From the IMG/VR virus record IMGVR_UViG_3300025597_000012: a stretch of DNA of 64,000 nt. One strand, written 5' to 3'. Made by a program: the position numbers and the translations under genes. Positions 1 through 64,000 of the stretch are shown here, piece by piece; within the stretch, counting starts at the first letter, position 1, and every line of letters starts with the position of its first letter. The notes beneath the pieces were generated by a model. That model searched no databases. It was not told the DNA's origin and was given only the letters and a program-made list of their open reading frames with translations. This stretch comes from a virus.

Positions 1-1979
1 GCTACACCAGTATAAGCATCAGCTAATACAAGTGTATAGTTTGTTGTTTGTGTTGTAAAAATAAGTGAATTAAGTCCTGATGTACCTGCTGTTCCAGATG
101 TACCTGAAACACCAGATGTACCATTTGCACCATTTACTCCACTTGTACCTGAAACACCAGATGTACCTGAAACACCAGATGTACCATTTACACCATTAAT
201 TCCAGAGGTTCCATTTACTCCAGAAGTTCCATCTATACCATTCACACCAGAAGTTCCATTTGCGCCATTTACTCCAGATGTACCATTTACACCATTTACT
301 CCAGATGTTCCTGAAACACCACTAGTTCCAGATACACCACTTGTGCCACTAATACCCGATGTTCCATTAATACCATTAACTCCAGAAGTTCCATTTATAC
401 CATTAACTCCAGATGTACCATCAATTCCAGAAGTTCCATTTATACCATTAACTCCAGATGTACCATCAATTCCAGAAGTTCCATTAACACCATTAATCCC
501 AGATGTGCCGTTAACTCCAGAAGTACCACTCACACCAGAAGCACCAGATGTACCACTAGTTCCATTTATACCAGATGTGCCACTAGTTCCATCAGCAGCA
601 GAACCATTAAGTACAATTCTACCTGCAAATCTATCATCAGGTGAAGAAGGTACTTTTATTGTTACATTATTAGCATCAGTCTGTTCTACTATATCAACAT
701 TTACTTGAACAGGAGTTGAAGTAGTATCCCATAATTCTATTGTATAATTGAAAGTACCAAGTAAGTGATTAAAAGTTATAAAATAATAACCACTTATAGG
801 GCCACTCCAATCTGTAGTTGCATTAAAAATTTGATTAAAGCCAATAGCAGAAAGTCCAGAAGTACCAGAACTACCGAAAAAAGTACCATCAAGTCCTGAA
901 GTTCCTGATACACCAGAAGAACCAGATGTTCCAGAAATTCCAGAAGTTCCTGAAACACCACTAGTTCCAGAAATTCCAGAAGTTCCTGATACTCCAGATG
1001 TACCTGAAACACCAGATGTACCATTGAGACCATTAATACCCGAAGTACCAGATAAACCTGATGTACCATTAATTCCAGAAGTACCATTTATTCCAGAAGT
1101 TCCTGACACACCACTAGTTCCAGATATACCGCTAGTACCATTAATACCATTTACTCCACTTGTACCTGAAATACCAGATGTACCATTTACACCACTTGTA
1201 CCATTTATACCTGACGTTCCGTTTACACCTGACGTTCCATTTATACCTGAAGTACCAGATGTGCCATTTACTCCAGAAGTTCCATTTATACCATTTGCAC
1301 CATTTATTCCAGAAGTTCCATTTACTCCACTTGTACCATTAACACCACTAGTGCCATTAACTCCACTAGTTCCTGAAGTTCCGTTCACACCTGAAGTTCC
1401 GTTCACACCTGAAGTACCAGATGTTCCAGATATACCACTAGTTCCTGATAGTCCACTAGTACCTGATACTCCACTAGTTCCAGATATACCGCTAGTACCA
1501 TTAATACCATTAATACCCGAAGTACCATTTATTCCAGAAGAACCGGAAGTACCATTAATACCTGAAGTTCCTGATATACCAGAACTACCTGAACTACCAC
1601 TAGTTCCAGATATACCGCTGGTACCATTTAATCCAGAAGTTCCTGATATACCAGAACTACCAGATGCACCAGATGAACCTGTAATTCCAGAAGTACCAGA
1701 TGAACCAAAAAATATACCATCAACACCTGAAGTACCAGATGAACCAAAAAATGTACCATCTAAACCAGATGTACCTGATATACCAGAAGAACCAGATGTA
1801 CCAGCTATACCAATACCAGAAGTACCTGAAGTACCTGCACTACCTCTACTACCAGAAGTACCTGCAGTACCAGAAGTACCTGCTGCGTATTTCAGAAGAT
1901 TAACCTCTTTCCAAAGATTATCAATCTGTTTTTCGCAGTTAGTTAAATTAAACTTTATATTTAAATCACCAAGACCCAT
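1..1979 (-). CDS. Collagen-like (Gly-X-Y repeat) fibre protein, 5' part only; the gene runs off the left edge of the window
   Basis: Minus-strand ATG at 1979 overlaps the TAA stop of the giant gene (TAATG). Manual translation gives MGLGDLNIKFNLTNCEKQIDNLWKEVNLLKYAAGTSGTAGTSG... with long GTSG(I/V)NG triplet runs, interrupted near 600-900 by a non-collagenous block (…IGFNQIFNATTDWSGPISGYYFITFNHLLGTFNYTIELWDTT…). No in-frame stop down to position 1, where checked. Confidence 0.7.
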   Translation of the reverse strand, partial: MGLGDLNIKFNLTNCEKQIDNLWKEVNLLKYAAGTSGTAGTSGSRGSAGTSGTSGIGIAGTSGSSGISGTSGLDGTFFGSSGTSGVDGIFFGSSGTSGITGSSGASGSSGISGTSGLNGTSGISGTSGSSGSSGISGTSGINGTSGSSGINGTSGINGINGTSGISGTSGVSGTSGLSGTSGISGTSGTSGVNGTSGVNGTSGTSGVNGTSGVNGTSGVNGTSGINGANGINGTSGVNGTSGTSGINGTSGVNGTSGINGTSGVNGTSGISGTSGVNGINGTSGISGTSGVSGTSGINGTSGINGTSGLSGTSGINGLNGTSGVSGTSGVSGTSGISGTSGVSGTSGISGTSGSSGVSGTSGLDGTFFGSSGTSGLSAIGFNQIFNATTDWSGPISGYYFITFNHLLGTFNYTIELWDTTSTPVQVNVDIVEQTDANNVTIKVPSSPDDRFAGRIVLNGSAADGTSGTSGINGTSGTSGASGVSGTSGVNGTSGINGVNGTSGIDGTSGVNGINGTSGIDGTSGVNGINGTSGVNGINGTSGISGTSGVSGTSGVSGTSGVNGVNGTSGVNGANGTSGVNGIDGTSGVNGTSGINGVNGTSGVSGTSGVSGTSGVNGANGTSGVSGTSGTAGTSGLNSLIFTTQTTNYTLVLADAYTGV

Positions 1980-4900
1980 TAATATTTATTTAATAGTCTA
2001 TAATATTGTAATTGTTCTTCCGGTTGCATCATGTTAACAGCTTGTCTTACAATCGGAATTGCTTTAAAGAGTTTGGCTTTTAATATAGAGTCTCCTTTAT
2101 CAAAGGCTCCTGTTTTTCTTTTATATACTTCTGTAGGATTAGTTACTAATTGAGTAAAGAAATCAGTATATCTTGTAGCTGTAAGAATTACGGCTGAAGG
2201 ATTTTGAAGCACCTGCATAATATCAGTAGCTCCAAAGATACTATACATACCTATATCTTTTCTAAGTCTAAGCATTTGAAGAGTAAGGGTATTTTGTAAC
2301 CAAGATTTATCCTTATCATCTCCTGAAGCATTAGCTAAAGCTATTGTTAAAATACCCATTCCTACAAGTAATGAGAGTTCAAACATAGTTTTATTATAGG
2401 CATACTTTTCATCAGCAGACCAACCTTTTCTATTAAAGAAGTTAGCTGCAGCGTTGAATTTCATTTCTTTAATATCAGAAGCAACCTTACTGAAGAATTT
2501 ACGATAGTATCCCTCCATTTCATCACCTATCTCATAATCAAAGCGTTGTCTTCCGTATCTTGACCTGAAAGCGTTGTACATGAACTTACGGTAAATTAAC
2601 ATAAGTTTACCATAAAAGGTTCTCTGCAGTTGAACTTTATCGAATTTACTATAGTTACCGTTAAGTATTTTATTTACACCATGTAGTCTTTGAGTGAAAA
2701 GTCTTTCATCTTCAGCAGTCCAGATAATATCATCTCTAAGTCTCAAGAAACCTTTTTCATTAATTTTATGAGCATCAAATAGAGATATAGTTTCTCCAGA
2801 CGTAGTTTTAACTTTGGTAGCGTTCATTAAAGAAAGCATACCTACAAGCTGAATCTGGTGTTCTGCTGCGTGGTTAATAATAAAGATAGTATCGGCATTT
2901 GCGTATCTTTGTGTAGCATTACCAACAAACTTTTTACCATATTTATCACGGAACTCACCTTGGATAGCATCGTATTTAATACCTAACTGAGTAATCTTTG
3001 ATTTCTTAAGATTAAAGGCATCCTTCATAAACTCATTAAAGTTACTGAAGTATTGTCCTTGAGCTTTTCTCCAGTCAGCAGGTGTATAATATTTAGCACC
3101 AAGAGATTCTCCAAGTGTCATAATATTACCGATACTTACGTTACCTATACCTGCTGTTACGTTGAAAGCCATGTTATTAAGAGCAGTAAGAAAGGCAAAG
3201 TTTCCACCAAGTTTATTTAAATCTACAGCTCTGCCAAAAATTCTAGCAGTATCTTGTAATTCTTCTTGACCATATACTACATCATCTAACCAGCTAAGTA
3301 GTTGTTTATTAAGACGTTCTGCTGTAGTTTTCTTAGAAGGAAGTTTAAGGAATCTATCAAAAATAGTTTTTCTATCAGATGTAACAGGAATTATTTTTCT
3401 TGCTTCCATCTTAAACTGAGCATTACCTTCAAGAACCATTCTTAAAGTTCTTACATTAGGTTCAACTTCTCTCATCATTTCAACAAGATTAGCTGCACCT
3501 GCAAACTTAAAGATTGTTTCGGGGAGAACTAAGCTTACATTAGAATCATCAATAGATTGTACATAAGGAGTTTTAATTCTCTTGTACATACTACCATCAA
3601 GATTTATGTCATTTTGTGCTGTAGTACTTTCTTCAGCTTTAGGTAAAAAGAAATTCAATACTTTATTACCTACTACTTTTGCTTTATTACCAGCACCTTC
3701 AGCAGTTTTAACATCTTGAATTTGACTGGGTTTGTCAAATACCTGAGGTACTATACCAAATTGAAGTCTTTCTTCTTCTCCATATTTATCATTACCTTCT
3801 TTATAGGTATCATACATTTTTGTAAAGAACTCGTCTTTATTGTAGAGTCTATCAAATTCTGCATTTTTATACTTATCAGCAGGTTTTGAAAGGCTACCAT
3901 TCTGTTCTTCCCAAGCAAAAATTTTATCTACATAATTTTGATATAAAGCTCTTTCTGCTGCTGTAGAATTTTCACTTGGCGCATCAGGCATTTCTCCTAA
4001 TGTTTCTAAGAAGGCAGCTTTATCTTTAGTATAAAGGTCATAGAAGTAAGGTTGGTGCAAAGCCCATTTCTGAGTGTAAGCCCATTTGAATTTACCTTCA
4101 TCATCTTTCTCTTCAGTTTTCTGAAGGATAGTAGCTTTTCTTAAGAAATTTTTCTTGTAGTATTCTACAGTACTTTTAGTTTCATTAGCTAAACCTTTTG
4201 CTTTCAAGAATTTAGCATAATCAATTTTAATTTCTTCACCAAGTTTTGCTTCATATAAATGGTTATCTTCCATTACATCAAATAAGGCTGTTCTTGTAAT
4301 AGCAGAAACAGGGTCATTATTTGAGCCAACAGAACCTAAATGGAACTGTAAGAAGCTTAAATCTTCATCAGCATTATACAGTTTATTTTTAAACTGCTCT
4401 TTTGTAAGTACATAACTAGGGTACTTATCTTTAATTCTTTCATTAACTTCCTCAATGTAAGGGAATAACCATTCAGCAGTAAGGTCTATTGAACGTGCCT
4501 TAATCTTATAGTCAGCTATATTTCTAGCTTCTGCAAGAGTTATTTGCATAGCTTTATATGCTTCAGGGGCAAGGTCTTGTGCTACTCTACCAAATAAACC
4601 ATGTACATCTTCGTACATAGCTAAAAGGTTTCTAACTAAGTCAAGGTCTCTATGAAGTTGTTTTACATCTTTCTGAGTAAGCTTATTTTCTTTATCAGAA
4701 AGCTTACCACTAATTCTCTTGAACTCATCACTAGCATAACGAAGACCATCTATACCTTGATAGATATATTGGTTAATACTTTCAAACTCATCATAGTTTT
4801 TAAGTAAAGACCTAACAGCTATAAGTTCAGAAAGAAGTTCAGGAGAAGGTGTTCTTCTTCTGGCTGTATCATCTAAAACAGCTAGTCTTCTTTTAATTCT

Positions 4901-7900
4901 TTCTATAAGTTTCTGGTCGTCAGTCTTTTCTGTAGCATCTGCTTGGAAAGCTTTAACGGCAGTAATTAAGTCTTTTCTTTCAGTAAAGTCAAAAGGCATA
5001 CCATTACTTGAAGTAAGGTCGGCAAACTCGGCAAGATTCATAGCCGGAAGATATTTTATTTTAGCAACTCCTTGTTCACCTGCTTTTGCACCTTTTACAT
5101 TAGCTTTTAAAGCTCCATAAAAACCACTAAGTACACTTACAAACCAATCAAAGAATTTTCTAGCTAAACTAGCTCCAGATTTATGATATTTATCATAAAG
5201 GAATCTACCAGTTCTGTCAAAATTTCTAGCTCCAAGTTTACCTAAATAGTTAACTAAAGCTTCGTCTTGGATTTCTTCTTTATTTTTACCTTTATATAAA
5301 GGACTCTTTAAAGTTTCAGACATAGCTTCACCAGCTATATCATCGTTCTCAAGTACAAGAGCTTTATACTCCTCCATTAAGCTTGTATATAGAGCATGGT
5401 TATCTACTTTAAGTACAGCCATAAATGGGTGAAGATATTCGTGAAATGGTGTATCTCTTGATACTCTACTTAAGTTAATAACAGCTACACTATTTTCAAA
5501 TTTACCTTTCCAATCTTCATCAACATCTACTACTTGATAAGGTATATTATATTTTTGTTTAAGATGCTCAAGTATAACTTTAAGACCAACATAATCAACT
5601 GTTAAGTTATCTTCATCTTCTGTAGATACAGTAAAAGGTTCATTTTGTTTACCATATTCAGTTTTATGATTTTCTGAATAATCTGTATCATAAGATTTAG
5701 GTATAACTATTTCTTTAAGAACACCTTCATCAAAAGGTTCTTCTGTTTCTTCTTGAATTTCAGGAGCAACTTTAGTAAGTTTATCTGAAGCAACAATTTG
5801 TTCACCATACTTTGTACCATCAGTAATAGTAACAAAAGTAGTTCCTTTTACAGTTCCGAAAGGTGTTTCTTTATCAAGACCTTCATTAACTTCAGTAACG
5901 GTAAGTTCTTTACCATTATACATAACTTTAGAACCTACATCTTCCTTAGTGAATACTTCAGGAATACGTTCTTCCTCAGGTTGAGGTTGTTCTTCAGTCT
6001 GTTGTTCAACTGGTTCAGTTTGTTGAGTTTCAGTTTCTTGTGCAGGAGTTATTTCTTTTTCTTGTGTATTTCCTGCATTTAATTTATCAATGATTGACTG
6101 AATAGCCTCATCTTTATTTAAACCTATTGCATCACCAGCTTCATCATACCAAGCACCATCAAATTCATCAATAGTATTGATAAGAGTACCATTATGTTTT
6201 ATCTCTACAAGACCATCTCCTGTAGTACGAATACTTAATTCTTTACGAGTTATAGCTTTAGTAGGTACTGGAGCAGGTTCTTCGGCTTGTGCTTCTTCAA
6301 CCTTTTTCTCTTCTTCCTGTTCAGTTTTTACCTCTTCTTTAATAACAGTCTCATATTTTTCACCAAGCATAGCAGCATAAATCTTTTTCATGCTGTCATT
6401 AAGGGTTACGTCAATATCAGAACCTACGATACCTTTATAAATATCAGTTAACCATTTCTTAAAATTATCAAAGAGTTTTTGTAATGTAGAAGTAGGAGCT
6501 TCACCATCAGCAAGGTATTTCTCAAAACCTCTAGCAAATTTCTCAGATGTTTCTCTACTCCAATCTTCAGTTCCAGCCCATTCTAATACGTCAGCTCTCT
6601 CAGTATCAGTAAGTTGTCCTTCCCAATAGTGAGCAAGTTCATGTAAAGGAGTTGATACATCAGGATTAGTTAATGAATAAATAATAGCCTGACTATCACC
6701 TAAAAGTCTTATAGCACCTTTTGGGCCTTGATTAAACTGTACATTAGTCCAATTAGCAATTTTAGAAGTATCGTTTCTTTTTAAATCATTATCTGAAAAT
6801 TCAGGACGACCTGAATAAGTAGGTTTAAGTAGTCGTGTAAATCTGTGTTCTGAATTTTTTAATTTTTTAATTTGTTCTTTTATTTCACTTAATTTTGCCT
6901 CTATATTATTTTTAAATTCAAGATATTCAGTTATAGAATCAAAATCGTCTTCAGTTACACTATCTAAATTATTTTTAACTAGGTTATATAGTTGTATTGC
7001 CCCTTTATATTTATCTTCTCTAGTACGAGTATTTGTACCACCTTCTATATTTAAATGATTTTTAAGTTGATTATATATAGAATTAGATAATCTATCTTCT
7101 ATTACTTTTTGTTCATCTGATGTAATATTAGATATTAATTTAGAAATATCTTGAACTTTTCTAAAAGTTTCAGTCTGGTCTACTTTTAATAATTTTTTAT
7201 ATAAACTTGCTTCAGCTAAAATATAATGTACATTATCATCTCTTACAAAAGGAGAATTTATAATTTTATCTTCATAAGAATTATTTTCAATATCTTTATC
7301 TGTAACATTAAATTCACGAAGTATGCTTCTTAATCGAGTTACAAAAGAACCTATTTTTATATTTGTTAAAGTAGCTTCTTTATCTAACCCTCCATGACCG
7401 TTATTAAATCTATTCCAAAGTCCTGAAAGTCCTACTTTTATAGAATCATATTGTTGTGTTATTCCATTAAGTGCTTCAATCTCAGCGTCTGTTAAGTTAA
7501 AGATTTGTTTAAATTGAGATAAAGTTTCTTTATCAATATAGTCTACAATACGACCAAAATTTGATATAAGTTGATTTTTATATTCCTCTTCTGTAACAAA
7601 TTCTGTTCCATCACGAAAAACTTTAAGACCTTTGGAAATATCAGTAATAAAGTTTGTAGGATTTTTTATTTTAGAGATATTTTCTAAAATATTAGCTACA
7701 GGTATTCTTAATTTAGACTCAACTGATTGATTTTGAAATAAAAGATTACCTTCATTTATGAAAGGATTAACAGTTCCGTGAGTTGCCTCATATACGAATT
7801 TAAGGGTATTACCATATCCATTATCAGCAAGCCACTTGTTAATTTTCTTAGCAAGTTCGGGGGTAGCTTTACCATTCTTAGTTTGGAAGGCAAGGTTACC

Positions 7901-10900
7901 AAAGCTTTTAGCTTTTTGAAGCTCAAAGCCTTTTACCACGTTTGCTATCATAGCAGAATTAGAATACTGATAATAAATATCAGGATTCTCTGTAGAGAAT
8001 GTGGCATTTCTACCAGAGGCATCTTTAACTTGGTCTGCTTCGTAAACAGCTAAGTTCTTGATTCCCTGTTCTTTAACATAGTAACCATCATAACCATTAT
8101 CTTTGATAAGCTTTTGGAAAGCTTTATCTTCTAAGACTTGCCAGTTATGTTCTTCAGAAAGGTAGAAATTACCATTCTCATCTTCACCACCTGTTAGTCT
8201 GCTATATATAGTTTTATTGTGTTCTTTTAGGAAAGCAAGGTCTTGTTTATTCTCATAGTCAAAAGGTTTATTTGCTTTTACAAATAAAGATAAAACATTG
8301 TTACCTCTTGTCACCATAGCATAGTCTTCAGAAAAATCATACTCTGGTGATAAGAACAGACCCATTCCTCTACCTTGTGTTTTGTCAAAGATACTCCAAT
8401 TTTCAGGAGTACCATGAAACATAACCATAGGCTCACCATTAACATCAAGAACTTTAGAGTTACCAAACCAGTTCTTAAATGCTTTAGTCTTAGTTAAAAG
8501 CCATGTATCTTCATCAAGTAATGAAGGTCTTCCGTTTGGAGCTTTTCTGAAAGTACCATTCTTTTTAGCAGCTTCTTTGATTTGAGCTTTTTCCTGCTCA
8601 ATAGATGGATTCTGCCAAATAGTATCTTCTGAACCTTGAAGACTTTCAGGAGTTGTTTTTCTGAAAGTTATGGATTTATAGAAGTCTTCTTTGGTCTTAC
8701 CATTTCTTAAAGCCCAAGTAGTAGCTACTCTATCATAGATTTCAGATACAGCTTTAGCCTGAGTTGATTTAAGGCTGAATAATGTCTCCATTACTTTAGC
8801 CATACTTTTCTTATCGGCAGCCACTTGGACTGTTTCAAAAGCTCTTTTTTCAGCTTCAGCAGCTTCAGGAATAAGTCTTACCAGTGCATCAGAAACCTTT
8901 TTACCAAAGATATTCTTACCTGCTTCTGGATTATCTATGTATTGAGATACGACTGCATTAAATACATCCTCATCATTAGAGCCGGCAATACCACTCTTAT
9001 AAGGTTCTTTAATGTCAGTTAAGTTCTCTCTAACTATACTTATAAACTCTTCTTTAGGAGTTTGAATTTTCTTTTCTTCAATTCTAGCTTGCTTAACTGC
9101 TTTAGCTGCAGCGGGTTCTTGCTTAGGTTGAGGTTTTACCTCTTGTTTAGCTTCAGTAGGAGCTGAAGGTTTAACAGCAGCTTTCTGACCTTTTTGTAGA
9201 GGGAATACTCTTAAAGAAAACTGTTTGAATACATCAGGTTGAGCTGCTATTGAAAGAGAGTTATTAAGTTGGTCTTGAGTAACTTCTGCGTCATTCAAGA
9301 TACCTGATTTAAAGTCTTGTTTAGCAAGTGAAAGATTAAGTTTGTCTATACTCTTAGTTTCGTAAGATACTTTTCTAATCTTTTCATCAATAGCTCTAAC
9401 CATTCCGTCAAAGTCTTTGGCTTGCTTTATCTCATTAACTTTAACTCTTTTATGTATAGGATTCTCAGGGTCAACTGTTTTATTGAATACATTAAGATAG
9501 ATATTGCCTTGAGTATCAACAGTTAATTTAAGGTCAGTTCTTCTTTCATCTCTATTTCTAGAGTCTGCAATATAAAGTTTTTCTGTAAGTTCAGAATTAA
9601 TTTTATCTACCTGTGCTTTTGTTAAAGTATTAGGAAGATTTTTAAGTTCATTATATACTTCATTAAGAATCTTTTCATCAGCCGCAGAAGGTCTTGCTAC
9701 AAGATGTCTGAAAGTACTGTCAGGCATTTTCATAACATAAAGATAGCGTCTATCAAAAGATTGAATATTCTTCAGATTATTAGCAACATAAGTTACAATA
9801 TCTGTAATTTCATCTTGAGAAAGTTCTGCTTTATTAAGAATAGTAGGTTTAGTACTTCTTTCGTATTGTTTATTTTCTTTGTTATAAACAACTGGGAATG
9901 AAAGTATTGCACTACCTTTTTGACCTTTGTATGTAAGATTTTTAAGTAATGTAGAAGAAGATTCTGATTTTGAATAATTTATACCGCCATAAGAAGTTAC
10001 AATATCAAATAAAGCCTTAAGCTCCTGATTAGTAAATTCAGTTTTACCTGATTTAAATTGAGAATAGAAATGCTCACTAAGTGCTTTATAATCAGTCATT
10101 TGCTGAATAAAGTCAGAATAAGTTGAAGGTTCATTACCTGTAATTCTTTCATATTCTTCAGGAGCAATCTCAATTAACGGAGTATATTTTTCACCTCTTT
10201 TAAAATAAAGTCTATCAGCGTCACTAAGAAAACCAATAGTCTCACCTTCAAATTTTAATTCAATTTGAGTATGTGAACCTGTGTAGTAAACACCCGGAAT
10301 ATTTTTAAAACCTTGATATGCACCATGAGGAAGCCCTTTAGTGCTTTCTGCTACAGTAGCAGTAAGACCATCATAAATTTGTTGAGGTGTTTTACTGAAT
10401 AAAACTTTTCTAAGATTGTCATTATTTTTTTGACCATCTTGATAGTTTACAGAGTTAATCTTGTTAAATAAAACTGAAGGGTTAGCAACCATTTGGATGC
10501 TATTAGTCTTCACACCTTTTCTTTTCTTATCAGCTTCTTTTACACCTTCTTGAATTTCTGCAACATCCTCAGAATCAAATGTTTCGTGAGTAGGAGTATT
10601 GTCTATAAAAGTAACTGGGCCAGCAGAAGTTTGAACTTCTTTAGAAGTATTTTCTTCTAATGTAGCCAGTTCTGCATCATATTTAGCATTAATTTTTTTT
10701 GAATAAGCGTTTAAACTGGATTCCTCCCCTGTTCTTTCTCCTGTTTTAGAGTATTTACCAAAAGAAGTTTGAGAATACGCAACTTTTAAGTAATCTTCTG
10801 TTGTTTGTTCTTTACTGATTTCAAAAGGAGAGTTATCATTAACATTACCATATTTATTTTTTTCAATACCTTGGTAAGCCATTCTTTTTCCATCAGGATA

Positions 10901-13858
10901 CGTTCTTATTTGAACATAAGTAATATCTCCATCATCATTAGTAAATGTAAATTCTTCTACTTTAGACGCATCTTTATCTTTATATTCATTTAATTCTTCC
11001 TGTCTTCTTTTTTCTATATCAGCTTTCTTAGCTTCTATATCAGTAGCTTTATTTTTATTTTCAGCTCTTTGAGCTTGTGCTTTCTTAGTTACTTCTGCTT
11101 TTACTTTAGAAGAAACTTTACCTTTTACTTCTTTACCGTTTTTATCAACGGCTGTAACTTCCCCATTAGGTTTAACTATATAAGTCTTACCTTCATTTTT
11201 TACAAGTACGTCTTTAGTTTCTTTCTTAGTTTCAGCAGGTTTAGCCTCAGTAGCTTTAGTAGCTGCTGCAGCTTTAGGAGCTGGTTCATCTACAACGTCT
11301 TCTACATCAGCACCATTAACATCACCGGGTTTAACTTCAGTATCTAAGAAAGGTGATTTATCAAAGTTATCTTCAGCTCTTTGATATTCAGCCATTACAT
11401 CAGCAAAGAATTTATTATATCCGTTCTTATTTGTAAGTTGCTGATAATGATAAATAGCACCATCTGTAGCACTTATAAGTTTAAATCCATCTTGTGCTTT
11501 GTTTAAAATATCATAAGCATCAATAGGATTAATTATTTTTTCATTACTAAAAGTTTTGTTATTAGCATAATAATTTAATAACTCTGTAGCAGTTTTTGTA
11601 TAGTTTCCTTTATAATCATCAGCTAAAGCATCTTTAAGTTCTTCAACTTTTTTATTTAAAAAGTCTCTTTCTTTTGTTTGCTTTTTATATAAATCGGAAT
11701 CCTTATCTTCAACATCTTTTGTTAATTCATCAATCTCTTTAACTCTTTTTTCAAATCTATTTATAGTATCTTGTACACCTTTATCATTAGTTAAATTAAT
11801 TACTTCATCAACATTAGCACCAGTGGATTGAGCTATCTCTGTAGATATTTTAGAAAGTCTTCTTTTATTATCATTAATTTCTGATAAGTTAAGACCTAAC
11901 TGTGTTTTATATTCATCAAATACAAAATAATTATTAGTTCCTTTTTTATAAGGATTAGGGAAAACTTTTTCTACTTTATCAATATTATCTTTAATATCGT
12001 GAGCTTTTTTGATAATATTATCAACAAAAGCATCTGTAGTTTTTTTGTTTTCTTCTGAGAAATTTATACCAAACATATTTTGGAACTCTTCAGGCTTAAG
12101 TTCTTTAAGCATATTAAGTTGTTCCATTCTTAAATCAAAGCGATTAGCTCTGACTCCACTTTCAACAAAGTTAAATAATTGTTGAAATTTAAGATTTTTA
12201 TGTTCAAAAATATCACCTTTAGCTAAAGCTTCATCCATAGAAGACTTAATAGATTGAGCTACTACAGCTTCATCATAAGTATTTCTAAATAAACCAGAAA
12301 GTCTTTGACTATTAAGTAAAGAAACGGCAGAATTAATTATTTGATTTTTTCCACCATCAATACCTTTTCTACGCTCAAGAGCACCTCTACCAACATGAAT
12401 AACAGCACCGCTAAGAATACCTAAGAATACATTCTCAAGACCTTCTCTTGTAGTTAGTACTTCTTTTAATCCTGTTGCTAAAGATTGGGTAAAATTATCA
12501 ACAGTATCAATATCCTTATTAGAGAATTTACGCTTATAATAATCTTCGGCAGTTCTTTGAATTACAAATTGAGAACCTTCTTCAAATCCTTCAGTAAGAC
12601 TTGTAGTTATAGGTCTAGCTATTTTACCTGCTGATTTAAATAAATCAAATTTTGTACTATTCTTTAATGTATTTTCAAATACATCCATAGATGCTTTAGA
12701 TAATGCAATATCCGCATCACTCATTACTTCAGATTGTACTGCTTTTCTAGCTGCATTTGTAGGACTAAATAGTGAACCAAAAATTTGTGAATTTGTAAAA
12801 GTAAGAAGAGCTACGTTAGCAAGCATACCAGCATTACCACCACCTCTTGCATATTCCTTAATCTGTTCTAAATCATAACCAGATGGGTCACGATGATATG
12901 TATTTCTATAATCTTCTGTTAAATTTTTTTCAATATTACGATATGTTTGATTTGCCTCAAATGTACCTTCAGCAATAGCAGAAGTACCTATAGCCAGACC
13001 ATATCTGAATTTATCAACAATATTTTTTGTTTTATTAGCTGCATTTATAGTAGCAAGAAGTTCATCGGCCTTATCTAAAGATTCAATAACAGCAGTTGAA
13101 ACTCTTTTTTCAGCAGTAAAGTATTTTCCTATTTTACCAAAAGCACTCATTATTTGAGAGCTTACTAATGGAACATCACCAACACCTCCAGTTAAAACTC
13201 CAACTACAGCATCTTCAGCAATAGCACCACCAATAGCACCTGCAGTGAAGCCAAGGTTATTTAATAAAGTACTCCAGTTATTAGCAGAACCATTAGTAAA
13301 AGGAATCCAACTAGCAATAGGATGTAACTGATTAGCAGTAGATTGATATGTAGGATGACTTATTTCTAAATTTTCCATCATATCTGCAATAGAATTTGCT
13401 AATTTTCCATTATATGTTTTATCTATATCTCCTGATGATAAAGCATCTAAAGTTTGGGGAACAGCAACAATAGCTTGTGCAAAAGAACCTGTAGTATTAC
13501 CTAAAAATTTTAAAATATTATTTCCCCATGTAGTCCAAGCACTTTGTCTATCACCATATTGAGCTTCTTGATTTGTATTATATGGGTCAAATCCATAAAT
13601 AGGTGACTGATATCTTAGAGTTTGTTCAAGAGGTGTTCTAACAGGCTGATTTATTTCTAAAGAAGATGACCAAGGTGCAGATTCAGTTCTTACTTTATCA
13701 AAGATACTTGATAAGATTTCTTTAGGAGAAGGAGTAACCTGAGCACCCGGAACATTAGGCATAGGCTGAGTATGTAACTCAGGACTAACTAAGTTATTCA
13801 TTCCTGTATTCAGGAAATCCAAGTTTCTGTTATATGTACCATTTGGAACGTCAGGCAT
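1979..13858 (-). CDS. Giant virion/tail protein (3959 aa), probable ejected or tail-associated protein; zincin-type HExxH motif (PLHELAHYWEG, ~6626-6640), low-complexity K/A/E-rich linker, possible ADP-ribosyltransferase-like HGT motif (~8408-8419)
   Basis: Uninterrupted 11.9 kb ORF at the distal end of the structural block. HELAH confirmed by reverse translation of 6626-6640. Crude screen for the crAss-type RNAP DxDGD motif negative. Confidence 0.85.
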   Translation of the reverse strand: MPDVPNGTYNRNLDFLNTGMNNLVSPELHTQPMPNVPGAQVTPSPKEILSSIFDKVRTESAPWSSSLEINQPVRTPLEQTLRYQSPIYGFDPYNTNQEAQYGDRQSAWTTWGNNILKFLGNTTGSFAQAIVAVPQTLDALSSGDIDKTYNGKLANSIADMMENLEISHPTYQSTANQLHPIASWIPFTNGSANNWSTLLNNLGFTAGAIGGAIAEDAVVGVLTGGVGDVPLVSSQIMSAFGKIGKYFTAEKRVSTAVIESLDKADELLATINAANKTKNIVDKFRYGLAIGTSAIAEGTFEANQTYRNIEKNLTEDYRNTYHRDPSGYDLEQIKEYARGGGNAGMLANVALLTFTNSQIFGSLFSPTNAARKAVQSEVMSDADIALSKASMDVFENTLKNSTKFDLFKSAGKIARPITTSLTEGFEEGSQFVIQRTAEDYYKRKFSNKDIDTVDNFTQSLATGLKEVLTTREGLENVFLGILSGAVIHVGRGALERRKGIDGGKNQIINSAVSLLNSQRLSGLFRNTYDEAVVAQSIKSSMDEALAKGDIFEHKNLKFQQLFNFVESGVRANRFDLRMEQLNMLKELKPEEFQNMFGINFSEENKKTTDAFVDNIIKKAHDIKDNIDKVEKVFPNPYKKGTNNYFVFDEYKTQLGLNLSEINDNKRRLSKISTEIAQSTGANVDEVINLTNDKGVQDTINRFEKRVKEIDELTKDVEDKDSDLYKKQTKERDFLNKKVEELKDALADDYKGNYTKTATELLNYYANNKTFSNEKIINPIDAYDILNKAQDGFKLISATDGAIYHYQQLTNKNGYNKFFADVMAEYQRAEDNFDKSPFLDTEVKPGDVNGADVEDVVDEPAPKAAAATKATEAKPAETKKETKDVLVKNEGKTYIVKPNGEVTAVDKNGKEVKGKVSSKVKAEVTKKAQAQRAENKNKATDIEAKKADIEKRRQEELNEYKDKDASKVEEFTFTNDDGDITYVQIRTYPDGKRMAYQGIEKNKYGNVNDNSPFEISKEQTTEDYLKVAYSQTSFGKYSKTGERTGEESSLNAYSKKINAKYDAELATLEENTSKEVQTSAGPVTFIDNTPTHETFDSEDVAEIQEGVKEADKKRKGVKTNSIQMVANPSVLFNKINSVNYQDGQKNNDNLRKVLFSKTPQQIYDGLTATVAESTKGLPHGAYQGFKNIPGVYYTGSHTQIELKFEGETIGFLSDADRLYFKRGEKYTPLIEIAPEEYERITGNEPSTYSDFIQQMTDYKALSEHFYSQFKSGKTEFTNQELKALFDIVTSYGGINYSKSESSSTLLKNLTYKGQKGSAILSFPVVYNKENKQYERSTKPTILNKAELSQDEITDIVTYVANNLKNIQSFDRRYLYVMKMPDSTFRHLVARPSAADEKILNEVYNELKNLPNTLTKAQVDKINSELTEKLYIADSRNRDERRTDLKLTVDTQGNIYLNVFNKTVDPENPIHKRVKVNEIKQAKDFDGMVRAIDEKIRKVSYETKSIDKLNLSLAKQDFKSGILNDAEVTQDQLNNSLSIAAQPDVFKQFSLRVFPLQKGQKAAVKPSAPTEAKQEVKPQPKQEPAAAKAVKQARIEEKKIQTPKEEFISIVRENLTDIKEPYKSGIAGSNDEDVFNAVVSQYIDNPEAGKNIFGKKVSDALVRLIPEAAEAEKRAFETVQVAADKKSMAKVMETLFSLKSTQAKAVSEIYDRVATTWALRNGKTKEDFYKSITFRKTTPESLQGSEDTIWQNPSIEQEKAQIKEAAKKNGTFRKAPNGRPSLLDEDTWLLTKTKAFKNWFGNSKVLDVNGEPMVMFHGTPENWSIFDKTQGRGMGLFLSPEYDFSEDYAMVTRGNNVLSLFVKANKPFDYENKQDLAFLKEHNKTIYSRLTGGEDENGNFYLSEEHNWQVLEDKAFQKLIKDNGYDGYYVKEQGIKNLAVYEADQVKDASGRNATFSTENPDIYYQYSNSAMIANVVKGFELQKAKSFGNLAFQTKNGKATPELAKKINKWLADNGYGNTLKFVYEATHGTVNPFINEGNLLFQNQSVESKLRIPVANILENISKIKNPTNFITDISKGLKVFRDGTEFVTEEEYKNQLISNFGRIVDYIDKETLSQFKQIFNLTDAEIEALNGITQQYDSIKVGLSGLWNRFNNGHGGLDKEATLTNIKIGSFVTRLRSILREFNVTDKDIENNSYEDKIINSPFVRDDNVHYILAEASLYKKLLKVDQTETFRKVQDISKLISNITSDEQKVIEDRLSNSIYNQLKNHLNIEGGTNTRTREDKYKGAIQLYNLVKNNLDSVTEDDFDSITEYLEFKNNIEAKLSEIKEQIKKLKNSEHRFTRLLKPTYSGRPEFSDNDLKRNDTSKIANWTNVQFNQGPKGAIRLLGDSQAIIYSLTNPDVSTPLHELAHYWEGQLTDTERADVLEWAGTEDWSRETSEKFARGFEKYLADGEAPTSTLQKLFDNFKKWLTDIYKGIVGSDIDVTLNDSMKKIYAAMLGEKYETVIKEEVKTEQEEEKKVEEAQAEEPAPVPTKAITRKELSIRTTGDGLVEIKHNGTLINTIDEFDGAWYDEAGDAIGLNKDEAIQSIIDKLNAGNTQEKEITPAQETETQQTEPVEQQTEEQPQPEEERIPEVFTKEDVGSKVMYNGKELTVTEVNEGLDKETPFGTVKGTTFVTITDGTKYGEQIVASDKLTKVAPEIQEETEEPFDEGVLKEIVIPKSYDTDYSENHKTEYGKQNEPFTVSTEDEDNLTVDYVGLKVILEHLKQKYNIPYQVVDVDEDWKGKFENSVAVINLSRVSRDTPFHEYLHPFMAVLKVDNHALYTSLMEEYKALVLENDDIAGEAMSETLKSPLYKGKNKEEIQDEALVNYLGKLGARNFDRTGRFLYDKYHKSGASLARKFFDWFVSVLSGFYGALKANVKGAKAGEQGVAKIKYLPAMNLAEFADLTSSNGMPFDFTERKDLITAVKAFQADATEKTDDQKLIERIKRRLAVLDDTARRRTPSPELLSELIAVRSLLKNYDEFESINQYIYQGIDGLRYASDEFKRISGKLSDKENKLTQKDVKQLHRDLDLVRNLLAMYEDVHGLFGRVAQDLAPEAYKAMQITLAEARNIADYKIKARSIDLTAEWLFPYIEEVNERIKDKYPSYVLTKEQFKNKLYNADEDLSFLQFHLGSVGSNNDPVSAITRTALFDVMEDNHLYEAKLGEEIKIDYAKFLKAKGLANETKSTVEYYKKNFLRKATILQKTEEKDDEGKFKWAYTQKWALHQPYFYDLYTKDKAAFLETLGEMPDAPSENSTAAERALYQNYVDKIFAWEEQNGSLSKPADKYKNAEFDRLYNKDEFFTKMYDTYKEGNDKYGEEERLQFGIVPQVFDKPSQIQDVKTAEGAGNKAKVVGNKVLNFFLPKAEESTTAQNDINLDGSMYKRIKTPYVQSIDDSNVSLVLPETIFKFAGAANLVEMMREVEPNVRTLRMVLEGNAQFKMEARKIIPVTSDRKTIFDRFLKLPSKKTTAERLNKQLLSWLDDVVYGQEELQDTARIFGRAVDLNKLGGNFAFLTALNNMAFNVTAGIGNVSIGNIMTLGESLGAKYYTPADWRKAQGQYFSNFNEFMKDAFNLKKSKITQLGIKYDAIQGEFRDKYGKKFVGNATQRYANADTIFIINHAAEHQIQLVGMLSLMNATKVKTTSGETISLFDAHKINEKGFLRLRDDIIWTAEDERLFTQRLHGVNKILNGNYSKFDKVQLQRTFYGKLMLIYRKFMYNAFRSRYGRQRFDYEIGDEMEGYYRKFFSKVASDIKEMKFNAAANFFNRKGWSADEKYAYNKTMFELSLLVGMGILTIALANASGDDKDKSWLQNTLTLQMLRLRKDIGMYSIFGATDIMQVLQNPSAVILTATRYTDFFTQLVTNPTEVYKRKTGAFDKGDSILKAKLFKAIPIVRQAVNMMQPEEQLQYYRLLNKY

Positions 13859-16488
13859 TATTTATAATTTCTTAATTCTTCTATAAATTGTTCGTGTGTA
13901 AGTCCTTGTTGCGATGCAAGTTTAACTACTTGTTTTGCTTTATTATAAGCATCAGAAGGACTTAAACCATTGGTTGCTGGTATTGTAATTCTATCTACTC
14001 TATTTGTTTTATTACCATTTTCATCTAAATAATAAACTACAGCTTGTGCATAAGAGTTATTATCATTTAAATCTGATGAATTTCTATCTACTATATTTAC
14101 AAAGATAGACATATCTTTATTTCCATAAATAGGTAAATCAGAACTTCTACCGTTTATTTTTACACTATAGTTAAGTGAGTTTTCATAAGGGTCTCTTACA
14201 ATTCCCATTTTAGCAGCTTGACTATCACTAATAAAAGTTTTATATTTAGTTTTTACTGTTTTATCACCATTACCTACTTCAATATCAGATATAACAAAGT
14301 AACGTCCAGTACCATCAGATGCTTTTCCTATCATTGTAGGAGTAATCTTTTTTTCTACTGTTAAATCACTATTGCTAAGTTTAGGAGAATCTCTATAAGG
14401 TTCTGATTTTCCATTTATTAATTCTGTACTTATTAAATTAGATAATTGTCCATCACTAACAAAAGGGTCTTTATTTGAAATAGTTCTTAAACCATAAACA
14501 TCTCTTGTTTTTGTAGTTTTAAGACCTTCATTAATATTTTGTATGACTGTAGTTAAATAATCTCCAAATTCAGAATTTGCATAACCGGGAGTTACAAAAC
14601 CAAGAGCAGCAAGTCCATTTTGAATTATTGAAGCTGCTTCATTTGTGCTTTTTGAACTAAGTTCTGGATGTTTATTAATAAACTCAGTTATTTTTTCTCT
14701 AGCTGCTTCTGGAATGTTAAAATCATCATAAACTTTATTACGAACAGCTTCTACTTTTTTATTGTTAGCTTTGATAACTTCATTGTTCATTAATATCTTC
14801 TCAACATCAGCATCAAAACCATCTATTAAATCGGGAGTTACTGAACCTTTTCCTAAAGCTAAAGCTTCATAGTTCTTATATTGATTAGCAATAAATTGTA
14901 ATTGAGAACTATTTAAATTTGCTAAATGACCATATTGCTGAACTACAGCGTCATGTTTATAAACAGGTTTTCCATCAGGGCCTGTTGTCGTTTCAAACAT
15001 AGCTAAGTCATCTGCTTGTAATCCGGGTTGACCATTAAAATCTTCTATAAACTTCTGATTCTTAAGAAGTCTGGCTGTTCCTTTACCTATAGTTGTTACT
15101 TCTGTAACACCAACTTCAGGGTGTTCACCAACTAGCTTGTTTATAATAGATGCGGATATTTGGTCATTTTCTAGCTTTAATGCTGTATTTTCATCTGTAA
15201 TTTTAGCTAATGTTGGAATAGATGCTTCTTCTGTATTAGGGTCATCTGTTACTAAGTGGTTATCTCCTGTTGGTAAATCAAGTAATTCAATTTCTCCTGT
15301 TATAGGATTAACATGTCTATACTTACCTGCAGCAGCTAACTTAACTTGAAGCTCTCCCTCTTTAATATCAAGCTCTCTATTTTTTAATTCTACTGTTTTA
15401 GCAAAATGTCTATCAGCTTGTTCCATCTTATCAGTGAACATCTTAGCTTGGTCAAATTGTATAGTTCTGTCTGTTCTATTAACTGAGAATCTATTACCTA
15501 ATCCTCTAAAATAATCATCTGCATATAGATTGTAATAGACTTCATCAGGGTTAGATTGAAGTGCTTTACCAAAATTCTGTGAGAATTGTGACTTAGCCGA
15601 GGCAATAGAAGATACTACTTTAGCTTGTTCATCTGCTAATTTATTGTAATTTTTTCTAGCTTGGGGGTCATTAACTGCTTGAGCAGCAAGGTCTTCGTAT
15701 TCTCTTTGAAGTCTTACAGCATCATCAACTTTAGTTTGATATTGTGCTTCTCCTTTTTGCATAAGAGCCTTAGGGTCAGCTCCTCTGTATAAAAACCAAG
15801 CATCTCTTTTCATTTGTTCTCTTTCCTGAGGAAGCATATTATCAGCAGCAATAGCCATTATTCTGTCTGGACTAATTCTTTCACCTGTTTCCTTAGTTAT
15901 GTAATATCCATTTTGCATGATATTAGTAGTAAGGTCAGATTTAATTTTATCAAATAACTTATAGTGAGCATCACGATAAGCTACATAAGGAGTAGCCTCA
16001 GATGGGCCATTATAACTACTTCCAATAGTTTTATCATTCATGTAAGCATTAACACTTTGCATGTCATATGCTTCATTTACTTGGCTATAAAGTTTTGAAA
16101 GTTTAGGGTCTGTTTTAAATTTTTCATAAGAACTCATTAAATTTCTAACTTTCTTTGTTGAAGCAAGTGCAGAAAGAACTTTATTATCAGAATAAATATC
16201 AGAACCTAAACCTTCTACTTGTGCTGTTACACTTTGGTCAGATAAGTCAATTCCACCATATGTATTTAAAGAACTAACAAGATTATTAATCTTACCGTTA
16301 AGATAGTCTCTATCTTCTGTCTTTAATACATCTAAGCTACCAAGTTGGTCTATATCAGATTGTATCTTTTGGCCTGCCTTATCAAACTGTTCTTGCTTGA
16401 TACTCAACACTTTAGAGAAAAGGTTGAGGTCAAGTGGTAGCTCGTAAGGGCTAGACTTAAAAGGTGTACTTAAATAACTTATCGCCAT
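13858..16488 (-). CDS. Large structural (tail) protein, 876 aa
   Basis: Long ORF in the tail gene block; 1-nt start/stop coupling with the neighbouring gene. Confidence 0.7.
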   Translation of the reverse strand: MAISYLSTPFKSSPYELPLDLNLFSKVLSIKQEQFDKAGQKIQSDIDQLGSLDVLKTEDRDYLNGKINNLVSSLNTYGGIDLSDQSVTAQVEGLGSDIYSDNKVLSALASTKKVRNLMSSYEKFKTDPKLSKLYSQVNEAYDMQSVNAYMNDKTIGSSYNGPSEATPYVAYRDAHYKLFDKIKSDLTTNIMQNGYYITKETGERISPDRIMAIAADNMLPQEREQMKRDAWFLYRGADPKALMQKGEAQYQTKVDDAVRLQREYEDLAAQAVNDPQARKNYNKLADEQAKVVSSIASAKSQFSQNFGKALQSNPDEVYYNLYADDYFRGLGNRFSVNRTDRTIQFDQAKMFTDKMEQADRHFAKTVELKNRELDIKEGELQVKLAAAGKYRHVNPITGEIELLDLPTGDNHLVTDDPNTEEASIPTLAKITDENTALKLENDQISASIINKLVGEHPEVGVTEVTTIGKGTARLLKNQKFIEDFNGQPGLQADDLAMFETTTGPDGKPVYKHDAVVQQYGHLANLNSSQLQFIANQYKNYEALALGKGSVTPDLIDGFDADVEKILMNNEVIKANNKKVEAVRNKVYDDFNIPEAAREKITEFINKHPELSSKSTNEAASIIQNGLAALGFVTPGYANSEFGDYLTTVIQNINEGLKTTKTRDVYGLRTISNKDPFVSDGQLSNLISTELINGKSEPYRDSPKLSNSDLTVEKKITPTMIGKASDGTGRYFVISDIEVGNGDKTVKTKYKTFISDSQAAKMGIVRDPYENSLNYSVKINGRSSDLPIYGNKDMSIFVNIVDRNSSDLNDNNSYAQAVVYYLDENGNKTNRVDRITIPATNGLSPSDAYNKAKQVVKLASQQGLTHEQFIEELRNYK

Positions 16489-16563
16489 ATCAAATGTAAG
16501 TTAAGCAAAGGTAGTGATTTTCATTGATTTAATGAAATCTCTAATGGATTGCTGTTAAAATTA

Positions 16564-18651
16564 TTATTTTTTAGGTTTAGCAGAAGCAGCAGCCGTAGGT
16601 ATTCCAAGTGGTCTTCTGAAAATATACTGTCTTCCGTTGAATTGTCCTTGTTGATTAAAGTTCGGGAATAGCTGCATAAGAAGATTTCCTTCTCTATTAA
16701 GTTTTGCATTTTGTGCAAGACGTTGATAAAGCTCATCCCAAGATGTTCTCTTTTGCTTGCTTTGTGCTTCTAAGCTACCAAGTTGCTTACGTTCAAACAA
16801 TTCTCTTGCTTGTTGGTCAGCTTGAGATTGTTGTCCTCTTGCTGTAGCATTATACATTGTTTCTTTATTCTTAATATCTTTATTTACATTCTCATCATTA
16901 CCAAGTATTTGATTATCAAGGGAATACTTGCTTGTAAAGATATTGGCTAGATTAGCATATCCTTGCCCGTTTGCAGGTAAAAGCTTTAATGCAGCATTAA
17001 AAGCAGCCTGACCTGATTGTAACGCAGGTGTAGGATTTTGTCTATTTAATCTTATTTGCGGAACCTCAATAGGATTATACTTTACAGGTATTCTTTGTGA
17101 AGCATCTAATAATCCTTGAAGCGGGCCAGCTACATCATACCAATTAAGAGGTTGATTAAATCTACTATCAGAACTACCATCACCATTTGCAGTATTAGCC
17201 GCAGTTGGTGTACCTTGACCTAAAGAACCACTAGCACCATCAGGATTTCCTGAAGTATTAGCAGCAGATACCCCATTTTCATTTCCTGTAGGTAATGTAG
17301 GAATTGGTGAATCTGGCATATACCAGTTATAATTTGGATTATTATCCGGTGTTAATTGAGGGCCAACACCAAGTCCATTACCCTGATTACCATGAGAGTA
17401 AACAGTAACATTACCTAATGTTTTTGACTTTGCTAAATTTCCAGTAGGTTCATCTGAACCAGCAGGAATATGATACCATTTACCATTAATATATTGCCAG
17501 TCATTAGGATTAAAATTAGGGTTTCTTCTATTAGGTCTCCAGTTATGACCTACACCAACTTGTGCTTTTGATACTTTATATTTACCACCGCATTTAGCTT
17601 TAGGTTGCTCTATACCAGCCATTTGTTTTATAAACTCTTGATGGTCAAATAGTTTATCAAAAAGTTCACCTTCTGTTGGTACAGTTTGGAGATGTTGTAA
17701 ATTCATATCCATTGAATTTTGTGCAAACTTATTGTTAGGAGTTTGTGTAAGTGATTTTACATTACTCTTTAACTTAGCTTGTAATTTATTTATATGTTTA
17801 TTATTTTTTTCAAGAGCTAATTCTAGAGCTTTTGAGTGTGAAACTTCTTTACCCGGATTATGACCAGTAAGAAGTTCTGCCATCATAGGACTAAGTTTAA
17901 GATGTTGAGAATCAGTATCTTTTCTCATAGTGCTTGTATTTTCAAGTACTCTTGATACATCTTGTAAAAGCTCTCCTCCTTGTTCATGTGTATTACCATT
18001 GTCTGAAACCTTCTTTATTTGCCCTGTAGCTTCCTGAAATACTTCACCCTTCTCTGCCTCTACATTAGGATTATCATCCTTAGAAACGCCTTTAACGGCC
18101 TCTAGACCATACTCAGCTTTCTTTGGCATTTTAGAATCAATCATTTTTCTTGCAGCTTCTGGACTTTTACCTCTTGCAACAAGTCTAAGAAAGGCAGCCT
18201 GTCTTGATGTAATTTTATGACCATATACAGTTCCTTGATTAAGTAAAGCGGATGCCTCACCTTTATCTAAAGCTCCACCGTTTTTAGCATACATAGGTAA
18301 ATCACCAATACCATCTTCTTGTCCACTTTCATAACTAGGTGATTGTAAAGCTTTTAGGTATTGTTCTTGCTCTTGTTTTCTATTTTTAATTTCTTGTATA
18401 TCATTTGCTGTCTTAGTTATAATTCTAGCAGCAGGATTGATTATATTAAACGGATTATTATTTCCAATATTTCCTATACCATTAGCAAGAGAAATAATGT
18501 CATCAATACCGCCACTGCCAGCAAGACTTAAACTATTCAAATCATAACGCCCTGTATTACGTACATCTATTCTTTTATCGGAAATAGAAGGAATAGGTAT
18601 ATCTTTATATAAACCAACTTGAGCTTTTTTTACTGTATATTTTTTAGCCAT
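16564..18651 (-). CDS. Structural protein, 695 aa, Gly/Asn/Pro-rich (possible fibre or baseplate component)
   Basis: Long ORF. N-terminal MAKKYTVKKAQVG motif is repeated internally (GGKYKVSKAQVG) and resembles the N-terminus of the adjacent 424-aa protein. Confidence 0.7.
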   Translation of the reverse strand: MAKKYTVKKAQVGLYKDIPIPSISDKRIDVRNTGRYDLNSLSLAGSGGIDDIISLANGIGNIGNNNPFNIINPAARIITKTANDIQEIKNRKQEQEQYLKALQSPSYESGQEDGIGDLPMYAKNGGALDKGEASALLNQGTVYGHKITSRQAAFLRLVARGKSPEAARKMIDSKMPKKAEYGLEAVKGVSKDDNPNVEAEKGEVFQEATGQIKKVSDNGNTHEQGGELLQDVSRVLENTSTMRKDTDSQHLKLSPMMAELLTGHNPGKEVSHSKALELALEKNNKHINKLQAKLKSNVKSLTQTPNNKFAQNSMDMNLQHLQTVPTEGELFDKLFDHQEFIKQMAGIEQPKAKCGGKYKVSKAQVGVGHNWRPNRRNPNFNPNDWQYINGKWYHIPAGSDEPTGNLAKSKTLGNVTVYSHGNQGNGLGVGPQLTPDNNPNYNWYMPDSPIPTLPTGNENGVSAANTSGNPDGASGSLGQGTPTAANTANGDGSSDSRFNQPLNWYDVAGPLQGLLDASQRIPVKYNPIEVPQIRLNRQNPTPALQSGQAAFNAALKLLPANGQGYANLANIFTSKYSLDNQILGNDENVNKDIKNKETMYNATARGQQSQADQQARELFERKQLGSLEAQSKQKRTSWDELYQRLAQNAKLNREGNLLMQLFPNFNQQGQFNGRQYIFRRPLGIPTAAASAKPKK

Positions 18652-19925
18652 TACGGATTCTTTTTAAATCGTGGAGAATAGAAGTTTTGTTTTTGTGTGT
18701 ATTGTATATCACCTGAACTAGGGTCAATATAATAAGGCAAATTTAATTTTTCATCCCAAAATAACTCATTTACTTGTTGAGGAACATAAGGAGAAACTAA
18801 AGACTTAGGAATAGGACTATAATCAGGAGATAATTTATTTCCATTTATATCTACATAATCAGGTACTCTATTACCAACGGTAGCATTTTCTCCCATTATT
18901 AAATTTCTTTCTACTGCAAATTTTTTAGCCTGCTTATTAGCTTCTGCTATTTGTTCTTTTGTATATCCACCAACTTGCATCTTATGTTCCTTTACAACTC
19001 CATACATAGCTACAGTATGATTAGGGCCATGTAATACAGCGGTCTTTCCTCTTTGGTCTGTTACCTTTATAGGTCTTCCAGAATCTAATCCGCGTATAAG
19101 ATTATACTGCGGTGGTAAATCAAGCGTCATACTTTGTAAAGAACTACCGTTCAATCCATTAGCTAGTTCTGTAGGTGTGCTTGCTACTCCACCCATTTGT
19201 CTTTTAGCGGGTTCTATATGCCAGTGAGGGCCAACTCCTTTTACATTTCTTTCATCAATTATTTCATAACCTTGACTTTGCATATATGCTCTTCCTTCAG
19301 GAGAAGCAAAAAAAGCATCTGTCTTAGGCTCTGTTCTAATATCGGCAGCTCTACCAGTTAAGTGAAACGAGTTCTTTGCAGAACCAGTTATCTTACTATT
19401 TTCTTGAGGTGTTCTAAGTCCACTTGTTACTGTAAAATTTCCTATTTTTGATTTAATCCCTGATAATACTCCAGTTAATTGATTAGATAATCCTTGTGAG
19501 CTAACTCCTTGTTTAAAAGATATTCCTTCTGCGCTTGGTGTTCTAGACACATTTGTATTAGGAGTTGAAGCAGGAGTTCCACTAACTTCCTCATCACTAA
19601 AAGTTATAGGCATATTATCATCATCCTGAAAAATAAAATTTAGGAAGGGGTCATTAAAATCCTTACCTATAGTTTGATTTCTTTGTAAACTTTCAAGTTG
19701 GCTAGCAAGGTCATTATATTTACCTAAAAGCTCCTGATAATTATCATCTCCAATATCTGAAGACGTTGTTTCGGCAGCCTCTTCGGTATTATTATCTTCA
19801 CTCTCTTGTTCGTCCTGTTGTGGTTGCTGTTGATTAGCTTGTAAATAACTAGCTACCTGATTAAAAAAATCAGTACTATATAAATCATTTTGACCACCAA
19901 CTTGATATTTAGATTTCTTTCTCAT
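18651..19925 (-). CDS. Virion-associated peptidoglycan hydrolase candidate; peptidase M15 (LAS/VanY-like) signature SFHLTGRAADI
   Basis: SxHxxGxAxD zinc-peptidase motif sitting inside the tail gene block. Confidence 0.6.
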   Translation of the reverse strand: MRKKSKYQVGGQNDLYSTDFFNQVASYLQANQQQPQQDEQESEDNNTEEAAETTSSDIGDDNYQELLGKYNDLASQLESLQRNQTIGKDFNDPFLNFIFQDDDNMPITFSDEEVSGTPASTPNTNVSRTPSAEGISFKQGVSSQGLSNQLTGVLSGIKSKIGNFTVTSGLRTPQENSKITGSAKNSFHLTGRAADIRTEPKTDAFFASPEGRAYMQSQGYEIIDERNVKGVGPHWHIEPAKRQMGGVASTPTELANGLNGSSLQSMTLDLPPQYNLIRGLDSGRPIKVTDQRGKTAVLHGPNHTVAMYGVVKEHKMQVGGYTKEQIAEANKQAKKFAVERNLIMGENATVGNRVPDYVDINGNKLSPDYSPIPKSLVSPYVPQQVNELFWDEKLNLPYYIDPSSGDIQYTQKQNFYSPRFKKNP

Positions 19926-22900
19926 TAACTATCCCTTTTAGTTTGGTTCTCTTGTCCAAAATTAAATATAAATTTATAGTTTGAATATTTATCGTTCTCT
20001 AATCTAATTCTAGTTTGTCGTCCAGCAATAGGCTGTTTGTAAACATCTGATTTATAATAGTTAAGAGAAGACGTATTAAGTACTTTGTTTACATTAGAAC
20101 ATTCATTTTTAATAAATGGTACATTATTTGTTTGTGATTTTACAGTATCAAAGAACTGATTAAATCTCCATTTATTATCTCTGTTTGTAACAAGTATCTT
20201 AATTTTGTTATTCTCTACTTTAGGATATTGTATACTAGCAAATAAGTCTTCCTCATTTTTAACTATAAGTTCAAGAGGGCCGCTACATTGTCTATCATTG
20301 TAAATCAATGCTTTATTAAATGTTATGTTTCTTAGATATACAGTATCATATAAATTATGGTATCTAATAACATCACAATCATATTGTACTGAATTTAAAA
20401 CTCCATTTAAAAGCATAGGTTCTGATAACAACTCTATGATAAACGGATATATTTTACCATAGTAAACTTGATAAGATTTATTAGTAAGATTATGTGACCA
20501 AAGAGAACTATGAGTTAAATTATGTTCAAGGTCATTTATACCAGACTGAGTATATTCTACATCATCCACATAAAAGTTAGGTATGAATGAATGGAAAGAT
20601 ACCCATGTCTTAGTCATAAAATTATACGAAGCAGTCCATGATTTATTACAGAAATACTTAGTATTTGTAACTCTAACTACTTGATTATCGTGTATAAATT
20701 CTTTTTGAACTGGGTCATAGATTACGCCTGCATGTATCCTTTTATAGTCAAGTTTAGTTATAAAGAATCTATTAAATCTTTTATCAAAAGAGAAGTGAAG
20801 GCCGATTCCTTTAAAGTTATTATCAATATCTTTCAAGTCAATAGCTGGAAAGTCTTTAATAATCTGGAACGGAAGATTTTCTTTAAACCAGTTTTTCATA
20901 CCTGAAGCACAAAGTTCGTCAAGACTATCTGCATTTGCTCCCATATTGAAAATCTGCCCTCTCTTAGCATCAGCCCAGATATGACCAAATTCAGTATTTA
21001 ATATATCAGAATGCTGAGAACCAGCGTATCCAAGATTTGTAGCACTAAACTGTTTAGGACGAGAAGTGAATAAGCCACCATTACTGATAGCTACCTCTTT
21101 TGCATCTAGCTTTAAGGTATCATAAGAATTAAATATCTGGGATGTATTCTCAAATCTAGCAAGTATTCTATTATTCTCAATACCATCAAGTCCAATGATT
21201 CTACCTAAAGAAGCAGGTGCATCATATAGGTCGTTTGCTTTGAACACCAACCAATTATCATAAGAGTTATCATTATAAGATTCCTGAGAATTAATAATTC
21301 TATAAGGATATACTGTCTTGCAATCTTCCACTTTTATAAAAGGTTGAGTTCCGATTACACTTTCTTTATTTTGTTTAGAATATGTTTTATTATAAAAGAA
21401 GTAATTATCTTCTGTTATAGGTACATTTTTCTCTTGAAACCAGAAATTCAAATCTTGCTGGTGAGGGTAGAAGTCTTTTTCCTTAGCGTTTTCACCGTGT
21501 CTGAAATCACAGTTGACATCAGATTCTGAAAGGAAATAAGGTATTCCGTAATTATATACGTGTATGAATCCACTTTGGTTGAATAATTTTTGTTTCTTTG
21601 CATCCAGTCTTGTATTAGCAACACCGATTAAATCTGCAAAGGATGCAAGTAATTTTGTTATATCGAATGTATTTCCCGATAGTCTATCTAATAGAGGTTC
21701 AGGAGTGTTAAAATAATAGTTAGGATAACCTACATTACCTAAATCACTATATCTTACATCAGCTTCATTGTTAAATCTGAATCTTGTTTGTAAGAAGAAA
21801 GGCATCTTTCTTTTTAAGGCAAATCTAGTTATAAAGGTATCTCCACCATATAATCCATCTTGAGATGTTGTATATGTTTTACTTAAATCAAAAGTACAAC
21901 TATTTGTTTCAAGATAAGCAATATCAGTTATAGCACCGTATTGGTCAGGTACAAAATTCTTAAGTGAAGCATAATAAGAAGATATATCTTTATATACTCT
22001 TTTATTTAAATCATCTTGTTTAAGACCTTCACTATCTAAAGTTATTCTACTTGTATCTTGAGTTATTGTAGAAGGGAATCCTATTTTAGCATTATCAAGT
22101 TTAAGATATACTGAACGCTCTCTATTCCAATTATTTACATATACATTAGTATATTGATTAGCTGTTGTATTTACAGCTTCATTTACTAATTGTATAATAG
22201 GCTCAAGATAAGCACTTCTTTCAATCTTTCTTATTTTGTTACCTGTAGAATTATTTACTAGTCTAAAATTATTATACTTACCAATAGAGTTATACTGAAT
22301 AGCAAAGTTTTTTAAAGAGATAATTGATTTGAATAAATCATTCATTATATCAATTTCCTTTAAGCTCATTACAGCTAAATAAGGTAACTGTTGGAAGAAA
22401 GCACCAGCAGGATTACCAGAAGCAAGATTTAATAATTGGAATGTTTTACCATGACAAGTATTTCTTTGTACTTCTGCTACTTGTAAACTAAGAGGGTCAA
22501 GAACACTTACAGGAAGTACAGGTAATCCTGTAAAATCTTCATATTTCATTACTCCACCGGGGTCAAGAACACTTATTGGTGCATATTGAACTCCTGGAAT
22601 TGCAGGAGCTGTAGTACCTGTACCAGCAACTAAATCAATAGCTTGTGTACTTCTTGATACAATAGTTTTACACTCTTTCTCTTTTTCAGCAGAGAAAGCA
22701 GCAGCTATACCAGCAGCAAAACTTACTAAAGTTGCAGCAGTAGATAAGAACTTATATTTAGCTTGTTCTTCAGCTTCATTGAAGTATCCTTCAGATTTAC
22801 CATATTCTTCAGTCTCAAGTTTAATCTCAGTTCCTATAAAAGGATTATTAAAATGAGTATCAGGAGAATGGAAAGTATATCTTTTAGAAGGAGCAAATGT

Positions 22901-24883
22901 ATTAGGTTTAGGACTTGAGTTATTACCAAAAGTATAAGTATTTGGATTATTACTTATAAGGTTATCAGGTCTTAAATCGTTATAAGGATAATTGGGATAA
23001 TAATATGTATTACCATGCTTGTCATACTTCCACATATCATAGAGCAATCCTTTGGCAACAATAGATTTATTACCTACACGATTACCTCTTACAATACGAT
23101 ATTCTGTTATTTCATCTCTTTCTTCTTGAGTTATAATACCATCTATAACTGCTTGAGTAAGAGCTGCTTTTACAGAATTATGGTCAACTCTAAGACCAAT
23201 AGGATATATAATATTAAGGTCAAAGTAAGACTTAGCACCATTTAACCCATCGTGAATATGTGTTACACGACTGTCTGGGAATTTGTGGTGTCTAATAGGT
23301 TTACCACAAAGGTCACCCCATACTTCAGGGTCATTAGGATATGTTCTGGTTGATTCCCAGTATGAGAATTCACCATACTCCCAAGTACCATCAGATTCAC
23401 AATTAGGAATACTTTCGTGTGGTGTTCCTATAACTGTAGCTGTATTGTATACTTGCCAAAGTTTATTTCTTGTAAGACCACTACAAGTAGTATCTTCTAA
23501 TACATCATTATTAGATACAGTAGCATCTACGTTAATACCATAAGTATTAAGAAATCTCGCTTTACTAGGGCCGGGAATATGGAAAGGCCCAAGTTCTTCA
23601 CCTGTGCCTTTTACAAAAATAATAGCAAAAGGATATACCTCATCTCTTTGGTATCCTCTGAATAAAAATGAATATTTAGGGTCTTTATATATAGTTTCTG
23701 GTACAGCAATAGTCTTCCAGTAAAGAGATACATTATTAGCTACTCTTTGTAGATTAGGTTTACTGAACTCCTCTAAGTCACTGAAAAACAGAATGTTATT
23801 GGAATCAGCAATACCTCCAGCAGTTTTATAAAAAGCACTTTTCGAAAAAACATCTTCAGCAGTAAGGTTTAATAATCCTTGCTCATTACCCGAATAAGTA
23901 ATAAATTTTTGTACAGTCGGGAAAGTTCCTACAAGTTTAAATGAAGTAAAATTGTTTATTGTTTCAGCTACTATTAAATTATAATAGTCATATACTTTAG
24001 GTTCATTTAGATTACTGATTACTAATGAAATAGCTTTGTCAGTTCTGTAATCAGTATCTATAGTAATTTCTTTTGAAAAAATAGGTATTGGATTTGTAGC
24101 AGGAAAAGCATCGCTAAAAGCATTTCCTTTAACATCAGAATATTGTATAATAAACTGATAAGTACCTGCCTGTAAACTACCTCCATAAACTACCTCTGCA
24201 AAATCAATACAAGGCTTGCTTATAAGAGGATGGTAGTTTAGCTTATTACAATCAAGCTCATCTGAATATATAGGTTCGTGACAAGCATCGTTAGTATATC
24301 CAATAATCTTCTTAAAATATTGATTTATAACAAGTTGATTTGATGCATTATAATCAAAGTATAAGAATCTTCTCTGGTTTAATTTATCGGTAAAATAGAT
24401 ATTTAAACTACAATCAGTTATTTTATATCTGATTTTTACAGGATAATTTATATTAAAATTTAAACACTTATTGCTAATGATTGTACGATATACACAATAA
24501 GGTTCTTGAGTTGTTTGTTCTAAAGGAGTAGTTTCTTTTTGTGTTACACAATCTATACAACTACCCATAAGTTTATCATCCTTATTATCATCATAGGGAC
24601 ATTCAATAACTTCACCAAATTCAGAATCTCCTGTTATTGTATTTAAAAGAGCATATATTGTTCTATTTTGCTCATGTATTTTTCTTTTACCTATTACTAC
24701 ATAATTTAAAGGAAAATTTATAGCTAAAATATTACTACCTTCATTTTGAATAGACAATAAGTTTCCTTCCTGTGAATTAGATTCTACAGAACCATTTAAC
24801 ATAAAAGGATATGATGTACCATCTAGATTAGATGGAACTATATCCTTTATCATGCCTTTTCTTGGAACACTGTTAGTTATCAT
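19925..24883 (-). CDS. Large tail protein, 1652 aa, Cys-containing (receptor-binding or baseplate candidate)
   Basis: Long intact ORF coupled to its neighbours. Confidence 0.75.
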   Translation of the reverse strand: MITNSVPRKGMIKDIVPSNLDGTSYPFMLNGSVESNSQEGNLLSIQNEGSNILAINFPLNYVVIGKRKIHEQNRTIYALLNTITGDSEFGEVIECPYDDNKDDKLMGSCIDCVTQKETTPLEQTTQEPYCVYRTIISNKCLNFNINYPVKIRYKITDCSLNIYFTDKLNQRRFLYFDYNASNQLVINQYFKKIIGYTNDACHEPIYSDELDCNKLNYHPLISKPCIDFAEVVYGGSLQAGTYQFIIQYSDVKGNAFSDAFPATNPIPIFSKEITIDTDYRTDKAISLVISNLNEPKVYDYYNLIVAETINNFTSFKLVGTFPTVQKFITYSGNEQGLLNLTAEDVFSKSAFYKTAGGIADSNNILFFSDLEEFSKPNLQRVANNVSLYWKTIAVPETIYKDPKYSFLFRGYQRDEVYPFAIIFVKGTGEELGPFHIPGPSKARFLNTYGINVDATVSNNDVLEDTTCSGLTRNKLWQVYNTATVIGTPHESIPNCESDGTWEYGEFSYWESTRTYPNDPEVWGDLCGKPIRHHKFPDSRVTHIHDGLNGAKSYFDLNIIYPIGLRVDHNSVKAALTQAVIDGIITQEERDEITEYRIVRGNRVGNKSIVAKGLLYDMWKYDKHGNTYYYPNYPYNDLRPDNLISNNPNTYTFGNNSSPKPNTFAPSKRYTFHSPDTHFNNPFIGTEIKLETEEYGKSEGYFNEAEEQAKYKFLSTAATLVSFAAGIAAAFSAEKEKECKTIVSRSTQAIDLVAGTGTTAPAIPGVQYAPISVLDPGGVMKYEDFTGLPVLPVSVLDPLSLQVAEVQRNTCHGKTFQLLNLASGNPAGAFFQQLPYLAVMSLKEIDIMNDLFKSIISLKNFAIQYNSIGKYNNFRLVNNSTGNKIRKIERSAYLEPIIQLVNEAVNTTANQYTNVYVNNWNRERSVYLKLDNAKIGFPSTITQDTSRITLDSEGLKQDDLNKRVYKDISSYYASLKNFVPDQYGAITDIAYLETNSCTFDLSKTYTTSQDGLYGGDTFITRFALKRKMPFFLQTRFRFNNEADVRYSDLGNVGYPNYYFNTPEPLLDRLSGNTFDITKLLASFADLIGVANTRLDAKKQKLFNQSGFIHVYNYGIPYFLSESDVNCDFRHGENAKEKDFYPHQQDLNFWFQEKNVPITEDNYFFYNKTYSKQNKESVIGTQPFIKVEDCKTVYPYRIINSQESYNDNSYDNWLVFKANDLYDAPASLGRIIGLDGIENNRILARFENTSQIFNSYDTLKLDAKEVAISNGGLFTSRPKQFSATNLGYAGSQHSDILNTEFGHIWADAKRGQIFNMGANADSLDELCASGMKNWFKENLPFQIIKDFPAIDLKDIDNNFKGIGLHFSFDKRFNRFFITKLDYKRIHAGVIYDPVQKEFIHDNQVVRVTNTKYFCNKSWTASYNFMTKTWVSFHSFIPNFYVDDVEYTQSGINDLEHNLTHSSLWSHNLTNKSYQVYYGKIYPFIIELLSEPMLLNGVLNSVQYDCDVIRYHNLYDTVYLRNITFNKALIYNDRQCSGPLELIVKNEEDLFASIQYPKVENNKIKILVTNRDNKWRFNQFFDTVKSQTNNVPFIKNECSNVNKVLNTSSLNYYKSDVYKQPIAGRQTRIRLENDKYSNYKFIFNFGQENQTKRDS

Positions 24884-24884
24884 A

Positions 24885-25775
24885 TTATACTTGCTGTGCT
24901 ATAACTTTTACTATATTTGAACTTCTTTGTCTTCTTACTGTATTTATCATATTTTGGAAAGAAGGAAGTCTGTTTATAAATTTGGCTTCTGCAAAATACT
25001 TATTATATTCAGCTTCTGCAAGCTGCCAACGATTTTGTAAATCAGGAACTTCCCCATTGATAAACCACTTTAGCATCAACTGGTAGATTATGTACCATTC
25101 TATAGTTTTTTCTACTTCCTTAATATCAGGAATTAAAGGTACACCATTTTCATCTTTAGCAAGTTCATAGTATTTTATATATACACAATCTTTATTAAAA
25201 TTTGTAAGTAAAAAACCATCATCTATAGTAATCTCAAATGGAGAAGTACCTAAGATATTTTGACAGTCATCTGTACACTTATTTCTTTTTACATTAGGGC
25301 TAAGAGAAAGTAATATAGGACTTGTAAAATTCATTATTACATTCTCTTCTTTTACATACTGTCTTACAGTTATTCTTTCAAGTATTTTATTATCTGAATT
25401 TGCAACACAATTAATATCACAATTTTTTCCAGAATCTAATACTTCCCATGTTACATCGTTATATACAGAAATAGGATTTCCTTGTTGATGAACAAAATCT
25501 TTTCCTTCAAAAACAGGAGTTACTTTATATGCAGCATAAAGTATTGAAAAATTTGCAGGTAGAGGAGCTTTAAAATTATTTACATTTAAAACAGCATCAC
25601 TTTCTTTATACACACCTACACCTAAACTTCTTAATACTTCATTTATATAAATAGGAAATTCACCTTCATCAATTAAGTTTGCAGCATTGTATGAAGATAA
25701 AAATCTTTTTACTTTAGAATACATCTCAGATGCACTCTTAAAAACATTATTACTATCAGGATTAATTATAGACAT
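24885..25775 (-). CDS. Hypothetical structural protein
   Basis: ORF in an operon with the tail genes. Confidence 0.55.
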   Translation of the reverse strand: MSIINPDSNNVFKSASEMYSKVKRFLSSYNAANLIDEGEFPIYINEVLRSLGVGVYKESDAVLNVNNFKAPLPANFSILYAAYKVTPVFEGKDFVHQQGNPISVYNDVTWEVLDSGKNCDINCVANSDNKILERITVRQYVKEENVIMNFTSPILLSLSPNVKRNKCTDDCQNILGTSPFEITIDDGFLLTNFNKDCVYIKYYELAKDENGVPLIPDIKEVEKTIEWYIIYQLMLKWFINGEVPDLQNRWQLAEAEYNKYFAEAKFINRLPSFQNMINTVRRQRSSNIVKVIAQQV

Positions 25776-25777
25776 TA

Positions 25778-26287
25778 TTAGTCTTTTTTGTATATTTTAT
25801 TAAATCTTCTCTCCATTTTCGTTGAACTCCAAAGGTCTGTATTTTCCCAAGTGAAATATTTTTTACCATCTTTAATACTCTTAGCCACACCTCTTTTAAG
25901 TATTCTATAAGGAACAAATTTATAGATATGTTTGTTAGCACAAATCATTCCTATTCTAAACCATTTTATATGATGTACAAAACCAAAAGAATGTAAATTA
26001 AGAAGTGGTATTTTCTTTTGAAACTTTATAGAGTTAATCCAGTCTGTAGGTACTTTTTTAGATTTATATTTTGTAACAATTACATTTCCTAAATTTTCCG
26101 GTAATTTAATTCCTGCCTCTTCCTCTATAACAGAATTTCTCATTATAGTATTGGTAGTTTTTATTATATTACAGAAAGTTTCATAGTCTATATTTATAAA
26201 AGTTTCATCTATAAACTGCTTATAGAGTTTCTTTCCTAATGGATTATGACGATTTCCTACTGTTAATTTTGAACCTTTTGAGGGCAT
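25778..26287 (-). CDS. Hypothetical protein
   Basis: ORF only. Confidence 0.5.
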   Translation of the reverse strand: MPSKGSKLTVGNRHNPLGKKLYKQFIDETFINIDYETFCNIIKTTNTIMRNSVIEEEAGIKLPENLGNVIVTKYKSKKVPTDWINSIKFQKKIPLLNLHSFGFVHHIKWFRIGMICANKHIYKFVPYRILKRGVAKSIKDGKKYFTWENTDLWSSTKMERRFNKIYKKD

Positions 26288-26955
26288 TACTTATTACTTT
26301 GGTTTGGATTTGTATCTTCTACTATTGCTTTATAAGTTCTTGCAAACTCGATAATTGTGTCTTTTTTAACAGGGTCTAAAAGATGTTCAGGACATGGAAA
26401 ATATTGGTCTAATGGTTTAGCACAATCAGCTCCTTTTTCTTCATTTAATTTGTCAACTTCTTCTGGTCTCTCAAAAAGTCCTTGTATACTAACTGCCTCT
26501 ACTTCTGAATCAGGTATATAAACATATTGGTCATCTATCCAAAAATACTTTACAGAAGGGTCAATAATTTCTCTATTTTTTATATCTTTATACTCACTAA
26601 AGCTTACCTGCTTATACTCTTTACTTCCATCTATGGTAAATACTTTTACAATGCTTCCGTAATTGCTATCAAAACTCTGTGGTATTCTTTTTGTGGATTT
26701 CATAAAACATTGACAATGAGGTATATCGAATCCACACTCCATAGGGTCATACGACTTCATATGAAGGCATTTGATTCTTTTCCAGATATTCGTTATTTTA
26801 AATAATCTTCTGGAGTCTAAATCTTGTTTTATCATATTACGAGCCTTATCTTTAGCACGGGATAAAACCAGTCTATTACTGATTCTATCATCAATATTCA
26901 TGCTGCGTAGTTGCCCTATAATATCTGATACTAATTGTCTGTTTGTTAATTCCAT
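26287..26955 (-). CDS. Hypothetical protein
   Basis: ORF only. Confidence 0.5.
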   Translation of the reverse strand: MELTNRQLVSDIIGQLRSMNIDDRISNRLVLSRAKDKARNMIKQDLDSRRLFKITNIWKRIKCLHMKSYDPMECGFDIPHCQCFMKSTKRIPQSFDSNYGSIVKVFTIDGSKEYKQVSFSEYKDIKNREIIDPSVKYFWIDDQYVYIPDSEVEAVSIQGLFERPEEVDKLNEEKGADCAKPLDQYFPCPEHLLDPVKKDTIIEFARTYKAIVEDTNPNQSNK

Positions 26956-26973
26956 TGAATTTGATTATTCCGG

Positions 26974-27384
26974 TTAGCGGTTATTAATTATATAGCTAAG
27001 TGCTTTTTCTAATGAAACAACAGAATCTTTAAAATAACCAAGTCCAGTATTGCAATTAGAACATAAAAGACCTCTTACTTTACCTGTTGAATGACAATGA
27101 TCTACACTTAATTTATTTTTTAAATGTGTTTGATGAATACCACAAATAGCACAACTACCATTTTGCATAGTAAACATATCATTGTATTCTGCCATTGTAA
27201 TACCGTATTTATGCTTATAAGCATCTTTCCTTTGTCTTTCTTTTTCTTTATTTCTTCTATGTGCTAAATCTTTTTCAAAACAACTATTACATTTATGGAA
27301 GGGCATATTTGTTTCTGGATGCTTATCAAAAAAGTCTGCACTTTTGTACGTCTCACATTTAAAACAATAAAACTTGTCTTCCAT
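26974..27384 (-). CDS. Recombination endonuclease VII (Holliday-junction resolvase; His-Me finger)
   Basis: CAICG…LSVDHCHSTGKVRGLLCSNCN matches the T4 gp49 endonuclease VII signature. Confidence 0.75.
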   Translation of the reverse strand: MEDKFYCFKCETYKSADFFDKHPETNMPFHKCNSCFEKDLAHRRNKEKERQRKDAYKHKYGITMAEYNDMFTMQNGSCAICGIHQTHLKNKLSVDHCHSTGKVRGLLCSNCNTGLGYFKDSVVSLEKALSYIINNR

Positions 27385-27484
27385 ATTAATTAAATAAAGT
27401 TATTTTGAATAGAGCTTTTTAGCGGATTCTCCGCTAAGGTACGAAAAATTAGGCACATACAGAAATGAGTAACCATAATTAATT

Positions 27485-27512
27485 AAAAAAGCCCCATCTA
27501 AAAAGATGAGGC
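27485..27512 (-). terminator. Intrinsic terminator downstream of the phosphoesterase gene
   Basis: GCCUCAUC…GAUGGGGC hairpin then U6. Confidence 0.5.
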
Positions 27513-27543
27513 TTACCTGCAAAGTCCCTGTCCGAATCGGGGA

Positions 27544-28815
27544 TTATATCGTGTATGTATATTCTGCTATTAGTCCTTCTTCAGGATGGAATAAGAAGGC
27601 TTTTGCTTGCTTAAGGCTAGCATATCCTTTTCCGGCATGCCAAGCATCGGTTCCACTTAAAGATGGCATAATTTGAATCTGGAAGCCCGGATGCGTGTCC
27701 ACAGATACGAAGTTTGTCTTCTTCTGTTTATGGAAGTGTCCAAGTTGACAGAATCTATACTTAGTACCTGCCCATAAAATAGGCTGCTCTGTGGCAAAAA
27801 TAAGCCCTAAATCAAGGTGTTTTTCACGGTCACCGTGTGTAAACTGGAAACCGTTTTTACCGTATTTGTAATACTTTCTAAGTTTAGGGGCATTATTAAC
27901 GGAGACATTAGGATTCTTGGAATACCAAGCATCTAAGATTTCTCCTATAAGGAATGTAACTGTTGTGTCGTGGTTACCCGGAACAATGAGAACATCAACC
28001 GGGGCTATAAGACTAAGTTCATCAATAGTTTCTATAAGAACCCTTTTTACAGTGGTTACTATTTTATGGAAACGTGTGTCTGCGTCTTGGGGTGTACCAG
28101 CAAAAGTCGTATTTACAATATTATCTACGTGTACCAAGTCATTACCTACAGGGAACAAAATCTTGCGTACAAGCTTGAGATTCACTCTTTTAAGTAGTTC
28201 TCTAAGTGCTGTTTTAAATCTTTTCTCAGCTATTTTAAGGTCGTAATCTTCACCTGTTTCATTCTTATGAGCAAGTTTACCAAAGTGAATATCAAATAAG
28301 CTGATTTCAAGGAGAGATTCTCTATCTTGTTCCTGATTATAGTCTATAGCTTCATAGATAGGAGCATGTTTCTTTAACTCACTGATAATCAATTCCTTCT
28401 GTTTACCAAGGTCAGTATCAAGTTTTCTACGCTCAAGTTTAGCTTTTACTTGGAATAAAGGTTCTACTGTAATAGTTCCATCATCAAGTTTTGCACCAAC
28501 CTCCCATTTGTTACATTCCCATCTTACTATATTCCACTCTTCAGTATCAATATTACATACTCTGATAAGGTCTTCAAGAGTAACAATTCTTTCTTTTACA
28601 AGACTTGTTATTTCAGTAATATCACCTTTAGCTACAAATTGTGATTTTGTTGCTTCATTTTCTACTAAGCCACTTTCTCTGAGTCTTCTATAAATTCTTC
28701 TAATAGTCTCAGTAGGCACTCCAAAATGATTAGCTGCTTTTGCATAGCAGTTGTTTTTTGAACGGTCTACAGGATTTTTTAAAAGATATTCTTTTATTTC
28801 TCTATTTTTTATCAT
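27544..28815 (-). CDS. Calcineurin-like metallophosphoesterase with N-terminal HTH
   Basis: Motifs GNDLVHVD, VPGNHD and LGHFHK; N-terminal helix-turn-helix (VPTETIRRIYRRLRESGLV). Confidence 0.7.
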   Translation of the reverse strand: MIKNREIKEYLLKNPVDRSKNNCYAKAANHFGVPTETIRRIYRRLRESGLVENEATKSQFVAKGDITEITSLVKERIVTLEDLIRVCNIDTEEWNIVRWECNKWEVGAKLDDGTITVEPLFQVKAKLERRKLDTDLGKQKELIISELKKHAPIYEAIDYNQEQDRESLLEISLFDIHFGKLAHKNETGEDYDLKIAEKRFKTALRELLKRVNLKLVRKILFPVGNDLVHVDNIVNTTFAGTPQDADTRFHKIVTTVKRVLIETIDELSLIAPVDVLIVPGNHDTTVTFLIGEILDAWYSKNPNVSVNNAPKLRKYYKYGKNGFQFTHGDREKHLDLGLIFATEQPILWAGTKYRFCQLGHFHKQKKTNFVSVDTHPGFQIQIMPSLSGTDAWHAGKGYASLKQAKAFLFHPEEGLIAEYTYTI

Positions 28816-29213
28816 AAGTTTTTATTTAAAATTACCCAAATAATAGTAGCTATTACAAAGAAAATACTCTTTTTAAAAGCACCATGCTTTCCAAATATTT
28901 TAATAAATATCTTATCAAACAAAGCTGTACTTCCTAAGTAAGTTACTGACAAGCCTGCCCACTTATTAAAAGCAATATCAAAAACTGCTAATCTAATAAG
29001 TAATGATGTTATTGGTACCTGCCAATATTGATGTGAATAATAAGCAAGTACTCCTGTAAATAAAGCGGCTAGTGCTACACCATCTCTATGCCATCTTTTA
29101 ATCCTCTTAAAATCAAGAGCATCAGCCGTATTTTTATCTTTGAGAAGAAAAGATGTTGCGTCTTTTCCTGCTAAAAATAAAGTAAAAATTAAAAGTAATA
29201 AGCCTTCTGTCAT
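28812..29213 (-). CDS. Membrane protein
   Basis: Several hydrophobic segments. Confidence 0.45.
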   Translation of the reverse strand: MTEGLLLLIFTLFLAGKDATSFLLKDKNTADALDFKRIKRWHRDGVALAALFTGVLAYYSHQYWQVPITSLLIRLAVFDIAFNKWAGLSVTYLGSTALFDKIFIKIFGKHGAFKKSIFFVIATIIWVILNKNL

Positions 29214-29473
29214 TATGCTTTGTAATAATCAATAGCTATTGCTATAAGAGAAACTATCCATAGAACGATTGCTACATAAGCTAATTTTGTTGTATCAAGT
29301 TTCCAAAAGGAAATATTCTCTTTGGATTCATGTACACCAAGAACATCGTTAGTATAAGAACCAGATTTTGAAGCTTTAAAAGACTGATATAAAAATATAC
29401 CAGTTATTAATGCAAAAACAGCAGATACACCTAAAGTGAGTCCACCAGTTTTAAAAAGATTAAGTAATGTCAT
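29213..29473 (-). CDS. Small membrane protein (2 TM)
   Basis: Two hydrophobic helices. Confidence 0.45.
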   Translation of the reverse strand: MTLLNLFKTGGLTLGVSAVFALITGIFLYQSFKASKSGSYTNDVLGVHESKENISFWKLDTTKLAYVAIVLWIVSLIAIAIDYYKA

Positions 29474-29490
29474 ATTTTGAGTTTTAAATT

Positions 29491-29520
29491 AAAAAAGAAA
29501 AGGGTAGGGAAACCCTACCC
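29491..29520 (-). terminator. Intrinsic terminator (perfect 8-bp GGGUAGGG/CCCUACCC stem then U-rich tract)
   Basis: Hairpin plus T-run on the minus strand. Confidence 0.6.
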
Positions 29521-29528
29521 TTAATCAC

Positions 29529-29717
29529 TTAGTTAGACAAATCTTTAATATAACGTCTCTTTACATTTACAAGAGAGCGTTTAACTTGACGAGCAGTTCT
29601 TTCAGAAACACCGAAGTTTTCAGAAAGCCATGAATCGCCTTTTTTCAGATAAGAAGGTTTTGTCTTAAGAATGTTTGTAAAATTTGTGATTGTCATATTG
29701 ATTAATTTATACAGCAA
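29529..29717 (-). CDS. Small HTH DNA-binding protein
   Basis: WLSENFGVSERTARQVKRSL helix-turn-helix; flanked by terminators. Confidence 0.45.
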   Translation of the reverse strand: MLYKLINMTITNFTNILKTKPSYLKKGDSWLSENFGVSERTARQVKRSLVNVKRRYIKDLSN

Positions 29718-29777
29718 ATGTACGACCTTTTCGCCATATAAAAAAATTTATTAAGTTAAAAGACTGTTAAAGGAAAG

Positions 29778-29802
29778 AAAAAAAAAGGGCGTAGAAACGC
29801 CC
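29778..29802 (-). terminator. Intrinsic terminator downstream of the collagen-like gene
   Basis: GGGCG-UUUCUA-CGCCC then U9. Confidence 0.6.
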
Positions 29803-29846
29803 GGTAGAAGGAAAACCAATATAACCTTTCTACTATCTTTAATTAC

Positions 29847-30782
29847 TTATACTAGAGTTCCTATGTAATAAGTAAATGTAAACCAATATGTTTCAGCTAC
29901 ACCTGTACCTATTCCTACAGCATAAAATTCAGCTAAATCATCAGCGGCTCTTGCTCGTATAGCAAAGCCTGCTCCTGAGTTACTACCATTACTACAAGCA
30001 GTTCCACCACAGTTTTCTTCTGCTGTAAAATTGGCAGCAATAGGTAAGCTAATTGTCATTTTTGTAACAGTTCCTGCATTTGTAAATACTAATCTAAATC
30101 TACCACTAACAGTAACTACATTACCAACTCTTAAATACTGACATTGGTATGCTGTTGTACTAGTTACGTTACCATCACCAGCTAATGTAGGTGTATATGT
30201 TCCAGCATCTAATGAAAATGAAGGGGATGTTCCAGAGGTACCTGCTGTACCAGAAGTACCGTGTGTTCCAGATGTACCAGAAGTTCCAGCGGCACCATTA
30301 ACTCCTGAAGTTCCGTTTGCTCCAGATGTGCCAGAAGTTCCAGCAGCACCGTTCACTCCTGAAGTTCCAGCAGCACCGTTCACTCCTGAAGTTCCAGCAG
30401 CACCATTTACACCAGATGTTCCATTAACTCCTGATGTTCCTGATGTTCCATTTGAACCAGCAACACCTGCAGCAGAAGTACCTGATGTACCATTTATGCC
30501 CGATGTACCATTACGTCCAGAAGTACCTGATGTACCACTAAAATTATCACCTATTAAGTCATCAATTTTTTCAAGAATTTGCTCAACAGTTGATAAATTA
30601 GGCATTGCAATATTGTTCAGTTTTGTTGGTTTATCATCTTTAGAATGATAAATAACACACTGAGAATCAATTTGCTCTATACATATATTCTGTTCGGTAC
30701 ATTGTTCACAATAGGGAACTTGTGGTTCAGAAATAGTAACTACGCTGCCTCCGGGTAATTCATTGCAATTTAAACAGCTCAT
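29847..30782 (-). CDS. Collagen-like fibre protein with Cys-rich N-terminal domain
   Basis: GTSGTSGRNGTSGINGTSG…(GAAGTSGVN)n Gly-X-Y triplets. N-terminal domain paralogous to the 30793 gene (…CVIYH…). Confidence 0.75.
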   Translation of the reverse strand: MSCLNCNELPGGSVVTISEPQVPYCEQCTEQNICIEQIDSQCVIYHSKDDKPTKLNNIAMPNLSTVEQILEKIDDLIGDNFSGTSGTSGRNGTSGINGTSGTSAAGVAGSNGTSGTSGVNGTSGVNGAAGTSGVNGAAGTSGVNGAAGTSGTSGANGTSGVNGAAGTSGTSGTHGTSGTAGTSGTSPSFSLDAGTYTPTLAGDGNVTSTTAYQCQYLRVGNVVTVSGRFRLVFTNAGTVTKMTISLPIAANFTAEENCGGTACSNGSNSGAGFAIRARAADDLAEFYAVGIGTGVAETYWFTFTYYIGTLV

Positions 30783-30792
30783 TTATTATAGT

Positions 30793-31254
30793 TTAGGCGG
30801 GAGTTATCGTAATTTTATAAATTACGTTATTTAAATTTATATGAAGTTCTGATAAGTCGGTTCTAAACCAGTATTGTCCGGGTTTAGAATCACTAAGTGT
30901 ACCATCAATATTTCCTAAATAAAAGGAGTTTTTAATATTACATAGTTCTGTGTCAACTGCTTGTATGAATTGTTGTAGGGTATTTACAACATAGTTTTGT
31001 CTTAAACAAGGCAAATCAAAATCAATTACATTAAGTTGTTTTATTTTTTCATCTATACTTTCTATTACAAGTTCTAGTGTTGCACCATTTGATAAATTTA
31101 ATCCATCAAGTTCAGATACAGCACTATTGCTTTTGTGATAAATCACGCAATCAAAGTCAAGTTGTACGGGACATCCACAATTTGTATTGTAGCTATAGTT
31201 TCCACAACTACATGAATTACATGAATTTCCGCATCTGTTACAATAACAAGACAT
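30793..31254 (-). CDS. Cys-rich small protein (fibre N-domain paralogue)
   Basis: MSCYCNRCGNSCNSCSCGN… and a shared QLDFDCVIYH motif. Confidence 0.55.
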   Translation of the reverse strand: MSCYCNRCGNSCNSCSCGNYSYNTNCGCPVQLDFDCVIYHKSNSAVSELDGLNLSNGATLELVIESIDEKIKQLNVIDFDLPCLRQNYVVNTLQQFIQAVDTELCNIKNSFYLGNIDGTLSDSKPGQYWFRTDLSELHINLNNVIYKITITPA

Positions 31255-31271
31255 TATATATTATTTTAAAA

Positions 31272-32369
31272 TTAAGAATAACAAGGGCCATTATTTGATA
31301 CTACTATATAACTTCCAAGAGGAACTATTCTTGAACATACAGTGTATTGTTGATATTCAGCTACAAATATGGATAAAGGTGCGCTTGTAGTGCAATCTTC
31401 CCATTCTAAAGTAGTTCCACCAGCGTTTGCTTGTATAGTATATGAGTTACAAGTACTAGATGAAACACAAGCATTACAATTAAGAAGAACACTCCAGTTT
31501 CCACTACCAATAGCAAAACCTGTAAAGGTATATACTCCTGCACCGCTATAATCTTGGCATTGTGATACACCGTTGCTATCAGTAACTGTTATAGAGCCTG
31601 CTATACCATCAGCAAATACAAGTAATGTACCTACAGAAGGAGTATTAGCAGTTGTTATAAATGTATTTCCAGAAGTTACTGGGAATGAACCACTTGATGC
31701 TGTAACAGATAATCCATTAAATTTAACATCTGTAATTCTACCAGTTGTTACACAATTTGAATTAGATATAGTACCTACACCACCAGCTACTCCAGAAGTA
31801 CCTGTTGTTCCAGATGTTCCTGAAGAACCTGATGTTCCGTTTGCTCCAGATGTTCCACTATTTCCAGAAGTACCAGAAGTACAATTACATCCAGAAGTAC
31901 CAGATGTTCCACCTCCACCACCATTTTCAATTAAATCACAAATAGCGTCTCTAAAAATAGATAAAATACTTAATAAAGAATAAGTATTTGTTCCTTGAAG
32001 ACAAGGTACTCCTTGAGGAGTAAGACATTTTAAATCTAAAGTTATAAGAGAAGAACCTATATTTAAATCACCAAGGGCTGTTTCTAAATAAGAAAGTCTT
32101 GTTCTTAAATCACAAATTTTATCTATTTCTTCTTGATGTAATTCTTTAATAGTTCCTGTAGCAGGAGTAAAATTAAAGCATTTTGCATCAATATCTGTTA
32201 AATTAGTTCCATCAAATAATTCTTGTAATTTATCATTTGTTAAATTCAATACGTCATCTAACATTGCATCACAATCAAGTGAATCTGCATTTATAAAAGA
32301 TGGTACTACTCCTGTAAAGAGTACGCAACCACTTGGAAAAATATTACCGCAAAATGTTTTGTTACCCAT
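31272..32369 (-). CDS. Collagen-like fibre protein
   Basis: GGGGTSGTSGCNCTSGTSGNSGTSGANGTSG… triplets; Cys-rich termini. Confidence 0.75.
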   Translation of the reverse strand: MGNKTFCGNIFPSGCVLFTGVVPSFINADSLDCDAMLDDVLNLTNDKLQELFDGTNLTDIDAKCFNFTPATGTIKELHQEEIDKICDLRTRLSYLETALGDLNIGSSLITLDLKCLTPQGVPCLQGTNTYSLLSILSIFRDAICDLIENGGGGGTSGTSGCNCTSGTSGNSGTSGANGTSGSSGTSGTTGTSGVAGGVGTISNSNCVTTGRITDVKFNGLSVTASSGSFPVTSGNTFITTANTPSVGTLLVFADGIAGSITVTDSNGVSQCQDYSGAGVYTFTGFAIGSGNWSVLLNCNACVSSSTCNSYTIQANAGGTTLEWEDCTTSAPLSIFVAEYQQYTVCSRIVPLGSYIVVSNNGPCYS

Positions 32370-32381
32370 TATAAATTTTAT

Positions 32382-32675
32382 TTAACACTTTCCTAAGTTA
32401 ATTAGAGAAAGAATAATTCCATTAATTTCGTCAAGTTGTTTTTTAAAAGGACAAGCATCACCTGTATTTATTGCAGAATCAACTGTTCCTATTGCAAAAT
32501 TTATTTTATATTTTTGTATGTTTAATTGGTCAAATAAATTATTAGTTCTTATACATTCTAATTTAGCTTTCCAAATATACATCAATTCTATAGTATAATC
32601 GCAAGTACTTATAGCTGATTGATTTGTATTAGATACAGGTGCTGATACACTAAATGCTGAAGCACAACCACACAT
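32382..32675 (-). CDS. Cys-containing small protein
   Basis: ORF only. Confidence 0.4.
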   Translation of the reverse strand: MCGCASAFSVSAPVSNTNQSAISTCDYTIELMYIWKAKLECIRTNNLFDQLNIQKYKINFAIGTVDSAINTGDACPFKKQLDEINGIILSLINLGKC

Positions 32676-32676
32676 A

Positions 32677-33228
32677 TTAGCAAGTTTGCGTTAATTTATT
32701 TAATGTTTTATTTACTAATGAACTTGCTTTTTGGTAAAGTGTTGATGCTTTTTTAACATTTCCTAAAGCCGCATTACTTTTACCAGATTCAATAGCCAAA
32801 ATAATATCAATTATATTATTTTTAAGTTTTATATCTCTTTCAATATCACAGTCAGATAAATCTAAATATTCATATATTTTTGCAAGTCTATTTTCTAAAT
32901 CTACTGTTCTTAAGTGATATTTTTGAATATATACTTCTTCATACGGACATACTTTAAATTTTAATTTCCAAACACCATCTGGTAAATCAGCTAAATCAAA
33001 AGTATTTAATGTTTCTGTTAAACCTATGGTATTAGAATTAAATGTATTTATTTTTCTTGCTGATACATTTAATAAAAAATATTTTGTATATCCCGGAAGT
33101 GTAACTTCTAAAAGAGGACTTTCAGGTTCTTTATAATACTGAGAAGAATCTAAAAATACTAATGTTCTAGGATTCTTTGTTTCAAGTATTTCAAAATCAA
33201 GTAAATGATGTTTTACTCCTAAACTCAT
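32677..33228 (-). CDS. Hypothetical protein
   Basis: ORF only. Confidence 0.5.
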   Translation of the reverse strand: MSLGVKHHLLDFEILETKNPRTLVFLDSSQYYKEPESPLLEVTLPGYTKYFLLNVSARKINTFNSNTIGLTETLNTFDLADLPDGVWKLKFKVCPYEEVYIQKYHLRTVDLENRLAKIYEYLDLSDCDIERDIKLKNNIIDIILAIESGKSNAALGNVKKASTLYQKASSLVNKTLNKLTQTC

Positions 33229-33229
33229 G

Positions 33230-33739
33230 TTATAAATTTAAATAGTGTGTACCGGGAATAAAATCTTTATTTTTATATTTGTTTAAAAGAGTACTAATAG
33301 AATAACCAAAAGATTTTTCAAAGTGAGGATAATCCTTCCATGATGCTCCCCAAGTCCAGCCATATTTGAGAAATATTTTAACTACTTCCATCCAGTCAAT
33401 AGTATTGTCTTTGTCTATGTCTGTATTTCTATCCCAAATAATTTCATCTCCAGAAATATGACCATCATTATTTTTATCACTTATAAGACAAAAATCTATA
33501 GCTAGTCCGTAATTATGATAAGATTTTCCACCGGGCGCATCTGTTACTTTAGGGCCTGGTTTAGTTCTACCTTGAGCATATAGAGCATCTTGTTCTTCAA
33601 AAGTTCTAAATACCTGAACAAAACGACAACCTAGATTTCCTCCTAAAACTGAACAAATTTCATCATATATCTTTAAAAGTTCATCTTTAAGTTTAGGATG
33701 AATATATTGTATTCTGTCTATTGTTACTTTATCTTTCAT
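33230..33739 (-). CDS. Endolysin, peptidase M15 (L-alanyl-D-glutamate peptidase type)
   Basis: YAQGRTKPGPKVTDAPGGKSYHNYGLAIDF resembles the T5-type endolysin signature; sits next to holin-like genes. Confidence 0.8.
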   Translation of the reverse strand: MKDKVTIDRIQYIHPKLKDELLKIYDEICSVLGGNLGCRFVQVFRTFEEQDALYAQGRTKPGPKVTDAPGGKSYHNYGLAIDFCLISDKNNDGHISGDEIIWDRNTDIDKDNTIDWMEVVKIFLKYGWTWGASWKDYPHFEKSFGYSISTLLNKYKNKDFIPGTHYLNL

Positions 33740-34014
33740 TAATCTACAATTTTTTCGTCACTATTAGTTGTTTCACAATGATTCTCATTAAAGTTTTCAG
33801 TTTCTTTAACTATTTGAGACTTAAGAAATTGTCTTATAAAACCTTCAATAGCTCCGGGAGCAAGCAATAGAATACTACCAGTGATAAGTCCAGCAACACC
33901 CTGCCAAACAAAGTCTATATCCTTTGTCCAGATGAGTACTAATGTTATTACCATTGTAATAGTACCTACTATACTTGTAATCCATCCTTTTACTATATTT
34001 GTTTGTACTGACAT
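33739..34014 (-). CDS. Holin candidate (2 TM)
   Basis: 91 aa with two hydrophobic helices, directly upstream of the endolysin. Confidence 0.5.
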   Translation of the reverse strand: MSVQTNIVKGWITSIVGTITMVITLVLIWTKDIDFVWQGVAGLITGSILLLAPGAIEGFIRQFLKSQIVKETENFNENHCETTNSDEKIVD

Positions 34015-34322
34015 TATTTTATAACAAATTTGAGAATAATCTCCAGACCAGCTATAAGAACTCCAACAAATATCATATTTCTTTGTTGTCTTTTTTCTGA
34101 TTCATCCTGAAGTTTTTTATTAATAGCCATTTCTGTTTCCAGTTGTACTATTCTTTTTGCCTGCTCTGCTAATTCTTTTTGTGTTGTATTGTTTTTTCTA
34201 TAATCATCGAACTCCGTTCTCAAATTATGTAATTCTCTATAAACAAGCTTTAACAATTCCTTTTCAGTGTATTCTGAAGGGTTAAAAATATCTTCCATAG
34301 CCATTTCTAAAACTTTATCCAT
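34014..34322 (-). CDS. Lysis-associated membrane protein (coiled coil plus C-terminal TM)
   Basis: C-terminal hydrophobic helix; lies in the lysis cassette. Confidence 0.4.
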   Translation of the reverse strand: MDKVLEMAMEDIFNPSEYTEKELLKLVYRELHNLRTEFDDYRKNNTTQKELAEQAKRIVQLETEMAINKKLQDESEKRQQRNMIFVGVLIAGLEIILKFVIK

Positions 34323-34332
34323 TTTTTAAATT

Positions 34333-34638
34333 TTAGGCACAATATACACACTTATTTACAAATATTTCAAGAACAGTTTTAGCTCTGTTTAAAGAAGCTC
34401 TATTAGCAGCGGTATTAGGCATACCATTAATATACATTTTTACTGCTCTAGTCAATGTATTATCTCTAAATGTATGAATATCTACAGGGCCAGTTCCTTC
34501 ACAACATGAAGGATTAAGCTTCTCAGAAATTAATGTGATTGCTTTTTGTATATAAACAAGTGCTACTTTACGTCTAGCAAATTGTCTAACATAAGAATTT
34601 ATAAATACCTCCAGAGGAGATTTTTTTAATACTGCCAT
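34333..34638 (-). CDS. Hypothetical protein
   Basis: ORF only. Confidence 0.45.
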   Translation of the reverse strand: MAVLKKSPLEVFINSYVRQFARRKVALVYIQKAITLISEKLNPSCCEGTGPVDIHTFRDNTLTRAVKMYINGMPNTAANRASLNRAKTVLEIFVNKCVYCA

Positions 34639-34651
34639 TTTTGTATTTATT

Positions 34652-34691
34652 AAAAAAGGTGGGTAGGATTCTTGTTAAACCCAAACCCACC
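34652..34691 (-). terminator. Terminator-like hairpin (GGUGGGU…ACCCACC then U6) after the 630-aa structural gene
   Basis: Inverted repeat plus T-run. Confidence 0.45.
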
Positions 34692-34714
34692 TTTGTGTTA
34701 GAAAATTATTACTA

Positions 34715-36607
34715 TTAGAGAACTACAGGTTCTATATTGATATTAGCACTTGAGATGTATCCGTTAACTGCGGCCTCAAAGTTTTTACCTTGACCAGCAG
34801 GGAAGAATACATGAAGATGATAACTATCAGTATATTGCTCTGACCATCCACCTACTTTATAAGAGAAGTCAAATTCAAGCACATACTCATCGTAGTATTT
34901 GTTCGGGTCAGCTTGGAAGCTATATCCTTCAACTTCTCTGATTACAGGGTCAAAAGAACGCTCTTTTAAAGCATAGCTCTTAGACTCTTTTTCAAGTTTT
35001 CTCACATTAGCTCCAAATCCAGCAGGATGTTGGTAAGCTTGGAGTTTCTTAACAGCCCATGCATCTTCTGTAGGAGCTGCGTTGTAATCAGGATTAAAGT
35101 TAGATACCTGAATATGAATTGTTTCTGCTTCGTAAGGGAAGTAATCAAAAGTACATTCACCTGTTACACGATTTACAAAAGCAACTTCAAGTTTAATACC
35201 ACAAAGACAAGTACCTTCGTCTGCAAGTGTAGTATCTGCTTTCCATTCAACTCCTTCAAATGCTTGAGGAATAGTCCATACTAAATCATCCTTAGAACAT
35301 CCTGCTTTTACTGCATTAGAGTAAACGGTTGTGCTATATGTGTGAACACATGAACCACTAGCATTTACAACAGCTACTGTAAGGTTAGGATAAGCTGCTT
35401 GAATATCAGTAAGACGATTTGTTCCACAAACGCTATCAGCGATTGTAAGTTTAAAAGTTTTACCGTATTTAGTTACAGTACCTGCTCCAAGCCATGCTGT
35501 AGTTGTCGGAGAAGTAAGAACACAAGAGTTTCTAGCTTTACCAAGGAATACAACAGTGTCTGTACCAGAAGCGGTAAGAGCAGTTGTAGAAACTACAACA
35601 TAAGTGGAAGTACCAAACTCATAACTTACTCTTGAAGCAACTTCATCACCAGTAAGACTATAATCAGATTTGAATGTAGTTAATGCACCAGCACTACCAG
35701 CATCAAGTCTTGAAATTTTGTAAGCAAATCCACCAGTTACTAAACTGTAACCAGAAGGACAAGTATCACAATCAGGAACGATTGCAATAGCACTGTTTGA
35801 GAAAGAAGTAGGAGTAGAGTTTGTATCTTTAACTACTTGATATACAGATAGATTTCCTTCAATACCTACTCTTTTTACTACATCATTAGGATATTGTGCT
35901 TGAACAATTCCAAGAGCAATATCATCTTTGGTATCACAAATTCTAAGCTCAAATACATAGTCTGTATCAGTTGTTCCTGCTACGGGAGCAGTACATTGGC
36001 TGATAACACTAGCTTTGATAAGAGGTTGTTTACCATAAGGTTGAGTACCGATAAGCGGGTCAGAGTTGATTTGTTTTACCAAATCAGCAGCTATTAGGCG
36101 GCAATCAACACTAGCACAAGGGTCATCACAATCAGGTGATGTACTACGAACAACTGTAGAGAATTGACGAGTAATACCTTGTCTTGAGAAAAGTTTGTCA
36201 ATAGGGCCACCAGTTAACTTGATATACAAGTTTTTGATTTCACCCGGTTTAGCAAATAAAGTGTTTGTATCAGTTACATCACCAGTGTTACCTACAGCCC
36301 ATACTTCTGTTTGACCAGTTTTTGCTGCTTTACCTCTAAAGTTTTTAAGAAGTTTCCCTTTAATGAGTTTTGAATACTCATTTTCATTAGGAACTCCTGA
36401 CATTAAAGATTTGTTAGGAACATCGGGTGTACCCCATACTAACTGAAATGCTTTTGTTGTCGCATAAGTGGGAGAAGTCAATCCTTTGTGGGTCTTGGCA
36501 TCTACAAAGCCAACTTGACCTACAGCGATGCTCTCAACGGTTGCGCCTTGTGCGAGTAAGGCAGGGTTGTTTGTAACGAACACCTGTCTGAACGATTCGT
36601 GAGCCAT
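34715..36607 (-). CDS. Major structural protein, 630 aa (capsid or decoration candidate)
   Basis: S/T/G-rich; followed directly by an intrinsic terminator, as expected for a highly expressed virion gene. Confidence 0.55.
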   Translation of the reverse strand: MAHESFRQVFVTNNPALLAQGATVESIAVGQVGFVDAKTHKGLTSPTYATTKAFQLVWGTPDVPNKSLMSGVPNENEYSKLIKGKLLKNFRGKAAKTGQTEVWAVGNTGDVTDTNTLFAKPGEIKNLYIKLTGGPIDKLFSRQGITRQFSTVVRSTSPDCDDPCASVDCRLIAADLVKQINSDPLIGTQPYGKQPLIKASVISQCTAPVAGTTDTDYVFELRICDTKDDIALGIVQAQYPNDVVKRVGIEGNLSVYQVVKDTNSTPTSFSNSAIAIVPDCDTCPSGYSLVTGGFAYKISRLDAGSAGALTTFKSDYSLTGDEVASRVSYEFGTSTYVVVSTTALTASGTDTVVFLGKARNSCVLTSPTTTAWLGAGTVTKYGKTFKLTIADSVCGTNRLTDIQAAYPNLTVAVVNASGSCVHTYSTTVYSNAVKAGCSKDDLVWTIPQAFEGVEWKADTTLADEGTCLCGIKLEVAFVNRVTGECTFDYFPYEAETIHIQVSNFNPDYNAAPTEDAWAVKKLQAYQHPAGFGANVRKLEKESKSYALKERSFDPVIREVEGYSFQADPNKYYDEYVLEFDFSYKVGGWSEQYTDSYHLHVFFPAGQGKNFEAAVNGYISSANINIEPVVL

Positions 36608-36629
36608 TTTTGTTTAATTTTTGTTTAAG

Positions 36630-37298
36630 TTATTCTTCTGTTAAAATTCTATCTTTTGAAATCTGAAATCCTTCAGCGTTCTCAGATATACCCTGAAATT
36701 CTAAAACACATCTGCTAATTATTTCATTAACAGCTATATCTGGTAAATCAGGATTTATATTCGTTGAATGACTACCATCTATTTTTATGTAGCCTTCAAT
36801 GTCTATACTAATTGGTTCTCTGTAATAAGTTAAATATGTTTCTTTAATTTTAAAGTCATTAAAATAGACTTTTAACTTATTATTTACTGCTGTACAAAGA
36901 CTTTCTTCATAATCAAAAGAGGGTTTAAAATTAGCATCTCTTAAAAGATTTCTGATATTTTTGTCTTTTGTAGGCCAGTTATCAAGTGTTCTAGTACAAT
37001 TACCTCTTGTAGCTATTGAAATACAACTTGATATATCAAAGAAGTCATCAGGGAGTGTGAAATCAAAATGGTCTAAATGCTTGCCCTGAGATTTTAACGA
37101 TAAGTCGTCAACAAGCAAATAGTTTAATTCGTCTAGCTCATTGGTTCCTAGTTTTCTTTTTAATTTCTGTTTAAGCCAGCGTTTAGCTTGCTCATTGTAA
37201 GAAATAACAAATTTACCTTTTGGAACATTTATATTAGAGTTAGAGTCGTTTCTATTCAGTTTAAGAAGAAAGCTGTTATATGCTTCCAGAGAGGTCAT
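36630..37298 (-). CDS. Hypothetical head-region protein
   Basis: ORF only. Confidence 0.5.
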   Translation of the reverse strand: MTSLEAYNSFLLKLNRNDSNSNINVPKGKFVISYNEQAKRWLKQKLKRKLGTNELDELNYLLVDDLSLKSQGKHLDHFDFTLPDDFFDISSCISIATRGNCTRTLDNWPTKDKNIRNLLRDANFKPSFDYEESLCTAVNNKLKVYFNDFKIKETYLTYYREPISIDIEGYIKIDGSHSTNINPDLPDIAVNEIISRCVLEFQGISENAEGFQISKDRILTEE

Positions 37299-38173
37299 TA
37301 TTCTAATTCTTCTTTAAGTGATAAAAATTCTGTAGCAAATTCAGGTTTCTTGAGATTTTCGTAAACCTCTAAAGGATTTGTACCTAAAGTAACCTGTCCT
37401 CTCTGATAGTAACCTTTGTTAAGTCTGATAATTTTCTTCTTAATAGCACGGTCAACAATAATTTTGAACTGAAGTTCTTCATTTGAGAGACCTACTGCTT
37501 TTACAAAGCGTTTGATATTATCAGGTTCAAGTACTGAAGAAATATAATCAGAGAGCATTTTGTATAAAGTCATTTGCTTCATACCAGCTTTATACTTATC
37601 TCCTTCGAGATACTGTCCTACGATAACCATACGATTTTCGTCTTCTGACAGTTTAAGAAGTTCAGAACGAGCTTTATCTCTGCTCATCTGAGTAGAAACT
37701 TCTTCATCATTTACTTTATCCTCTACAAAACAGTAATACTTTGTAGCCCTATATTCAGGCAATCCAGCTTTATTTTTATCAGGGATTGCATAGTGATTAG
37801 ATACTAAAACATGGTATCTTATTACATCTATAGGATTTGCACGATTAAGAACTAGGTCAGAATCACTAGAAAGTCTTACACCAAATGTTTCCCAAAAAGG
37901 ACTTGTTGCACTAAGGTCTTTACCTGTTAGTTTTTCAAGACTTTCACGAAGAGCTTTAGTTTCTTTTGCTACTTTTTCTCTTTCAAAGTCATCTTTAATT
38001 CTTTGAATTTGAAAACTGTCTTCGTCTATTCCTGTAACTGCCCTTCCACCTTCTATAGCAGGCTGGAGAAAATCTCCAGTTGACGGCATTTTACTTCTGT
38101 TGTACTTATTTAACCCTGTTAATGATGCTACATCATCAGGGATTTGTTTGATAGTTACTTTATCGTATATCAT
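37298..38173 (-). CDS. Hypothetical head-region protein
   Basis: ORF only. Confidence 0.5.
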   Translation of the reverse strand: MIYDKVTIKQIPDDVASLTGLNKYNRSKMPSTGDFLQPAIEGGRAVTGIDEDSFQIQRIKDDFEREKVAKETKALRESLEKLTGKDLSATSPFWETFGVRLSSDSDLVLNRANPIDVIRYHVLVSNHYAIPDKNKAGLPEYRATKYYCFVEDKVNDEEVSTQMSRDKARSELLKLSEDENRMVIVGQYLEGDKYKAGMKQMTLYKMLSDYISSVLEPDNIKRFVKAVGLSNEELQFKIIVDRAIKKKIIRLNKGYYQRGQVTLGTNPLEVYENLKKPEFATEFLSLKEELE

Positions 38174-38232
38174 ATTACTGGTTTTTTAAAAGAAATTTGC
38201 GCTTTTTGCGTTATCGCCCAACGACTTATATA

Positions 38233-39900
38233 TTAAGACAATGTATAGGAAGGTCTAGCCTTTTCTATAATAAGAGTCTTAGTTACGTCTTTTACCCAAA
38301 TGTTGGAGAAAGCTTTCATCCAAATTTGATAACCGTCATGGTGGTTAGCAGACATCATACCCTTCATAGCGGCGGGGCCGAGAGGAGAGTGTGTACCTAC
38401 AATGTAACCCCAATAGAGTTCACCATAGTTTTGAGGTTTAACAAGAACGATATTAGCGTTACTATTGAAACCATCATCAACACGGTATTTTACGTTGTCT
38501 ACTCTAGCAGCAGCATTACTTACTTTACCGTCAGTTACGTCCATAATCATATAAGTATATGATTCAATCGGATATTCACCGATAAGACCATCCTGAGTTC
38601 TGCTGTTGTAAACATTATCAAGTGCGGGGTTGATTTCGAACTCAAGCAATCCTGCAACAGGAGAGATGAATTTAACGAATCTGTAACCAAATCCAAGGTT
38701 CATTGAGTCTTTACCGAAAAGAACTCCACCCGGAACATCACCTGTATTTGTTAAGAACGGAACTGTTTGTTTGAATCTATCTTCAAGTTCTTTGGAGATT
38801 TGAATCATACCACCAGTACCAGTCATTACTTTAGTTCTACGTTGCTCAATGGGCACGCCTGATTTTGAGTAAAGGTTGGCTACTGCAGATTCGATAAGGT
38901 TAAGAGTAATCTTGTTATAGATATATCTGTTACCATTACGAAGTTGCTCATAAAGACCAGCACCAATACGGAGAGAACGGCGACCAGAACCTGTAGCGAA
39001 ACCACCTTTAGCCCACATAAGGTCTTTTTCGGTCATCATTTCCATTTCAGCACGAAGTAATACTTCAATAGTAGGCTGCCAAGTTAATGATTTAGGAAGG
39101 GGAGCACCTGTTTTGGGGTCTTTGTTCATATAAACCATTGTAGAACCCATACCTTCAAGACGTTGGTTGATGAAGGCAAGTTGAGGATGCTTAGACTCAT
39201 CAATACGAGCCATATCAGCATAACCTGTAATCCAGTGATTTACAGAACGGTGTCCACCACCAAGTTCCATTTCAAGGTGCATAAAACCAGTACGAAGACC
39301 TTCTGAAGAAATAGAAGATTTTTGAGTATCGTACTCGTTGTTTACGTTAGCTACTTTCATGTACTGAACACCGGGCTGAAGCCAAGCTTTCGGATAGTAA
39401 GTACCTTTACGATTTTTAGAAACGATTTCAACTGTATAAACGAAACCATCAGCTTCTTCTACAATTTCATCTTCTGTTACATATAGCTCGATACCATCAC
39501 GGAAATCGGCTGTAAGACGGTCTGTATTTTGATAGCAGTTTTCATTAAGTTTAAGTTTGAAACGCTGACCATCAAGACCGGGTTTATCGTTGTCTTTTTC
39601 TAAATCCTCAACAACGAAAGGAAGACCCAATTCATAAGGAACACTATAACGGAAACGACCTTCTGTATTAGGAACGTACATTACGTTATTCTTAAGCTCA
39701 GTCATGTTAATCAACGGAGTATTAATAATACTACGCTGGTTCCAAAGAGCGATAAGACCCTTATAAACAGTAAAAGAATCTTTACTGTAGTTGTTATACA
39801 AAAAGTTCAAATCTGTGAACTTCTTTGGGTCGAACTTAGTTTGTCCAACAATAACCGAGTTATTAATTTGATTTAATGTCGGTACTTTAAATTCTGACAT
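38233..39900 (-). CDS. Putative major capsid protein, 555 aa
   Basis: Position immediately after the scaffold-like gene, in the order terminase, portal, scaffold, capsid; few Cys. Confidence 0.45.
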   Translation of the reverse strand: MSEFKVPTLNQINNSVIVGQTKFDPKKFTDLNFLYNNYSKDSFTVYKGLIALWNQRSIINTPLINMTELKNNVMYVPNTEGRFRYSVPYELGLPFVVEDLEKDNDKPGLDGQRFKLKLNENCYQNTDRLTADFRDGIELYVTEDEIVEEADGFVYTVEIVSKNRKGTYYPKAWLQPGVQYMKVANVNNEYDTQKSSISSEGLRTGFMHLEMELGGGHRSVNHWITGYADMARIDESKHPQLAFINQRLEGMGSTMVYMNKDPKTGAPLPKSLTWQPTIEVLLRAEMEMMTEKDLMWAKGGFATGSGRRSLRIGAGLYEQLRNGNRYIYNKITLNLIESAVANLYSKSGVPIEQRRTKVMTGTGGMIQISKELEDRFKQTVPFLTNTGDVPGGVLFGKDSMNLGFGYRFVKFISPVAGLLEFEINPALDNVYNSRTQDGLIGEYPIESYTYMIMDVTDGKVSNAAARVDNVKYRVDDGFNSNANIVLVKPQNYGELYWGYIVGTHSPLGPAAMKGMMSANHHDGYQIWMKAFSNIWVKDVTKTLIIEKARPSYTLS

Positions 39901-39923
39901 GATTGTTAATTTTTACTTTAAAT

Positions 39924-41147
39924 TTATTTGAATATTACTGAAAAGTCAGTACCACTTTCTTTGGAAGAACTTGCTGAACCTTTTTCAACGTGATTACTTC
40001 CTTTATTTTTATCAAGAGTTCCGTTTCTTTTTATAAAGTTAAACGTCTTGTCTGTTACTTTATTTTCTACTTCGATAGCTTTTCTTTTAAGATAACCGTC
40101 TTTATCTAATATGAACTCTGCAAGTTCAATATATTTTGAAGGGTCATTTTGCCATTCAGCAAATTTTAAATAGAAATCATTTACTTTAGTTCCATCTTCA
40201 AGTGTTTTAAATTTAAAGATTGAATTTTTCAGTAATTGTTTTCTTTTACTATCGAATTCTTGATTAGAATCAATTACTTTGCTTATATTGCTCTCAAAGA
40301 CTTTTTGTTTTTCTTGTTGAGCTTTATTATAATCAAGCTGTTGTTGTTGAAGTTCTTGTAACTGATGTTTGTAGTTTTCTTCGTACTTACTCTTAATTTC
40401 TTCAGCTTCAGAGTCTAATGCGTTATCTTCTGCTTCTAAAGTATTAAGATATTTATTAATCTTATCGGATTTCCAACCGTGTACTTCTTTATACCACTTA
40501 GTTACAAGGGCTTTTTTAGAATCATCTGTAGAAATGTCAAATTCTTCTATTGCTTTTCTCTCTTTAAAGAGGTCAATTAATTTGTCAGCATCTCCACCGT
40601 TTTCTACATATTCAAGTACGGCTTCACCGAACTCTCCTGTAGATTTTTTTCTGCTTGTATATAGTTCATCAACTTTTGCTTCTACTTGTTTTTCAAGAAG
40701 TTGAGCAAAAATATCATCTGTAACTTCTAATTCTTCACTACCTTCAAAATCCTTAAAAAGACCTTTTTCTATAAGATATTGAACACTTGTTTTAAGAAGA
40801 GCTTTTCTTTCAGCTAGTAAAGTTTCTTCCTGAGCTTTTTCTTCTTCAGTTTTCTCTTCCTCTTTTTTAACCTCTTCAGGTTTCTTTACTTCTTCTACTT
40901 TTTCTACTTCTTCCTCAGTTTTCTCTTCCTCTTTAGGTTTAGTTTCAGTTTTAACTTCATCAAGTTTATCTAAATCTATTGTTTCTACATTAAAATTAGA
41001 TGATGTACTTACTTGAAGTGGTTTATCATTACCAGTAGGAAGGTTCAGATTATTTGCATTTACTTGATTATCAGGTGTTTCTGAGAATAAAGCATCTAAA
41101 CTTTCAGGTGAAATAGTTGCAACAGAAGTGTTTAAATCTCCTATCAT
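39924..41147 (-). CDS. Scaffold-like acidic coiled-coil protein
   Basis: EEEKTEEEVEKVEEVKKPEEVKKEEEK…; sits between portal and capsid candidate. Confidence 0.45.
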   Translation of the reverse strand: MIGDLNTSVATISPESLDALFSETPDNQVNANNLNLPTGNDKPLQVSTSSNFNVETIDLDKLDEVKTETKPKEEEKTEEEVEKVEEVKKPEEVKKEEEKTEEEKAQEETLLAERKALLKTSVQYLIEKGLFKDFEGSEELEVTDDIFAQLLEKQVEAKVDELYTSRKKSTGEFGEAVLEYVENGGDADKLIDLFKERKAIEEFDISTDDSKKALVTKWYKEVHGWKSDKINKYLNTLEAEDNALDSEAEEIKSKYEENYKHQLQELQQQQLDYNKAQQEKQKVFESNISKVIDSNQEFDSKRKQLLKNSIFKFKTLEDGTKVNDFYLKFAEWQNDPSKYIELAEFILDKDGYLKRKAIEVENKVTDKTFNFIKRNGTLDKNKGSNHVEKGSASSSKESGTDFSVIFK

Positions 41148-41246
41148 ATAATTGGTTTTTTTAAGTTCTTGATTGTCAGTGAATACAAAGGTAATTAATT
41201 AAATTGAATTAATAAAACGTATGAAAAAGTTTGAGCTATTATGGCA

Positions 41247-43958
41247 TTACTTAGTTTTCTTCTTAATTTTATCAGCTTTTGCCTTCTGTTCAAGCTCTTT
41301 TCCTTTCATTATTTTAGCATAATCTAGTTTCTTTTCTTCTACTTGTAGACCAGCTTCTATCTTCTTTTTATCAAGTTCAAGCTTTTTCATTCTATAATCA
41401 TGTTCTGAAATTGCTTTATCTCTTTCTAAAGAAGTTTTTTCACGTTGAGCTTCAATCTTATCGGAAGCTTCTTGTTGTTTTTGACCAAGTTTATCATACT
41501 CTAGAATATCTGGAGTTTGGTCTGTATTCTGGTCTTTAAGATTATCTTGTTGTCTTCCAAAAGTAGTGATATAAGCCACTTCTTTTTTATTCTCAAGAGT
41601 CTTATCAAGGTCAGCACTTTCTTGTTGCATCTTAAGTTCTTCCAGTTGTTTTTGCTGGTCAATCTTTTGTTGCTCAAGTTGGAATTGTTGGTCAAGTCTT
41701 TGTTGCTGCTTGTCATAAGATTCTTTAAGTTTAATCTTAATTTGAGCAGGAGAATTAGATGTAATAATTTCAGCAAGGTCTACAACCGTTGCATTTGTAG
41801 TATTATTACTTAAAGCAAGTTGTTTTAAACTTTCAAGTTGTCTAATATCTTCTTGAGAATTAGATACATATACGTGGAGGTCTGATAGTAAAAGGTCAGT
41901 TCCAAGTATTTTTACAAAAGCTCTACTTAGGTCAGATTTAACATAAGTAACTGTAACATCTTGTTCTTTAGATTGTACATATTGAGCTATATCCAAGTTC
42001 ATTTTATTACATCTTTGGATATAGTTACTAAAGTTAGTAAAGTAGGATTCTGTTTGTGCAAATGAACGTGTTTGTCCTGCTTCTGCAGTACCAACAGGTG
42101 TTGAATTAGATTGCTGTCCTAAACGATACTGGTTAAAACCAACTTGTTTAAGAGCAAATTCTTCAAATGCTTCTGCTATTTTAAGTCTTGAAAGTATTCT
42201 TGCTGAAGCATCTAAGTCAATTTCTTTAGGATAATGACCACCAGCTATACCAGCAGCACCTTGTACGTTTGCAGGAGAAGTATCTACTACAGTTACTCCA
42301 AGCTCTTTAGCAATAAGCATAAATCTTTCATATGCTTTTGCTCCTCCCCAGTCTTTCTTATCAGGGAACATATTAACATCCATGATAAGGAATTTACCAT
42401 AATCTTTTTGCATTTCAGCATAAGCTTGGTTCATAGCTACGTTATGACCAATTTGGTGAGGCTTTATTAAATCTACAAGTGATTGAGACTGAGAATTTCT
42501 TATGCTAAATACTTGTCCACAAACCGGTAATTTTGAGCCGTATAAATTATTATCTGCTTTAAATTGAAAATCTGTAGGTTTAACATCTACATAAATATCA
42601 GAAGTAAAGCCGGCATGATTTTTAACACAAATTTTAGTTCCTTTCCATGTTCTATTTACCCAAGTCCATGTCACAGTATTTTCTTCATTAGATTCATCAA
42701 ATACAGAATCTATTTCTTTAAAATTAGCCGGAACTACAAAATCTTCATCTACATAGACTTTTCTTATTTGTCCAGTTTCAGGGTCTTTAAATATTAGTTT
42801 GCCAATTTTTTCTTGTGATTTCCAATAACCTTCAACAACAAAAAAATAACCTCTTCTTTCATTAAAATAACGACCACCATATAGACTAGTAAAGAAATTA
42901 CTATCTAAATAAGGTAAATTATTTTCTGGTTGAAGAAATCCTTGTGATTGTCTTACAATGTCATATGCTGGATACCCTTTAAAAGGCATCATATAATTTT
43001 CATAAACATATTCAGTACCAGCAGCATAATTCCAATGTTTATCTTTTGGTTTGGCTAGTTCTTGAAGATGTTCAATATCTTCTTTTTTCATCTTATAACC
43101 GTATCTATCAATAATATCAGATACTGTAAGATAAAATACACGACCCACATAATCTCCATCTTCAATATAGTTTACATCAGGAGATTTATGAAAAAATACA
43201 TTTATAGGGTTCCAAGTTTCTTGGTTATAACCATTAGGTGTTAAGTAAAAGTGTCTAAAGCATCTATCTGCAATTAGCATATCTTCAAATTCAACTTTCT
43301 CTTTTTCTAGAAATTTGAAGCGTTTACGGTCAAGCTCTAACTGATGTTGTCCCCATAGTTCTGCTGAAGAACTCCATGTTGTCTTCATGTATTCAGAAAT
43401 TTGTGGGGGAGTAAGCTGTTGCTTTAACTGTTCTACTTGCTTTTGATAAGCTTGCATTTCTTCATCAGAGTTGAAATCTTGTTTATTCTCATCAACTCCC
43501 ATCTCAAGTAATTTACGACTTACTTCGGCATTTATCTTAGCCATTACATATTTCTGTAATAGGTCAGTTTGAGTTCTTTGATACTCATTTCCAGTCTTTT
43601 CATCATGAGCTTTAACTCTAAAAAAATCTGGTCTTGTTTGCCATTCACCAGATAGTGTGTTTACTACCTTTGATGCAATATCATAATGTCTTAAGTATGA
43701 AGGAATTGCAAACTCTTTTGTAAGTTGACCAATCATATCAGAGTAGTCATCTTCTTCAAAATAGTGCTTATATATAAAACGTCCTTTTACAAGTTCGTAG
43801 TTTTCTACGAATCTCATATTTTGTATAAACTGGCTTCTGCCCACAGACTCCAGTGCATCCATACAGTTTTGCCACCACTCTTCATTCTTTTCACTTTTCT
43901 TTAACATCTGCGGGGGCAGCATTGCTAAGATGGACGATGTATAAAACGCGTTGTACAT
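41247..43958 (-). CDS. Portal protein candidate, 903 aa
   Basis: Directly downstream of the large terminase; charged Q/E/K-rich C-terminal tail. Confidence 0.55.
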   Translation of the reverse strand: MYNAFYTSSILAMLPPQMLKKSEKNEEWWQNCMDALESVGRSQFIQNMRFVENYELVKGRFIYKHYFEEDDYSDMIGQLTKEFAIPSYLRHYDIASKVVNTLSGEWQTRPDFFRVKAHDEKTGNEYQRTQTDLLQKYVMAKINAEVSRKLLEMGVDENKQDFNSDEEMQAYQKQVEQLKQQLTPPQISEYMKTTWSSSAELWGQHQLELDRKRFKFLEKEKVEFEDMLIADRCFRHFYLTPNGYNQETWNPINVFFHKSPDVNYIEDGDYVGRVFYLTVSDIIDRYGYKMKKEDIEHLQELAKPKDKHWNYAAGTEYVYENYMMPFKGYPAYDIVRQSQGFLQPENNLPYLDSNFFTSLYGGRYFNERRGYFFVVEGYWKSQEKIGKLIFKDPETGQIRKVYVDEDFVVPANFKEIDSVFDESNEENTVTWTWVNRTWKGTKICVKNHAGFTSDIYVDVKPTDFQFKADNNLYGSKLPVCGQVFSIRNSQSQSLVDLIKPHQIGHNVAMNQAYAEMQKDYGKFLIMDVNMFPDKKDWGGAKAYERFMLIAKELGVTVVDTSPANVQGAAGIAGGHYPKEIDLDASARILSRLKIAEAFEEFALKQVGFNQYRLGQQSNSTPVGTAEAGQTRSFAQTESYFTNFSNYIQRCNKMNLDIAQYVQSKEQDVTVTYVKSDLSRAFVKILGTDLLLSDLHVYVSNSQEDIRQLESLKQLALSNNTTNATVVDLAEIITSNSPAQIKIKLKESYDKQQQRLDQQFQLEQQKIDQQKQLEELKMQQESADLDKTLENKKEVAYITTFGRQQDNLKDQNTDQTPDILEYDKLGQKQQEASDKIEAQREKTSLERDKAISEHDYRMKKLELDKKKIEAGLQVEEKKLDYAKIMKGKELEQKAKADKIKKKTK

Positions 43959-44032
43959 AAATTAATTAAAAAGCAAATATACGCAAAAATCAGGATTCAT
44001 TAAAATTTTGTGAAAATTTTAATCAATTCTAA

Positions 44033-46072
44033 TTAAAATGGTGAAGTATTAGTTCTAAATGTAGAAGCTCTACTTAATCTAAACGGAGAGCGTATAGGTT
44101 TAAACTCTTTAGTAGGTTGAGGAGTATCTGAATGATTTACTAAAGGACTTGTTTTTTGTAGGTGAGAATCATATGCTAAAGCGTGTCTAAATGCCACAAT
44201 TCTATCCACATTTACTGTACTACTATAATTAAGCATTTCTACAAGAAGCATTTTATCTGGGATTCTTGTTACTCCAAGTTTTTTGATTACTCTTCCATCC
44301 TCTAGAACAGTAGTCAATTCTTCTTTACAGTATTGGTAAAGTAGAGCCATACAGTGATTTATAACTCCTACTGTAGGAGGTAAACCCTTTGGTTTGTTTC
44401 TAATAGATGTATTTGGTGAAATCTGTACTAGCAAGTTATAGCCATCAGCAAGGTAGTGAGCCTTATTTTTGGCATCCATATACTCTATGAAGTTAGTACC
44501 TACGTTTTCTATCATCAGAGTTGCGTTGTATAATTCCAAGAGCATCTCTACTATATTATGCCACTCTTTCATTTGTGTTGGACGAGCTGCATAACTTGCT
44601 ACAATAGAGTTTTGGTATGTTCCGTTTACAGGGTCATAAAGTCTTTTATATATACAAACTGTACCTAATGAAGGACTATTGTTTGATGTACTTTGGTTAT
44701 ATGGGTCACCTCCCGCTATATATAAAAGAGGTGTAATATTTTCAGGTTCAGCTACAGGAGGCTCAAACATCATAATAGGAGCATCTTTAATAGTAGCTCC
44801 TGTTACAGGGAAATCTGTAATTTCTTTTAAAGATGTATTAAATGTATATTTTACTTTTCCTAATTGGTCTCTATAAAGTTCTACAGGAGTACCGCTTTTT
44901 TCTAAACTATTCAAATAAGCAAGATGCTCTCTAATAGCTTCAATAGGAAATTCATTTACTTCATCACTTAAGAAACAATCTTCTGGTTCCTTCGGAAAAT
45001 ACATTCTAGCTTTAAGAGCAGCTTTTGGGTCTTTAGCATTTTGAGCATCTGCTATTTCTCTATCTGTTACAGAATCTGCTAATGCTTTATCTGATTCATA
45101 AAAAGGAAGATTTAATAATTCAGAATCTTCTGGAAGTAATATATTATTTTTTCTTACAAAATTTCCAAAAGTTGTTTTAACTTTTCCTTCCATTCTATAA
45201 CTACCCGGAACAAAAAGACCATATTTTTTGGATTTACCCGGCCATTCTACACCTAAAAAACCATATGCTTCAGGGTCTGTAAATAGTTTTTCTGCATCTG
45301 AATTAGGGATGAAAGTACCACCTGTACCAGTTAGAATAGGTACACAACGCCATCCAAAGGGAGATGTAAAACCGGGTTTAGCAGCTTCAAAAGCTTCAAT
45401 AATTTTTTCAGCTTTACCAATCTCATCTATTACAAGAGTTTTAGGAGTAGTACCTGCAATAGCTTCCGTTTTTCTACCTTCTTCAAGGTTACGAATAAGT
45501 ATTTTAGACCATTCTACTTTCTCACCAGATTTCTTTTTAAGACCAAGAGAAACCTCTTTTCTCCAGTCATCTAATAGTCTATCAAATTTAAAATAAGGAT
45601 TTAATGATGCTAATCCTCTATCTGTAGAAGCAGCAATAATTTTAATATCAGATTCTGTAGTACTAGAAATGATATTTTGAGAACCTTCATAAATAGTAGC
45701 ACCTCTTCCAATCCAAGAGGCTTCAAATTCAGTCTTTGCAAAACGGCGTGTACCAAAAATTAATAGTCCTTTATTTTTTGCATCTTCCGCTTTCTTAATA
45801 TATTCTGCTATAAGCCACTCATTATCACGAAAATCAGGGTTTTTAAATACACGAATAATATCTTGTGGTCTATTTGGGTCTTCTTGGTCAAGATAAATTT
45901 TCCAGTGATTCAAATGCCAATATAACCAACCATGTATGTAAATACCATTAATTGTTACACCATATTTTATCTTTTTTAACTCTTCCTGAAAAAAAGGATG
46001 CCATTCCTCAGATTTCTCATCTGGAATGGCTTTCATATTAATAAATAATTCAGGACTTGTACTTAGGCTCAT
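44033..46072 (-). CDS. terL: Terminase large subunit
   Basis: Walker A-like FGTRRFAKT; 679 aa; followed by portal. Confidence 0.7.
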   Translation of the reverse strand: MSLSTSPELFINMKAIPDEKSEEWHPFFQEELKKIKYGVTINGIYIHGWLYWHLNHWKIYLDQEDPNRPQDIIRVFKNPDFRDNEWLIAEYIKKAEDAKNKGLLIFGTRRFAKTEFEASWIGRGATIYEGSQNIISSTTESDIKIIAASTDRGLASLNPYFKFDRLLDDWRKEVSLGLKKKSGEKVEWSKILIRNLEEGRKTEAIAGTTPKTLVIDEIGKAEKIIEAFEAAKPGFTSPFGWRCVPILTGTGGTFIPNSDAEKLFTDPEAYGFLGVEWPGKSKKYGLFVPGSYRMEGKVKTTFGNFVRKNNILLPEDSELLNLPFYESDKALADSVTDREIADAQNAKDPKAALKARMYFPKEPEDCFLSDEVNEFPIEAIREHLAYLNSLEKSGTPVELYRDQLGKVKYTFNTSLKEITDFPVTGATIKDAPIMMFEPPVAEPENITPLLYIAGGDPYNQSTSNNSPSLGTVCIYKRLYDPVNGTYQNSIVASYAARPTQMKEWHNIVEMLLELYNATLMIENVGTNFIEYMDAKNKAHYLADGYNLLVQISPNTSIRNKPKGLPPTVGVINHCMALLYQYCKEELTTVLEDGRVIKKLGVTRIPDKMLLVEMLNYSSTVNVDRIVAFRHALAYDSHLQKTSPLVNHSDTPQPTKEFKPIRSPFRLSRASTFRTNTSPF

Positions 46073-46404
46073 GTGGTTTCTTCTAGTTTGGAACTCATCA
46101 TTCCATTTATATTAGACCCTTTTCTTACTTGGGCTTCTACTTCTGCTTTTGTTTCTCTTGCTTCTTCTACTGCTTTTAAAAGTGATGCAAATTCTTTAAG
46201 AGCTAAAATCCAACCTTTTAAAGCAGCTTCTTTAGTAGCAATAATTTTAACTACAGGCTGACCTTTAGAAGAAGTAACTGTTTCAATTCTATCATCTATA
46301 TCTTCAATAGGATTATTATCTATAAATGTTTTAAGGCTTGCAAGTTTACTTTCAAGCCAATCAATTTCAAATTGTGTATATAAATGGTCTTTCTGTTTAG
46401 TCAT
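46069..46404 (-). CDS. Small protein upstream of terL (possible terminase small subunit)
   Basis: Position only. Confidence 0.3.
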   Translation of the reverse strand: MTKQKDHLYTQFEIDWLESKLASLKTFIDNNPIEDIDDRIETVTSSKGQPVVKIIATKEAALKGWILALKEFASLLKAVEEARETKAEVEAQVRKGSNINGMMSSKLEETT

Positions 46405-46936
46405 TTTTTACTGGTTCAACTTCGTTAAATATTCTTACTGAAGGTATGAGACCAATATCAGTCATTGTAAACTTCTCAATTTCAATACCCCATTTTTTTA
46501 CTTCTACTCTTAATTTCTTAGCAATAATATTGTCAATCTCATTATCATTACATTCTTGCCAATCTCTTTGTATAATTTGCTCTTTAATAATGGCTTGTGT
46601 TGTATCTGAAAGAGCATCTTTACTATCTGATACTTTTAAAAGGAAAGGAGTTACATCAGCTATGTTATATTTGATTACTCCTTTAACAACTACTTGTTTT
46701 TTATCTTTAGTCGTTAAGGATTGTGATGGTGTAGATAATGTAGTTGTTACAACACTTTGTGTAAAGATTTCATCTAAAAAAGGTATTTTAAGATAAAATC
46801 CGGGAGATAATGTTTTAATATAAGTACCACCTCTTAGACGTATTCCAGCTTCCCACTGTTTTATCATCCAGAAAGGAATTACTTTATCTATTATACCAAT
46901 TATCCATTGTATAAGAGAATCAAGCATTTGATGCAT
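46397..46936 (-). CDS. SPFH/band-7 domain protein
   Basis: …QVVVKGVIKYNIADV…ALSDTTQAIIKEQIIQRDWQE…VKKWGIEIEKFTMTDIGLIP matches the stomatin/prohibitin fold pattern. Confidence 0.5.
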   Translation of the reverse strand: MHQMLDSLIQWIIGIIDKVIPFWMIKQWEAGIRLRGGTYIKTLSPGFYLKIPFLDEIFTQSVVTTTLSTPSQSLTTKDKKQVVVKGVIKYNIADVTPFLLKVSDSKDALSDTTQAIIKEQIIQRDWQECNDNEIDNIIAKKLRVEVKKWGIEIEKFTMTDIGLIPSVRIFNEVEPVKND

Positions 46937-47177
46937 CCTCCTCGCCTAATGTCAGCTCTCTATCTAACTCATCTTTATAATCCTCTATTTTTTTCAATAG
47001 TTTATCATTATTCCAATGATAGGATTCTTCAGAATCTTCTTTCTTTCTGAGAATATGACATAAGTGTTGAGAAATAGTATATTGAGGAAATTGTTGTACA
47101 ACTTGCATAAAGTTGTAAAAAATTTGCTCTTCTATCTGTTTTCTCTTCTTGTCTATTGGTTTTTGAATGTTAATCAT
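46920..47177 (-). CDS. Hypothetical protein
   Basis: ORF only. Confidence 0.35.
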   Translation of the reverse strand: MINIQKPIDKKRKQIEEQIFYNFMQVVQQFPQYTISQHLCHILRKKEDSEESYHWNNDKLLKKIEDYKDELDRELTLGEEDASNA

Positions 47178-47538
47178 GTTTTTTATTTTTATCGTATGCT
47201 GTCCATTTTAACTCCATTTTATTATCTTTATTTGAAGCGTTAAATATTTCAATTCCACAATTTGAAGAAAGAGATGCCGTCTTTTTTACTATAGGACAGC
47301 CACACTGAATACAGTGTTCATCTTTTCTCATAGTTACATAATTGCCGGCAGCTACTGCATTCTTACTTAAAAAAGGACATCCTTCACAGATAGCTCTTCT
47401 TCTTACTATCTCTTTAACTTCATCTTCTTGTAGGTCTCCTGCTTCTAATTTAATATCATTAAGCCATCCTTCAAGTATTTTATCAGCATTAGTCAATGCT
47501 CTCGGTATCAATTTCAGGTATTCCAAAAGTGCGCTCAT
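47170..47538 (-). CDS. Cys-containing hypothetical protein
   Basis: CEGCPF…CIQCGCP metal-binding-like cysteine pairs. Confidence 0.4.
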   Translation of the reverse strand: MSALLEYLKLIPRALTNADKILEGWLNDIKLEAGDLQEDEVKEIVRRRAICEGCPFLSKNAVAAGNYVTMRKDEHCIQCGCPIVKKTASLSSNCGIEIFNASNKDNKMELKWTAYDKNKKHD

Positions 47539-47893
47539 CTTTTAATTTTTTCTGTTCTAATCTATAAATTGCTAAGTCGTTTCTTTTCTTTAATAACTTT
47601 CTAAGATTTTCATATTTATAATCTAAGATTAAATTTTTCTTTTTTTCTGTAAACTTAGGTGAATAATATATGTTTCTTATTTTAGCTATTTCATCTTTTA
47701 TTTCAAAATAAAGTTTTTTAGGACTTACACAAATAGTTCCAAAATTCTTTATATAGATAGCATCATAAACTACATTAGCCAGTTGTTTTTTAATTCCTTC
47801 TTTCCAATAAAAAGCATTTACTTTCTTAACTAGATTAACTGGTAGATTTAGTTCTTCGGCTGCCTGTTTATAATAATTATCGGGTGTCTTCAT
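47489..47893 (-). CDS. Hypothetical protein
   Basis: ORF only. Confidence 0.4.
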   Translation of the reverse strand: MKTPDNYYKQAAEELNLPVNLVKKVNAFYWKEGIKKQLANVVYDAIYIKNFGTICVSPKKLYFEIKDEIAKIRNIYYSPKFTEKKKNLILDYKYENLRKLLKKRNDLAIYRLEQKKLKDERTFGIPEIDTESID

Positions 47894-48234
47894 TAACTAT
47901 TATCAACTTTAATTAAAACTCCTATAGCTGCGTCAGATTGAAAATTAATTTTATCGTTTATATGATATTCTTTAAGAGATGTTGATTTTTTAAGCAAACC
48001 AACTCTTTTAAGTTTAGAAATTGTATTGTTTAAAGAATCTTCGCTTTTCAAAAGTTCACTTTTTAATATCAGTTGTCTTGTGCTCTCACTATCTTTATAA
48101 ACTAAAAAATAAGCTAATACGGTAAGTTCCGTATCTGAAAGTTTAATATCAGACAATAAACAAAAAATTGAAAGAACAACTTTTGCCTGTTCAATCTTTC
48201 CGTAGCTCTTTTTTTCAATCTTTATAAGTTGCAC
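47893..48234 (-). CDS. Hypothetical protein
   Basis: ORF only. Confidence 0.4.
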   Translation of the reverse strand: MQLIKIEKKSYGKIEQAKVVLSIFCLLSDIKLSDTELTVLAYFLVYKDSESTRQLILKSELLKSEDSLNNTISKLKRVGLLKKSTSLKEYHINDKINFQSDAAIGVLIKVDNS

Positions 48235-48407
48235 AACTAATTGGTTTTGAGGACAAAGATAAGTATTTTATTTGAAATAACAAAATTTTATATAAGACTT
48301 TAACATTTTGGTAACAAACAGGAAAGGCCGACTTACAACTAGTTGTAAATCAGCCTTTTAATTTAACCCTCCACCTTAGTCCTGTACCAGCGGGATTGGG
48401 GGAATAC

Positions 48408-48481
48408 GCACGGGCTGTGGGCATCGAACCCATCTCCATGCAAGGTTTTGGAGACCTGCTGCTTCCTAAAGCTAGCCCGGA
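48408..48481 (-). tRNA. tRNA-Trp (CCA), irregular T-arm/acceptor junction
   Basis: Anticodon loop CTCCAAA and T-loop TTCGATG found. Supported by the single TGG codon in the upstream leader peptide. Acceptor pairing imperfect. Confidence 0.45.
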
Positions 48482-48485
48482 TAAG

Positions 48486-48558
48486 TACACTCTAAAAGAT
48501 TCGAACTTTTATTTCTTGGTTCGTAGCCAAGTGTCCTCATCCATTGGACGAAGAGTGC
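48486..48558 (-). tRNA. tRNA-Arg (ACG)
   Basis: Manual cloverleaf: GCACTCT / GTCC..GGAC / CTTGG-CTACGAA-CCAAG / AAAAG-TTCGAAT-CTTTT. Confidence 0.8.
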
Positions 48559-48563
48559 AAAAG

Positions 48564-48635
48564 TGTGAATGACCAGACTCGAACTGGTACTTAGTAGCTC
48601 CACAAACTACCGCTCTACCATTAAGCTACATCCAC
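48564..48635 (-). tRNA. tRNA-His (GTG)
   Basis: Anticodon loop TTGTGGA; extra 5' G; T-arm ACCAG-TTCGAGT-CTGGT. Confidence 0.8.
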
Positions 48636-48643
48636 CATATGAG

Positions 48644-48714
48644 ATGCCTCTAAAGGACTCGAACCTGTAACTCTTGACCCAAAATCAAGCGTGTTGCCAT
48701 TACACTAAGAGGCA
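48644..48714 (-). tRNA. tRNA-Gln (TTG)
   Basis: Anticodon arm CTTGA-TTTTGGG-TCAAG; acceptor TGCCTCT/AGAGGCA. Confidence 0.8.
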
Positions 48715-48719
48715 AAAAG

Positions 48720-48791
48720 CGTGGAAGGTGGATTCCGAGACCACAACACCTTGCTCTTCAGGCAAGTGCTCTACCTTTGAGCTACATCCAC
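48720..48791 (-). tRNA. tRNA-Phe (GAA)
   Basis: Anticodon loop CTGAAGA; D-arm GCTC-AAAGGTA-GAGC. Confidence 0.75.
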
Positions 48792-48798
48792 ATAATTG

Positions 48799-48872
48799 AG
48801 CCTGAGAAGGGAATCGAACCCTCAACCGCTAGTTTACAAAACTAGTGCTCTACCGATTGAGCCACTGCAGGC
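48799..48872 (-). tRNA. tRNA-Thr (TGT)
   Basis: Anticodon arm CTAGT-TTTGTAA-ACTAG; acceptor stem has a bulge or mismatch. Confidence 0.65.
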
Positions 48873-48876
48873 ATAG

Positions 48877-48948
48877 TCTAGTTGACAGGGTTCGAACCTG
48901 CCTAGTCTTGCTCCCAAAGCAAGTGCCTAACCAATCGGCCACAACTAG
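48877..48948 (-). tRNA. tRNA-Pro (TGG)
   Basis: Anticodon arm CTTGC-TTTGGGA-GCAAG; acceptor CTAGTTG/CAACTAG. Confidence 0.8.
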
Positions 48949-48949
48949 A

Positions 48950-48978
48950 AATAAAAAACCCCGCTTTATAGGCGGGGC
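48950..48978 (-). terminator. Intrinsic terminator (CCCCGCC-UAUAAA-GCGGGG then U6AUUU) abutting the 5' end of tRNA-Pro; acts as the attenuator terminator of tRNA array A
   Basis: GC hairpin followed by a T-run on the minus strand. Confidence 0.7.
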
Positions 48979-49003
48979 TTTAAGTATAATAATTGAGTTT
49001 CAA

Positions 49004-49078
49004 TTAGTTACACGTAGTGCATCCGCCACCAGATATTGTGGGCGTAAACCAAAAGCGTGTATGTTGAAACTGTTTCAT
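49004..49078 (-). CDS. Leader peptide MKQFQHTRFWFTPTISGGGCTTCN (24 aa) of tRNA array A
   Basis: ATG about 57 nt downstream of the predicted TSS; stop 27 nt upstream of the terminator hairpin. Codons CAG TTT CAA CAT ACA CGC TTT TGG TTT ACG CCC ACA are read by exactly the seven downstream tRNAs (Gln, Phe, His, Thr, Arg, Trp, Pro). Confidence 0.6.
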   Translation of the reverse strand: MKQFQHTRFWFTPTISGGGCTTCN

Positions 49079-49141
49079 ATTTAAAAAAGACCAATTCTAA
49101 GCGCGCTGTTCTATAGGAAGCGGAACTGGTATATTGATGCA

Positions 49142-49172
49142 AACTTACGAAGAATTTTTCAATCCTCCAAAT
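49142..49172 (-). promoter_or_regulatory. Bacteroidota-type promoter (TTTG-N20-TAAGTTTG) for the array A leader
   Basis: Member of an extended consensus repeated six times in 48-58 kb (…AAATTTGG…AAATATTTTTCGTA(T/A)ATTTG). Confidence 0.55.
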
Positions 49173-49204
49173 TTATTTTGTTAAAATAACTAAAAAGAAT
49201 TAAT

Positions 49205-49741
49205 TTAACTTCCTAACTCATTGTCTAACAGACGTAAAGCTATTTTATCTGTACCAAAGGCAGCTAATCTATCCATAAGATTTTGAGTCTTTTCATGCTC
49301 TTCTATTTGTTCTTGTAAATATTTCATACCTAAAGTATAGAGCATAAAATCTGCTTCTTTTAAAGCATTAGCTGTCAATTCTTTACATTGCTTAGTTATA
49401 TCAATTTCATGTTGATAAGACTGTTTAATTATATCCGGTAAACCTGCAAATGTTTGTTTAGGTGAGTCTAGTTTTGGAGTTTCAGGTTGAACACCCATAG
49501 CTAAGAGATACTCTCTAGACCATTCTGCGTGTTTTAGCTCTTCCTCTGAATATTTTCTCCAAAGCTTTGCTGAACCTAGATAACCATTATTATTTAACCA
49601 CAGACTCATGGCTAAATATAGACGAGAAGAAAGCTCCTCTTGTTGGATTCTATTATTTAAAAATTGAACACATTTATTAGATAATAGTTCATTTTTACCT
49701 GTAAGGGAAATAGAATCTGTAGTTTTAAAATTAAGTTCCAT
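49205..49741 (-). CDS. ftn: Ferritin (non-haem, ferroxidase-type)
   Basis: Spacing of conserved E/H residues and overall motif pattern align with bacterial FtnA (…EELSSRLYLAMSLW…EEELKHAEW…QHEIDIT…EQIEEHEK…). Confidence 0.75.
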   Translation of the reverse strand: MELNFKTTDSISLTGKNELLSNKCVQFLNNRIQQEELSSRLYLAMSLWLNNNGYLGSAKLWRKYSEEELKHAEWSREYLLAMGVQPETPKLDSPKQTFAGLPDIIKQSYQHEIDITKQCKELTANALKEADFMLYTLGMKYLQEQIEEHEKTQNLMDRLAAFGTDKIALRLLDNELGS

Positions 49742-49753
49742 TAAAAATTTTTC

Positions 49754-49785
49754 ACAAATATAACACTTTTTTGTGAAATTACCAA
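49754..49785 (-). promoter_or_regulatory. Promoter TTTG-N20-TATATTTG for ferritin (predicted TSS about 6 nt before the ATG)
   Basis: Same extended consensus as above. Confidence 0.55.
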
Positions 49786-49790
49786 ATTTG

Positions 49791-49875
49791 TGAGAGTGGC
49801 TGGAGTCGAACCAGCACCCTTGCGGGACTACAGTTTTACAGACTGCTCCACCTAACCGATAGGTAGCTCACTCTC
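49791..49875 (-). tRNA. tRNA-Tyr (GTA), type II
   Basis: Anticodon arm GCAGT-CTGTAAA-ACTGT; variable arm TCCC-GCAA-GGGT. Confidence 0.8.
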
Positions 49876-49881
49876 AAATAG

Positions 49882-49967
49882 CGGAAACGAAAGGACTCGA
49901 ACCTTCAACCCAAATTAACGAGTAACGGTTTAGCAAACCGCTGCAGTACCATTATGCTTACGCTTCC
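49882..49967 (-). tRNA. tRNA-Ser (GCT), type II
   Basis: Anticodon loop TTGCTAA; long variable arm; acceptor GGAAGCG/CGTTTCC. Confidence 0.7.
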
Positions 49968-49972
49968 AATAG

Positions 49973-50056
49973 CGGTAGAGACAGGAATCGAACCTGTACG
50001 GCTATTACACCTTCATGGTTTTCAAGACCAATAAGCCCTCTCATTTGCGCTCTACC
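49973..50056 (-). tRNA. tRNA-Ser (TGA), type II
   Basis: Anticodon loop CTTGAAA; 84 nt; acceptor GGTAGAG/CTCTACC. Confidence 0.7.
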
Positions 50057-50062
50057 AATATG

Positions 50063-50148
50063 TACTCCTGACTGGACTCGAACCAGCACGTCCATTTCTG
50101 GACAAGGGATTTTAAGTCCCTCGTGTCTACCAATTCCACCACAGGAGC
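50063..50148 (-). tRNA. tRNA-Leu (TAA), type II
   Basis: D-arm GTG-GAATTGGTAGA-CAC; anticodon arm AGGGA-CTTAAAA-TCCCT. Confidence 0.8.
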
Positions 50149-50153
50149 ATATG

Positions 50154-50237
50154 TAGCCTCGGAGAGACTCGAACTCTCACGTCCTTACGGACACTAGCTC
50201 CTAAGGCTAGCGCGTCTACCAATTCCGCCACAAGGCC
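50154..50237 (-). tRNA. tRNA-Leu (TAG), type II
   Basis: D-arm GCG-GAATTGGTAGA-CGC; anticodon arm CTAGC-CTTAGGA-GCTAG. Confidence 0.8.
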
Positions 50238-50238
50238 A

Positions 50239-50269
50239 ATAAAAAACCCCGACTATTGCTCGCCGGGGT
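50239..50269 (-). terminator. Intrinsic terminator (7-bp GC stem then U6AUU) 2 nt upstream of tRNA-Leu(TAG); attenuator terminator of array B
   Basis: Hairpin plus T-run on the minus strand. Confidence 0.7.
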
Positions 50270-50300
50270 TTGAGGTTAAAGACCGTAGTCTAAAACAAGT

Positions 50301-50369
50301 TTACATAGTATTCCCAGCTCGATTTTTACTCGATAAACTGAGGGAATAATATGTGTTGTTTGTCTTCAT
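50301..50369 (-). CDS. Leader peptide MKTNNTYYSLSLSSKNRAGNTM (22 aa) of tRNA array B
   Basis: ATG 11 nt from the predicted TSS. Eight consecutive codons TAT TAT TCC CTC AGT TTA TCG AGT cover all five downstream tRNAs: Tyr-GTA, Ser-TGA, Leu-TAG, Ser-GCT, Leu-TAA. Confidence 0.6.
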   Translation of the reverse strand: MKTNNTYYSLSLSSKNRAGNTM

Positions 50370-50386
50370 TGCGTTTGAAAGGAATA

Positions 50387-50418
50387 CAAATATACGAAAA
50401 ATATTTGAAACTACCAAA
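50387..50418 (-). promoter_or_regulatory. Promoter TTTG-N20-TATATTTG for the array B leader
   Basis: Extended consensus copy. Confidence 0.55.
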
Positions 50419-50424
50419 TTTTTA

Positions 50425-52368
50425 TTAATAAATATTTATTGCTAGTTTTTCTTTAAATAACTGCTTTTGGTAAAAGCGTTGTTTTAAAAATGAATATCTA
50501 TCGTAAGATTTGTTAATATCATATAATAAATTAGCTAATAAAGAGTTACCAACAGAAGCTATAAAAGTATTTATTTTTTGAAATAACGCTCTGAAATACA
50601 AGATATTAGTTTCTCTTGTAGGAAGGTGAATCTTTACTGATTTAGGTACTCTTACTGGCGGTGCTTCATTTACTGTTACCTGAACAGTATCTGTTCCTAC
50701 TGCACCATTGTTATCAGTAACTGTTAATGTAAATGTATATATTCCGGCTGCTAAACCGCTAACTATAGTAGTTGGTGAAGTAGGTGTTTCTATTAAATGT
50801 GCTGTAGGCCCACTTGTTTTTGTCCAATTATAAGAAGAAATAGTGCCATCTGTATCAGTCCCGCTACCATTTAAAGTTGCACTATTAGCAGGAAGAGTTA
50901 TAATTTTATCTTCTCCTGCATTTGCAACTGGGGCTATATTTTGTGCAGCAATTACAGTAATTATTACATTAGAACTGCCTGTTGCACCGTTATTATCAGT
51001 AACTGTAAGTCTAAAAGTATATATACCTGTAGATAAAGCACTTACAACCGTTGATGCGGAATTAGGTGATTGTATAGTAGCATTTGTAGGGCCACTAACT
51101 TGAGTCCAAGCATATGAAGAAATAGTCCCATCACTATCCGAACCGGTTCCGTTTAAAGTCACAGAACTTGCTGGTGCTTGTATAGATTGATTATTTCCTG
51201 CATTTGCAGTGGGTGGGGTATTTCCAACACAATTTGTTGTATATACTATTCCCGGTGTAACATCTATATCCGATGGAGAATTATCTGCTAATTTTGTATT
51301 TCCACAAATTATATTATCTGTGTTATATCTATTTGGATAATTTCCTCCATTATCATCAACACTAATATCAAAAGTTTGAAGAGAACCGCGAGAACCTGTT
51401 CTATTATTCTTGATAATAAATGTAGTATTCTCTACAGGAATTGTATTTCTTGGAGAAACAATAATAGCCCAAGGCCATACAAGACTATGGTCTAAACCAT
51501 CTCTTGTAGCTGAAGCAGGAAGAAATCCACTATGATTAATAGTATTATTTTCAATTCTTACATAAGTTCCTCCAAGTGAAGCAATACCCCAAACATAAGT
51601 ATAATCAATATTATTATCATGAATATACACTTTTGAATAAAGTCCTATATTAATACCGTTACCTTGACCATCACTAATTTCAAGACCTGCATTAGTAATT
51701 GTATTATTATAAATTTCACTTATACCAAGTTCAGCATCAGAAAGTTGAATAGCGGCACGACCTGTTTTATCAAATATGTTATGGTGAATTTTAAAATTAC
51801 CAAGGCGTGTCGGTTTATATTGTCCTTGAGTTGCAGGCACTCCATTACAAACAATAGGATTTCTATCTAACCAAAGAGCATTAGGGTCTGTAGAACCACA
51901 GTACATACCTTCGTATGTAATATTTCTTACTCTACAGTGATGAACTTCAATATTATTTATATACCAGTTAGGATATTGTAATGATGGGTCACAACTAGCT
52001 TCATTTTTAATCCAAAAACCAAAGGCTCCACCATCTATATCTATGTTAGAAACTTCTATATCAGAAACTCTTCCATGTAAAGAACATCCTGTTGAAACAA
52101 AACCATAGGTATCTGCTGAACCAGTTCCTAAAATTTTAATATGTGTACAATGTTCAATATCAAATGATACTTGAACTTGTCCGCCTTCATTTATAATGGT
52201 GATAGGCTGGTCAGCAGTACCATGTACTTCTGCCATATAAAAATAACTTCTAGGATTATCTGAAGCTCTAAGTACAATAGTATCTCCCGGATTAAAAATA
52301 CCCGGACTATTGATACCATTAAACATGTAACCGTTGTCTCCCTGTTTACCGGGATAATGTATTGCCAT
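50425..52368 (-). CDS. Tailspike/depolymerase candidate: right-handed beta-helix (NNTI/HDNNI repeats) with two C-terminal PKD/Ig-like repeats
   Basis: …IYNNTITNAGLEISDGQGNGINIG…IHDNNIDYT…IENNTINHSG… and duplicated …NAG(N/E)…TLNG(T/S)G(S/T)D(S/T)DGTISSY.WT.(V/T)SGP… segments. Confidence 0.7.
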   Translation of the reverse strand: MAIHYPGKQGDNGYMFNGINSPGIFNPGDTIVLRASDNPRSYFYMAEVHGTADQPITIINEGGQVQVSFDIEHCTHIKILGTGSADTYGFVSTGCSLHGRVSDIEVSNIDIDGGAFGFWIKNEASCDPSLQYPNWYINNIEVHHCRVRNITYEGMYCGSTDPNALWLDRNPIVCNGVPATQGQYKPTRLGNFKIHHNIFDKTGRAAIQLSDAELGISEIYNNTITNAGLEISDGQGNGINIGLYSKVYIHDNNIDYTYVWGIASLGGTYVRIENNTINHSGFLPASATRDGLDHSLVWPWAIIVSPRNTIPVENTTFIIKNNRTGSRGSLQTFDISVDDNGGNYPNRYNTDNIICGNTKLADNSPSDIDVTPGIVYTTNCVGNTPPTANAGNNQSIQAPASSVTLNGTGSDSDGTISSYAWTQVSGPTNATIQSPNSASTVVSALSTGIYTFRLTVTDNNGATGSSNVIITVIAAQNIAPVANAGEDKIITLPANSATLNGSGTDTDGTISSYNWTKTSGPTAHLIETPTSPTTIVSGLAAGIYTFTLTVTDNNGAVGTDTVQVTVNEAPPVRVPKSVKIHLPTRETNILYFRALFQKINTFIASVGNSLLANLLYDINKSYDRYSFLKQRFYQKQLFKEKLAINIY

Positions 52369-52378
52369 TTATTTTAAT

Positions 52379-52780
52379 TTAGGATATTACTTTAGTTGTT
52401 GAATCACTATAGGTTATAGTGACTATTTTTGTATCAAAATCTACTACTACATCATCTATTACTCTAGTAACAGTTACTTTTACACTATCTGAACTAGTTG
52501 CTCCTTTGTTATCAGTAGCAGTTAATTTAAACGTATAACTACCTAAAAGAAGTCCTGTAATTGTAGGAGTAAGGGTATTTTGTCCTGTAATTGTACAAGT
52601 ACCTCCGCTAGTTTTAGTCCAAACTACTGAAGAAATAGTACCATCAGGGTCTGTGGCAGTTCCAGTTAGAACTATTTGATTATTAGGAAGTTGTACTATT
52701 TTATCAACTCCTGCATTTACTATAGGTACTTTATTTATTGCCATATTTACAAATATACAAAAAAAAAACCATATTGCCAA
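52379..52780 (-). CDS. Ig-like/PKD-domain protein
   Basis: VNAGVDKIVQLPNN…GTATDPDGTISSVVWTKTSG… is paralogous to the tailspike C-terminal repeats. Confidence 0.5.
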   Translation of the reverse strand: MAIWFFFCIFVNMAINKVPIVNAGVDKIVQLPNNQIVLTGTATDPDGTISSVVWTKTSGGTCTITGQNTLTPTITGLLLGSYTFKLTATDNKGATSSDSVKVTVTRVIDDVVVDFDTKIVTITYSDSTTKVIS

Positions 52781-52784
52781 ATTT

Positions 52785-53243
52785 CTAGTTTCGGCAAATA
52801 TGGTCTGCTGCTTTTGAAGCTATCATCTCGTCTGGTTTTACTAAAACATTATATCCTAGTGATTTAACCCAACCGGTAATAGCTGGAACAAGATTTGTTG
52901 ATTTTGTTATTTTTGCATTATTATAATCGAACTCAAGGGCTTCAAATTGGACTGGAACTTCTGCATTTATAGTTTGAGCTGTATCTATTGTTATTTCAGC
53001 TTCCTTCCATAAACGGCTAAAAGTATCCCTTATCCTAGGGATTCTTTGCTTTCTATATACAAAGTGTGCTCCCCTAAGTCCATATCTGAACACAACCGCC
53101 GTAGCGTAAACTGTATTCGACCCGTAATTCTGTGAGTCAGTAGCTATGTAAATCTTTAGGTTTGGATTCTGCTGTATTTGTTCTACAACGTGTTCCACTA
53201 TGTTTACTAACTTTCCTTCCTCTGTCCGAAAGTATTTGTCCAT
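52785..53243 (-). CDS. Hypothetical protein (weak RNase H-like KIYIATDSQ…ATAVVF pattern)
   Basis: ORF; the motif match is only weakly suggestive. Confidence 0.45.
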   Translation of the reverse strand: MDKYFRTEEGKLVNIVEHVVEQIQQNPNLKIYIATDSQNYGSNTVYATAVVFRYGLRGAHFVYRKQRIPRIRDTFSRLWKEAEITIDTAQTINAEVPVQFEALEFDYNNAKITKSTNLVPAITGWVKSLGYNVLVKPDEMIASKAADHICRN

Positions 53244-53255
53244 TGGTTTTATTTG

Positions 53256-53331
53256 TGGAATCTATGGGCATCGAACCCATCTGGTATTCTGCTTGCAAGG
53301 CAGACGACCACTCCAAGCAGTCCCAGACCCC
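53256..53331 (-). tRNA. tRNA-Ala (TGC)
   Basis: Anticodon arm TCTGC-CTTGCAA-GCAGA; acceptor GGGGTCT/AGATTCC with G3:U70; unusual G8. Confidence 0.65.
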
Positions 53332-53335
53332 AAAT

Positions 53336-53456
53336 GCGGGGGACTACGGCCCCCTAAAGATGTCTTATTAGGTTTCATCTCTGTCCCGGATTACGCTAGC
53401 GAGCTACCGGGGAAACCACGCTACATACTTTCGTAGAGGTTATGCGGGTTACACTG
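53336..53456 (-). ncRNA. Unresolved ~120-nt structured spacer between tRNA-Ala and tRNA-Ile; hairpin-rich but no canonical cloverleaf found
   Basis: GGGGG-CCGTAGT-CCCCC and TAGCG…CGCTA stems. Confidence 0.2.
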
Positions 53457-53529
53457 TGCTCACGCTAAGACTCGAACTTAGACTCTCTCGCGTATCAGGC
53501 GAGAGCTTTAACCATTAAGCTACATGAGC
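53457..53529 (-). tRNA. tRNA-Ile (GAT)
   Basis: Anticodon arm CTCGC-CTGATAC-GCGAG; T-arm CTAAG-TTCGAGT-CTTAG. Confidence 0.8.
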
Positions 53530-53581
53530 TGGAGAGGGACAGGTTATTTATACCTTCAAAGGACTCCCTCAGACCTCTTCG

Positions 53582-53654
53582 TACTCTCAAAGGGATTCGA
53601 ACCCTAAATTGCCTGTGTATAAGACAGGAGTTTTCACCGTTAAACTATGAGAGC
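53582..53654 (-). tRNA. tRNA-Ile (TAT) (AUA-decoding, or a modified-Met type)
   Basis: Anticodon arm CCTGT-CTTATAC-ACAGG; acceptor GCTCTCA/TGAGAGT. Confidence 0.55.
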
Positions 53655-53659
53655 AAGTA

Positions 53660-53740
53660 AAGAGAGTGGGATTAGATTTCCGGGGATTGACCCAACCTGT
53701 GTCCTAATCTTATTTATCCTTGTACGGAGGCACACTCTCT
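53660..53740 (-). ncRNA. tRNA-like element (~80 nt) with 7-bp terminal pairing AGAGAGT/ACTCTCT but no canonical T-loop
   Basis: Pairing of the two ends is seen; no cloverleaf could be built. Confidence 0.25.
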
Positions 53741-53801
53741 TTGAATGGTCGGGCGGATTGCTTCTTTCAGCCTCAGACATTAATTACAATGTTGCCCGAT
53801 G

Positions 53802-53874
53802 CGGTCTATCACGGATTCGAACCGAGACTACCGCATAGACAGTGCGGCGTGTTCAACCATTACACTAATAGACC
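53802..53874 (-). tRNA. tRNA-Asp (GTC)
   Basis: Anticodon arm CCGCA-CTGTCTA-TGCGG; acceptor GGTCTAT/ATAGACC; overlaps the 3' end of the upstream ORF by ~15 nt. Confidence 0.8.
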
Positions 53875-54504
53875 ATAAACTTTATCCATGTTTGTTTTTC
53901 CGTTGCCATGAATAATCAACGGCTGAGTACCAGTTTTTTTATTAATCAGGATTCCATGTCTGTACTCAAAGTCATCTTCTGATTCAAAAGCTACAGATTG
54001 AAATAAATCACAGTTGGTATCCAACTTCATGTTATATTTATCTCTGTGCTTCAGATAAATTTCTGCTAAGTTAACTTGGTCATTATCACTATGTTTTATT
54101 GGATAATCCTCAAACATCTTGATAAATAAATCTACATTAACAAAGCATGCACCACCATTCAGATATTTCCAATCACTTTTTACTTTAGGATATTTTTCTG
54201 CCCAATCTGAATAAGGCCAGCATCCTTTTTCTGCGTTAAATATAATAGAATCAATATCATCTATTCTATCTATTGCTTGTTGCATTGTACCCAAAACTAT
54301 GATGTCATAAGTGTCTAGGATAAACAAGTGAGTACAATCTGTTTGCTTTGCATAGTTATAAGCGTTAACCATTTTACTACCATAAGCTTTATAGGTATCA
54401 GTCAGAATATCATAATTCCAATCAAACCTATCAAGTGAATCTTTAAACTGTTTAAACCCTTCGTGGTTTAAGTTGGTTGCTGTTCCTATTACGTTTACTT
54501 TCAT
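53860..54504 (-). CDS. Hypothetical protein, possible glycosyltransferase-like
   Basis: ORF; weak resemblance only. Confidence 0.35.
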   Translation of the reverse strand: MKVNVIGTATNLNHEGFKQFKDSLDRFDWNYDILTDTYKAYGSKMVNAYNYAKQTDCTHLFILDTYDIIVLGTMQQAIDRIDDIDSIIFNAEKGCWPYSDWAEKYPKVKSDWKYLNGGACFVNVDLFIKMFEDYPIKHSDNDQVNLAEIYLKHRDKYNMKLDTNCDLFQSVAFESEDDFEYRHGILINKKTGTQPLIIHGNGKTNMDKVYGLLV

Positions 54505-55289
54505 TTGAATGGATTATAATAAATAGATATTGTATTATTCTTATAACCCTGAACGGTTTCGTGATAGGTTTTCCATTGTTCAGAAGCATGGTTTTCTTTC
54601 CATTTCTGGTATGGTGTTCCTCCTGTATCTATGTGTTCTATCTCTATATGAGGTAAGAATACACTTTTAAACCCTGATAGTCTTGCTCTTATAGACATAA
54701 GGACATCATCAAATCCGTATAAACTAGGTTGGTATAAATAACCTATTTTATCAAGTAAAGCTGCTGAGTGCATAACACAAGTACCCATCACATGATTTAC
54801 TTGTTCTACTACTACCCATTTTTCACCGGGCTGGTGTTGAAGCATTAGTAATTCTGACTTATAAAAATCAGTTCTATTTGGTGATTCCCAACAATCTTTT
54901 CTTTTCAAGCCCACCTGTCCAATAGTATTGTCACGGCGAAAAACTTCTTCCATCTGTTCTATCCAACCTGATTGATGTATTACTACATCATCATCAATTT
55001 TAACACAATTCTCTCCGGGTTTTCTTTCTTTCCATGCTAAATTAATAGCTTCAGCAGTTCCTAGATTTTTATCATTCCAGATAACTTTATCAATTACAGA
55101 AAAAATTCCATTTGATTCAGAAAAATCTTCTATTATTTCTTTTGTTCTAGTAGTATAGGAATTTACAGAAAGTATTAATCTGTGTGAATCCCAGTCAACT
55201 GTTTTTTCTAAAGAATCTAATGTTTTATAAAGATATGTATCTTTATCATTATCTTCAGTACAATAAACAGCCATTGCTATTAAAGCCAT
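54501..55289 (-). CDS. Glycosyltransferase family 2-like; start moved to the internal Met at 55289 because the track start (55331) lies inside tRNA-Glu
   Basis: …NDKNLGTAEAINLAWKE…CVKIDDDVVI… (DxD) and YGFDDVLMSIRARLSGFK. Confidence 0.55.
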   Translation of the reverse strand: MALIAMAVYCTEDNDKDTYLYKTLDSLEKTVDWDSHRLILSVNSYTTRTKEIIEDFSESNGIFSVIDKVIWNDKNLGTAEAINLAWKERKPGENCVKIDDDVVIHQSGWIEQMEEVFRRDNTIGQVGLKRKDCWESPNRTDFYKSELLMLQHQPGEKWVVVEQVNHVMGTCVMHSAALLDKIGYLYQPSLYGFDDVLMSIRARLSGFKSVFLPHIEIEHIDTGGTPYQKWKENHASEQWKTYHETVQGYKNNTISIYYNPFK

Positions 55290-55304
55290 TGGTTTTATTT
55301 TTAG

Positions 55305-55379
55305 TATTCTGGAAGGGACTCGAACCCTCACTGACCACAGTGAAAGTGTGGTGACTTATTCCAATTTGTCAACCAGAAC
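55305..55379 (-). tRNA. tRNA-Glu (TTC)
   Basis: Anticodon arm CCACA-CTTTCAC-TGTGG; acceptor GTTCTGG/CCAGAAT. Confidence 0.75.
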
Positions 55380-55459
55380 ATTTGCAGTTTAGTCGGCCTC
55401 TACTATACCTAGGCCGCAGAGAGTATAGACTCGTATTCCATCTACTGCAAAAAGGAATT

Positions 55460-55530
55460 GAGCGAGTAGTGGGAGTCAAACCCACGCCTTAACCTTGGAA
55501 GGGTCATATGCTATCGTAACACTTCACTCG
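55460..55530 (-). tRNA. tRNA-Gly (TCC)
   Basis: Anticodon arm TGACC-CTTCCAA-GGTTA; T-arm GTGGG-TTTGACT-CCCAC; the 5' end overlaps the HNH stop. Confidence 0.6.
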
Positions 55531-55942
55531 CTAATGCTTCTTTATAATGTAAATCTCTATGACAATTAGCACATAAAACTTTACATTTATTTATTTCTTC
55601 TTGTAATAGTTTTTTAGAACATTTTGTTACAAGTTGTGATACTTCTGAATCTTTTTCATTTGGATTTTTATGATGAAAATCTAAAACCCAATATCTACTA
55701 TCTCCACATGATTCACAAGATAAAGTACTTTTGTATTCAGAAAACCATTTTCTAAAGTCTTGTTTATACTTTACTGCTTTTTGAATATACTTTTCTTTAT
55801 TTTTTTCGTAATGCTTTTTTCTATATTCTTTTTGACAAGCTTTACAATTACTTTGATAAAGTAAATTTTTTCTATCTTTTCTTGTAGCAAACTCCGTTAA
55901 AGGAAGTTCTTTTTTACAAATTGTACATTTTTTAATTTTCAT
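55511..55942 (-). CDS. HNH homing endonuclease (leaderless; start at MKIKKCTICKK)
   Basis: CESCGDS…DFHHKNP…LCANCHRDLH; the predicted promoter places the TSS on the ATG, so the N-terminal extension in the ORF track is rejected. Confidence 0.7.
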   Translation of the reverse strand: MKIKKCTICKKELPLTEFATRKDRKNLLYQSNCKACQKEYRKKHYEKNKEKYIQKAVKYKQDFRKWFSEYKSTLSCESCGDSRYWVLDFHHKNPNEKDSEVSQLVTKCSKKLLQEEINKCKVLCANCHRDLHYKEALASEVLR

Positions 55943-55947
55943 ATATG

Positions 55948-55979
55948 TAAATATACGAAAAATAATTGATACTTCCAAA
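55948..55979 (-). promoter_or_regulatory. Promoter TTTG-N20-TATATTTA for the HNH endonuclease
   Basis: Extended consensus copy. Confidence 0.5.
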
Positions 55980-56001
55980 TTTTATTTTATTTGGAAGGAT
56001 G

Positions 56002-56073
56002 TTGCGTAGGCTGGATTCGAACCAGCGACCTAATGGTTATGAGCCATCCGAGCTACCTCTGCTCTACCACGCA
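56002..56073 (-). tRNA. tRNA-Met (CAT), elongator-like
   Basis: Anticodon arm GATGG-CTCATAA-CCATT; T-arm GCTGG-TTCGAAT-CCAGC. Confidence 0.8.
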
Positions 56074-56183
56074 ATTTATCCCCGGACTAGTGCGCCTTCC
56101 TCCGGGGGTGTTATTGCTTATCTTCTTCGTCAATAACTAAACCCTTTTGGGTCGGCCAACGGATACTATCCGCAGGGGGGGGG

Positions 56184-56396
56184 CTATCTTAATATCTTTA
56201 AACCGCTGGTAGCAGTCCAAAGAACATAATTGTTTTTCTTTACTTCACCCATTACTATTTTCTTTTCATAATTAGTAACTCGTGAAGTAGGAAGGGTAAC
56301 CAACCAGTGAATGAATTTTTCTCGTTCACCTTTGTATTTTTTAATACTGGCTATCCTACGGTATTCCTTACCGTCTTTTATGACTGTATCATTCAT
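56184..56396 (-). CDS. Small basic hypothetical protein
   Basis: ORF; its TAG stop directly abuts a G9 homopolymer. Confidence 0.35.
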   Translation of the reverse strand: MNDTVIKDGKEYRRIASIKKYKGEREKFIHWLVTLPTSRVTNYEKKIVMGEVKKNNYVLWTATSGLKILR

Positions 56397-56397
56397 G

Positions 56398-56472
56398 CGG
56401 GACAGGATGGACTCGAACCAACGACCTTAGAGTTAACAGCTCTCTGCTCTCGACCAACTGAGCTACAGTCCC
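56398..56472 (-). tRNA. tRNA-Asn (GTT)
   Basis: Anticodon loop CTGTTAA; D-arm GCTC..GAGC. Confidence 0.7.
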
Positions 56473-56513
56473 CTTTTGTATTTTTAACTCCACGCAGAAT
56501 ACTAACTGACCTG

Positions 56514-56587
56514 AAGCCCTGAAAGGAGTCGAACCTTCATCTAATAGTTTAGAAAACTATGACATTCATCCATTATGCTACAGGGCC
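56514..56587 (-). tRNA. tRNA-Arg (TCT)
   Basis: Anticodon arm ATAGT-TTTCTAA-ACTAT; acceptor GGCCCTG/CAGGGCT. Confidence 0.8.
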
Positions 56588-56590
56588 ATG

Positions 56591-56665
56591 TACATCTGGA
56601 ATGAGTCGAACATTCGGTCTCCGTCTTGTAAGGGCGGTGCTTTCAACCAACTAAGCTACAGATGC
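56591..56665 (-). tRNA. tRNA-Val (TAC)
   Basis: Anticodon loop CTTACAA; acceptor GCATCTG/CAGATGT. Confidence 0.75.
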
Positions 56666-56720
56666 AAATATAATACTTTATTTAAAGCTTACCAAATAAA
56701 GTATGTTAAAGTTTTGTTAG

Positions 56721-56791
56721 AGGACAAGATAGGAATCGAACCTACGCTGGAGGTGTTGCAGACCTCTGCCTTACCGCTTGGCTACTTGTCC
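56721..56791 (-). tRNA. tRNA-Cys (GCA)
   Basis: Anticodon arm GAGGT-CTGCAAC-ACCTC; acceptor GGACAAG/CTTGTCC. Confidence 0.8.
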
Positions 56792-56794
56792 ATG

Positions 56795-56868
56795 TGCTAC
56801 CGAAGGGACTCGAACCCATAACCTCCTGATTAAAAGTCAGAAGCTCTACACTATTGAGCTACGATAGC
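56795..56868 (-). tRNA. tRNA-Lys (TTT)
   Basis: Anticodon loop CTTTTAA; acceptor GCTATCG/CGGTAGC. Confidence 0.75.
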
Positions 56869-56871
56869 AAA

Positions 56872-56898
56872 TAAAAAACCCTCCTTTAAGGGGAGGGC
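56872..56898 (-). terminator. Intrinsic terminator (CCCUCC…GGAGGG then U6AUUU) 4 nt upstream of tRNA-Lys; attenuator terminator of array D
   Basis: Hairpin plus T-run. Confidence 0.7.
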
Positions 56899-56920
56899 TT
56901 CAGTAATATTCGTGGTTAAA

Positions 56921-57013
56921 TTAAACCAGTTCTATATCAGACATAGCTCTCCTGATGATGGTATCTCTACCCACCTCTTTACAAATCATATTTATGGCTA
57001 TGTTCTTTCTCAT
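56921..57013 (-). CDS. Leader peptide MRKNIAINMICKEVGRDTIIRRAMSDIELV (30 aa) of tRNA array D
   Basis: ATG 11 nt from the predicted TSS. Codons AGA AAG AAC…AAT…TGT AAA…GTG…AGA…AGG AGA…GTT are read by the downstream Arg-TCT, Lys-TTT, Asn-GTT, Cys-GCA and Val-TAC tRNAs (13 of 29 codons). Three ATA codons also match tRNA-Ile(TAT). Confidence 0.55.
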   Translation of the reverse strand: MRKNIAINMICKEVGRDTIIRRAMSDIELV

Positions 57014-57030
57014 TTTAAATTTAAGTTATG

Positions 57031-57062
57031 CAAACTTACGACAAATATTTGGATTTTCCAAA
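57031..57062 (-). promoter_or_regulatory. Promoter TTTG-N20-TAAGTTTG for the array D leader
   Basis: Extended consensus copy. Confidence 0.55.
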
Positions 57063-57080
57063 TTTATTAATAGAAAATAA

Positions 57081-57281
57081 TTAAATCTTTTGTGAATATC
57101 TTTTCCAGCCTGTAACTTTATTGATAGCGTCTACTAGTTTATTGTAATCTTTACGCCAGTTTTTATAAGCTTTGGAGCGTTTATCTGATGGCTCCTTAGC
57201 GGCCTGTTCAGCTAAAAGTTCATCAGCATGACCTACGTTTACAATAATTATTTCTTTATCGTCAATCATTACTCTTTCCAT
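57081..57281 (-). CDS. Small hypothetical protein
   Basis: ORF coupled to its upstream gene. Confidence 0.4.
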   Translation of the reverse strand: MERVMIDDKEIIIVNVGHADELLAEQAAKEPSDKRSKAYKNWRKDYNKLVDAINKVTGWKRYSQKI

Positions 57282-57607
57282 TACTTTATTCTTTTAATAA
57301 GTTCACCACTAAGCTCCTCATAAATTCTTGAGAATTTTTCATAACCCATTCTTATTAAGAACATTCCGTAGTTTAAAAATATCTTTACGTGCTCATCATC
57401 TTCTTTACCATAAGCTACAATATCATTTAAATTGACTACTAATGGTTTATATGTAGTTTCTGAATCATCTTCATCTTCTTCATCTTCTTCATATTTATCA
57501 CCTTTAATCAGACGTTTAGCTATTCTTGCAGCTTTGTCTTCTTCTGATTCATTGTTCTTGTCTTTAAAGACTCTTACTTTTACAAAAAATTCTACGCGTT
57601 GTGCCAT
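57281..57607 (-). CDS. Acidic hypothetical protein
   Basis: ORF; EEDEEDEDD tract. Confidence 0.45.
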   Translation of the reverse strand: MAQRVEFFVKVRVFKDKNNESEEDKAARIAKRLIKGDKYEEDEEDEDDSETTYKPLVVNLNDIVAYGKEDDEHVKIFLNYGMFLIRMGYEKFSRIYEELSGELIKRIK

Positions 57608-57620
57608 GTTTTTTATTTTG

Positions 57621-57736
57621 CAGTATGGGAAGGATTCGAACCTTCATAGTTTAATGTATCGTTCACTAGGAATACTTAATACTTATAAACTGCCACCGAG
57701 ACTAGGTGGTGCGTCTGCCAGTTCCGCCACCGTACT
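57621..57736 (-). tRNA. Atypical 116-nt tRNA-like gene: Leu-like D-arm (TG-GCG-GAACTGGCAGA-CGC), canonical T-arm (GAAGG-TTCGAAT-CCTTC), paired acceptor, ~46-nt hairpin insertion in the variable region, non-canonical anticodon loop UAGUCUC
   Basis: Own promoter whose predicted TSS coincides with the 5' end. Confidence 0.4.
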
Positions 57737-57743
57737 ATAAGTA

Positions 57744-57774
57744 CAAAGATAGTGAAAAATTTTGAGATTACAAA
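57744..57774 (-). promoter_or_regulatory. Promoter TTTG-N19-TATCTTTG driving the atypical tRNA-like gene
   Basis: Predicted TSS falls at the tRNA-like 5' end (57736-57737). Confidence 0.5.
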
Positions 57775-57776
57775 AT

Positions 57777-58544
57777 TTATAATCGACTTCCTAGAAAAAT
57801 TAATCCTCCAAATTCCAGAGCTTTTAACAAAATATTAGGTTTTTTAACAGGAGAATAGATTACTGAATTCTGTCCCATTACGTTAATAAATTGTGAACTA
57901 TGCAATACCTGAACCTGAAATTTAGGTTTAGAGAAAGGATGGAAAAATCCTCTTTTAAGTTTTACTACTCTAATATATTGAGTATCAGCTATTGAGATAG
58001 TTCCAAGATGAAATCCTGTCTTTGTGATTACTCCTGAAAGTCTTATACCTTCCTGATATTTATCTTCAACGCTATCTAAAGTTACAGCTTTAGGAACCTT
58101 AATCATATTGTTCAGGACGTAGTTATATAAAGAGGCTGTGTCTTTATATTTACTTAATTCCTTTCTAACACTGTCTATGGTAGCTGTGTCCTTATAAGGA
58201 ATGAAGGTATTATCTATATGAGCTGAGAGTTGTGCTTCGTAGTAGAATGTGACATCCTTAATTTTCTTCTCATACTTTTTAGTCAGATTAAACTTCTGGT
58301 CAGTAAGGTCTTTAATCTCAGCTTGATTATCTGTGATAATAGAAGTCTGAGTATAAACGGTTTGTTTTAACTCATTTTTAATACTGTCTAATTTTTGGTT
58401 AGCTAAGGTCAAAGAATCCAATGCCACGTTCTGACGAGCTACTTGGGATTCGTAATTACACTTGTTAAGAAAAAGACAAAGAAATAATCCAGCTATTACT
58501 GAGAAATAAATGTAGTCTTTGAAATTAATTTTAGGGAATGTCAT
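57777..58544 (-). CDS. Membrane-anchored coiled-coil protein
   Basis: N-terminal TM helix (SVIAGLFLCLFL); ORF. Confidence 0.5.
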   Translation of the reverse strand: MTFPKINFKDYIYFSVIAGLFLCLFLNKCNYESQVARQNVALDSLTLANQKLDSIKNELKQTVYTQTSIITDNQAEIKDLTDQKFNLTKKYEKKIKDVTFYYEAQLSAHIDNTFIPYKDTATIDSVRKELSKYKDTASLYNYVLNNMIKVPKAVTLDSVEDKYQEGIRLSGVITKTGFHLGTISIADTQYIRVVKLKRGFFHPFSKPKFQVQVLHSSQFINVMGQNSVIYSPVKKPNILLKALEFGGLIFLGSRL

Positions 58545-58604
58545 GTTTTTGATTTGTTCAAATATAAGGCATTTGGATACCCAAATCCAAATCTTTTAAG
58601 TTAA

Positions 58605-59090
58605 TTAAATGTTAAGGAGTCTACAGATATAGCGGAAGGCAGATTTATCTTTACATTCTCCTTCAAAAAGTATTTTGTCACTATTATGTATTTTAAAAAT
58701 ACTTAGATATGTAGTGTCATCTTCATCTTCTTTTTGTCCATTGAAAAAATGAATAATTCTATTTTCTTTCTCCCAAAGGTATTCTCTCCAATGAATACAT
58801 CTCCATCCCTCAGCTATTATATCTTCCTTGGTAAGATAGGGTACTCTAATAAGTCCTCTTTCCAAATTGGAGGCTAAAGTTGGGCTTCCGTCTGATAAGA
58901 ATGTTTCTTTAACCCAGTTGTCCTCAAGTACCCAGTCTGCTACAGGTTGGGGATAATCCATTTTAATTAGCTGTTCCTTAGGTATATATCTAAGGAAATT
59001 TTGTTCATACTCGTACCCGTAAATAAAGTCTTCCAGTTTAGGAGTGAAATACTTACTGTCCATTGTCTTTGGTTTTATGTGAGCCGTCAC
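58605..59090 (-). CDS. Hypothetical protein
   Basis: ORF only. Confidence 0.45.
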   Translation of the reverse strand: MTAHIKPKTMDSKYFTPKLEDFIYGYEYEQNFLRYIPKEQLIKMDYPQPVADWVLEDNWVKETFLSDGSPTLASNLERGLIRVPYLTKEDIIAEGWRCIHWREYLWEKENRIIHFFNGQKEDEDDTTYLSIFKIHNSDKILFEGECKDKSAFRYICRLLNI

Positions 59091-59271
59091 AGAAGATACC
59101 GTCTTTACTTTTCCCGCAGCGGCACAGGGCTATTGTTCCGTTTTTTGAAGTATTGAAGATTCCTTGGATACCTTGATTAGGTTGTTTATCCTTAGGGTGA
59201 AGTTCAATTTCGTAGTCGGTGCATGCTATAAGAGCAGGGCCACCTTCGAGCAGTTTAATCTTTAATGCCAT
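59053..59271 (-). CDS. CDGSH iron-sulfur domain (mitoNEET-like) protein
   Basis: CRCGKSKDGIFCDGSH matches C-X-C-X2-S-X5-C-D-G-S-H. Confidence 0.65.
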   Translation of the reverse strand: MALKIKLLEGGPALIACTDYEIELHPKDKQPNQGIQGIFNTSKNGTIALCRCGKSKDGIFCDGSHKTKDNGQ

Positions 59272-59295
59272 AATATATTGGTTTTTTTAGGGGTT

Positions 59296-59544
59296 TTACT
59301 GTTTTGATGTCTTCATTGATTGATTATAAGAAGGGCCAAAAAAGGAGAAGCTTGGCTTAATGTAGGAGGAGCCTTTAACGGCGTTGCCTTCCTTCTCGAT
59401 AAACTCAACAGCTTGTCTGGCCTCTTCGTTATCCCTAGAGTCAACTACAGGGATATTAAAAGTCTCACCTTTGGTATTGGTTACCTTCAGTTGGTAGGAG
59501 CGTTCTCCGGGCGTTGTAATCTTTTCGATTTTCGTCTTATTCAT
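59296..59544 (-). CDS. Hypothetical protein
   Basis: ORF only. Confidence 0.4.
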   Translation of the reverse strand: MNKTKIEKITTPGERSYQLKVTNTKGETFNIPVVDSRDNEEARQAVEFIEKEGNAVKGSSYIKPSFSFFGPSYNQSMKTSKQ

Positions 59545-59884
59545 TTTCAGGCGTTTTAACGGGGTTAATTGAATCTGGTGTCTCGGTCTGGGGTTCTTGG
59601 GTAGTGTCGGTTAAATCGACCGTAATAGCTTCAGGGATGGTCATAGAGGCTAACTGTTCAGGAGTAATCCTAGATAAAGGGAAAACTCCATTAGGAGTAT
59701 GAACGAATATATGGTTCTCTAGGATGGCATCCTCTATATGTAATCTGCGGCATACCTGTACATAATCTATAAAGGCTTTATAGTCGGAAGTGTACTGGAT
59801 TGTATAGGTCTTGTCAATTACACCACCTGCCTGCCCAACACTATAAGCAAATCCGGGTATTAGTTTGTCTGTAATCATAACCAC
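59537..59884 (-). CDS. Hypothetical protein (first gene of the leftward transcription unit)
   Basis: ORF; candidate promoter …TAAATTTG… about 20-35 nt upstream at 59905-59945. Confidence 0.45.
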   Translation of the reverse strand: MVMITDKLIPGFAYSVGQAGGVIDKTYTIQYTSDYKAFIDYVQVCRRLHIEDAILENHIFVHTPNGVFPLSRITPEQLASMTIPEAITVDLTDTTQEPQTETPDSINPVKTPENE

Positions 59885-60433
59885 AAAGGTAGTGTTTTTC
59901 TCTCACTTAACCAAATTTAATTTGTTAAAATAGGCCCCCGGTATTTAACATTTGAAAAAGATACCCCCGTACTTACCTAAAGGGGAAATAAGGGGAGGCT
60001 CTCACTCTTAGGAACCCGGTTATAACTCCTCCCCCGCGTTCCCTTAGTCCGTGACCTATCCCCCTGCTTAAAGCCGTAACGAATTGAGAACCAGCGACTT
60101 ACAACTATTTTCAAAGTTTTTGCCCTGAATAGTTGGAAACGGTCAGCAGGATGACCTACTTTTGTCTGGTAATCCTACCACACAGCCCAAAGGGGCAAAG
60201 CAAAGTAAGGCAAGCCGCAAGGCCATCCCTGAACTGTTCGTGGCGTGATTACCCTGCATATAAACTATAGGCAAACTTTGCCTACAGTCCAAAGTATGGA
60301 ATGTCGGAATAACTGATGTTTATTGGTGTCTATGTAGCATCCAACTCAGGTGTTAGTCTACATAGGATTAAACAGTAGGCCAGTTGACCAGTCGGGGTAT
60401 TTTTATACCTAACTGCAAACCATTGGTTAATCC

Positions 60434-60457
60434 AAAAAACCCGTCCTTTACGCGGGC
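60434..60457 (-). terminator. Possible minus-strand terminator inside the GC-rich region
   Basis: CCCGC-GUAAAGGA-CGGG then U6. Confidence 0.3.
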
Positions 60458-61397
60458 TTGCTAAAAACAGGCTCTTAAATTGGACTCCCTAAGGGGATAT
60501 GCTTATACGATTGTGTCTGCTCATGCAGGTACATCGGTCAAGGGCAAAGTGTTACCGTCATCAGAATACAGGAACAAACCTGTATACGGTAGGGGTATAT
60601 CCCAACGCAGCCGGCTTGGTACGGACTTGGCAAGTCCAAACCATGACAATACTCGGTCAAACAACCCTGCTGTCCTAAATGGGCATCATATAGGCAGGGA
60701 CTGCGAAGCAACGTAGTGGACAACTCCCTGCTTAGGGTAGGGGTATATAGTGTCCGGTGCGTAGTGTAAAGGTGGCTATTGTTACCTGAAAGCGTAACGA
60801 AAGGAATAAACTGCAAAGTTTTTGAGGCTCGTCATGTACTAACGGGCTATTTTGCGTGTAGAATAATATTCAACCACGTTTCTGAATAGTACAAAGTAAG
60901 GTAAGCTACCTGCGAAAACGGTCTAAACGGGCTAATTGCACCCGCAAGGATTAGACTAAACTCACAATTATTTCTATAATTGAGTATAAAGCGGAAGCAC
61001 TCTTGTCATTTAGTGACAGGACTAATCTGCAAGTAAGGTATGAGGGTGGCCGCAAGGTTGCACCCTCATGTCGGGGTCAAATCCGGCGGAAGGCTCATAA
61101 CTTTCCGCCTTACCACATTTGGACACGGACGGATAACACAATAGGGGATGGGGCACGTCAAAGCACTACTAATGTAGGCGAGCACGGCACTCATTCCCTT
61201 GTTGTGTTAAAGTTGTGTTACATTTTACGTTATGTAAAGCCAGCAGTGTGCCGCGAGGTTCTTTTGCTGGCTCAATGTACTGAAAGAGAACCGTTTGCGG
61301 GTTGTTCCGTATGGGTCGGTATGTCCATATCTTTTGCTCGTAAATTGTTGATTTTCAATGTTTCAAAGGCTCTCATTAGTTATTACTGGGTCTTTAT

Positions 61398-61436
61398 GGG
61401 GGGTGTGTCGGTACTGTCCTGCACACCCCTTTTCTA
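61398..61436 (+). terminator. Plus-strand intrinsic terminator (GGGGUGUG…CACACCCC then UUUUC)
   Basis: 8-bp GC-rich stem plus T-run ending the ORF-poor region. Confidence 0.55.
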
Positions 61437-61474
61437 TTAGGATTATCGTGCCTCTTATGGCATAATGATACAAT

Positions 61475-61669
61475 ATGGCTGAACTTACTCTTGCACAGTT
61501 GGTTGAAAGGTGTTATGCCTCTAATACCGAACTGAAACCTCACGTTAAAAGTACGTGGCGTAGTCCTGAACCGTGTGAATTCGGGTGGCATATTGAAGAG
61601 GCTACCTGTAATGACGGCAGCGTATGGGAGTGGATACCGGAAGACCATATCTGGGAACTTAAAAGATAA
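61475..61669 (+). CDS. Small hypothetical protein (GC-rich rightward operon)
   Basis: First of five tightly spaced plus-strand ORFs with ~48% GC codon usage. Confidence 0.4.
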   Translation: MAELTLAQLVERCYASNTELKPHVKSTWRSPEPCEFGWHIEEATCNDGSVWEWIPEDHIWELKR

Positions 61670-61671
61670 GT

Positions 61672-61920
61672 ATGCCTTTACCTAATGACCTTCACCCTAT
61701 CCTTAGGACTTGTTGGCTTGAGGATATTGTGCCTGTTTGTAAAAAAGTGTGGCAAAGTGAAGGTACACAAAGATGGCACAATAAGACAGATGCCAAAGAT
61801 GTAATATCTAAGGCATTACAAGCCATGTATCCATATAAAATTAGCAATCTGGAGATAAACTTTGTTTACTTTCAGGCTATGCAGTATGTGGATGACCTTG
61901 AGAAATCATTAAATTCCTAA
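61672..61920 (+). CDS. Small hypothetical protein
   Basis: Operon member. Confidence 0.4.
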   Translation: MPLPNDLHPILRTCWLEDIVPVCKKVWQSEGTQRWHNKTDAKDVISKALQAMYPYKISNLEINFVYFQAMQYVDDLEKSLNS

Positions 61921-61987
61921 TATGCACAAAGCAATTCGGATTTTTATCCATGCCATGTTTGGCATTTTCTTCTAAACCAATACATCT

Positions 61988-62257
61988 ATGCGTATCCAAT
62001 TTGGATGCACTCAAACTGTCTTGGATAATACAGGACGGCTTGTGTGCTATCGTGGCTCTTTACCTGTTCATAAGGGTTTGGCACATAGTAATCCTGCTAT
62101 TAAATTGATTAAGGGCAAGGCATTCTATATGCCTGAGAGTCAGGACTTTGAAGAGTTATGGAGATTATTGGATGATATGAGGATAGTTAACCACAAGTTT
62201 AAGATAAAAGAACTGAACCAGCGCATTAAACAAATTAAAAAGAAATCAACGTGGTAA
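61988..62257 (+). CDS. Small hypothetical protein with basic C-terminus
   Basis: Operon member. Confidence 0.4.
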   Translation: MRIQFGCTQTVLDNTGRLVCYRGSLPVHKGLAHSNPAIKLIKGKAFYMPESQDFEELWRLLDDMRIVNHKFKIKELNQRIKQIKKKSTW

Positions 62258-62340
62258 ACACAATCATTCACATCTGTGAGGCGGGGACTATTCATGTCCT
62301 TACCGCTTCGGGGCTTGCTCGTAAATAATAGGCTCAATAT

Positions 62341-62730
62341 ATGCACGTTAGAATCCATTGGAAAGTGGATAGTTCGGGCGTGGCTAAAAAGGATGAAAAA
62401 TCTTTATCCTTCAAGCACAGGCTCGGAACTAAACCGCTATCCTTGAATCAAAGCGTGGAGTTTACGTTAGACGGCAAGATTAACAAGACGTGGAAACGTA
62501 ACTTCACTAAGAAAATCAACGCACAGTTCCGGCGCAATTCTACTGCTGTCTTATTCATTGACGGTAAACGGATTGAGCACGGGACAGGACTGCGTGATGC
62601 AGGTTCTTTTGCCAACGAGATTGCCAACATTTTGTTGGAACTCCGGCATACCCACAAAGAAACTTTTGATGCAGTTTCCAACCGTAAAGGTAAGGAGATT
62701 GCAGGGAGTATAGCTAACGCACTGGCTTAG
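62341..62730 (+). CDS. Hypothetical basic protein, 129 aa
   Basis: Operon member. Confidence 0.45.
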   Translation: MHVRIHWKVDSSGVAKKDEKSLSFKHRLGTKPLSLNQSVEFTLDGKINKTWKRNFTKKINAQFRRNSTAVLFIDGKRIEHGTGLRDAGSFANEIANILLELRHTHKETFDAVSNRKGKEIAGSIANALA

Positions 62731-62763
62731 TAGTGCTATTTTAAACGCATAAAACAAAAACAA

Positions 62764-63351
62764 ATGCGTACAACTAACAAAGTAAGCGTGAGATTCTCAC
62801 AGGACTTGTCTTATGTCGGGCCTTCCCGCAAAGGCAAGGACGGCGTAGTCAAACCGGGCAGGCTCATTACTTTCGGTAATGAGATGGTATTCTCGGATGA
62901 GACTGAAGAGGAAGTAACAGCCGAAAACGTAGGTTCGTGGGCTGTGGCTAAAGTCGGCCACGCCTTGAAACTGATGCGTTTGCAGGGCAAAACCGGTTTC
63001 AAAATCAGCAAGCCTATCGTGATGGAAGTAACCATCAACGGTAAGCGTGTTGAATTGAGTTACTGGAAAATGTCACTGAACCTTGACCGTATTGAGCGTA
63101 TCATGGGTAAATCACCCGAATTGCTCGCGTATGCCTTTACCGGCTACAAACACAACGTGTCAAAGTCAACTGCAAAAGACGGTTTCGCGTTCCTCGCCAA
63201 TGCTGCAAGTGGTAAAACACTGCTGGCTCCCGCTGTTACCAACAACCCGCTGCTGCCCGCTGTCAACACAGAAGGACTGGAAGAACTGGAAGTTGAGGAA
63301 ACTCAACCCGTAGTTACTGACAACCTGCCTGTGGATGAAGAAGCAAAGTAA
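62764..63351 (+). CDS. Hypothetical protein, 195 aa, acidic C-terminal tail
   Basis: Operon member; followed by a terminator-like hairpin. Confidence 0.5.
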   Translation: MRTTNKVSVRFSQDLSYVGPSRKGKDGVVKPGRLITFGNEMVFSDETEEEVTAENVGSWAVAKVGHALKLMRLQGKTGFKISKPIVMEVTINGKRVELSYWKMSLNLDRIERIMGKSPELLAYAFTGYKHNVSKSTAKDGFAFLANAASGKTLLAPAVTNNPLLPAVNTEGLEELEVEETQPVVTDNLPVDEEAK

Positions 63352-63613
63352 GCGGTACCGGCCGGAACGAATACCGTGCCTATTGTAAGGTAGGTTAGCC
63401 CTTAGTAGGTGCTAAGTATATCGTTCCCGCTGCCTGTATGTTTATCCGGAAACTAAAACACCGGAAACGATCAAAAATCCTTGTACCTCCCGTAATTATG
63501 CGGCAGGTAGGGTGTGCTGTAGCTGCCAACTGTAATCAGTAAGACGGCAAGCATTATGTATAATCAGCAGGAGGGTGGTAGCAAAAATGGGTAGCCAACC
63601 CATGATACCTAAA

Positions 63614-63651
63614 CAGTCGTTAAGTGTGCCTGTCCCGACTGCTGATTTTTT
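63614..63651 (+). terminator. Weak terminator candidate (CAGUCG…CGACUG then U6)
   Basis: Stem with a long loop plus T-run. Confidence 0.3.
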
Positions 63652-64000
63652 AACAAAAGATTATTCTTATTTAGTCTTATATCTTAGGCAACGACTATAA
63701 CAAGTAATAAGGAATCAGTCACCTCAGATAATATCTCCTATGATATAGACTAATGAGTATATAAAGAATACCTCGCGTCTGTAATCTATCCACTAACTGT
63801 CGTAAAGTGGGCACCTGTATGTTAGCCTGACGAATGGCATACAGAAAGCTACCTATGTGTGCTCGTTGGCACATCAATGTTAAGGGGACAGGGTTATGGA
63901 CGCGAGGTATTTTTTTTGCTATGGGTGTTACTCGTAGTGGTTCAACTCCACTAAGCAAAGCATGAAGCACATCCTCGCCTTTCACTACAAGGCAAATGAA

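Follow-up and report, generated by a model that had tools for sequence, protein, structure and literature searches.

A short open reading frame (ORF) that ends just before an intrinsic terminator, and whose codons are those read by the tRNAs encoded past this terminator, raises the question of whether transcription of the tRNA genes depends on translation of the ORF. The locus is located in a 64,000-nucleotide stretch of viral DNA (IMG/VR record IMGVR_UViG_3300025597_000012), all of which was analyzed and which is herein referred to as the window. Since the same layout is found three times in the window, the elements of this locus are herein referred to as leader B, terminator B, and array B. 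The analysis indicates that leader B is likely to be a ribosome-mediated (leader-peptide) transcription attenuator of the tRNA array; this function is inferred from sequence and comparison, without experiment.

All features of the leader-B unit and its tRNA array are located on the minus strand, in the order promoter, leader ORF, terminator, and five-tRNA array. The gene upstream of leader B encodes a PKD-domain protein of 647 aa, and its stop (at 50425) lies 7 nt before the promoter. The promoter (50418..50387) is of the Bacteroidota -33/-7 type and consists of TTTG (50418-50415), a spacer of 20 nt, and TATATTTG (50394-50387). This motif was found 14 times in the window, against 3.25 expected, and is present at all three leaders. 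A sigma-70 scan flagged the leader-B site weakly, and the sigma-70 type was rejected for this promoter in favor of the -33/-7 motif. The next promoter motif (49786-49755) lies directly past the last gene of array B. The leader-B ORF (50369..50301) starts approximately 11–17 nt past the -7 motif and comprises 22 codons followed by TAA, with the translation MKTNNTYYSLSLSSKNRAGNTM. No Shine-Dalgarno sequence precedes the leader ORFs of these phages.

Terminator B (50271..50241, minus strand) consists of a stem (50271-50262 paired with 50253-50244), an 8-nt loop, and a U6 tract (50246-50241), with an energy of -16.6 kcal/mol. Its core stem, CCCCGGC/GUCGGGG, has 7 bp and is extended to 10 bp by A/U pairs. 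The hairpin lies 32 nt past the leader-B stop codon, and the terminator ends 3 nt before the start of tRNA-Leu(UAG) at 50237, a gap that leaves no room for a promoter. On the sequence, array B can be reached only by read-through of the terminator from the -33/-7 promoter.

Four tRNA genes of array B, all on the minus strand, were found by ARAGORN with default settings: tRNA-Leu(UAG) (50153..50237), which is the first gene of the array, tRNA-Leu(UAA) (50062..50148), tRNA-Ser(GCU) (49881..49967), and tRNA-Tyr(GUA) (49790..49875), which is the final one. The 94-nt gap between the genes for tRNA-Leu(UAA) and tRNA-Ser(GCU) contains a probable tRNA-Ser(UGA) (49973..50056, minus strand). This candidate has an atypical D-arm and was matched neither by default ARAGORN nor by the Rfam tRNA model. 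A match was obtained with the tRNA-Sec model, which has a long arm (35.6 bits, E=4e-4). The acceptor stem of the candidate is perfectly paired over 7 bp, its T-loop reads TTCGATT and its anticodon loop CTTGAAA, and the gene can be aligned with the Ser(tga) genes of the cultured phages Lbo-JY46 and phi4:1. Additionally, ARAGORN-called Ser(tga) genes were found in the Leu/Ser/Tyr arrays of the metagenomic loci L027 and L036 and in the Leu/Ser array of Lbo-JY46. The fifth tRNA of array B is therefore assigned as Ser(UGA), an identification that is likely but not certain.

The initial annotation of this locus had described a promoter, an 11-nt leader, and a 22-codon ORF, with the stop codon 32 nt before a 7-bp GC hairpin plus U6 that adjoins tRNA-Leu(TAG), and five tRNAs downstream. 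This layout held, on the minus strand, with the following qualifications: the promoter is not of the sigma-70 type, the 11-nt untranslated stretch rests on an inferred transcription start, the 7 bp include one G-U pair, and four of the five tRNAs were confirmed by ARAGORN, with Ser(UGA) being probable.

Codons 7–14 of leader B (50351..50328, minus strand), herein referred to as regulatory codons, are TAT TAT TCC CTC AGT TTA TCG AGT and encode Tyr Tyr Ser Leu Ser Leu Ser Ser. At the level of codon boxes, 8/8 of these codons are cognate to the leader's own array, and all five downstream tRNAs are represented among them. Under strict wobble, with U34 reading only A and G, 6/8 codons are cognate, since U34 would have to read C in TCC and CTC. 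Thus, the earlier claim of a match isoacceptor by isoacceptor held in part: it is kept in the box-level sense and rejected in the strict-wobble sense for TCC and CTC. Across leaders, the Arg, Leu, and Ser codon boxes match the isoacceptor of the array in 14 of the 17 informative codons. Anticodons with U34 do not normally read TCC or CTC, and host tRNAs may decode these two codons. As a speculation, it is also possible that the recurrent TCC and CTC codons of B-type leaders are deliberately weak U34:C readings that sharpen sensitivity. Sensitivity to any single tRNA may be low, with only one to three codons sampling each tRNA.

The codon match of leader B was compared with two backgrounds. Codons cognate to array B make up 18.9% of codons in the phage's own long genes, from which a run of eight cognate codons in 21 has P ~2e-5. 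Among the 374 small ATG-ORFs of the window (15–45 codons), the leader-B ORF ranks first, with a run of 6 as the next best. The earlier statement that chance is a very unlikely explanation held on both counts.

The window contains three copies of the design comprising promoter, leader, terminator, and tRNA array. On the minus strand of this region, each of the three strongest terminator-like sites ending in a U-tract adjoins the first tRNA of an array. Leader A (49078-49004, minus strand; MKQFQHTRFWFTPTISGGGCTTCN) and terminator A (48981-48955, minus strand) precede array A, which encodes seven tRNAs: Pro, Thr, Phe, Gln, His, Arg(ACG), and Trp(CCA), the last of which was seen only at a slightly relaxed ARAGORN threshold. 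In the core of leader A, QFQHTRFWFTPT, 12/12 codons are cognate, and all seven tRNAs of the array are used (P ~2e-7). Leader C (57013-56921, minus strand; beginning MRKNIAINMICKEVGRD) and terminator C (56901-56875, minus strand) precede array C, which encodes twelve tRNAs: Lys, Cys, Val, Arg(UCU), Asn, Met, Gly, Glu, Asp, Ile(UAU), Ile(GAU), and Ala. This leader contains a run in which 16/16 codons are cognate, with all twelve tRNAs of the array used (P ~3e-3). Each of the three leaders is top-ranked among the 374 small ORFs for its own array and scores high against its own array only. Together, arrays A, B, and C (7, 5, and 12 genes) encode 24 tRNAs for all 20 amino acids. A promoter-like motif was found inside array C (56696-56665), which suggests that some of its tRNAs do not depend on the attenuator alone. 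The leaders also serve as an independent check of tRNA annotation, having pointed to the Trp, Gly, and Ser(UGA) genes missed by default detection.

By its terminase gene, the phage of the window groups with crAss-like phages. The closest cultured relatives by terminase are Lbo-JY46 (49% identity) and the Cellulophaga phages phi4:1 and phi17:2 (31%); more distant relatives by this gene fall into MAGs assigned to Bacteroidota. Six further phage genomes or contigs, among them the cultured phi4:1 and Lbo-JY46, share the layout, with the tRNAs regrouped and with most leaders following the regrouping. Lbo-JY46 has the same three units, with leaders beginning MKNFNTYYSLSLSLS, MKITRQHTQFWFPT, and MINSIDIRNIDIVCAEGVNKC. 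The first of these is a homologue of leader B, as are MTNINSYYSLSLSLLSANGETM in L027 and the leader beginning MKNLNSYLLSLSYLSL in L036. In phi4:1, the leader QRLHLQELEQP precedes the array Pro-Glu-Gln-His-Leu-Leu-Arg(ACG), the leader TKTGITVIDKTKGARA precedes Ala-Lys-Ile-Gly-Met-Asp-Thr-Val-Arg(UCU)-Met, and the leader NYCTYNNSNWSFSY precedes Tyr-Ser-Ser-Asn-Trp-Phe. The three phi4:1 leaders are located at positions 87065, ~88025, and 89771 of NC_021788. In L014, a leader containing HSYRPQQLLQ is found with the regrouped array Pro-Gln-His-Arg-Leu-Tyr-Glu, and one containing RNNWFNNAAAFTTTDCG is found with Ala-Gly-Asp-Asn-Trp-Thr-Arg(UCU)-Phe-Cys. The Pro/Thr/Phe array of L036 has acquired the tRNAs for Asn and Asp, and its leader, QNWHNNTFNFQPDT, contains N and D.

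This co-variation was quantified by comparing 18 leaders with 18 arrays. The longest cognate run has a mean of 9.0 codons for the leader's own array and 2.96 for the others (permutation p<1e-5), and the true assignment of leaders to arrays scores best in each of the six genomes or contigs that have two or more arrays. At corresponding positions in the alignment of the window leaders with those of Lbo-JY46, TCC and AGT replace each other as Ser codons, indicating selection on amino-acid or tRNA identity and not on nucleotide sequence. These swaps, together with conservation at the amino-acid level, are the sole support for translation of the leaders, and this support is indirect; both translation and codon-dependent read-through remain inferred.

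The position of the leaders is equally regular. A search for a hairpin and a T-run at most 12 nt before a tRNA gene matched only the first tRNA of an array. In 18 of the 19 matches, an ATG-initiated ORF ends 23–43 nt before the hairpin; the remaining match, leader 2 of phi4:1, has a GTG start. In 18/18 leaders, the ORF is separated from the tRNAs by an intrinsic terminator, and the distance from the stop codon to the hairpin is 23–35 nt in the 12 leaders analyzed manually. Exceptions to the codon match were also found. Leader B of Lbo-JY46 retains Tyr and AGT codons, and no Tyr or Ser(GCU) tRNA was detected there. Leader 1 of L027 has one CGT codon. In L019, an endonuclease-like ORF splits the short array, and the leader does not match this array at all.

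Further relatives were searched for with several baits. With the terminase gene, arrays were found at 2 of 7 loci in IMG/VR and, in a metagenome scan of 80 loci, at L027 and L036 only. Of the four MAG contigs obtained in the corresponding genome scan, three belong to Bacteroidota bins and one, a short fragment, to a Betaproteobacteria bin; no tRNA arrays were found in the three of these contigs that were examined (L104-L106). The ferritin-like neighbor gene yielded 12 loci, none of them syntenic and none with arrays. A search with the exact 5' sequence of the tRNA-Leu gene gave one unrelated locus, and the leader-B pattern ACATATTATNNNCTCNNNTTATC gave 18 chance matches, none near tRNAs. As a separate observation, a Glu-rich ORF in L014 runs directly into tRNA-Glu, with no terminator between them.

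The leader-B RNA is predicted to be highly structured. The whole leader has a minimum free energy of -41.9 kcal/mol (z=-4.85), and none of 200 shuffled sequences was as stable. In the 1:2 hairpin (50354..50303, minus strand), positions 50354-50330 pair with 50322-50303; the 5' strand holds the regulatory codons and the 3' strand holds region 2. This hairpin (-16.9 kcal/mol, equalled by 0.2% of shuffles) would function as an anti-antiterminator and is likely a pause hairpin. It is less clear in several other leaders of the class. Region 2, GCUGGG (50318..50313, minus strand), ends 9 nt before the leader-B stop codon and has two alternative partners, namely region 1 and, to form an antiterminator, CCCGGC (50267-50262) in the terminator's upstream arm (5' arm). 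The antiterminator has 6 bp, with a duplex energy of -12.3 kcal/mol (z=-2.5), and 2.3% of shuffles pair equally well. A G-rich segment just past the core codons, complementary to the leader's own terminator arm, was found in 12/12 leaders examined first. For these 12 leaders, the antiterminator duplex is stronger with the own terminator than with those of other leaders (-13.2 vs. -8.9 kcal/mol; 0 of 20000 permutations as extreme, p<5e-5). This specificity was repeated in the six leaders of L027 and L036 (-17.8 vs. -12.1).

A purely thermodynamic switch was rejected. In equilibrium folding with ribosome masks, terminator B stays folded with a probability of ~0.96 at every ribosome position; the switch must therefore be kinetic. 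Kinetic folding was approximated with transcripts truncated before the 3' arm of the terminator and with ribosome footprints masked. For leader B, the terminator arm was sequestered with a probability of 0.88 when the ribosome was halted at the core codons; this value was 0.42 for a ribosome at the stop codon and 0.28 when no ribosome was present. The model thus predicts the three-state logic of the trp attenuator. The same footprint model separates the stalled state from the state at the stop codon in 7/12 leaders, and no separation was obtained in the other five (winC, JY46_B, JY46_C, phi41_2, and phi41_3).

All requirements for a leader-peptide attenuator that could be checked at the sequence level are met, with translation of the leader and codon-dependent read-through being inferred. 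The attenuator proposed in the initial annotation is thus supported by comparative and structural evidence. In the proposed mechanism, transcription of the five-tRNA array would be tied to the speed of the ribosome on the codons that these tRNAs read. The nascent RNA would be translated from an AUG located ~11 nt past the transcription start. When Tyr-, Ser-, and Leu-tRNAs are plentiful, the ribosome would pass codons 7–14 and reach UAA, where its footprint would cover GCUGGG, so that the terminator hairpin would form and RNA polymerase would stop. When any of these aminoacyl-tRNAs is scarce, the ribosome would lag in codons 7–14 and open the 1:2 hairpin; the freed region 2 would pair with the emerging CCCGGC, the terminator would be blocked, and the polymerase would enter the array. 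RNase P and 3' processing would then release the five tRNAs. Without translation, the 1:2 hairpin would sequester region 2, and termination would prevail. Such a circuit would constitute negative feedback, in which charged tRNAs, the products of the operon, switch the operon off. Because a stall at any of the core codons should be enough, each leader may work as an OR gate over its array or may gauge decoding speed cumulatively. The three units, with 5, 7, and 12 tRNAs, would put the phage's full complement of 24 tRNAs under demand-driven control.

A bolder reading can also be formulated, although we consider it less likely than not. According to this reading, an aquatic crAss-like clade runs its complete 24-tRNA complement, for all 20 amino acids, as self-regulating supply circuits, in which a composite leader before each array measures decoding speed at just those codon boxes that the array's tRNAs read, and induces the tRNAs only when host pools fail, for example, upon host shut-off or under anticodon-nuclease defence. 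If true, these would be the first tRNA genes autoregulated by ribosome-mediated attenuation, and the circuits would additionally represent an inducible counter-defence.

Four rival explanations were considered. The one that survives best, though unlikely, accepts a translated leader that senses decoding speed and places the output in RNA processing or stability. For example, a ribosome that stalls or passes could change how RNase P or RNase E reaches the precursor, and the main role of the hairpin and U-tract would be to stabilize the 3' end of the released leader RNA. In its favor, only 3–8 nt separate the hairpin from the RNase P site of the first tRNA, equilibrium folding predicts an intact terminator hairpin, and the Glu-rich ORF of L014 hints at coupling between translation and processing in this clade. 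On the other hand, the combination of a GC hairpin and a U5-6 tract is characteristic of intrinsic terminators, and the terminator-specific complementary segment of every leader would have no role.

The second rival, considered very unlikely, is a constitutive leaky terminator that fixes tRNA transcription at a low level or ends upstream transcription, with the ORF providing only protection from Rho or having no function, and without codon-specific regulation. No experiment shows regulation, and partial terminators often serve phages as valves. However, this explanation does not account for leader composition that tracks the arrays through several independent regroupings (p<1e-5), for Arg codon boxes that track the isoacceptor, or for the presence in each leader of a segment complementary to its own terminator.

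The third rival, also very unlikely, is that the codon run is read by tRNA anticodons without a ribosome, as in a T-box-like RNA with multiple specifiers that stabilizes an antiterminator. T-box elements do couple tRNA status to antitermination, and the leader RNA is highly structured. Against this, the codons lie in the reading frame set by an AUG, and the stop codon is at a conserved distance of 23–35 nt from the hairpin in the 12 manually analyzed leaders; no T-box or other Rfam match and no conserved T-box-like acceptor-end motif were found, and 8 to 17 different specifiers would be unprecedented. Finally, a spurious ORF beside the terminator of an upstream gene is all but excluded: small ORFs are indeed abundant, with 374 of 15–45 codons in the window, but P is ~2e-5 for leader B alone, and the pattern occurs three times in the window and, with co-variation, in six other genomes or contigs.

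The preferred reading, a leader-peptide attenuator, would put attenuation to a new use, namely direct product feedback on tRNA supply, with a single switch serving up to 12 tRNAs. Another implication would concern why and when phages need tRNAs, the relevant variable then being decoding speed at specific codon boxes during infection. The same design is found in the cultured phages phi4:1 and Lbo-JY46, so the idea is testable now. Leaders of this type could act as compact natural sensors of tRNA availability.

As far as is known, expression of tRNA genes is controlled mainly at promoters, by growth-rate and stringent control, and by processing. To our knowledge, no case has been described in which a leader peptide gates the transcription of tRNA genes by testing how those same tRNAs decode. 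No report of leader-peptide attenuation of tRNA genes was found in the full-text literature searched, although coverage of this search was incomplete and absence is not proof. In phage crAss001, a syntenic cluster of tRNA genes, which also contains a Dps/ferritin-like gene, precedes the terminase gene; in this array, the promoter directly adjoins the first tRNA, and no leader ORF or terminator was found. Likewise, no leaders or terminators were found in the tRNA arrays of Bacteroides phage DAC19. The lack of this layout in both phages indicates that the attenuators are specific to one aquatic clade and are not general for phage tRNA arrays.

Among known systems, T-box elements also convert a codon-anticodon readout of tRNA status into a choice between terminator and antiterminator upstream of translation-related genes. 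They differ in being ribosome-free, in using one specifier codon, in sensing uncharged tRNA through its acceptor end, and in being found mainly in Firmicutes; the T-box covariance model gave no match at gathering or permissive thresholds. In the E. coli pheM-pheST system, a Phe-rich leader serves as the attenuator of phenylalanyl-tRNA synthetase. This is likewise leader-peptide control of a component of translation by the level of charged tRNA, but the system is chromosomal, responds to one amino acid only, and acts on a synthetase rather than on the tRNA.

The closest likeness is to the enterobacterial attenuators (trpL, hisL, pheL, leuL, thrL, and ilvL), which have the same layout of promoter, short codon-enriched ORF, 1:2, 2:3, and 3:4 hairpins, and regulated genes. 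No sequence homology between the phage leaders and these attenuators was found in Rfam searches. The best match of leader B among the Rfam leader families is Phe_leader, with 17.5 bits against a gathering score of 55 (E=1.1) and over the terminator only, and leader A matches Trp_leader with 33.9 bits, below the gathering score of 41. The thr and ilv leaders also sense more than one amino acid. The enterobacterial leaders rely on a long run of a single codon, whereas in the phage leaders, one to three codons are devoted to each tRNA, and a single leader covers 3 to 11 amino acids and as many as 12 tRNAs. Unlike in the enterobacterial leaders, the match in the phage leaders reaches the codon boxes of isoacceptors, and these leaders are located behind -33/-7 promoters in phages of Bacteroidota. 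Enterobacterial attenuators regulate biosynthetic enzymes, whereas the phage leaders would regulate tRNAs, so that what is sensed would be the operon's own products.

The design of leader B, the 22-codon ORF preceding the Leu/Leu/Ser/Ser/Tyr tRNAs, was found at two more sites in the window, 48408-49171 and 53255-57062, both on the minus strand. Leader A (49078-49004, minus strand) lies upstream of the Pro-Thr-Phe-Gln-His-Arg(ACG)-Trp array and is separated from it by terminator A (48981-48955, minus strand). The Rfam Trp_leader model matched leader A with 33.9 bits (E=7e-4), which is below threshold. Leader C (57013-56921, minus strand) is located upstream of a 12-tRNA array, with terminator C (56901-56875, minus strand) between them.

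Three tRNAs on the minus strand were not called by default ARAGORN: tRNA-Trp(CCA) at 48408-48480, tRNA-Gly(UCC) at 55460-55531, and a probable tRNA-Ser(UGA) at 49973-50056. Counting these, the phage has 24 tRNAs for all 20 amino acids. Each of the 24, the probable tRNA-Ser(UGA) included, is represented in some leader.

The 12 tRNAs of array C are distributed over 3.6 kb, with ORFs inserted among them. These ORFs include two glycosyltransferase genes (53860-55331, minus strand) and a Cys/His-rich, HNH-type endonuclease-like ORF (55511-55978, minus strand). The latter had no match in the Pfam search at the thresholds used; it carries a promoter-like motif of its own, and about 20 nt at its 3' end are shared with tRNA-Gly. 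This ORF has the appearance of a mobile insertion splitting the array. The spacers among tRNA-Asp, Ile(UAU), Ile(GAU), and Ala (53255-53874, minus strand) stand out as long (51-146 nt) and GC-rich, and Rfam gave no match for them. Additionally, a complete -33/-7 promoter motif was found within the array at 56665-56696 (minus strand), and its end coincides with the first nucleotide of tRNA-Val. This motif could act as an internal promoter, so that transcripts starting inside or at the tRNA would bypass attenuator C; a chance match is also possible.

Further observations concern related phage contigs. Downstream of the leader MNTFLRPSLSLYSQHLYAGQGNSV (L019:6230-6658) there are only the tRNAs for Pro, Val, and Gly, and then an endonuclease-like ORF. 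The terminator of this leader is very strong (-19.9 kcal/mol) and its antiterminator has 9 bp; the leader appears to have outlasted most of its array. A suppressor-type tRNA(CUA) is also present in the Leu/Ser/Tyr array of another contig (L027:5181-5615). The leader of this array stops at UAG rather than UAA, the next in-frame stop (UAA) being four codons further on; thus, the suppressor level could shift the site at which ribosomes stop. A third contig (L014:5498-5661) has, downstream of a promoter motif, the Glu-rich ORF MKVDSHIQEQEIEGEELNALIV and its stop, the final codons overlapping the 5' end of tRNA-Glu(UUC). A terminator is absent here, and this single tRNA may be under another kind of translation-coupled control.

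The record of the related phage Lbo-JY46 (PP438436.1) gives the cyanobacterium Leptolyngbya as the host. However, the Bacteroidota -33/-7 motif occurs in the promoters upstream of all three of its tRNA leaders, and its terminase relatives were found in Bacteroidota MAGs. This host assignment may merit re-examination. Its leader B retains Tyr and AGT codons; no matching tRNAs were detected.

In the gut Bacteroides phages crAss001 (L126, 1625-5807) and DAC19, the tRNA arrays have neither leader nor terminator. The tRNA cluster of crAss001 is syntenic with that of the window, including a Dps/ferritin-like gene, but a promoter directly adjoins tRNA-Gln. Both phages provide a useful natural contrast to the leader-bearing arrays.

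Follow-up and report, generated by a model that had tools for sequence, protein, structure and literature searches.

A putative multivalent ribosome-mediated attenuator in front of a tRNA operon in a Bacteroidota phage

The window that we analyzed is a stretch of 64,000 nucleotides of viral DNA (IMG/VR record IMGVR_UViG_3300025597_000012), in which a short ORF, termed leader D, precedes a set of tRNA genes. We consider it likely, on evidence that is entirely computational, that leader D is a multivalent ribosome-mediated transcription attenuator of this phage tRNA operon. The anatomy of the unit, the correspondence between codons and tRNAs, the co-variation of these elements across phages and the alternative pairings of the RNA can be read directly from the compared sequences. 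An initial sequence-only reading had already proposed, as one of several such units, an attenuator in which leader codons and downstream tRNAs correspond, and this proposal withstood every computational test that we applied: frame matching, a small-ORF null, cross-array controls, co-variation of leader and array in six other phages, co-variation of terminator and antiterminator, and folding as a function of ribosome position.

Anatomy of the leader D unit

The elements of the unit and the tRNA genes behind it are arranged as follows:

57031..57062, minus strand: Bacteroidota-type promoter (-33 TTTG at 57059-57062, N20, -7 box TAAGTTTG at 57031-57038)
56921..57013, minus strand: leader ORF D, MRKNIAINMICKEVGRDTIIRRAMSDIELV, 30 codons plus stop (ATG 57013, TAA 56921)
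56963..57010, minus strand: regulatory codons 2-17, RKNIAINMICKEVGRD, 16/16 read by downstream tRNAs, 12/12 decoding classes
56945..56952, minus strand: predicted antiterminator 5' strand, GGAGAGCU (codons 21-23), pairing with AGCCCUCC of the terminator 5' arm
56869..56901, minus strand: intrinsic terminator (5' arm 56892-56901, loop 56885-56891, 3' arm 56875-56884)
56397..56868, minus strand: proximal tRNAs Lys-TTT (56794-56868), Cys-GCA (56720-56791), Val-TAC (56590-56665), Arg-TCT (56513-56587) and Asn-GTT (56397-56472)
53255..56073, minus strand: distal tRNAs, no leader of their own: Met-CAT (56001-56073), Gly-TCC (55460-55531), Glu-TTC (55304-55379), Asp-GTC (53801-53874), Ile-TAT (53581-53654), Ile-GAT (53456-53529) and Ala-TGC (53255-53331)

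The consensus of promoters read by the primary sigma factor of Bacteroidota consists of a -33 TTTG and a -7 TAnnTTTG element with about 19-21 nt between them, and the TTTG-N20-TAAGTTTG promoter that had been noted upstream of leader D is indeed present and fits this pattern. The window contains 14 occurrences of TTTG-N18-22-TAnnTTTG versus 3.25 expected, a count reached in 0/100 shuffles, and the motif is also found 5' of leaders A and B of the same phage and of the leaders of L014, L018, L019, L015, L016 and the Cellulophaga phage phi17:2. As in ribosome-mediated attenuators, the promoter lies directly 5' of a short ORF; the distance from the -7 box to the ATG is 17 nt, and the predicted transcription start site leaves a predicted leader of 11 nt. 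The 30-codon ORF exists as originally described and went uncalled by gene callers on all near-identical contigs listed. An exact-protein look-up returned only 99.98%-identical copies of the same phage in which the leader is identical, so that these copies add no variation.

The presence of an intrinsic terminator by tRNA-Lys was likewise borne out: its stem (56901-56875) has a dG of -14.7 kcal/mol (z=-3.5), and its U-tract UUUUUUAUUU (56869-56878) shares four positions with the end of the stem and extends as far as 56869, directly adjoining the start of tRNA-Lys at 56868. Its placement between ORF D and the first tRNA gene is attenuator-like.

All five tRNAs that had been assigned to the leader (Lys-TTT, Cys-GCA, Val-TAC, Arg-TCT and Asn-GTT) are present; the set to be considered as regulated, however, comprises not five but 12 leaderless tRNAs, running from Lys to Ala (Lys, Cys, Val, Arg-TCT, Asn, Met, Gly, Glu, Asp, Ile-TAT, Ile-GAT and Ala). 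The distal members (Met to Ala) are now split apart by inserted ORFs, and these groups have no leader or terminator of their own in the window. A scan of the minus strand from 56868 to about 52797 revealed no comparably strong terminator, only two weak consensus matches (56153-56140 and 54026-54012). The related L018 carries the same 12 tRNAs in one array, with a lone ORF inserted between Arg and Asn. Arrays D and E were thus ancestrally one array under a single leader. The link between leader D and array E that had been drawn from ATA codons therefore exists, while the rarity ascribed to these codons does not: ATA is common in this phage, with 408 of 1031 Ile codons. Since four ORFs and promoter-like motifs (56665-56696; ~55950-55990) interrupt the array in this phage, the distal tRNAs may have lost their dependence on leader D.

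Codon content of leader D and of related leaders

The enrichment originally claimed for the five proximal tRNAs ("13 of 29" codons) did not hold, for the codons listed sum to 11, and 11/29 is not significant (background 0.25, p=0.085); we dropped it as evidence. Judged by the 12 tRNAs, 25/29 codons of the whole leader match. Within codons 2-17 the match is 16/16 (background 0.58, p=1.8e-4) and, taken together with the representation of all 12 decoding classes, has an exact P of 1.5e-7. Each of the 12 tRNAs has one to three codons in this stretch, although most have only a single one, which would make sensitivity to any individual tRNA low next to that of the codon runs in hisL or pheL. Among the 379 ATG ORFs of 20-60 codons in the window, leader D alone attains 16/16 (runners-up, 14). 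The other two frames of the regulatory stretch yield 8/15 and 8/15, and codons 2-17 score 0/16 against the sets of array A or array B.

Two sister leaders precede the remaining arrays:

49004..49078, minus strand: leader A, MKQFQHTRFWFTPTISGGGCTTCN, followed by a terminator (48949-48985) and the tRNAs Pro, Thr, Phe, Gln, His, Arg-ACG and Trp (48408-48948)
50301..50369, minus strand: leader B, MKTNNTYYSLSLSSKNRAGNTM, followed by a terminator (~50238-50272)
49790-50237, minus strand: tRNAs behind leader B, Leu-TAG, Leu-TAA, Ser-TGA, Ser-GCT and Tyr

Leader A matches its own array with 12/13 codons (p=1.7e-7; 7/7 classes) and leader B with 8/13 (p=9e-4; 5/5 classes), and each leader has from 0 to few matches to the other arrays. 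Leaders A, B and D together front 24 tRNAs that cover all 20 amino acids. ARAGORN made no call for the Ser-TGA tRNA at 49974-50056, whose assignment is based on a sub-threshold Rfam tRNA-Sec match and the UGA anticodon read in the sequence.

The promoter-ORF-terminator-tRNA unit recurs as 20 leaders in 7 phages, including the cultured phage phi17:2, with TerL identities across the phages carrying it from 63% down to 31%. In these 20 leaders, 226/285 in-frame regulatory codons (79%) match their own array, compared with 29-31% out of frame. For the first 17 leaders, 191/241 codons match versus 78 expected when arrays are permuted (p<=1e-5), although, the compared phages being related, pooled p-values such as this one overstate independence; array decoding classes are represented in 122/132 cases and non-array classes in 40/276. 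The enrichment of leader D in the sensed codons is thus frame-specific, array-specific and co-varying across phages. One case counts against the correspondence: leader B of Lbo-JY46 retains Tyr and AGY codons, and no Tyr or Ser-GCT tRNA was detected there.

Leader composition follows the tRNAs where these have moved. Phage L019 has Asn and Asp tRNAs within its Pro/Thr/Phe array, and the leader of that array (MINNWHNTFNNFTPDQ..) is without Arg; its Arg-ACG tRNA is relocated to the Lys array, the leader of which carries both AGA and CGC. L022 and phi17:2 partition their tRNAs in yet other ways, and the leaders change with them. The pairing of AGA/AGG codons with Arg-TCT, noticed at the outset in leader D, proved general, in that codon class equals isoacceptor in all Arg-containing leaders compared (11/11 of those in the first 17 leaders, 12 codons); in phi17:2, leader 1 has CGT with Arg-ACG, and leader 2 has AGA with Arg-TCT.

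In TerL relatives at a greater distance, whose tRNAs number one to three and stand isolated, no leader-terminator unit lies directly before these tRNAs, and Bacteroides phage crAss001 likewise lacks the unit; the system is therefore not universal. In L028, a distant TerL relative, a leader-like ORF and a terminator lie about 90 nt further upstream of the tRNA. Relatives of the ferritin-like protein (49205-49741) were found at 12 IMG/VR loci, none with tRNAs, while searches with the 108-aa ORF gave no relatives and those with the glycosyltransferase one locus without tRNAs. The degenerate DNA pattern for leader A gave chance matches among the matches listed, that for leader B recovered only the L018 contig, a TerL metagenome scan yielded one useful locus (identical to L015), and a genome scan yielded no further useful locus.

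RNA folding, the proposed circuit and its alternatives

Each leader contains a segment within the ORF that is complementary to the 5' arm of its own terminator. These duplexes have a mean dG of -12.0, versus -8.5 for swapped pairs (permutation p=5e-5); when arms are swapped, the own arm of leader D ranks 4th of 18, and those of the D leaders of Lbo and L018 rank 14th and 15th. Between leader D and its closest relative, L158_D, the terminator stem changes from CCCUCC/GGAGGG to CCCUGCU/AGCAGGG and the antiterminator from GGAG.. to GCAGGG, and the latter change is compensatory (GCAGGG:CCCUGC). The predicted GGAGAGCU:AGCCCUCC duplex of leader D is a modest helix of 7 bp with one A·C mismatch and a dG of -9.6, versus -14.7 kcal/mol for the terminator; this and the swapped-arm ranks count against the attenuation reading.

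A model that places a ribosome footprint of assumed parameters on the RNA predicts in silico a mutually exclusive antiterminator that depends on ribosome position. With the A-site on codons 2-17, the terminator 5' arm is sequestered with a probability of about 0.85, and from codon 19 onward it is free (P ~0.03 sequestered); it is during the stay on codons 2-17, and at no other ribosome position, that GGAGAGCU is unoccupied. In leader D, in L158_D and in the phi17:2 leaders, this boundary falls at the last matching codon. Without any ribosome the antiterminator is predicted to form (P 0.77). The model yields no clear anti-antiterminator, unlike trp, and the default state of leader D is therefore uncertain.

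From these features we infer that the ORF is translated, that transcription and translation are coupled, that the terminator actually terminates or is read through, and what the physiological trigger is. Transcription would begin at the TTTG/TAAGTTTG promoter, and a ribosome would work along the 30 codons while RNA polymerase advances toward the terminator before tRNA-Lys. As long as all 12 aminoacyl-tRNAs are plentiful, the ribosome would cover or pass GGAGAGCU and, unhindered, would halt 19-22 nt before the terminator, so that the hairpin forms and the tRNA genes are off. Scarcity of any one of these tRNAs would make the ribosome lag in codons 2-17; GGAGAGCU would then pair with AGCCCUCC, no terminator would form, and the polymerase would enter Lys-Cys-Val-Arg-Asn, with ancestral read-through continuing via Met, Gly, Glu, Asp, Ile, Ile and Ala. 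Since the products are the very tRNAs tested, such a circuit would constitute demand-driven negative feedback on the phage tRNA supply, and leaders A, B and D would divide the 24 tRNAs (20 amino acids) among three sensing channels. It is conceivable, although we would stop short of calling it probable, that the whole tRNA complement of this Bacteroidota phage lineage is under closed-loop, demand-driven control, the three leaders acting as a distributed in-cell decoding assay, each an OR-gate over 5-12 tRNAs, that switches on exactly the genes of the lacking tRNAs.

The same architecture could instead respond to global translation status or amino-acid starvation and not to specific tRNAs. The trigger would then lie in slow ribosomes, host shut-off or a shortage of ribosomes; the leader would set when in the infection cycle the tRNAs are expressed, and its codon match would do no more than let it be decoded as an average phage gene is. 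Leader D taken alone is indeed partly average-looking, its codon set making up 58% of normal usage, and an antiterminator predicted to form without a ribosome is consistent with switching on under poor translation. Leaders A and B, however, use small, unusual and mutually exclusive codon sets (backgrounds 0.22 and 0.19), and a generic speed sensor would have no need to track relocated tRNAs and the class of the Arg isoacceptor. We regard a global signal as unlikely.

Still less probable, in our view, is that promoter, ORF and terminator constitute a small gene in its own right, for a micropeptide or small RNA, the tRNAs being expressed constitutively by leaky read-through or from other promoters. 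A complete unit of this kind could stand alone, gp077 of phi17:2 is annotated as a hypothetical protein, and a promoter-like motif lies inside the array; but what the leader peptides have in common is composition, their sequences differing already in close relatives (RKNIAINMICKEVGRD as opposed to YLIVDNMICGNGRAKE), on which ground we rejected a conserved micropeptide. Composition also shifts exactly with array content, antiterminator and terminator co-vary, the terminator adjoins the first tRNA in every unit, and leader D has no promoter between terminator and first tRNA.

That the ORF arose by chance in an AT-rich spacer, with the hairpin serving as terminator of the upstream 66-aa and 108-aa ORFs, would accord with the weak five-tRNA statistic and with a terminator that could also end an upstream operon; it is strongly disfavoured and highly improbable given the 16/16 match, unique among the small ORFs, the 20 parallel cases with frame-specific matching, and the full promoter that sits between the end of the upstream ORF (57081) and the leader, because of which we rejected a terminator serving the upstream ORFs only. 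Equally improbable is a protein- or RNA-binding, riboswitch-like element (e.g., a T-box-like tRNA sensor) with an incidental ORF, since, although T-boxes and other riboswitches also use terminator/antiterminator alternatives as output stage, a frame-specific codon signal has no role in such a model, the leaders lack conserved primary sequence beyond ORF composition, and Rfam gave no match on 56869-57062 even at E<=1 and none for the T-box (RF00230) anywhere in the window, on which ground we rejected a T-box or other known RNA family.

Relation to known attenuators and possible meaning

Like trpL, hisL, leuL and pheL, the ribosome-mediated attenuator proposed for leader D places behind its promoter a short translated ORF in which the relevant codons abound. 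Also shared are an intrinsic terminator between this ORF and the first structural gene, a strand of the predicted antiterminator immediately 3' of the regulatory codons, and a stop codon so positioned that a non-stalled ribosome would block antitermination. The ilvGMEDA (Leu/Val/Ile) and thr (Thr/Ile) leaders are multivalent as well, with several amino acids per leader. In contrast to the enterobacterial leaders, which govern biosynthetic enzymes, the genes behind leader D are tRNA genes, neither biosynthesis nor aminoacyl-tRNA synthetase genes, and the output would therefore directly replenish the sensed species. Further differences are that leader D would read up to 12 tRNAs, mostly through one codon each, and that the phage units, which occur in phages of Bacteroidota, have promoters of the Bacteroidota type and lack a Shine-Dalgarno sequence. 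The enterobacterial leaders are not homologous to them in sequence; Rfam reports nothing for leader D and, for leader A, a sub-threshold match to Trp_leader (RF00513; 33.9 bits versus a gathering score of 41).

The closest precedent in logic is the E. coli pheST operon with its pheM leader, in which a component of the translation apparatus is attenuated by the level of charged tRNA-Phe; there, unlike in the phage, the target is a chromosomal aminoacyl-tRNA synthetase operon and not a tRNA gene, and only one amino acid is sensed. In T-box riboswitches, too, the choice between terminator and antiterminator depends on tRNA status, with specificity conferred by a codon-like element, but these bind uncharged tRNA directly, free of the ribosome, and control synthetase, biosynthesis and transporter genes, mostly in Firmicutes. 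The leaderless polycysteine sORF attenuators reported from mycobacteria (bioRxiv 10.1101/834739) are also short ORFs with little or no leader that sense the supply of a single amino acid and control genes behind them; they differ in responding to cysteine only, in controlling protein-coding operons and in mechanism. Several phage leaders start 4-7 nt after the -7 box and may therefore be leaderless too. Phage crAss001, a Crassvirales-type phage of Bacteroidota, shares the large tRNA array near the terminase module but there the first tRNA lies 26 nt behind a promoter, and neither an ORF nor a terminator is present.

The novelty of leader D is that the regulated genes are tRNA genes; within the full-text literature searched, the coverage of which is incomplete, we met no account of leader-peptide attenuation acting on tRNA genes. 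Closed-loop control of the whole complement, if correct, would provide the first example in which translational sensing of what tRNAs do regulates the genes that encode them. If the attenuation reading is correct, classical attenuation would extend to a non-coding operon whose products feed back on the sensor, with a valency of up to 12 tRNAs per leader. The reasons for which phages carry tRNA genes, and the times at which these are used, have long been in question. A leader that measures the exact codons of the downstream tRNAs would make tRNA supply a regulated quantity and would name the sensed variable. According to recent work, an infection hit by tRNA-cleaving defences can be rescued by phage tRNAs (PMC10264068, PMC11464382, PMC11555353). 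A phage under closed-loop control could answer these defences, or host tRNA decay, only when needed.

Since phi17:2 has three such leaders, the attenuation idea is testable in culture. Leader composition would predict operon membership and the identity of unrecognised tRNAs; in leader 3 of phi17:2, a Cys codon lies ahead of a tRNA without assigned identity.

Layout and codon content of leader D

Leader D precedes tRNA-Lys in a unit with the following elements:

57059-57062 and 57031-57038 (-), Bacteroidota-type promoter found by motif scan: TTTG, 20 nt, TAAGTTTG
17 nt (-), spacer between promoter and ATG
57013-56921 (-), leader ORF with ATG start, 30 codons, MRKNIAINMICKEVGRDTIIRRAMSDIELV
19 nt (-), spacer between ORF and hairpin
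Up to 56869 (-), hairpin GAAGCCCUCC-CCUUAAA-GGAGGGUUUU and U-tract; tRNA-Lys begins 1 base on, at 56868

The count of the promoter motif (14 in the window, 3.25 expected), the ORF and the hairpin fold (-14.7 kcal/mol, z=-3.5) demonstrate that the promoter-ORF-terminator layout before tRNA-Lys described in the sequence-only reading is real. The codon count offered there fared less well: the codons listed add up to 11 instead of the 13 of 29 claimed, the enrichment for the five nearest tRNAs (11/29, background 0.25, p=0.085) would not stand on these numbers, and the ATA codons referred to as rare are in fact common in this phage (408 of 1031 Ile codons). Compared with the 12 tRNAs from Lys to Ala, 25 of the 29 codons match. 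Codons 2-17 (RKNIAINMICKEVGRD) match without exception (16/16) and represent all 12 decoding classes, with Arg-AGR, Ile-ATA and Ile-ATY each counted apart. Given the phage's own codon usage, the exact probability is 1.8e-4 for 16/16 and 1.5e-7 for 16/16 combined with full class coverage. The window has 379 ORFs that start with ATG and span 20-60 codons; of these, leader D alone attains 16/16, the runners-up reaching 14. The two other frames of leader D score 8/15 each, and none of the 16 codons fits the codon set of either array A or B. The finding is genuine, and of more interest than its first description.

ARAGORN identified 21 tRNA genes in the window, all encoded on the minus strand at 48.4-56.9 kb, and relaxed ARAGORN searches together with Rfam added Trp-CCA (48408-48480) and Gly-TCC (55460-55531). 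A probable Ser-TGA gene at 49974-50056, which ARAGORN did not call, is indicated by a sub-threshold Rfam tRNA-Sec match and by the UGA anticodon read there. With these additions (including the probable Ser-TGA), the 24 tRNAs cover all 20 amino acids. Promoter, short ORF and terminator are combined at only three places in the window:

49004-49078 (-), leader A, MKQFQHTRFWFTPT..., upstream of Pro-Thr-Phe-Gln-His-Arg(ACG)-Trp
50301-50369 (-), leader B, MKTNNTYYSLSLSS..., upstream of Leu-Leu-Ser-Ser-Tyr
56921-57013 (-), leader D, upstream of Lys-Cys-Val-Arg(TCT)-Asn

The tRNAs located 3' of Asn (Met, Gly, Glu, Asp, Ile-TAT, Ile-GAT, Ala) possess no leader of their own, and insertions lie among them: one ORF of 70 aa, one for an HNH endonuclease and two for glycosyltransferases. 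A minus-strand scan across them revealed no terminator of comparable strength and just two weak consensus matches. Since the 12 D tRNAs form one array in the uncultured phage L018, with a single ORF between Arg and Asn as the only break, arrays D and E of the window represent one ancestral array split by insertions. In the window phage, the insertions, together with promoter-like motifs, may have cut the distal tRNAs off from leader D.

Leaders and tRNA arrays in related phages

The phage has a Crassvirales-like terminase, which matches that of 'Leptolyngbya phage Lbo-JY46' (L014; 49% identity) best and those of Cellulophaga phages next (31%). Promoter-ORF-terminator-tRNA units are also present in Lbo-JY46 and in phi17:2 (L170), a cultured Cellulophaga phage. 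L015 (extended as L158), L016, L018 and L019, four uncultured IMG/VR phages, have them too, as does L022, another and more distant one. D-type leaders share a common composition and differ in sequence:

L158, MYLIVDNMICGNGRAKE...
L018, MNSRTVIDNIRNAEGCKK...
Lbo-JY46, MINSIDIRNIDIVCAEGVNK...
L019, MSLLVIIAGRGAERIVK...

The decisive evidence is that leader composition tracks array content. In L019, Asn and Asp tRNAs reside within the Pro/Thr/Phe/Gln/His/Trp array, whose leader (MINNWHNTFNNFTPDQQD..) contains no Arg; Arg-ACG has been relocated to the Lys array, and the leader of the latter no longer has Asn and Asp and contains AGA as well as CGC. L022 and phi17:2 have yet other partitions of the tRNAs:

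L022, leader ..HSYRPQQLLQ.., array Pro Gln His Arg-ACG Leu Tyr Glu
L022, leader MKRNNWFNNAAAFTTTDCGKG.., array Ala Gly Asp Asn Trp Thr Arg-TCT Phe Cys
phi17:2, leader QRLHLQELEQP, array Pro Glu Gln His Leu Leu Arg-ACG
phi17:2, leader TKTGITVIDKTKGARA, array Ala Lys Ile Gly Met Asp Thr Val Arg-TCT Met
phi17:2, leader NYCTYNNSNWSFSY, array Tyr Ser Ser Asn Trp Phe

These rearranged arrays are independent events, each tracked by its leader. Across 20 leaders, 226 of 285 regulatory codons (79%) match their own array in frame vs 29-31% out of frame. For the first 17 leaders, mismatches are concentrated at codons 2-5, and own-array matches amount to 191/241, where permutation of the arrays gives an expectation of 78 (p<=1e-5, a pooled value that ignores the relatedness of the phages); 122 of 132 own-array classes and 40 of 276 non-array classes are represented, and the Arg codon class equals the Arg isoacceptor in all 11 Arg-containing leaders (12 codons). 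Leader B of Lbo-JY46 retains Tyr and AGY codons, whose cognate tRNAs were not detected.

Among the near-identical metagenomic copies listed, none of the leader ORFs of the window phage is called as a gene, and leader 2 of phi17:2 is annotated merely as 'hypothetical protein' gp077 (NC_021798.1, 28443-28562). The annotated gp078 (30384-30485), inside the tRNA-Ser(TGA) gene, is probably spurious, and a Cys codon in phi17:2 leader 3 suggests that the 'tRNA-OTHER' at 31044-31117 is tRNA-Cys.

Alternative RNA pairings and a proposed model of attenuation

A strong intrinsic terminator adjoining the first tRNA is found at the end of every leader, 13-30 nt from the stop codon, and every leader ORF holds a segment whose sequence complements its own terminator's 5' arm. 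The mean duplex energy is -12.0 kcal/mol for these native pairs and -8.5 kcal/mol when arms are swapped (permutation p=5e-5); the native pair comes first in 11 of 18 cases. In leader D, the antiterminator GGAGAGCU (56945-56952) pairs with AGCCCUCC (56892-56899); the helix is of modest strength and comes fourth among 18 when arms are swapped. In the closest relative, L158, the terminator (CCCUGCU/AGCAGGG) and the antiterminator (GCAGGG, at the aligned position) differ jointly from those of leader D, a compensatory change.

We modelled a ribosome with a footprint from -15 to +12 of the A-site, folding only the RNA 3' of it and truncating the transcript ahead of the terminator 3' arm. The terminator 5' arm of leader D is predicted to be sequestered (P=0.85) with the A-site on codons 2-17; P is 0.35 once the A-site reaches codon 18 and about 0.03 from codon 19 onward. 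The modelled switch lies exactly after the last matching codon, as is also predicted for the D leader of L158 (…RAKE|L) and the phi17:2 leaders. Leader D has no clear anti-antiterminator, and its ribosome-free state is predicted to read through. The evidence for an RNA switch is moderate for leader D alone and strong for the leader family as a whole.

The observed layout, codon/tRNA concordance, co-variation and alternative pairings are best explained, with fairly high confidence, by classical ribosome-mediated attenuation acting on a tRNA operon. If the ribosome decoded the test codons quickly, transcription would terminate ahead of tRNA-Lys; ribosome lag on any of them would cause antitermination, and the tRNAs so made would relieve the lag. 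Such a circuit would involve translation of the ORF, ribosome-polymerase coupling and efficient termination, and might be triggered by host tRNA decay, tRNA-cleaving defences, codon-usage mismatch or amino-acid starvation. As a caveat, most tRNAs are represented by a single codon in the leader. The putative regulatory unit is kept across a phage lineage and is testable in a cultured system.

In the way they would operate, the phage leaders resemble those of ilvGMEDA and thr, which are also multivalent; their logic recalls the pheST (pheM) attenuator. What sets them apart from known attenuators is that the genes under their proposed control are tRNAs. Full-text literature searches turned up no account of leader-peptide attenuation acting on tRNA genes. 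Among the Rfam leader families, leader D has no match and leader A scores 33.9 bits, under the 41-bit Trp_leader threshold. A T-box identity of leader D was rejected, as Rfam gave no T-box match. Leader units are not universal among Bacteroidota phages with tRNA arrays: in crAss001 (L171), the promoter directly precedes the first tRNA, without a leader unit.

Further features of the arrays and their surroundings

Array B (49790-50237, -) is made up of precisely those tRNAs that have a long variable arm (class II): two Leu, two Ser and Tyr. L018, L019 and L015 retain this grouping; Lbo-JY46 does so in part, with two Leu tRNAs and Ser-TGA as the only members detected. Arrays A and B flank a ferritin/Dps-like gene (49205-49741, -) that has its own promoter, and crAss001 carries a DpsA-like gene within its tRNA array (L171:4551-5000). 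The HNH endonuclease ORF (55511-55978, -), between tRNA-Met and tRNA-Gly, overlaps the latter (55460-55531) with its 3' end. Since HNH genes occupy other array positions in L158, Lbo-JY46, L022 and crAss001, tRNA arrays appear to be hotspots for homing endonucleases.

A full promoter motif (TTTGGTAAGC...TATATTTG; 56665-56696, -) between tRNA-Cys and tRNA-Val is absent from L158; its final G is the first base of tRNA-Val, so that a transcript would start inside this tRNA. G+C-rich, apparently structured spacers of 100-150 nt precede Met, Ile-TAT and Ala (56074-56200, 53655-53800 and 53332-53455, -), with neither an ORF nor an Rfam match.

The leader ATG is located just 4-7 nt past the -7 box in L018 (7595-7635), L019 (5704-5745) and L014 (~14200-14240), so that these mRNAs may be leaderless or nearly so; the distance is 17-61 nt in the window's leaders. 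Lbo-JY46 (PP438436.1) was deposited as a cyanobacterial phage; its stated host may be wrong, since its leaders are preceded by Bacteroidota-type promoters (TTTG-N19-21-TAnnTTTG) and its terminase is Crassvirales-like.

The segment 60000-64000 has a G+C content of 44% vs ~32% in the remainder of the window, contains few long ORFs at 60000-61700 and, in assemblies made independently (L159-L162, 99.98% identical), forms part of this phage's contig. A long conserved tRNA-like RNA (57620-57740, -) has its own TTTG/TAnnTTTG promoter (57744-57774, -), an acceptor AGTACGG/CCATACT, a Leu-like D arm, a stem-loop CCACC-TAGTCTC-GGTGG, an insert of ~50 nt and a normal T arm; Rfam did not recognize it, and ARAGORN matched it only with forced introns. 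Its L158 homologue (reverse strand, ~1143-1297), between tRNA-Asn and tRNA-Met, displays compensatory stem changes and an insert of ~90 nt.

What the first reader, a model, noticed from the sequence alone, without database searches (positions are those of the whole stretch)
57621..57774. Promoter-driven 116-nt atypical tRNA-like gene with a 46-nt variable-region hairpin and non-canonical anticodon loop
The acceptor stem (AGTACGG/CCATACT), Leu-like D-arm and canonical T-arm are all present. The anticodon loop reads UAGUCUC, with no U33 and no R37. A ~46-nt insert between the anticodon and T arms can form its own extended hairpin (AGTTTAT…ATACATTAAACT). A promoter (TTTG-N19-TATCTTTG) places the TSS exactly on the mature 5' end. 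This could be a decoy or regulatory tRNA-like RNA, a tRNA carrying a mobile insertion, or a non-standard decoder.
Basis: seen in the sequence. Interest (0 to 1): 0.6.

Follow-up and report, generated by a model that had tools for sequence, protein, structure and literature searches.

The report
Phage tRNA-Asp mimic with giant arm
This phage gene encodes a transfer-RNA look-alike that carries the marks of an aspartate tRNA but has an abnormal decoding loop and a side arm about three times normal length; a distant relative keeps the same design, so it is a working RNA, probably tied to phage-host conflict over tRNAs.

Summary
Window 57621-57736 (minus strand) is a 116-nt tRNA-shaped gene behind a Bacteroidota-type promoter, and tRNA finders miss it. 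It is not a pseudogene remnant. A distant phage (flanking proteins 43% and 29% identical) has an element at the same position with the same architecture and nine double-sided compensatory changes in 17 stem pairs. The "non-canonical" loop UAGUCUC holds GUC, the Asp anticodon. With C38, G73 and G10 these are the published strong AspRS determinants. If the variable arm is trimmed, ARAGORN calls it tRNA-Asp. It belongs to an apparently undescribed phage family. Members have a Leu-type D-arm, G73, an Asn, Asp or Glu anticodon, usually U37, and variable arms of 6-71 nt. They often sit beside a normal isoacceptor. The candidate is an extreme member with A33, a C5·A68 mismatch and a 47-nt arm. My best reading is a tRNA-processed, AspRS-recognisable mimic or spare that decodes poorly, possibly serving in conflicts over tRNA-targeting defences. 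That function is inferred, not shown. The search also found a larger phage-only class of tRNA frames carrying pseudoknotted payloads.

The parts
57744..57774 (-). Bacteroidota-type promoter: -33 TTTG (57771-57774), 19-nt spacer, -7 box TATCTTTG (57744-57751)
   Evidence: The motif class is enriched: 12 matches against 2.1 expected. Nearly the same sequence lies upstream in the ortholog locus L144 6750-6784.
57621..57736 (-). The whole tRNA-Asp-like RNA gene, 116 nt, from A1 to discriminator G73
   Evidence: Sequence. The MFE fold is a cloverleaf with a long variable arm. The class model gives 68.3 bits. ARAGORN places the boundaries here in intron mode and calls tRNA-Asp when the arm is trimmed.
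57730..57736 (-). Acceptor stem, 5' strand AGUACGG
   Evidence: Pairs with 57622-57628 in 6 of 7 positions (C5·A68 mismatch). The ortholog has AGCAGAG/CUCUGCU, 7 of 7.
57711..57727 (-). D-arm GCG-GAACUGGCAGA-CGC (Leu-type: 3-bp stem, 11-nt loop containing GG)
   Evidence: 16 of 18 bases identical to the phage's own tRNA-Leu(UAG) D-arm region. 17 of 18 identical to L242.
57693..57709 (-). Anticodon-like arm CCACC-UAGUCUC-GGUGG. The loop is 57698-57704, with G34 U35 C36 = Asp triplet, plus A33, U37 and C38
   Evidence: The stem covaries with the ortholog's CCCUA/UAGGG: 3 double-sided changes. Identity rules are from PMC9976931.
57646..57692 (-). Variable region, 47 nt: unpaired C, then a 44-nt hairpin (AGUUUA...UAAACU), then AU ending in U48
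   Evidence: Folds. The ortholog has the same 1+2 spacing and a 68-nt hairpin. U48 is at least 90% conserved in the frame alignment.
57629..57645 (-). T-arm GAAGG-UUCGAAU-CCUUC
   Evidence: Canonical T-loop. The stem shows 4 double-sided changes relative to the ortholog's CCCAG/CUGGG.
57621..57628 (-). Acceptor stem 3' strand CCAUACU (57622-57628) and discriminator G73 (57621)
   Evidence: G73 is shared by all 9 non-Leu members of the subclass, whereas all 27 tRNA-Leu have A73.
57608..57620 (-). C74 and the A-rich linker CAAAAUAAAAAAC before the ATG of the next gene. No CCA is encoded
   Evidence: All 22 ordinary tRNAs in the window also encode N73 and C74 without a full CCA. The linker GCAAAAUAA is conserved in L144.
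57281..57607 (-). Co-transcribed 108-aa acidic protein gene of unknown function
   Evidence: It starts 13 nt after the RNA. Its homolog (29% identity, E 1e-16) starts 12 nt after the ortholog element.
57081..57281 (-). Co-transcribed 66-aa ORF, the last gene of the inferred unit
   Evidence: There is no terminator between the promoter and 56901.
56875..56901 (-). First intrinsic terminator downstream, after a second promoter at 57031-57062 and a 30-aa ORF

Best explanation
This is a functional, selected RNA gene. It is a chimeric tRNA-like RNA with a class II shape and a Leu-type D-arm and variable-arm geometry. Its anticodon arm and discriminator carry aspartate-type marks (G34 U35 C36, C38, G73, G10). 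It is an extreme member of a phage family of G73/U37 'Asx/Glx' tRNAs.

Proposed mechanism:
1. It is transcribed from its own promoter as the 5' part of a small operon. The layout is shown; transcription is inferred.
2. The intact tRNA core (U8, A14, A15-U48, G18G19, T-loop), U at -1, and G73-C74 without CCA make it a substrate for RNase P, a 3' endonuclease and the CCA-adding enzyme, like the neighbouring tRNAs. Cleavage also releases the downstream mRNA with a 13-nt A-rich leader. This step is inferred.
3. G73 blocks LeuRS. The full Asp determinant set lets AspRS bind it and possibly charge it. This is inferred from published identity rules.
4. A33 and U37 should make it a poor decoder on the ribosome. 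In the colicin E5 model, A33 would also make the GUC loop uncleavable by YGUN-specific anticodon nucleases. It would therefore act as a tRNA-Asp mimic: a decoy, sponge or reserve for an Asp-tRNA-binding factor. It sits beside the phage's normal tRNA-Asp. This step is speculative.
For: Structure and selection:
- MFE cloverleaf.
- A positional ortholog at L144:6971-7110, with homologous genes on both sides at 43% and 29% identity.
- The ortholog has 9 double-sided compensatory changes in 17 stem pairs and no broken pair.
- The promoter and the GCAAAAUAA linker are also conserved.

Family:
- Among elements with this D-arm and a canonical-size anticodon arm, 27 are tRNA-Leu (A73, R37, variable arm 9-17 nt).
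- 9 have Asp, Asn or Glu anticodons. All 9 have G73, U37 and a variable arm of 24-71 nt.
- Paired scans gave 27 Asn-type elements with U37 and G73, and 7 with R37 and G73.
- L242 shares the candidate's acceptor except at pair 5-68, 17 of 18 D-arm bases, G73 and the trailer.
- Normal isoacceptors sit in the same phages.

Identity:
- Bacterial Asp identity is G73, G10, G34, U35, C36 and C38. G73 is an antideterminant for LeuRS (PMC9976931).
- ARAGORN calls tRNA-Asp(GUC) after arm trimming.

Processing marks:
- U at -1 and N73-C74 without CCA, as in all genuine tRNAs of the window.
- U48 is conserved.

Nuclease context:
- Colicin E5 absolutely requires YGU, and changing U33 to A or G abolishes cleavage (PMC1635277).
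- Phage tRNAs commonly carry anticodon-loop changes predicted to evade anticodon nucleases (PMC10264068).
Against: - There are no expression, processing or charging data.
- Only one ortholog was found, and its loop is CUUUCUA (UUC, a Glu triplet, with U33 and A38). Asp identity is therefore not conserved across the lineage.
- A33 and the C5·A68 mismatch are unique to the candidate and could be early decay.
- Other family members keep U33 and often encode CCA, which suggests they decode. U37 also occurs in the phage's only ordinary tRNA-Asp, so U37 alone does not rule out decoding.
- The identity and nuclease rules come from E. coli, Thermus and yeast. The host is unknown and is inferred to be Bacteroidota only from the promoter type.
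- My searches fixed the D-arm and T-loop, so the family's boundaries are biased.
Confidence: 0.45

Rival explanations
1. It is a working, if unusual, tRNA-Asp isoacceptor. It is charged by AspRS and reads GAY codons. Its altered loop (A33, U37) and bulky variable arm make it resistant to host tRNA-targeting nucleases, so it serves as a backup for the normal tRNA-Asp.
For: - It has the full Asp determinant set, and it is called tRNA-Asp when the arm is trimmed.
- Family members keep U33, a 7-nt loop and often CCA.
- The sole ordinary tRNA-Asp of this phage group also has U37.
- Engineered tRNAs tolerate hairpin tags in long variable arms (PMC7590224 abstract).
- Phage tRNA loop variants are proposed to evade nucleases.
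Against: - U33 is near-universal in elongator tRNAs and forms the U-turn needed for ribosome binding (discussed in PMC1635277). The candidate alone has A33.
- It has a pyrimidine at position 37 and a C5·A68 mismatch.
- The ortholog carries a different anticodon (UUC) on a body that lacks the GluRS determinants I recall from memory, so decoding identity is not conserved.
Confidence: 0.25
2. It is a recently inactivated pseudogene of the G73/U37 tRNA family, carried along because it lies inside an operon leader.
For: - Two defects are seen only in the candidate: A33 and C5·A68.
- The Rfam tRNA model gives no match even at E up to 10.
- A normal tRNA-Asp is already present at 53801-53874.
Against: - All other stems, the D-loop, the T-loop, U8, U48 and G73-C74 are intact.
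- The lineage has kept the structure across deep divergence with 9 compensatory changes.
- The sequence is identical in at least 5 independent metagenome assemblies.
- C·A is a mild, near-isosteric mismatch.
Confidence: 0.12
3. Its main role is as an RNA-processing signal, like the tRNA-like 't-elements' of plant mitochondria. RNase P and RNase Z cut at its ends to define the 5' end of the downstream mRNA. The anticodon and variable regions would be free to drift.
For: - It lies 13 nt upstream of an ORF, and in the ortholog 12 nt upstream and directly after a stop codon, with a conserved linker.
- About 37 of 85 frame-class elements have an ORF start 10-30 nt downstream.
- t-elements are a precedent (PMC1920247 title and abstract).
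Against: - The anticodon-like arm keeps canonical size and covaries, so it is not drifting.
- The strict link between anticodon type, G73 and U37 is not needed for processing.
- Phage genomes are compact, so a short distance to the next ORF is expected anyway.
Confidence: 0.1
4. It is a seryl-tRNA synthetase substrate, because of G73, G2-C71, A4-U69, C11-G24 and a very long variable arm. It would insert Ser at Asp codons (Glu codons in the ortholog), as a programmed missense tRNA comparable in concept to allo-tRNAs.
For: - The bacterial Ser determinants G73, G2-C71, R4-Y69, C11-G24 and a large variable region are all present and are conserved between the candidate and its ortholog.
- Acceptor pairs 3, 5 and 6 vary between them.
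- Allo-tRNA precedent: PMC5389517.
Against: - The spacing at the base of the variable arm (1 nt and 2 nt) and the D-arm are Leu-type, not Ser-type.
- C72 and G30-C40 are absent.
- A33 and U37 argue against decoding.
- Asn-type relatives include C2-G71, a negative element for SerRS.
Confidence: 0.05
5. It is an ordinary tRNA gene interrupted by an intron or a mobile insertion that is removed or tolerated.
For: ARAGORN in intron mode calls a gene with the same boundaries.
Against: - The intron positions and anticodons it assigns are arbitrary and change with settings (Asn, Glu, Ile), both for the candidate and across 85 related elements.
- The extra sequence sits at the natural variable-arm site, not in the anticodon loop.
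- 47 nt is too short for a group I intron.
- No repeat copies or target duplications were found.
- Family arm lengths form a continuum.
Confidence: 0.03

Closest known systems
Class II bacterial tRNAs (tRNA-Leu, tRNA-Ser, tRNA-Tyr)
   Same: 3-bp D stem with an 11-nt loop, and a helical variable arm set off by 1 nt on the 5' side and 2 nt on the 3' side (Leu-type). The acceptor/T configuration is the canonical 7/5. The D-arm is 16 of 18 identical to the phage's own tRNA-Leu.
   Different: The anticodon is GUC, not a Leu, Ser or Tyr anticodon. It has G73 where Leu has A73. The variable arm is 47 nt against 9-17 nt in 27 phage tRNA-Leu. It has A33 and U37.
Bacterial tRNA-Asp (class I)
   Same: It has all the strong AspRS determinants, G73, G34, U35, C36 and C38, plus G10 and G2-C71 (PMC9976931). 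ARAGORN calls it tRNA-Asp when the arm is trimmed.
   Different: Class II body, A1-U72 instead of G1-C72, A33, U37, and a 47-nt variable arm instead of 4-5 nt.
Phage tRNAs with anticodon-loop mutations that evade anticodon nucleases (van den Berg et al. 2023, PMC10264068; T5 tRNA-Lys against PARIS, PMC11464382; tRNA-Tyr against retron effectors, PMC11555353)
   Same: It is phage-encoded, sits beside or duplicates a decoding function, and has altered loop positions next to the anticodon. A33 would break the YGUN motif that colicin E5 needs.
   Different: Those are otherwise canonical, decoding tRNAs. This one changes U33 itself and has a chimeric body with an oversized arm. No link to any defence system has been shown.
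T4 species 1 and 2 stable RNAs (rnaC, rnaD)
   Same: They are non-decoding stable RNAs encoded inside a phage tRNA cluster. rnaC ends in a canonical T-arm, an acceptor-like stem and an A/CAAAC trailer. Their function is still unknown (PMC9697503).
   Different: rnaC has no recognisable D-arm or anticodon arm, and its closing stem is imperfect. No sequence relationship to the candidate was found.
allo-tRNAs (Mukai et al. 2017, PMC5389517) and engineered aptamer-tagged tRNAs (PMC7590224)
   Same: They have long variable arms, and anticodons that do not match the body's apparent identity. They have been proposed as missense or nonsense suppressors or as regulatory RNAs.
   Different: allo-tRNAs have 8/4 or 9/3 acceptor/T geometry, whereas this one has the canonical 7/5. 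allo-tRNAs are reported from bacteria and some of their phages, with much shorter arms.
Plant mitochondrial t-elements (PMC1920247)
   Same: They are tRNA-like structures within mRNAs, and cleavage by tRNA-processing enzymes defines the mRNA ends. The candidate and its ortholog abut ORFs in the same way.
   Different: t-elements are degenerate and lack conserved anticodon features. Here the anticodon arm and discriminator follow a strict rule.

Membership tests
Canonical tRNA (Rfam RF00005 / ARAGORN definition) | Reaches the family model's score threshold | tested here: not met
   There is no RF00005 match at gathering score or at E up to 10, and no default ARAGORN call. With the variable arm trimmed to 19 nt or less, ARAGORN does call it.
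Canonical tRNA (Rfam RF00005 / ARAGORN definition) | Cloverleaf with a 7-bp acceptor, D-arm, 5-bp/7-nt anticodon arm and 5-bp/7-nt T-arm, plus the tertiary-core bases (U8, A14, G18G19, U54U55C56, Y48) | tested here: met
   Seen in the sequence and the MFE fold. The acceptor has one C·A mismatch.
Canonical tRNA (Rfam RF00005 / ARAGORN definition) | U33 and a purine at position 37 in the anticodon loop | tested here: not met
   The loop is U32 A33 G34 U35 C36 U37 C38.
tRNA-Asp by aminoacylation identity | G73, G34, U35, C36 and C38 (strong determinants), plus G10 (PMC9976931) | tested here: met
   All are present in the sequence. Actual charging cannot be tested with these tools.
tRNA-Asp by aminoacylation identity | G1-C72 and G2-C71, strictly conserved in bacterial tRNA-Asp | tested here: inconclusive
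   G2-C71 is present. Pair 1-72 is A-U, not G-C.
tRNA-Leu | A73 discriminator and a Leu anticodon | tested here: not met
   It has G73, an antideterminant for LeuRS, and the anticodon triplet is GUC. All 27 genuine tRNA-Leu with this D-arm have A73.
Phage G73 / pyrimidine-37 Asx-Glx chimeric tRNA family (defined here) | Leu-type D-arm, a canonical-size anticodon arm with a GUU, GUC or UUC triplet, U37 and G73 | tested here: met
   9 of 9 non-Leu elements, including the candidate, share G73 and U37. A further 27 Asn-type U37 members were found. L242 shares the candidate's acceptor and D-arm.
Phage G73 / pyrimidine-37 Asx-Glx chimeric tRNA family (defined here) | U33 | tested here: not met
   The candidate has A33. 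The other 8 members found without imposing U33 all have U33.
Phage tRNA-frame + pseudoknot-payload class (A73, commonly with acceptor AGUCAGG; defined here) | The anticodon and variable arms are replaced by a non-tRNA module, often a hairpin whose loop pairs with the 3' tail; A73 | tested here: not met
   The candidate keeps an anticodon arm and a simple variable-arm hairpin and has G73. It shares only the frame, scoring 68.3 bits with model R1.
tmRNA / tRNA-Sec / other Rfam tRNA-like families | Match to the covariance model | tested here: not met
   No match at E up to 10. ARAGORN's tmRNA mode is negative.
tRNA with a group I intron | Insertion in the anticodon loop with a catalytic core of about 200 nt or more | tested here: not met
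   The extra 47 nt lie between the anticodon arm and the T-arm. No intron family matches.
allo-tRNA | 8/4 or 9/3 acceptor/T-stem geometry | tested here: not met
   The geometry is 7/5.

The most novel reading that the evidence does not exclude
Phages encode a previously unrecognised family of 'shadow' tRNAs. These are chimeric, class-II-shaped RNAs that display the anticodon arm and discriminator of Asn, Asp or Glu tRNAs, with a pyrimidine at position 37 and an expandable variable arm. They are built to be recognised by host tRNA-binding enzymes (class IIb synthetases, anticodon nucleases or Q-inserting TGT) while escaping cleavage or normal use. On this reading the candidate, with A33, is a dedicated uncleavable decoy for an Asp-tRNA-directed defence nuclease. 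Alternatively it is charged by SerRS through its long arm to recode Asp codons.
Probability: 0.2. Interest if true: 0.85.

Novelty: new variant of a known kind. Interest (0 to 1): 0.62.

Why it matters
Phage tRNAs are now seen as weapons in conflicts over tRNA-targeting immunity. The known cases are near-canonical tRNAs with subtle loop changes. This locus, its ortholog and about 35 relatives show a more radical design that standard annotation largely misses: a Leu-shaped body, an Asx/Glx anticodon and discriminator, U37, and variable arms of up to 71 nt.

If these RNAs are charged or bound by host enzymes, several questions become directly testable:
- how far tRNA identity can be separated from decoding;
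- what the long variable arm does on a tRNA with a non-Leu/Ser/Tyr anticodon;
- which host factors target Asn, Asp and Glu tRNAs in Bacteroidota-type hosts.

The same search exposed a larger phage-only class of tRNA frames carrying structured payloads, a natural version of the engineered 'tRNA scaffold'. That class deserves its own study.

Tried and rejected
- Known RNA families (tmRNA, tRNA-Sec, YrlA and others): no match at E up to 10.
- Intron-containing tRNA: ARAGORN intron mode gives arbitrary anticodons and introns.
- Mobile insertion: the insert has no other copies and no flanking repeats.
- Close relatives: none in GenBank phages or IMG/VR. The single metagenome scan returned only other class members, and the bacterial genome scan was not informative for this lineage.
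- Metagenome copies of the same phage are 100% identical, so they give no covariation.
- Conserved protein partner near frame-class elements: none across lineages.
- LeuRS charging (my first idea, from the D-arm): dropped for the candidate, because G73 is a LeuRS antideterminant.
- Loop-to-tail pseudoknot like those of the payload class: only a 4-bp possibility in the candidate, and it competes with the variable-arm stem.
- A promoter abutting the 5' end as a class feature: only 3 of 86 elements have one.
- The profile search with the downstream protein found only the one known relative. Other homologs of the upstream protein (L145-L150, L206-L209) carry no element.
- Thermodynamic stability is uninformative: z = 0.44.
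- Literature searches found no description of this family.

Full report
**The observation.** On the minus strand, window 57736→57621 reads:

AGUACGG-U-G-GCG-GAACUGGCAGA-CGC-A-CCACC-UAGUCUC-GGUGG-C-[44-nt hairpin]-AU-GAAGG-UUCGAAU-CCUUC-CCAUACU-G

C74 follows and no CCA is encoded. I have three corrections: the acceptor has a C5·A68 mismatch, the variable region is 47 nt, and positions 34-36 spell GUC. The minimum-energy fold is a cloverleaf with a long variable arm. Stability is no better than shuffled sequence (z = 0.44), which is uninformative for tRNAs. ARAGORN finds 21 tRNAs and Rfam finds 20 on the same strand between 48.4 and 56.9 kb, but neither reports this locus, even at E up to 10.

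**Promoter and transcription unit.**
- The motif TTTG-N19-TATCTTTG at 57744-57774 belongs to a class with 12 matches against 2.1 expected. Nine of them lie on the minus strand of the tRNA region. From general knowledge, this is the Bacteroidota -33/-7 promoter type.
- The motif ends 7 nt before the RNA's 5' end.
- The next gene (108 aa, acidic, no known family) starts 13 nt after G73.
- No terminator occurs before 56901.
- The inferred unit is therefore promoter, RNA, ORF108, ORF66.

**Is it a relic?** The same phage occurs 100% identical in several metagenome assemblies, which gives no covariation. GenBank phages, IMG/VR and the metagenome scan hold no close relative.

The upstream 255-aa protein does have distant homologs. 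One of them (43% identity) lies on contig L144, which has a similar downstream tRNA order (Lys, Cys, Val, Asn, Met) and the same glycosyltransferases. A class model finds an element at L144:6971-7110, scoring 51.8 bits. The ORF that starts 12 nt after it is a homolog of ORF108 (29% identity, E = 1e-16).

The ortholog folds the same way:
- acceptor AGCAGAG/CUCUGCU;
- the same D-arm type;
- anticodon-like arm CCCUA-CUUUCUA-UAGGG;
- one unpaired C, a 68-nt variable hairpin, two unpaired bases ending in U48;
- T-arm CCCAG-UUCAAAU-CUGGG;
- discriminator G73.

Against the candidate, 9 of 17 stem pairs are changed on both sides and none is broken. blastn cannot align the two RNAs, although neighbouring tRNAs align at 70-80%. 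The promoter sequence and the linker GCAAAAUAA are also conserved. In L144, however, a 60-aa ORF separates the promoter from the RNA. So the structure is under selection, and a TSS lying on the 5' end is not a conserved feature.

**What kind of tRNA-like RNA is it?** I collected all elements that have this D-arm, a closing acceptor, a T-arm and a canonical-size anticodon arm. They split cleanly:
- 27 are ordinary tRNA-Leu: Leu anticodons, A73, R37, variable arm 9-17 nt.
- 9 carry GUC, GUU or UUC. All 9 have G73, U37 and a variable arm of 24-71 nt. This group includes the candidate and its ortholog.
- 1 fits neither group.

Paired scans that imposed U33 and a [G/U]U[C/U] anticodon gave 27 distinct Asn-type elements with U37 and G73, and 7 with A37 and G73. 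Variable arms run from 6 to 41 nt, and CCA is often encoded. The four such phages I checked also carry a normal tRNA-Asn.

The candidate's loop UAGUCUC equals the family loop UUGUUUC with U36C (Asn to Asp) and U33A. L242, which ARAGORN calls tRNA-Asn, shares the candidate's acceptor except at pair 5-68. It also shares 17 of 18 D-arm bases, G73 and the CAAAA trailer. With the arm trimmed, ARAGORN calls the candidate tRNA-Asp(GUC).

**Identity logic.** The tRNA identity review (PMC9976931) gives these rules:
- Bacterial Asp identity is G73, G10, G34, U35, C36 and C38. The candidate has all of them.
- Asn identity is the anticodon plus G73.
- G73 is an antideterminant for LeuRS.
- Ser identity is G73, C72, G2-C71, R4-Y69, C11-G24, G30-C40 and a large variable region. 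The candidate and its ortholog meet all of these except C72 and G30-C40.

So the RNA is not Leu-accepting. It could be read by AspRS, or less likely by SerRS.

**Processing.** Like the genuine tRNAs of the window, the candidate has U at -1 and N73-C74 without CCA. U48 is at least 90% conserved in the frame alignment, although no search imposed it. This fits maturation by RNase P, a 3' endonuclease and CCA addition. That is an inference.

**Function.** A33 is unique to the candidate, and U37 is unusual. Together they argue against efficient decoding. However, the phage group's only ordinary tRNA-Asp also has U37, in both the window and L150. For colicin E5, YGU is absolutely required, and changing U33 to A or G abolishes cleavage (PMC1635277). 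Phage tRNA loop variants have been proposed to evade anticodon nucleases (PMC10264068).

I therefore favour a processed, AspRS-recognisable mimic or spare that a nuclease cannot cleave and that the ribosome uses poorly. My confidence in that function is moderate to low. The rivals are a resistant decoder, recent decay, a processing signal and a SerRS-charged missense tRNA. The ortholog's Glu-type triplet is the main difficulty for any model that depends on a specific anticodon.

- Of 96 distinct elements, 76 have a perfect 7-bp acceptor, 85 have a perfect T stem, and 75 have A73.
- All seven acceptor pairs covary.
- The middle is not an anticodon arm. It is a set of diverse modules that are swapped between frames.
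- These modules carry compensatory changes. The changes support a hairpin whose loop pairs with the 3' tail.
- One phage has at least four paralogs.
- The cultured Bacteroides phage BS-TP2 carries one, unannotated.
- The commonest frame occurs in only 5 short MAG contigs among 185,579 species' genomes.
- T4 rnaC is the nearest classical analogue, and its function is still unknown.

The candidate shares the frame (68.3 bits) but not the payload architecture.

**Caveats.**
- The searches fixed the D-arm and T-loop.
- The identity rules come from model organisms.
- The host is inferred from the promoter type alone.
- There are no expression data.

Noticed in passing
L011-L130 and L135-L138 (IMG/VR and metagenome loci). 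Cultured example: Bacteroides phage BS-TP2, PQ571275.1, about 19548-19658 (L132 2493-2603): A large, essentially phage-only class of tRNA frames: a 7-bp covarying acceptor (commonly AGUCAGG/CCUGACU), a Leu-type D-arm, U48, a T-arm and A73. The anticodon and variable arms are replaced by diverse modules of 52-82 nt. The same module can occur in different frames, and different modules in one frame. Compensatory changes support a hairpin-loop-to-3'-tail pseudoknot. The class is not in Rfam and not annotated, and ARAGORN misses it.
   Followed up: partly
L019 2201-2267, 2669-2781, 3016-3111, 4586-4683: One viral contig carries at least four paralogs with the same acceptor and T-arm but different D-arms and middles, embedded in a 13-tRNA cluster. 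This suggests a multi-copy scaffold with variable payloads.
   Followed up: partly
window 53801-53874 (-); L150 7733-7806 and 7459-7534: The phage's only ordinary tRNA-Asp(GUC) has a pyrimidine at position 37 (loop CUGUCUA), and a related phage has the same loop. That relative's tRNA-Glu has C37 (CUUUCCA). Pyrimidine-37 in Asp and Glu tRNAs looks like a trait of this lineage.
   Followed up: partly
window 49971-50059 (-): An uncalled, atypical tRNA-Ser(UGA)-like gene lies between tRNA-Leu(UAA) and tRNA-Ser(GCU). It has acceptor GGUAGAG/CUCUACC, loop CUUGAAA, a normal T-arm and an aberrant D-arm. ARAGORN and Rfam (at gathering score) both miss it. Model R1 gives 27.4 bits.
   Followed up: partly
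window 55461-55531 (-): tRNA-Gly(UCC) is found by Rfam (50.1 bits) but missed by ARAGORN. With it and the Ser-like gene, the phage covers 19 amino acids. Only Trp is missing.
   Followed up: no
window 57664-57697 (candidate positions about 40-73); contigs L009, L010, L005: Three short metagenome contigs from two samples end at candidate position 39-40 or start at position 73. So assemblies break inside the variable arm. This could reflect a population variant of the arm or a coverage gap. It is unresolved.
   Followed up: partly
window 59885-61475: A 1.6-kb stretch with no called genes, at about 45% GC against about 32% in the flanking phage genes, lying between divergent gene blocks. It has no Rfam match. 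About 140 nt (59992-60128) is 73% identical to the equivalent gene-free gap in L144 (2067-2203). It could be a regulatory or replication region, or an unknown RNA.
   Followed up: partly
variable-arm tips: window about 57664-57672; L144 about 7034-7042; L050: The apical regions of the three longest variable arms share a UAGUR motif: CCUAGUGAA, CAUAGUAAU and UUAGUGUAA. The candidate's anticodon loop also contains CUAGU. This may be a binding motif or a coincidence.
   Followed up: no
L153, L162, L165, L193, L197, L227, L243, L246 (Asn-type members): Their 24-26-nt variable arms are covarying hairpins capped by GNRA-type tetraloops (GAAA, GAUA, GACA). These look like structured extensions, not random insertions.
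   Followed up: no
L133 2126-2562 (crAss-like phage cr4_1, NC_055893.1, about 67805-68241): A 437-nt unannotated intergenic region ends in a T-arm and a 6-bp acceptor-like stem (AGUAAG...GAGAGGUUCGAAUCCUCUC-CUUACU-A-CAAG). This is another tRNA-like 3' module, of unknown nature.
   Followed up: no
window 48949-48980 and 56869-56900 (+ strand coordinates): Two near-identical strong terminators on the minus strand sit immediately upstream of the first tRNA of two tRNA blocks (tRNA-Pro and tRNA-Lys). So these tRNA blocks start right after a terminator, with no recognisable promoter box in between.
   Followed up: no
window 1979-13858 (-): A single 3959-aa ORF lies in the structural-gene block. I did not examine it.
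   Followed up: no
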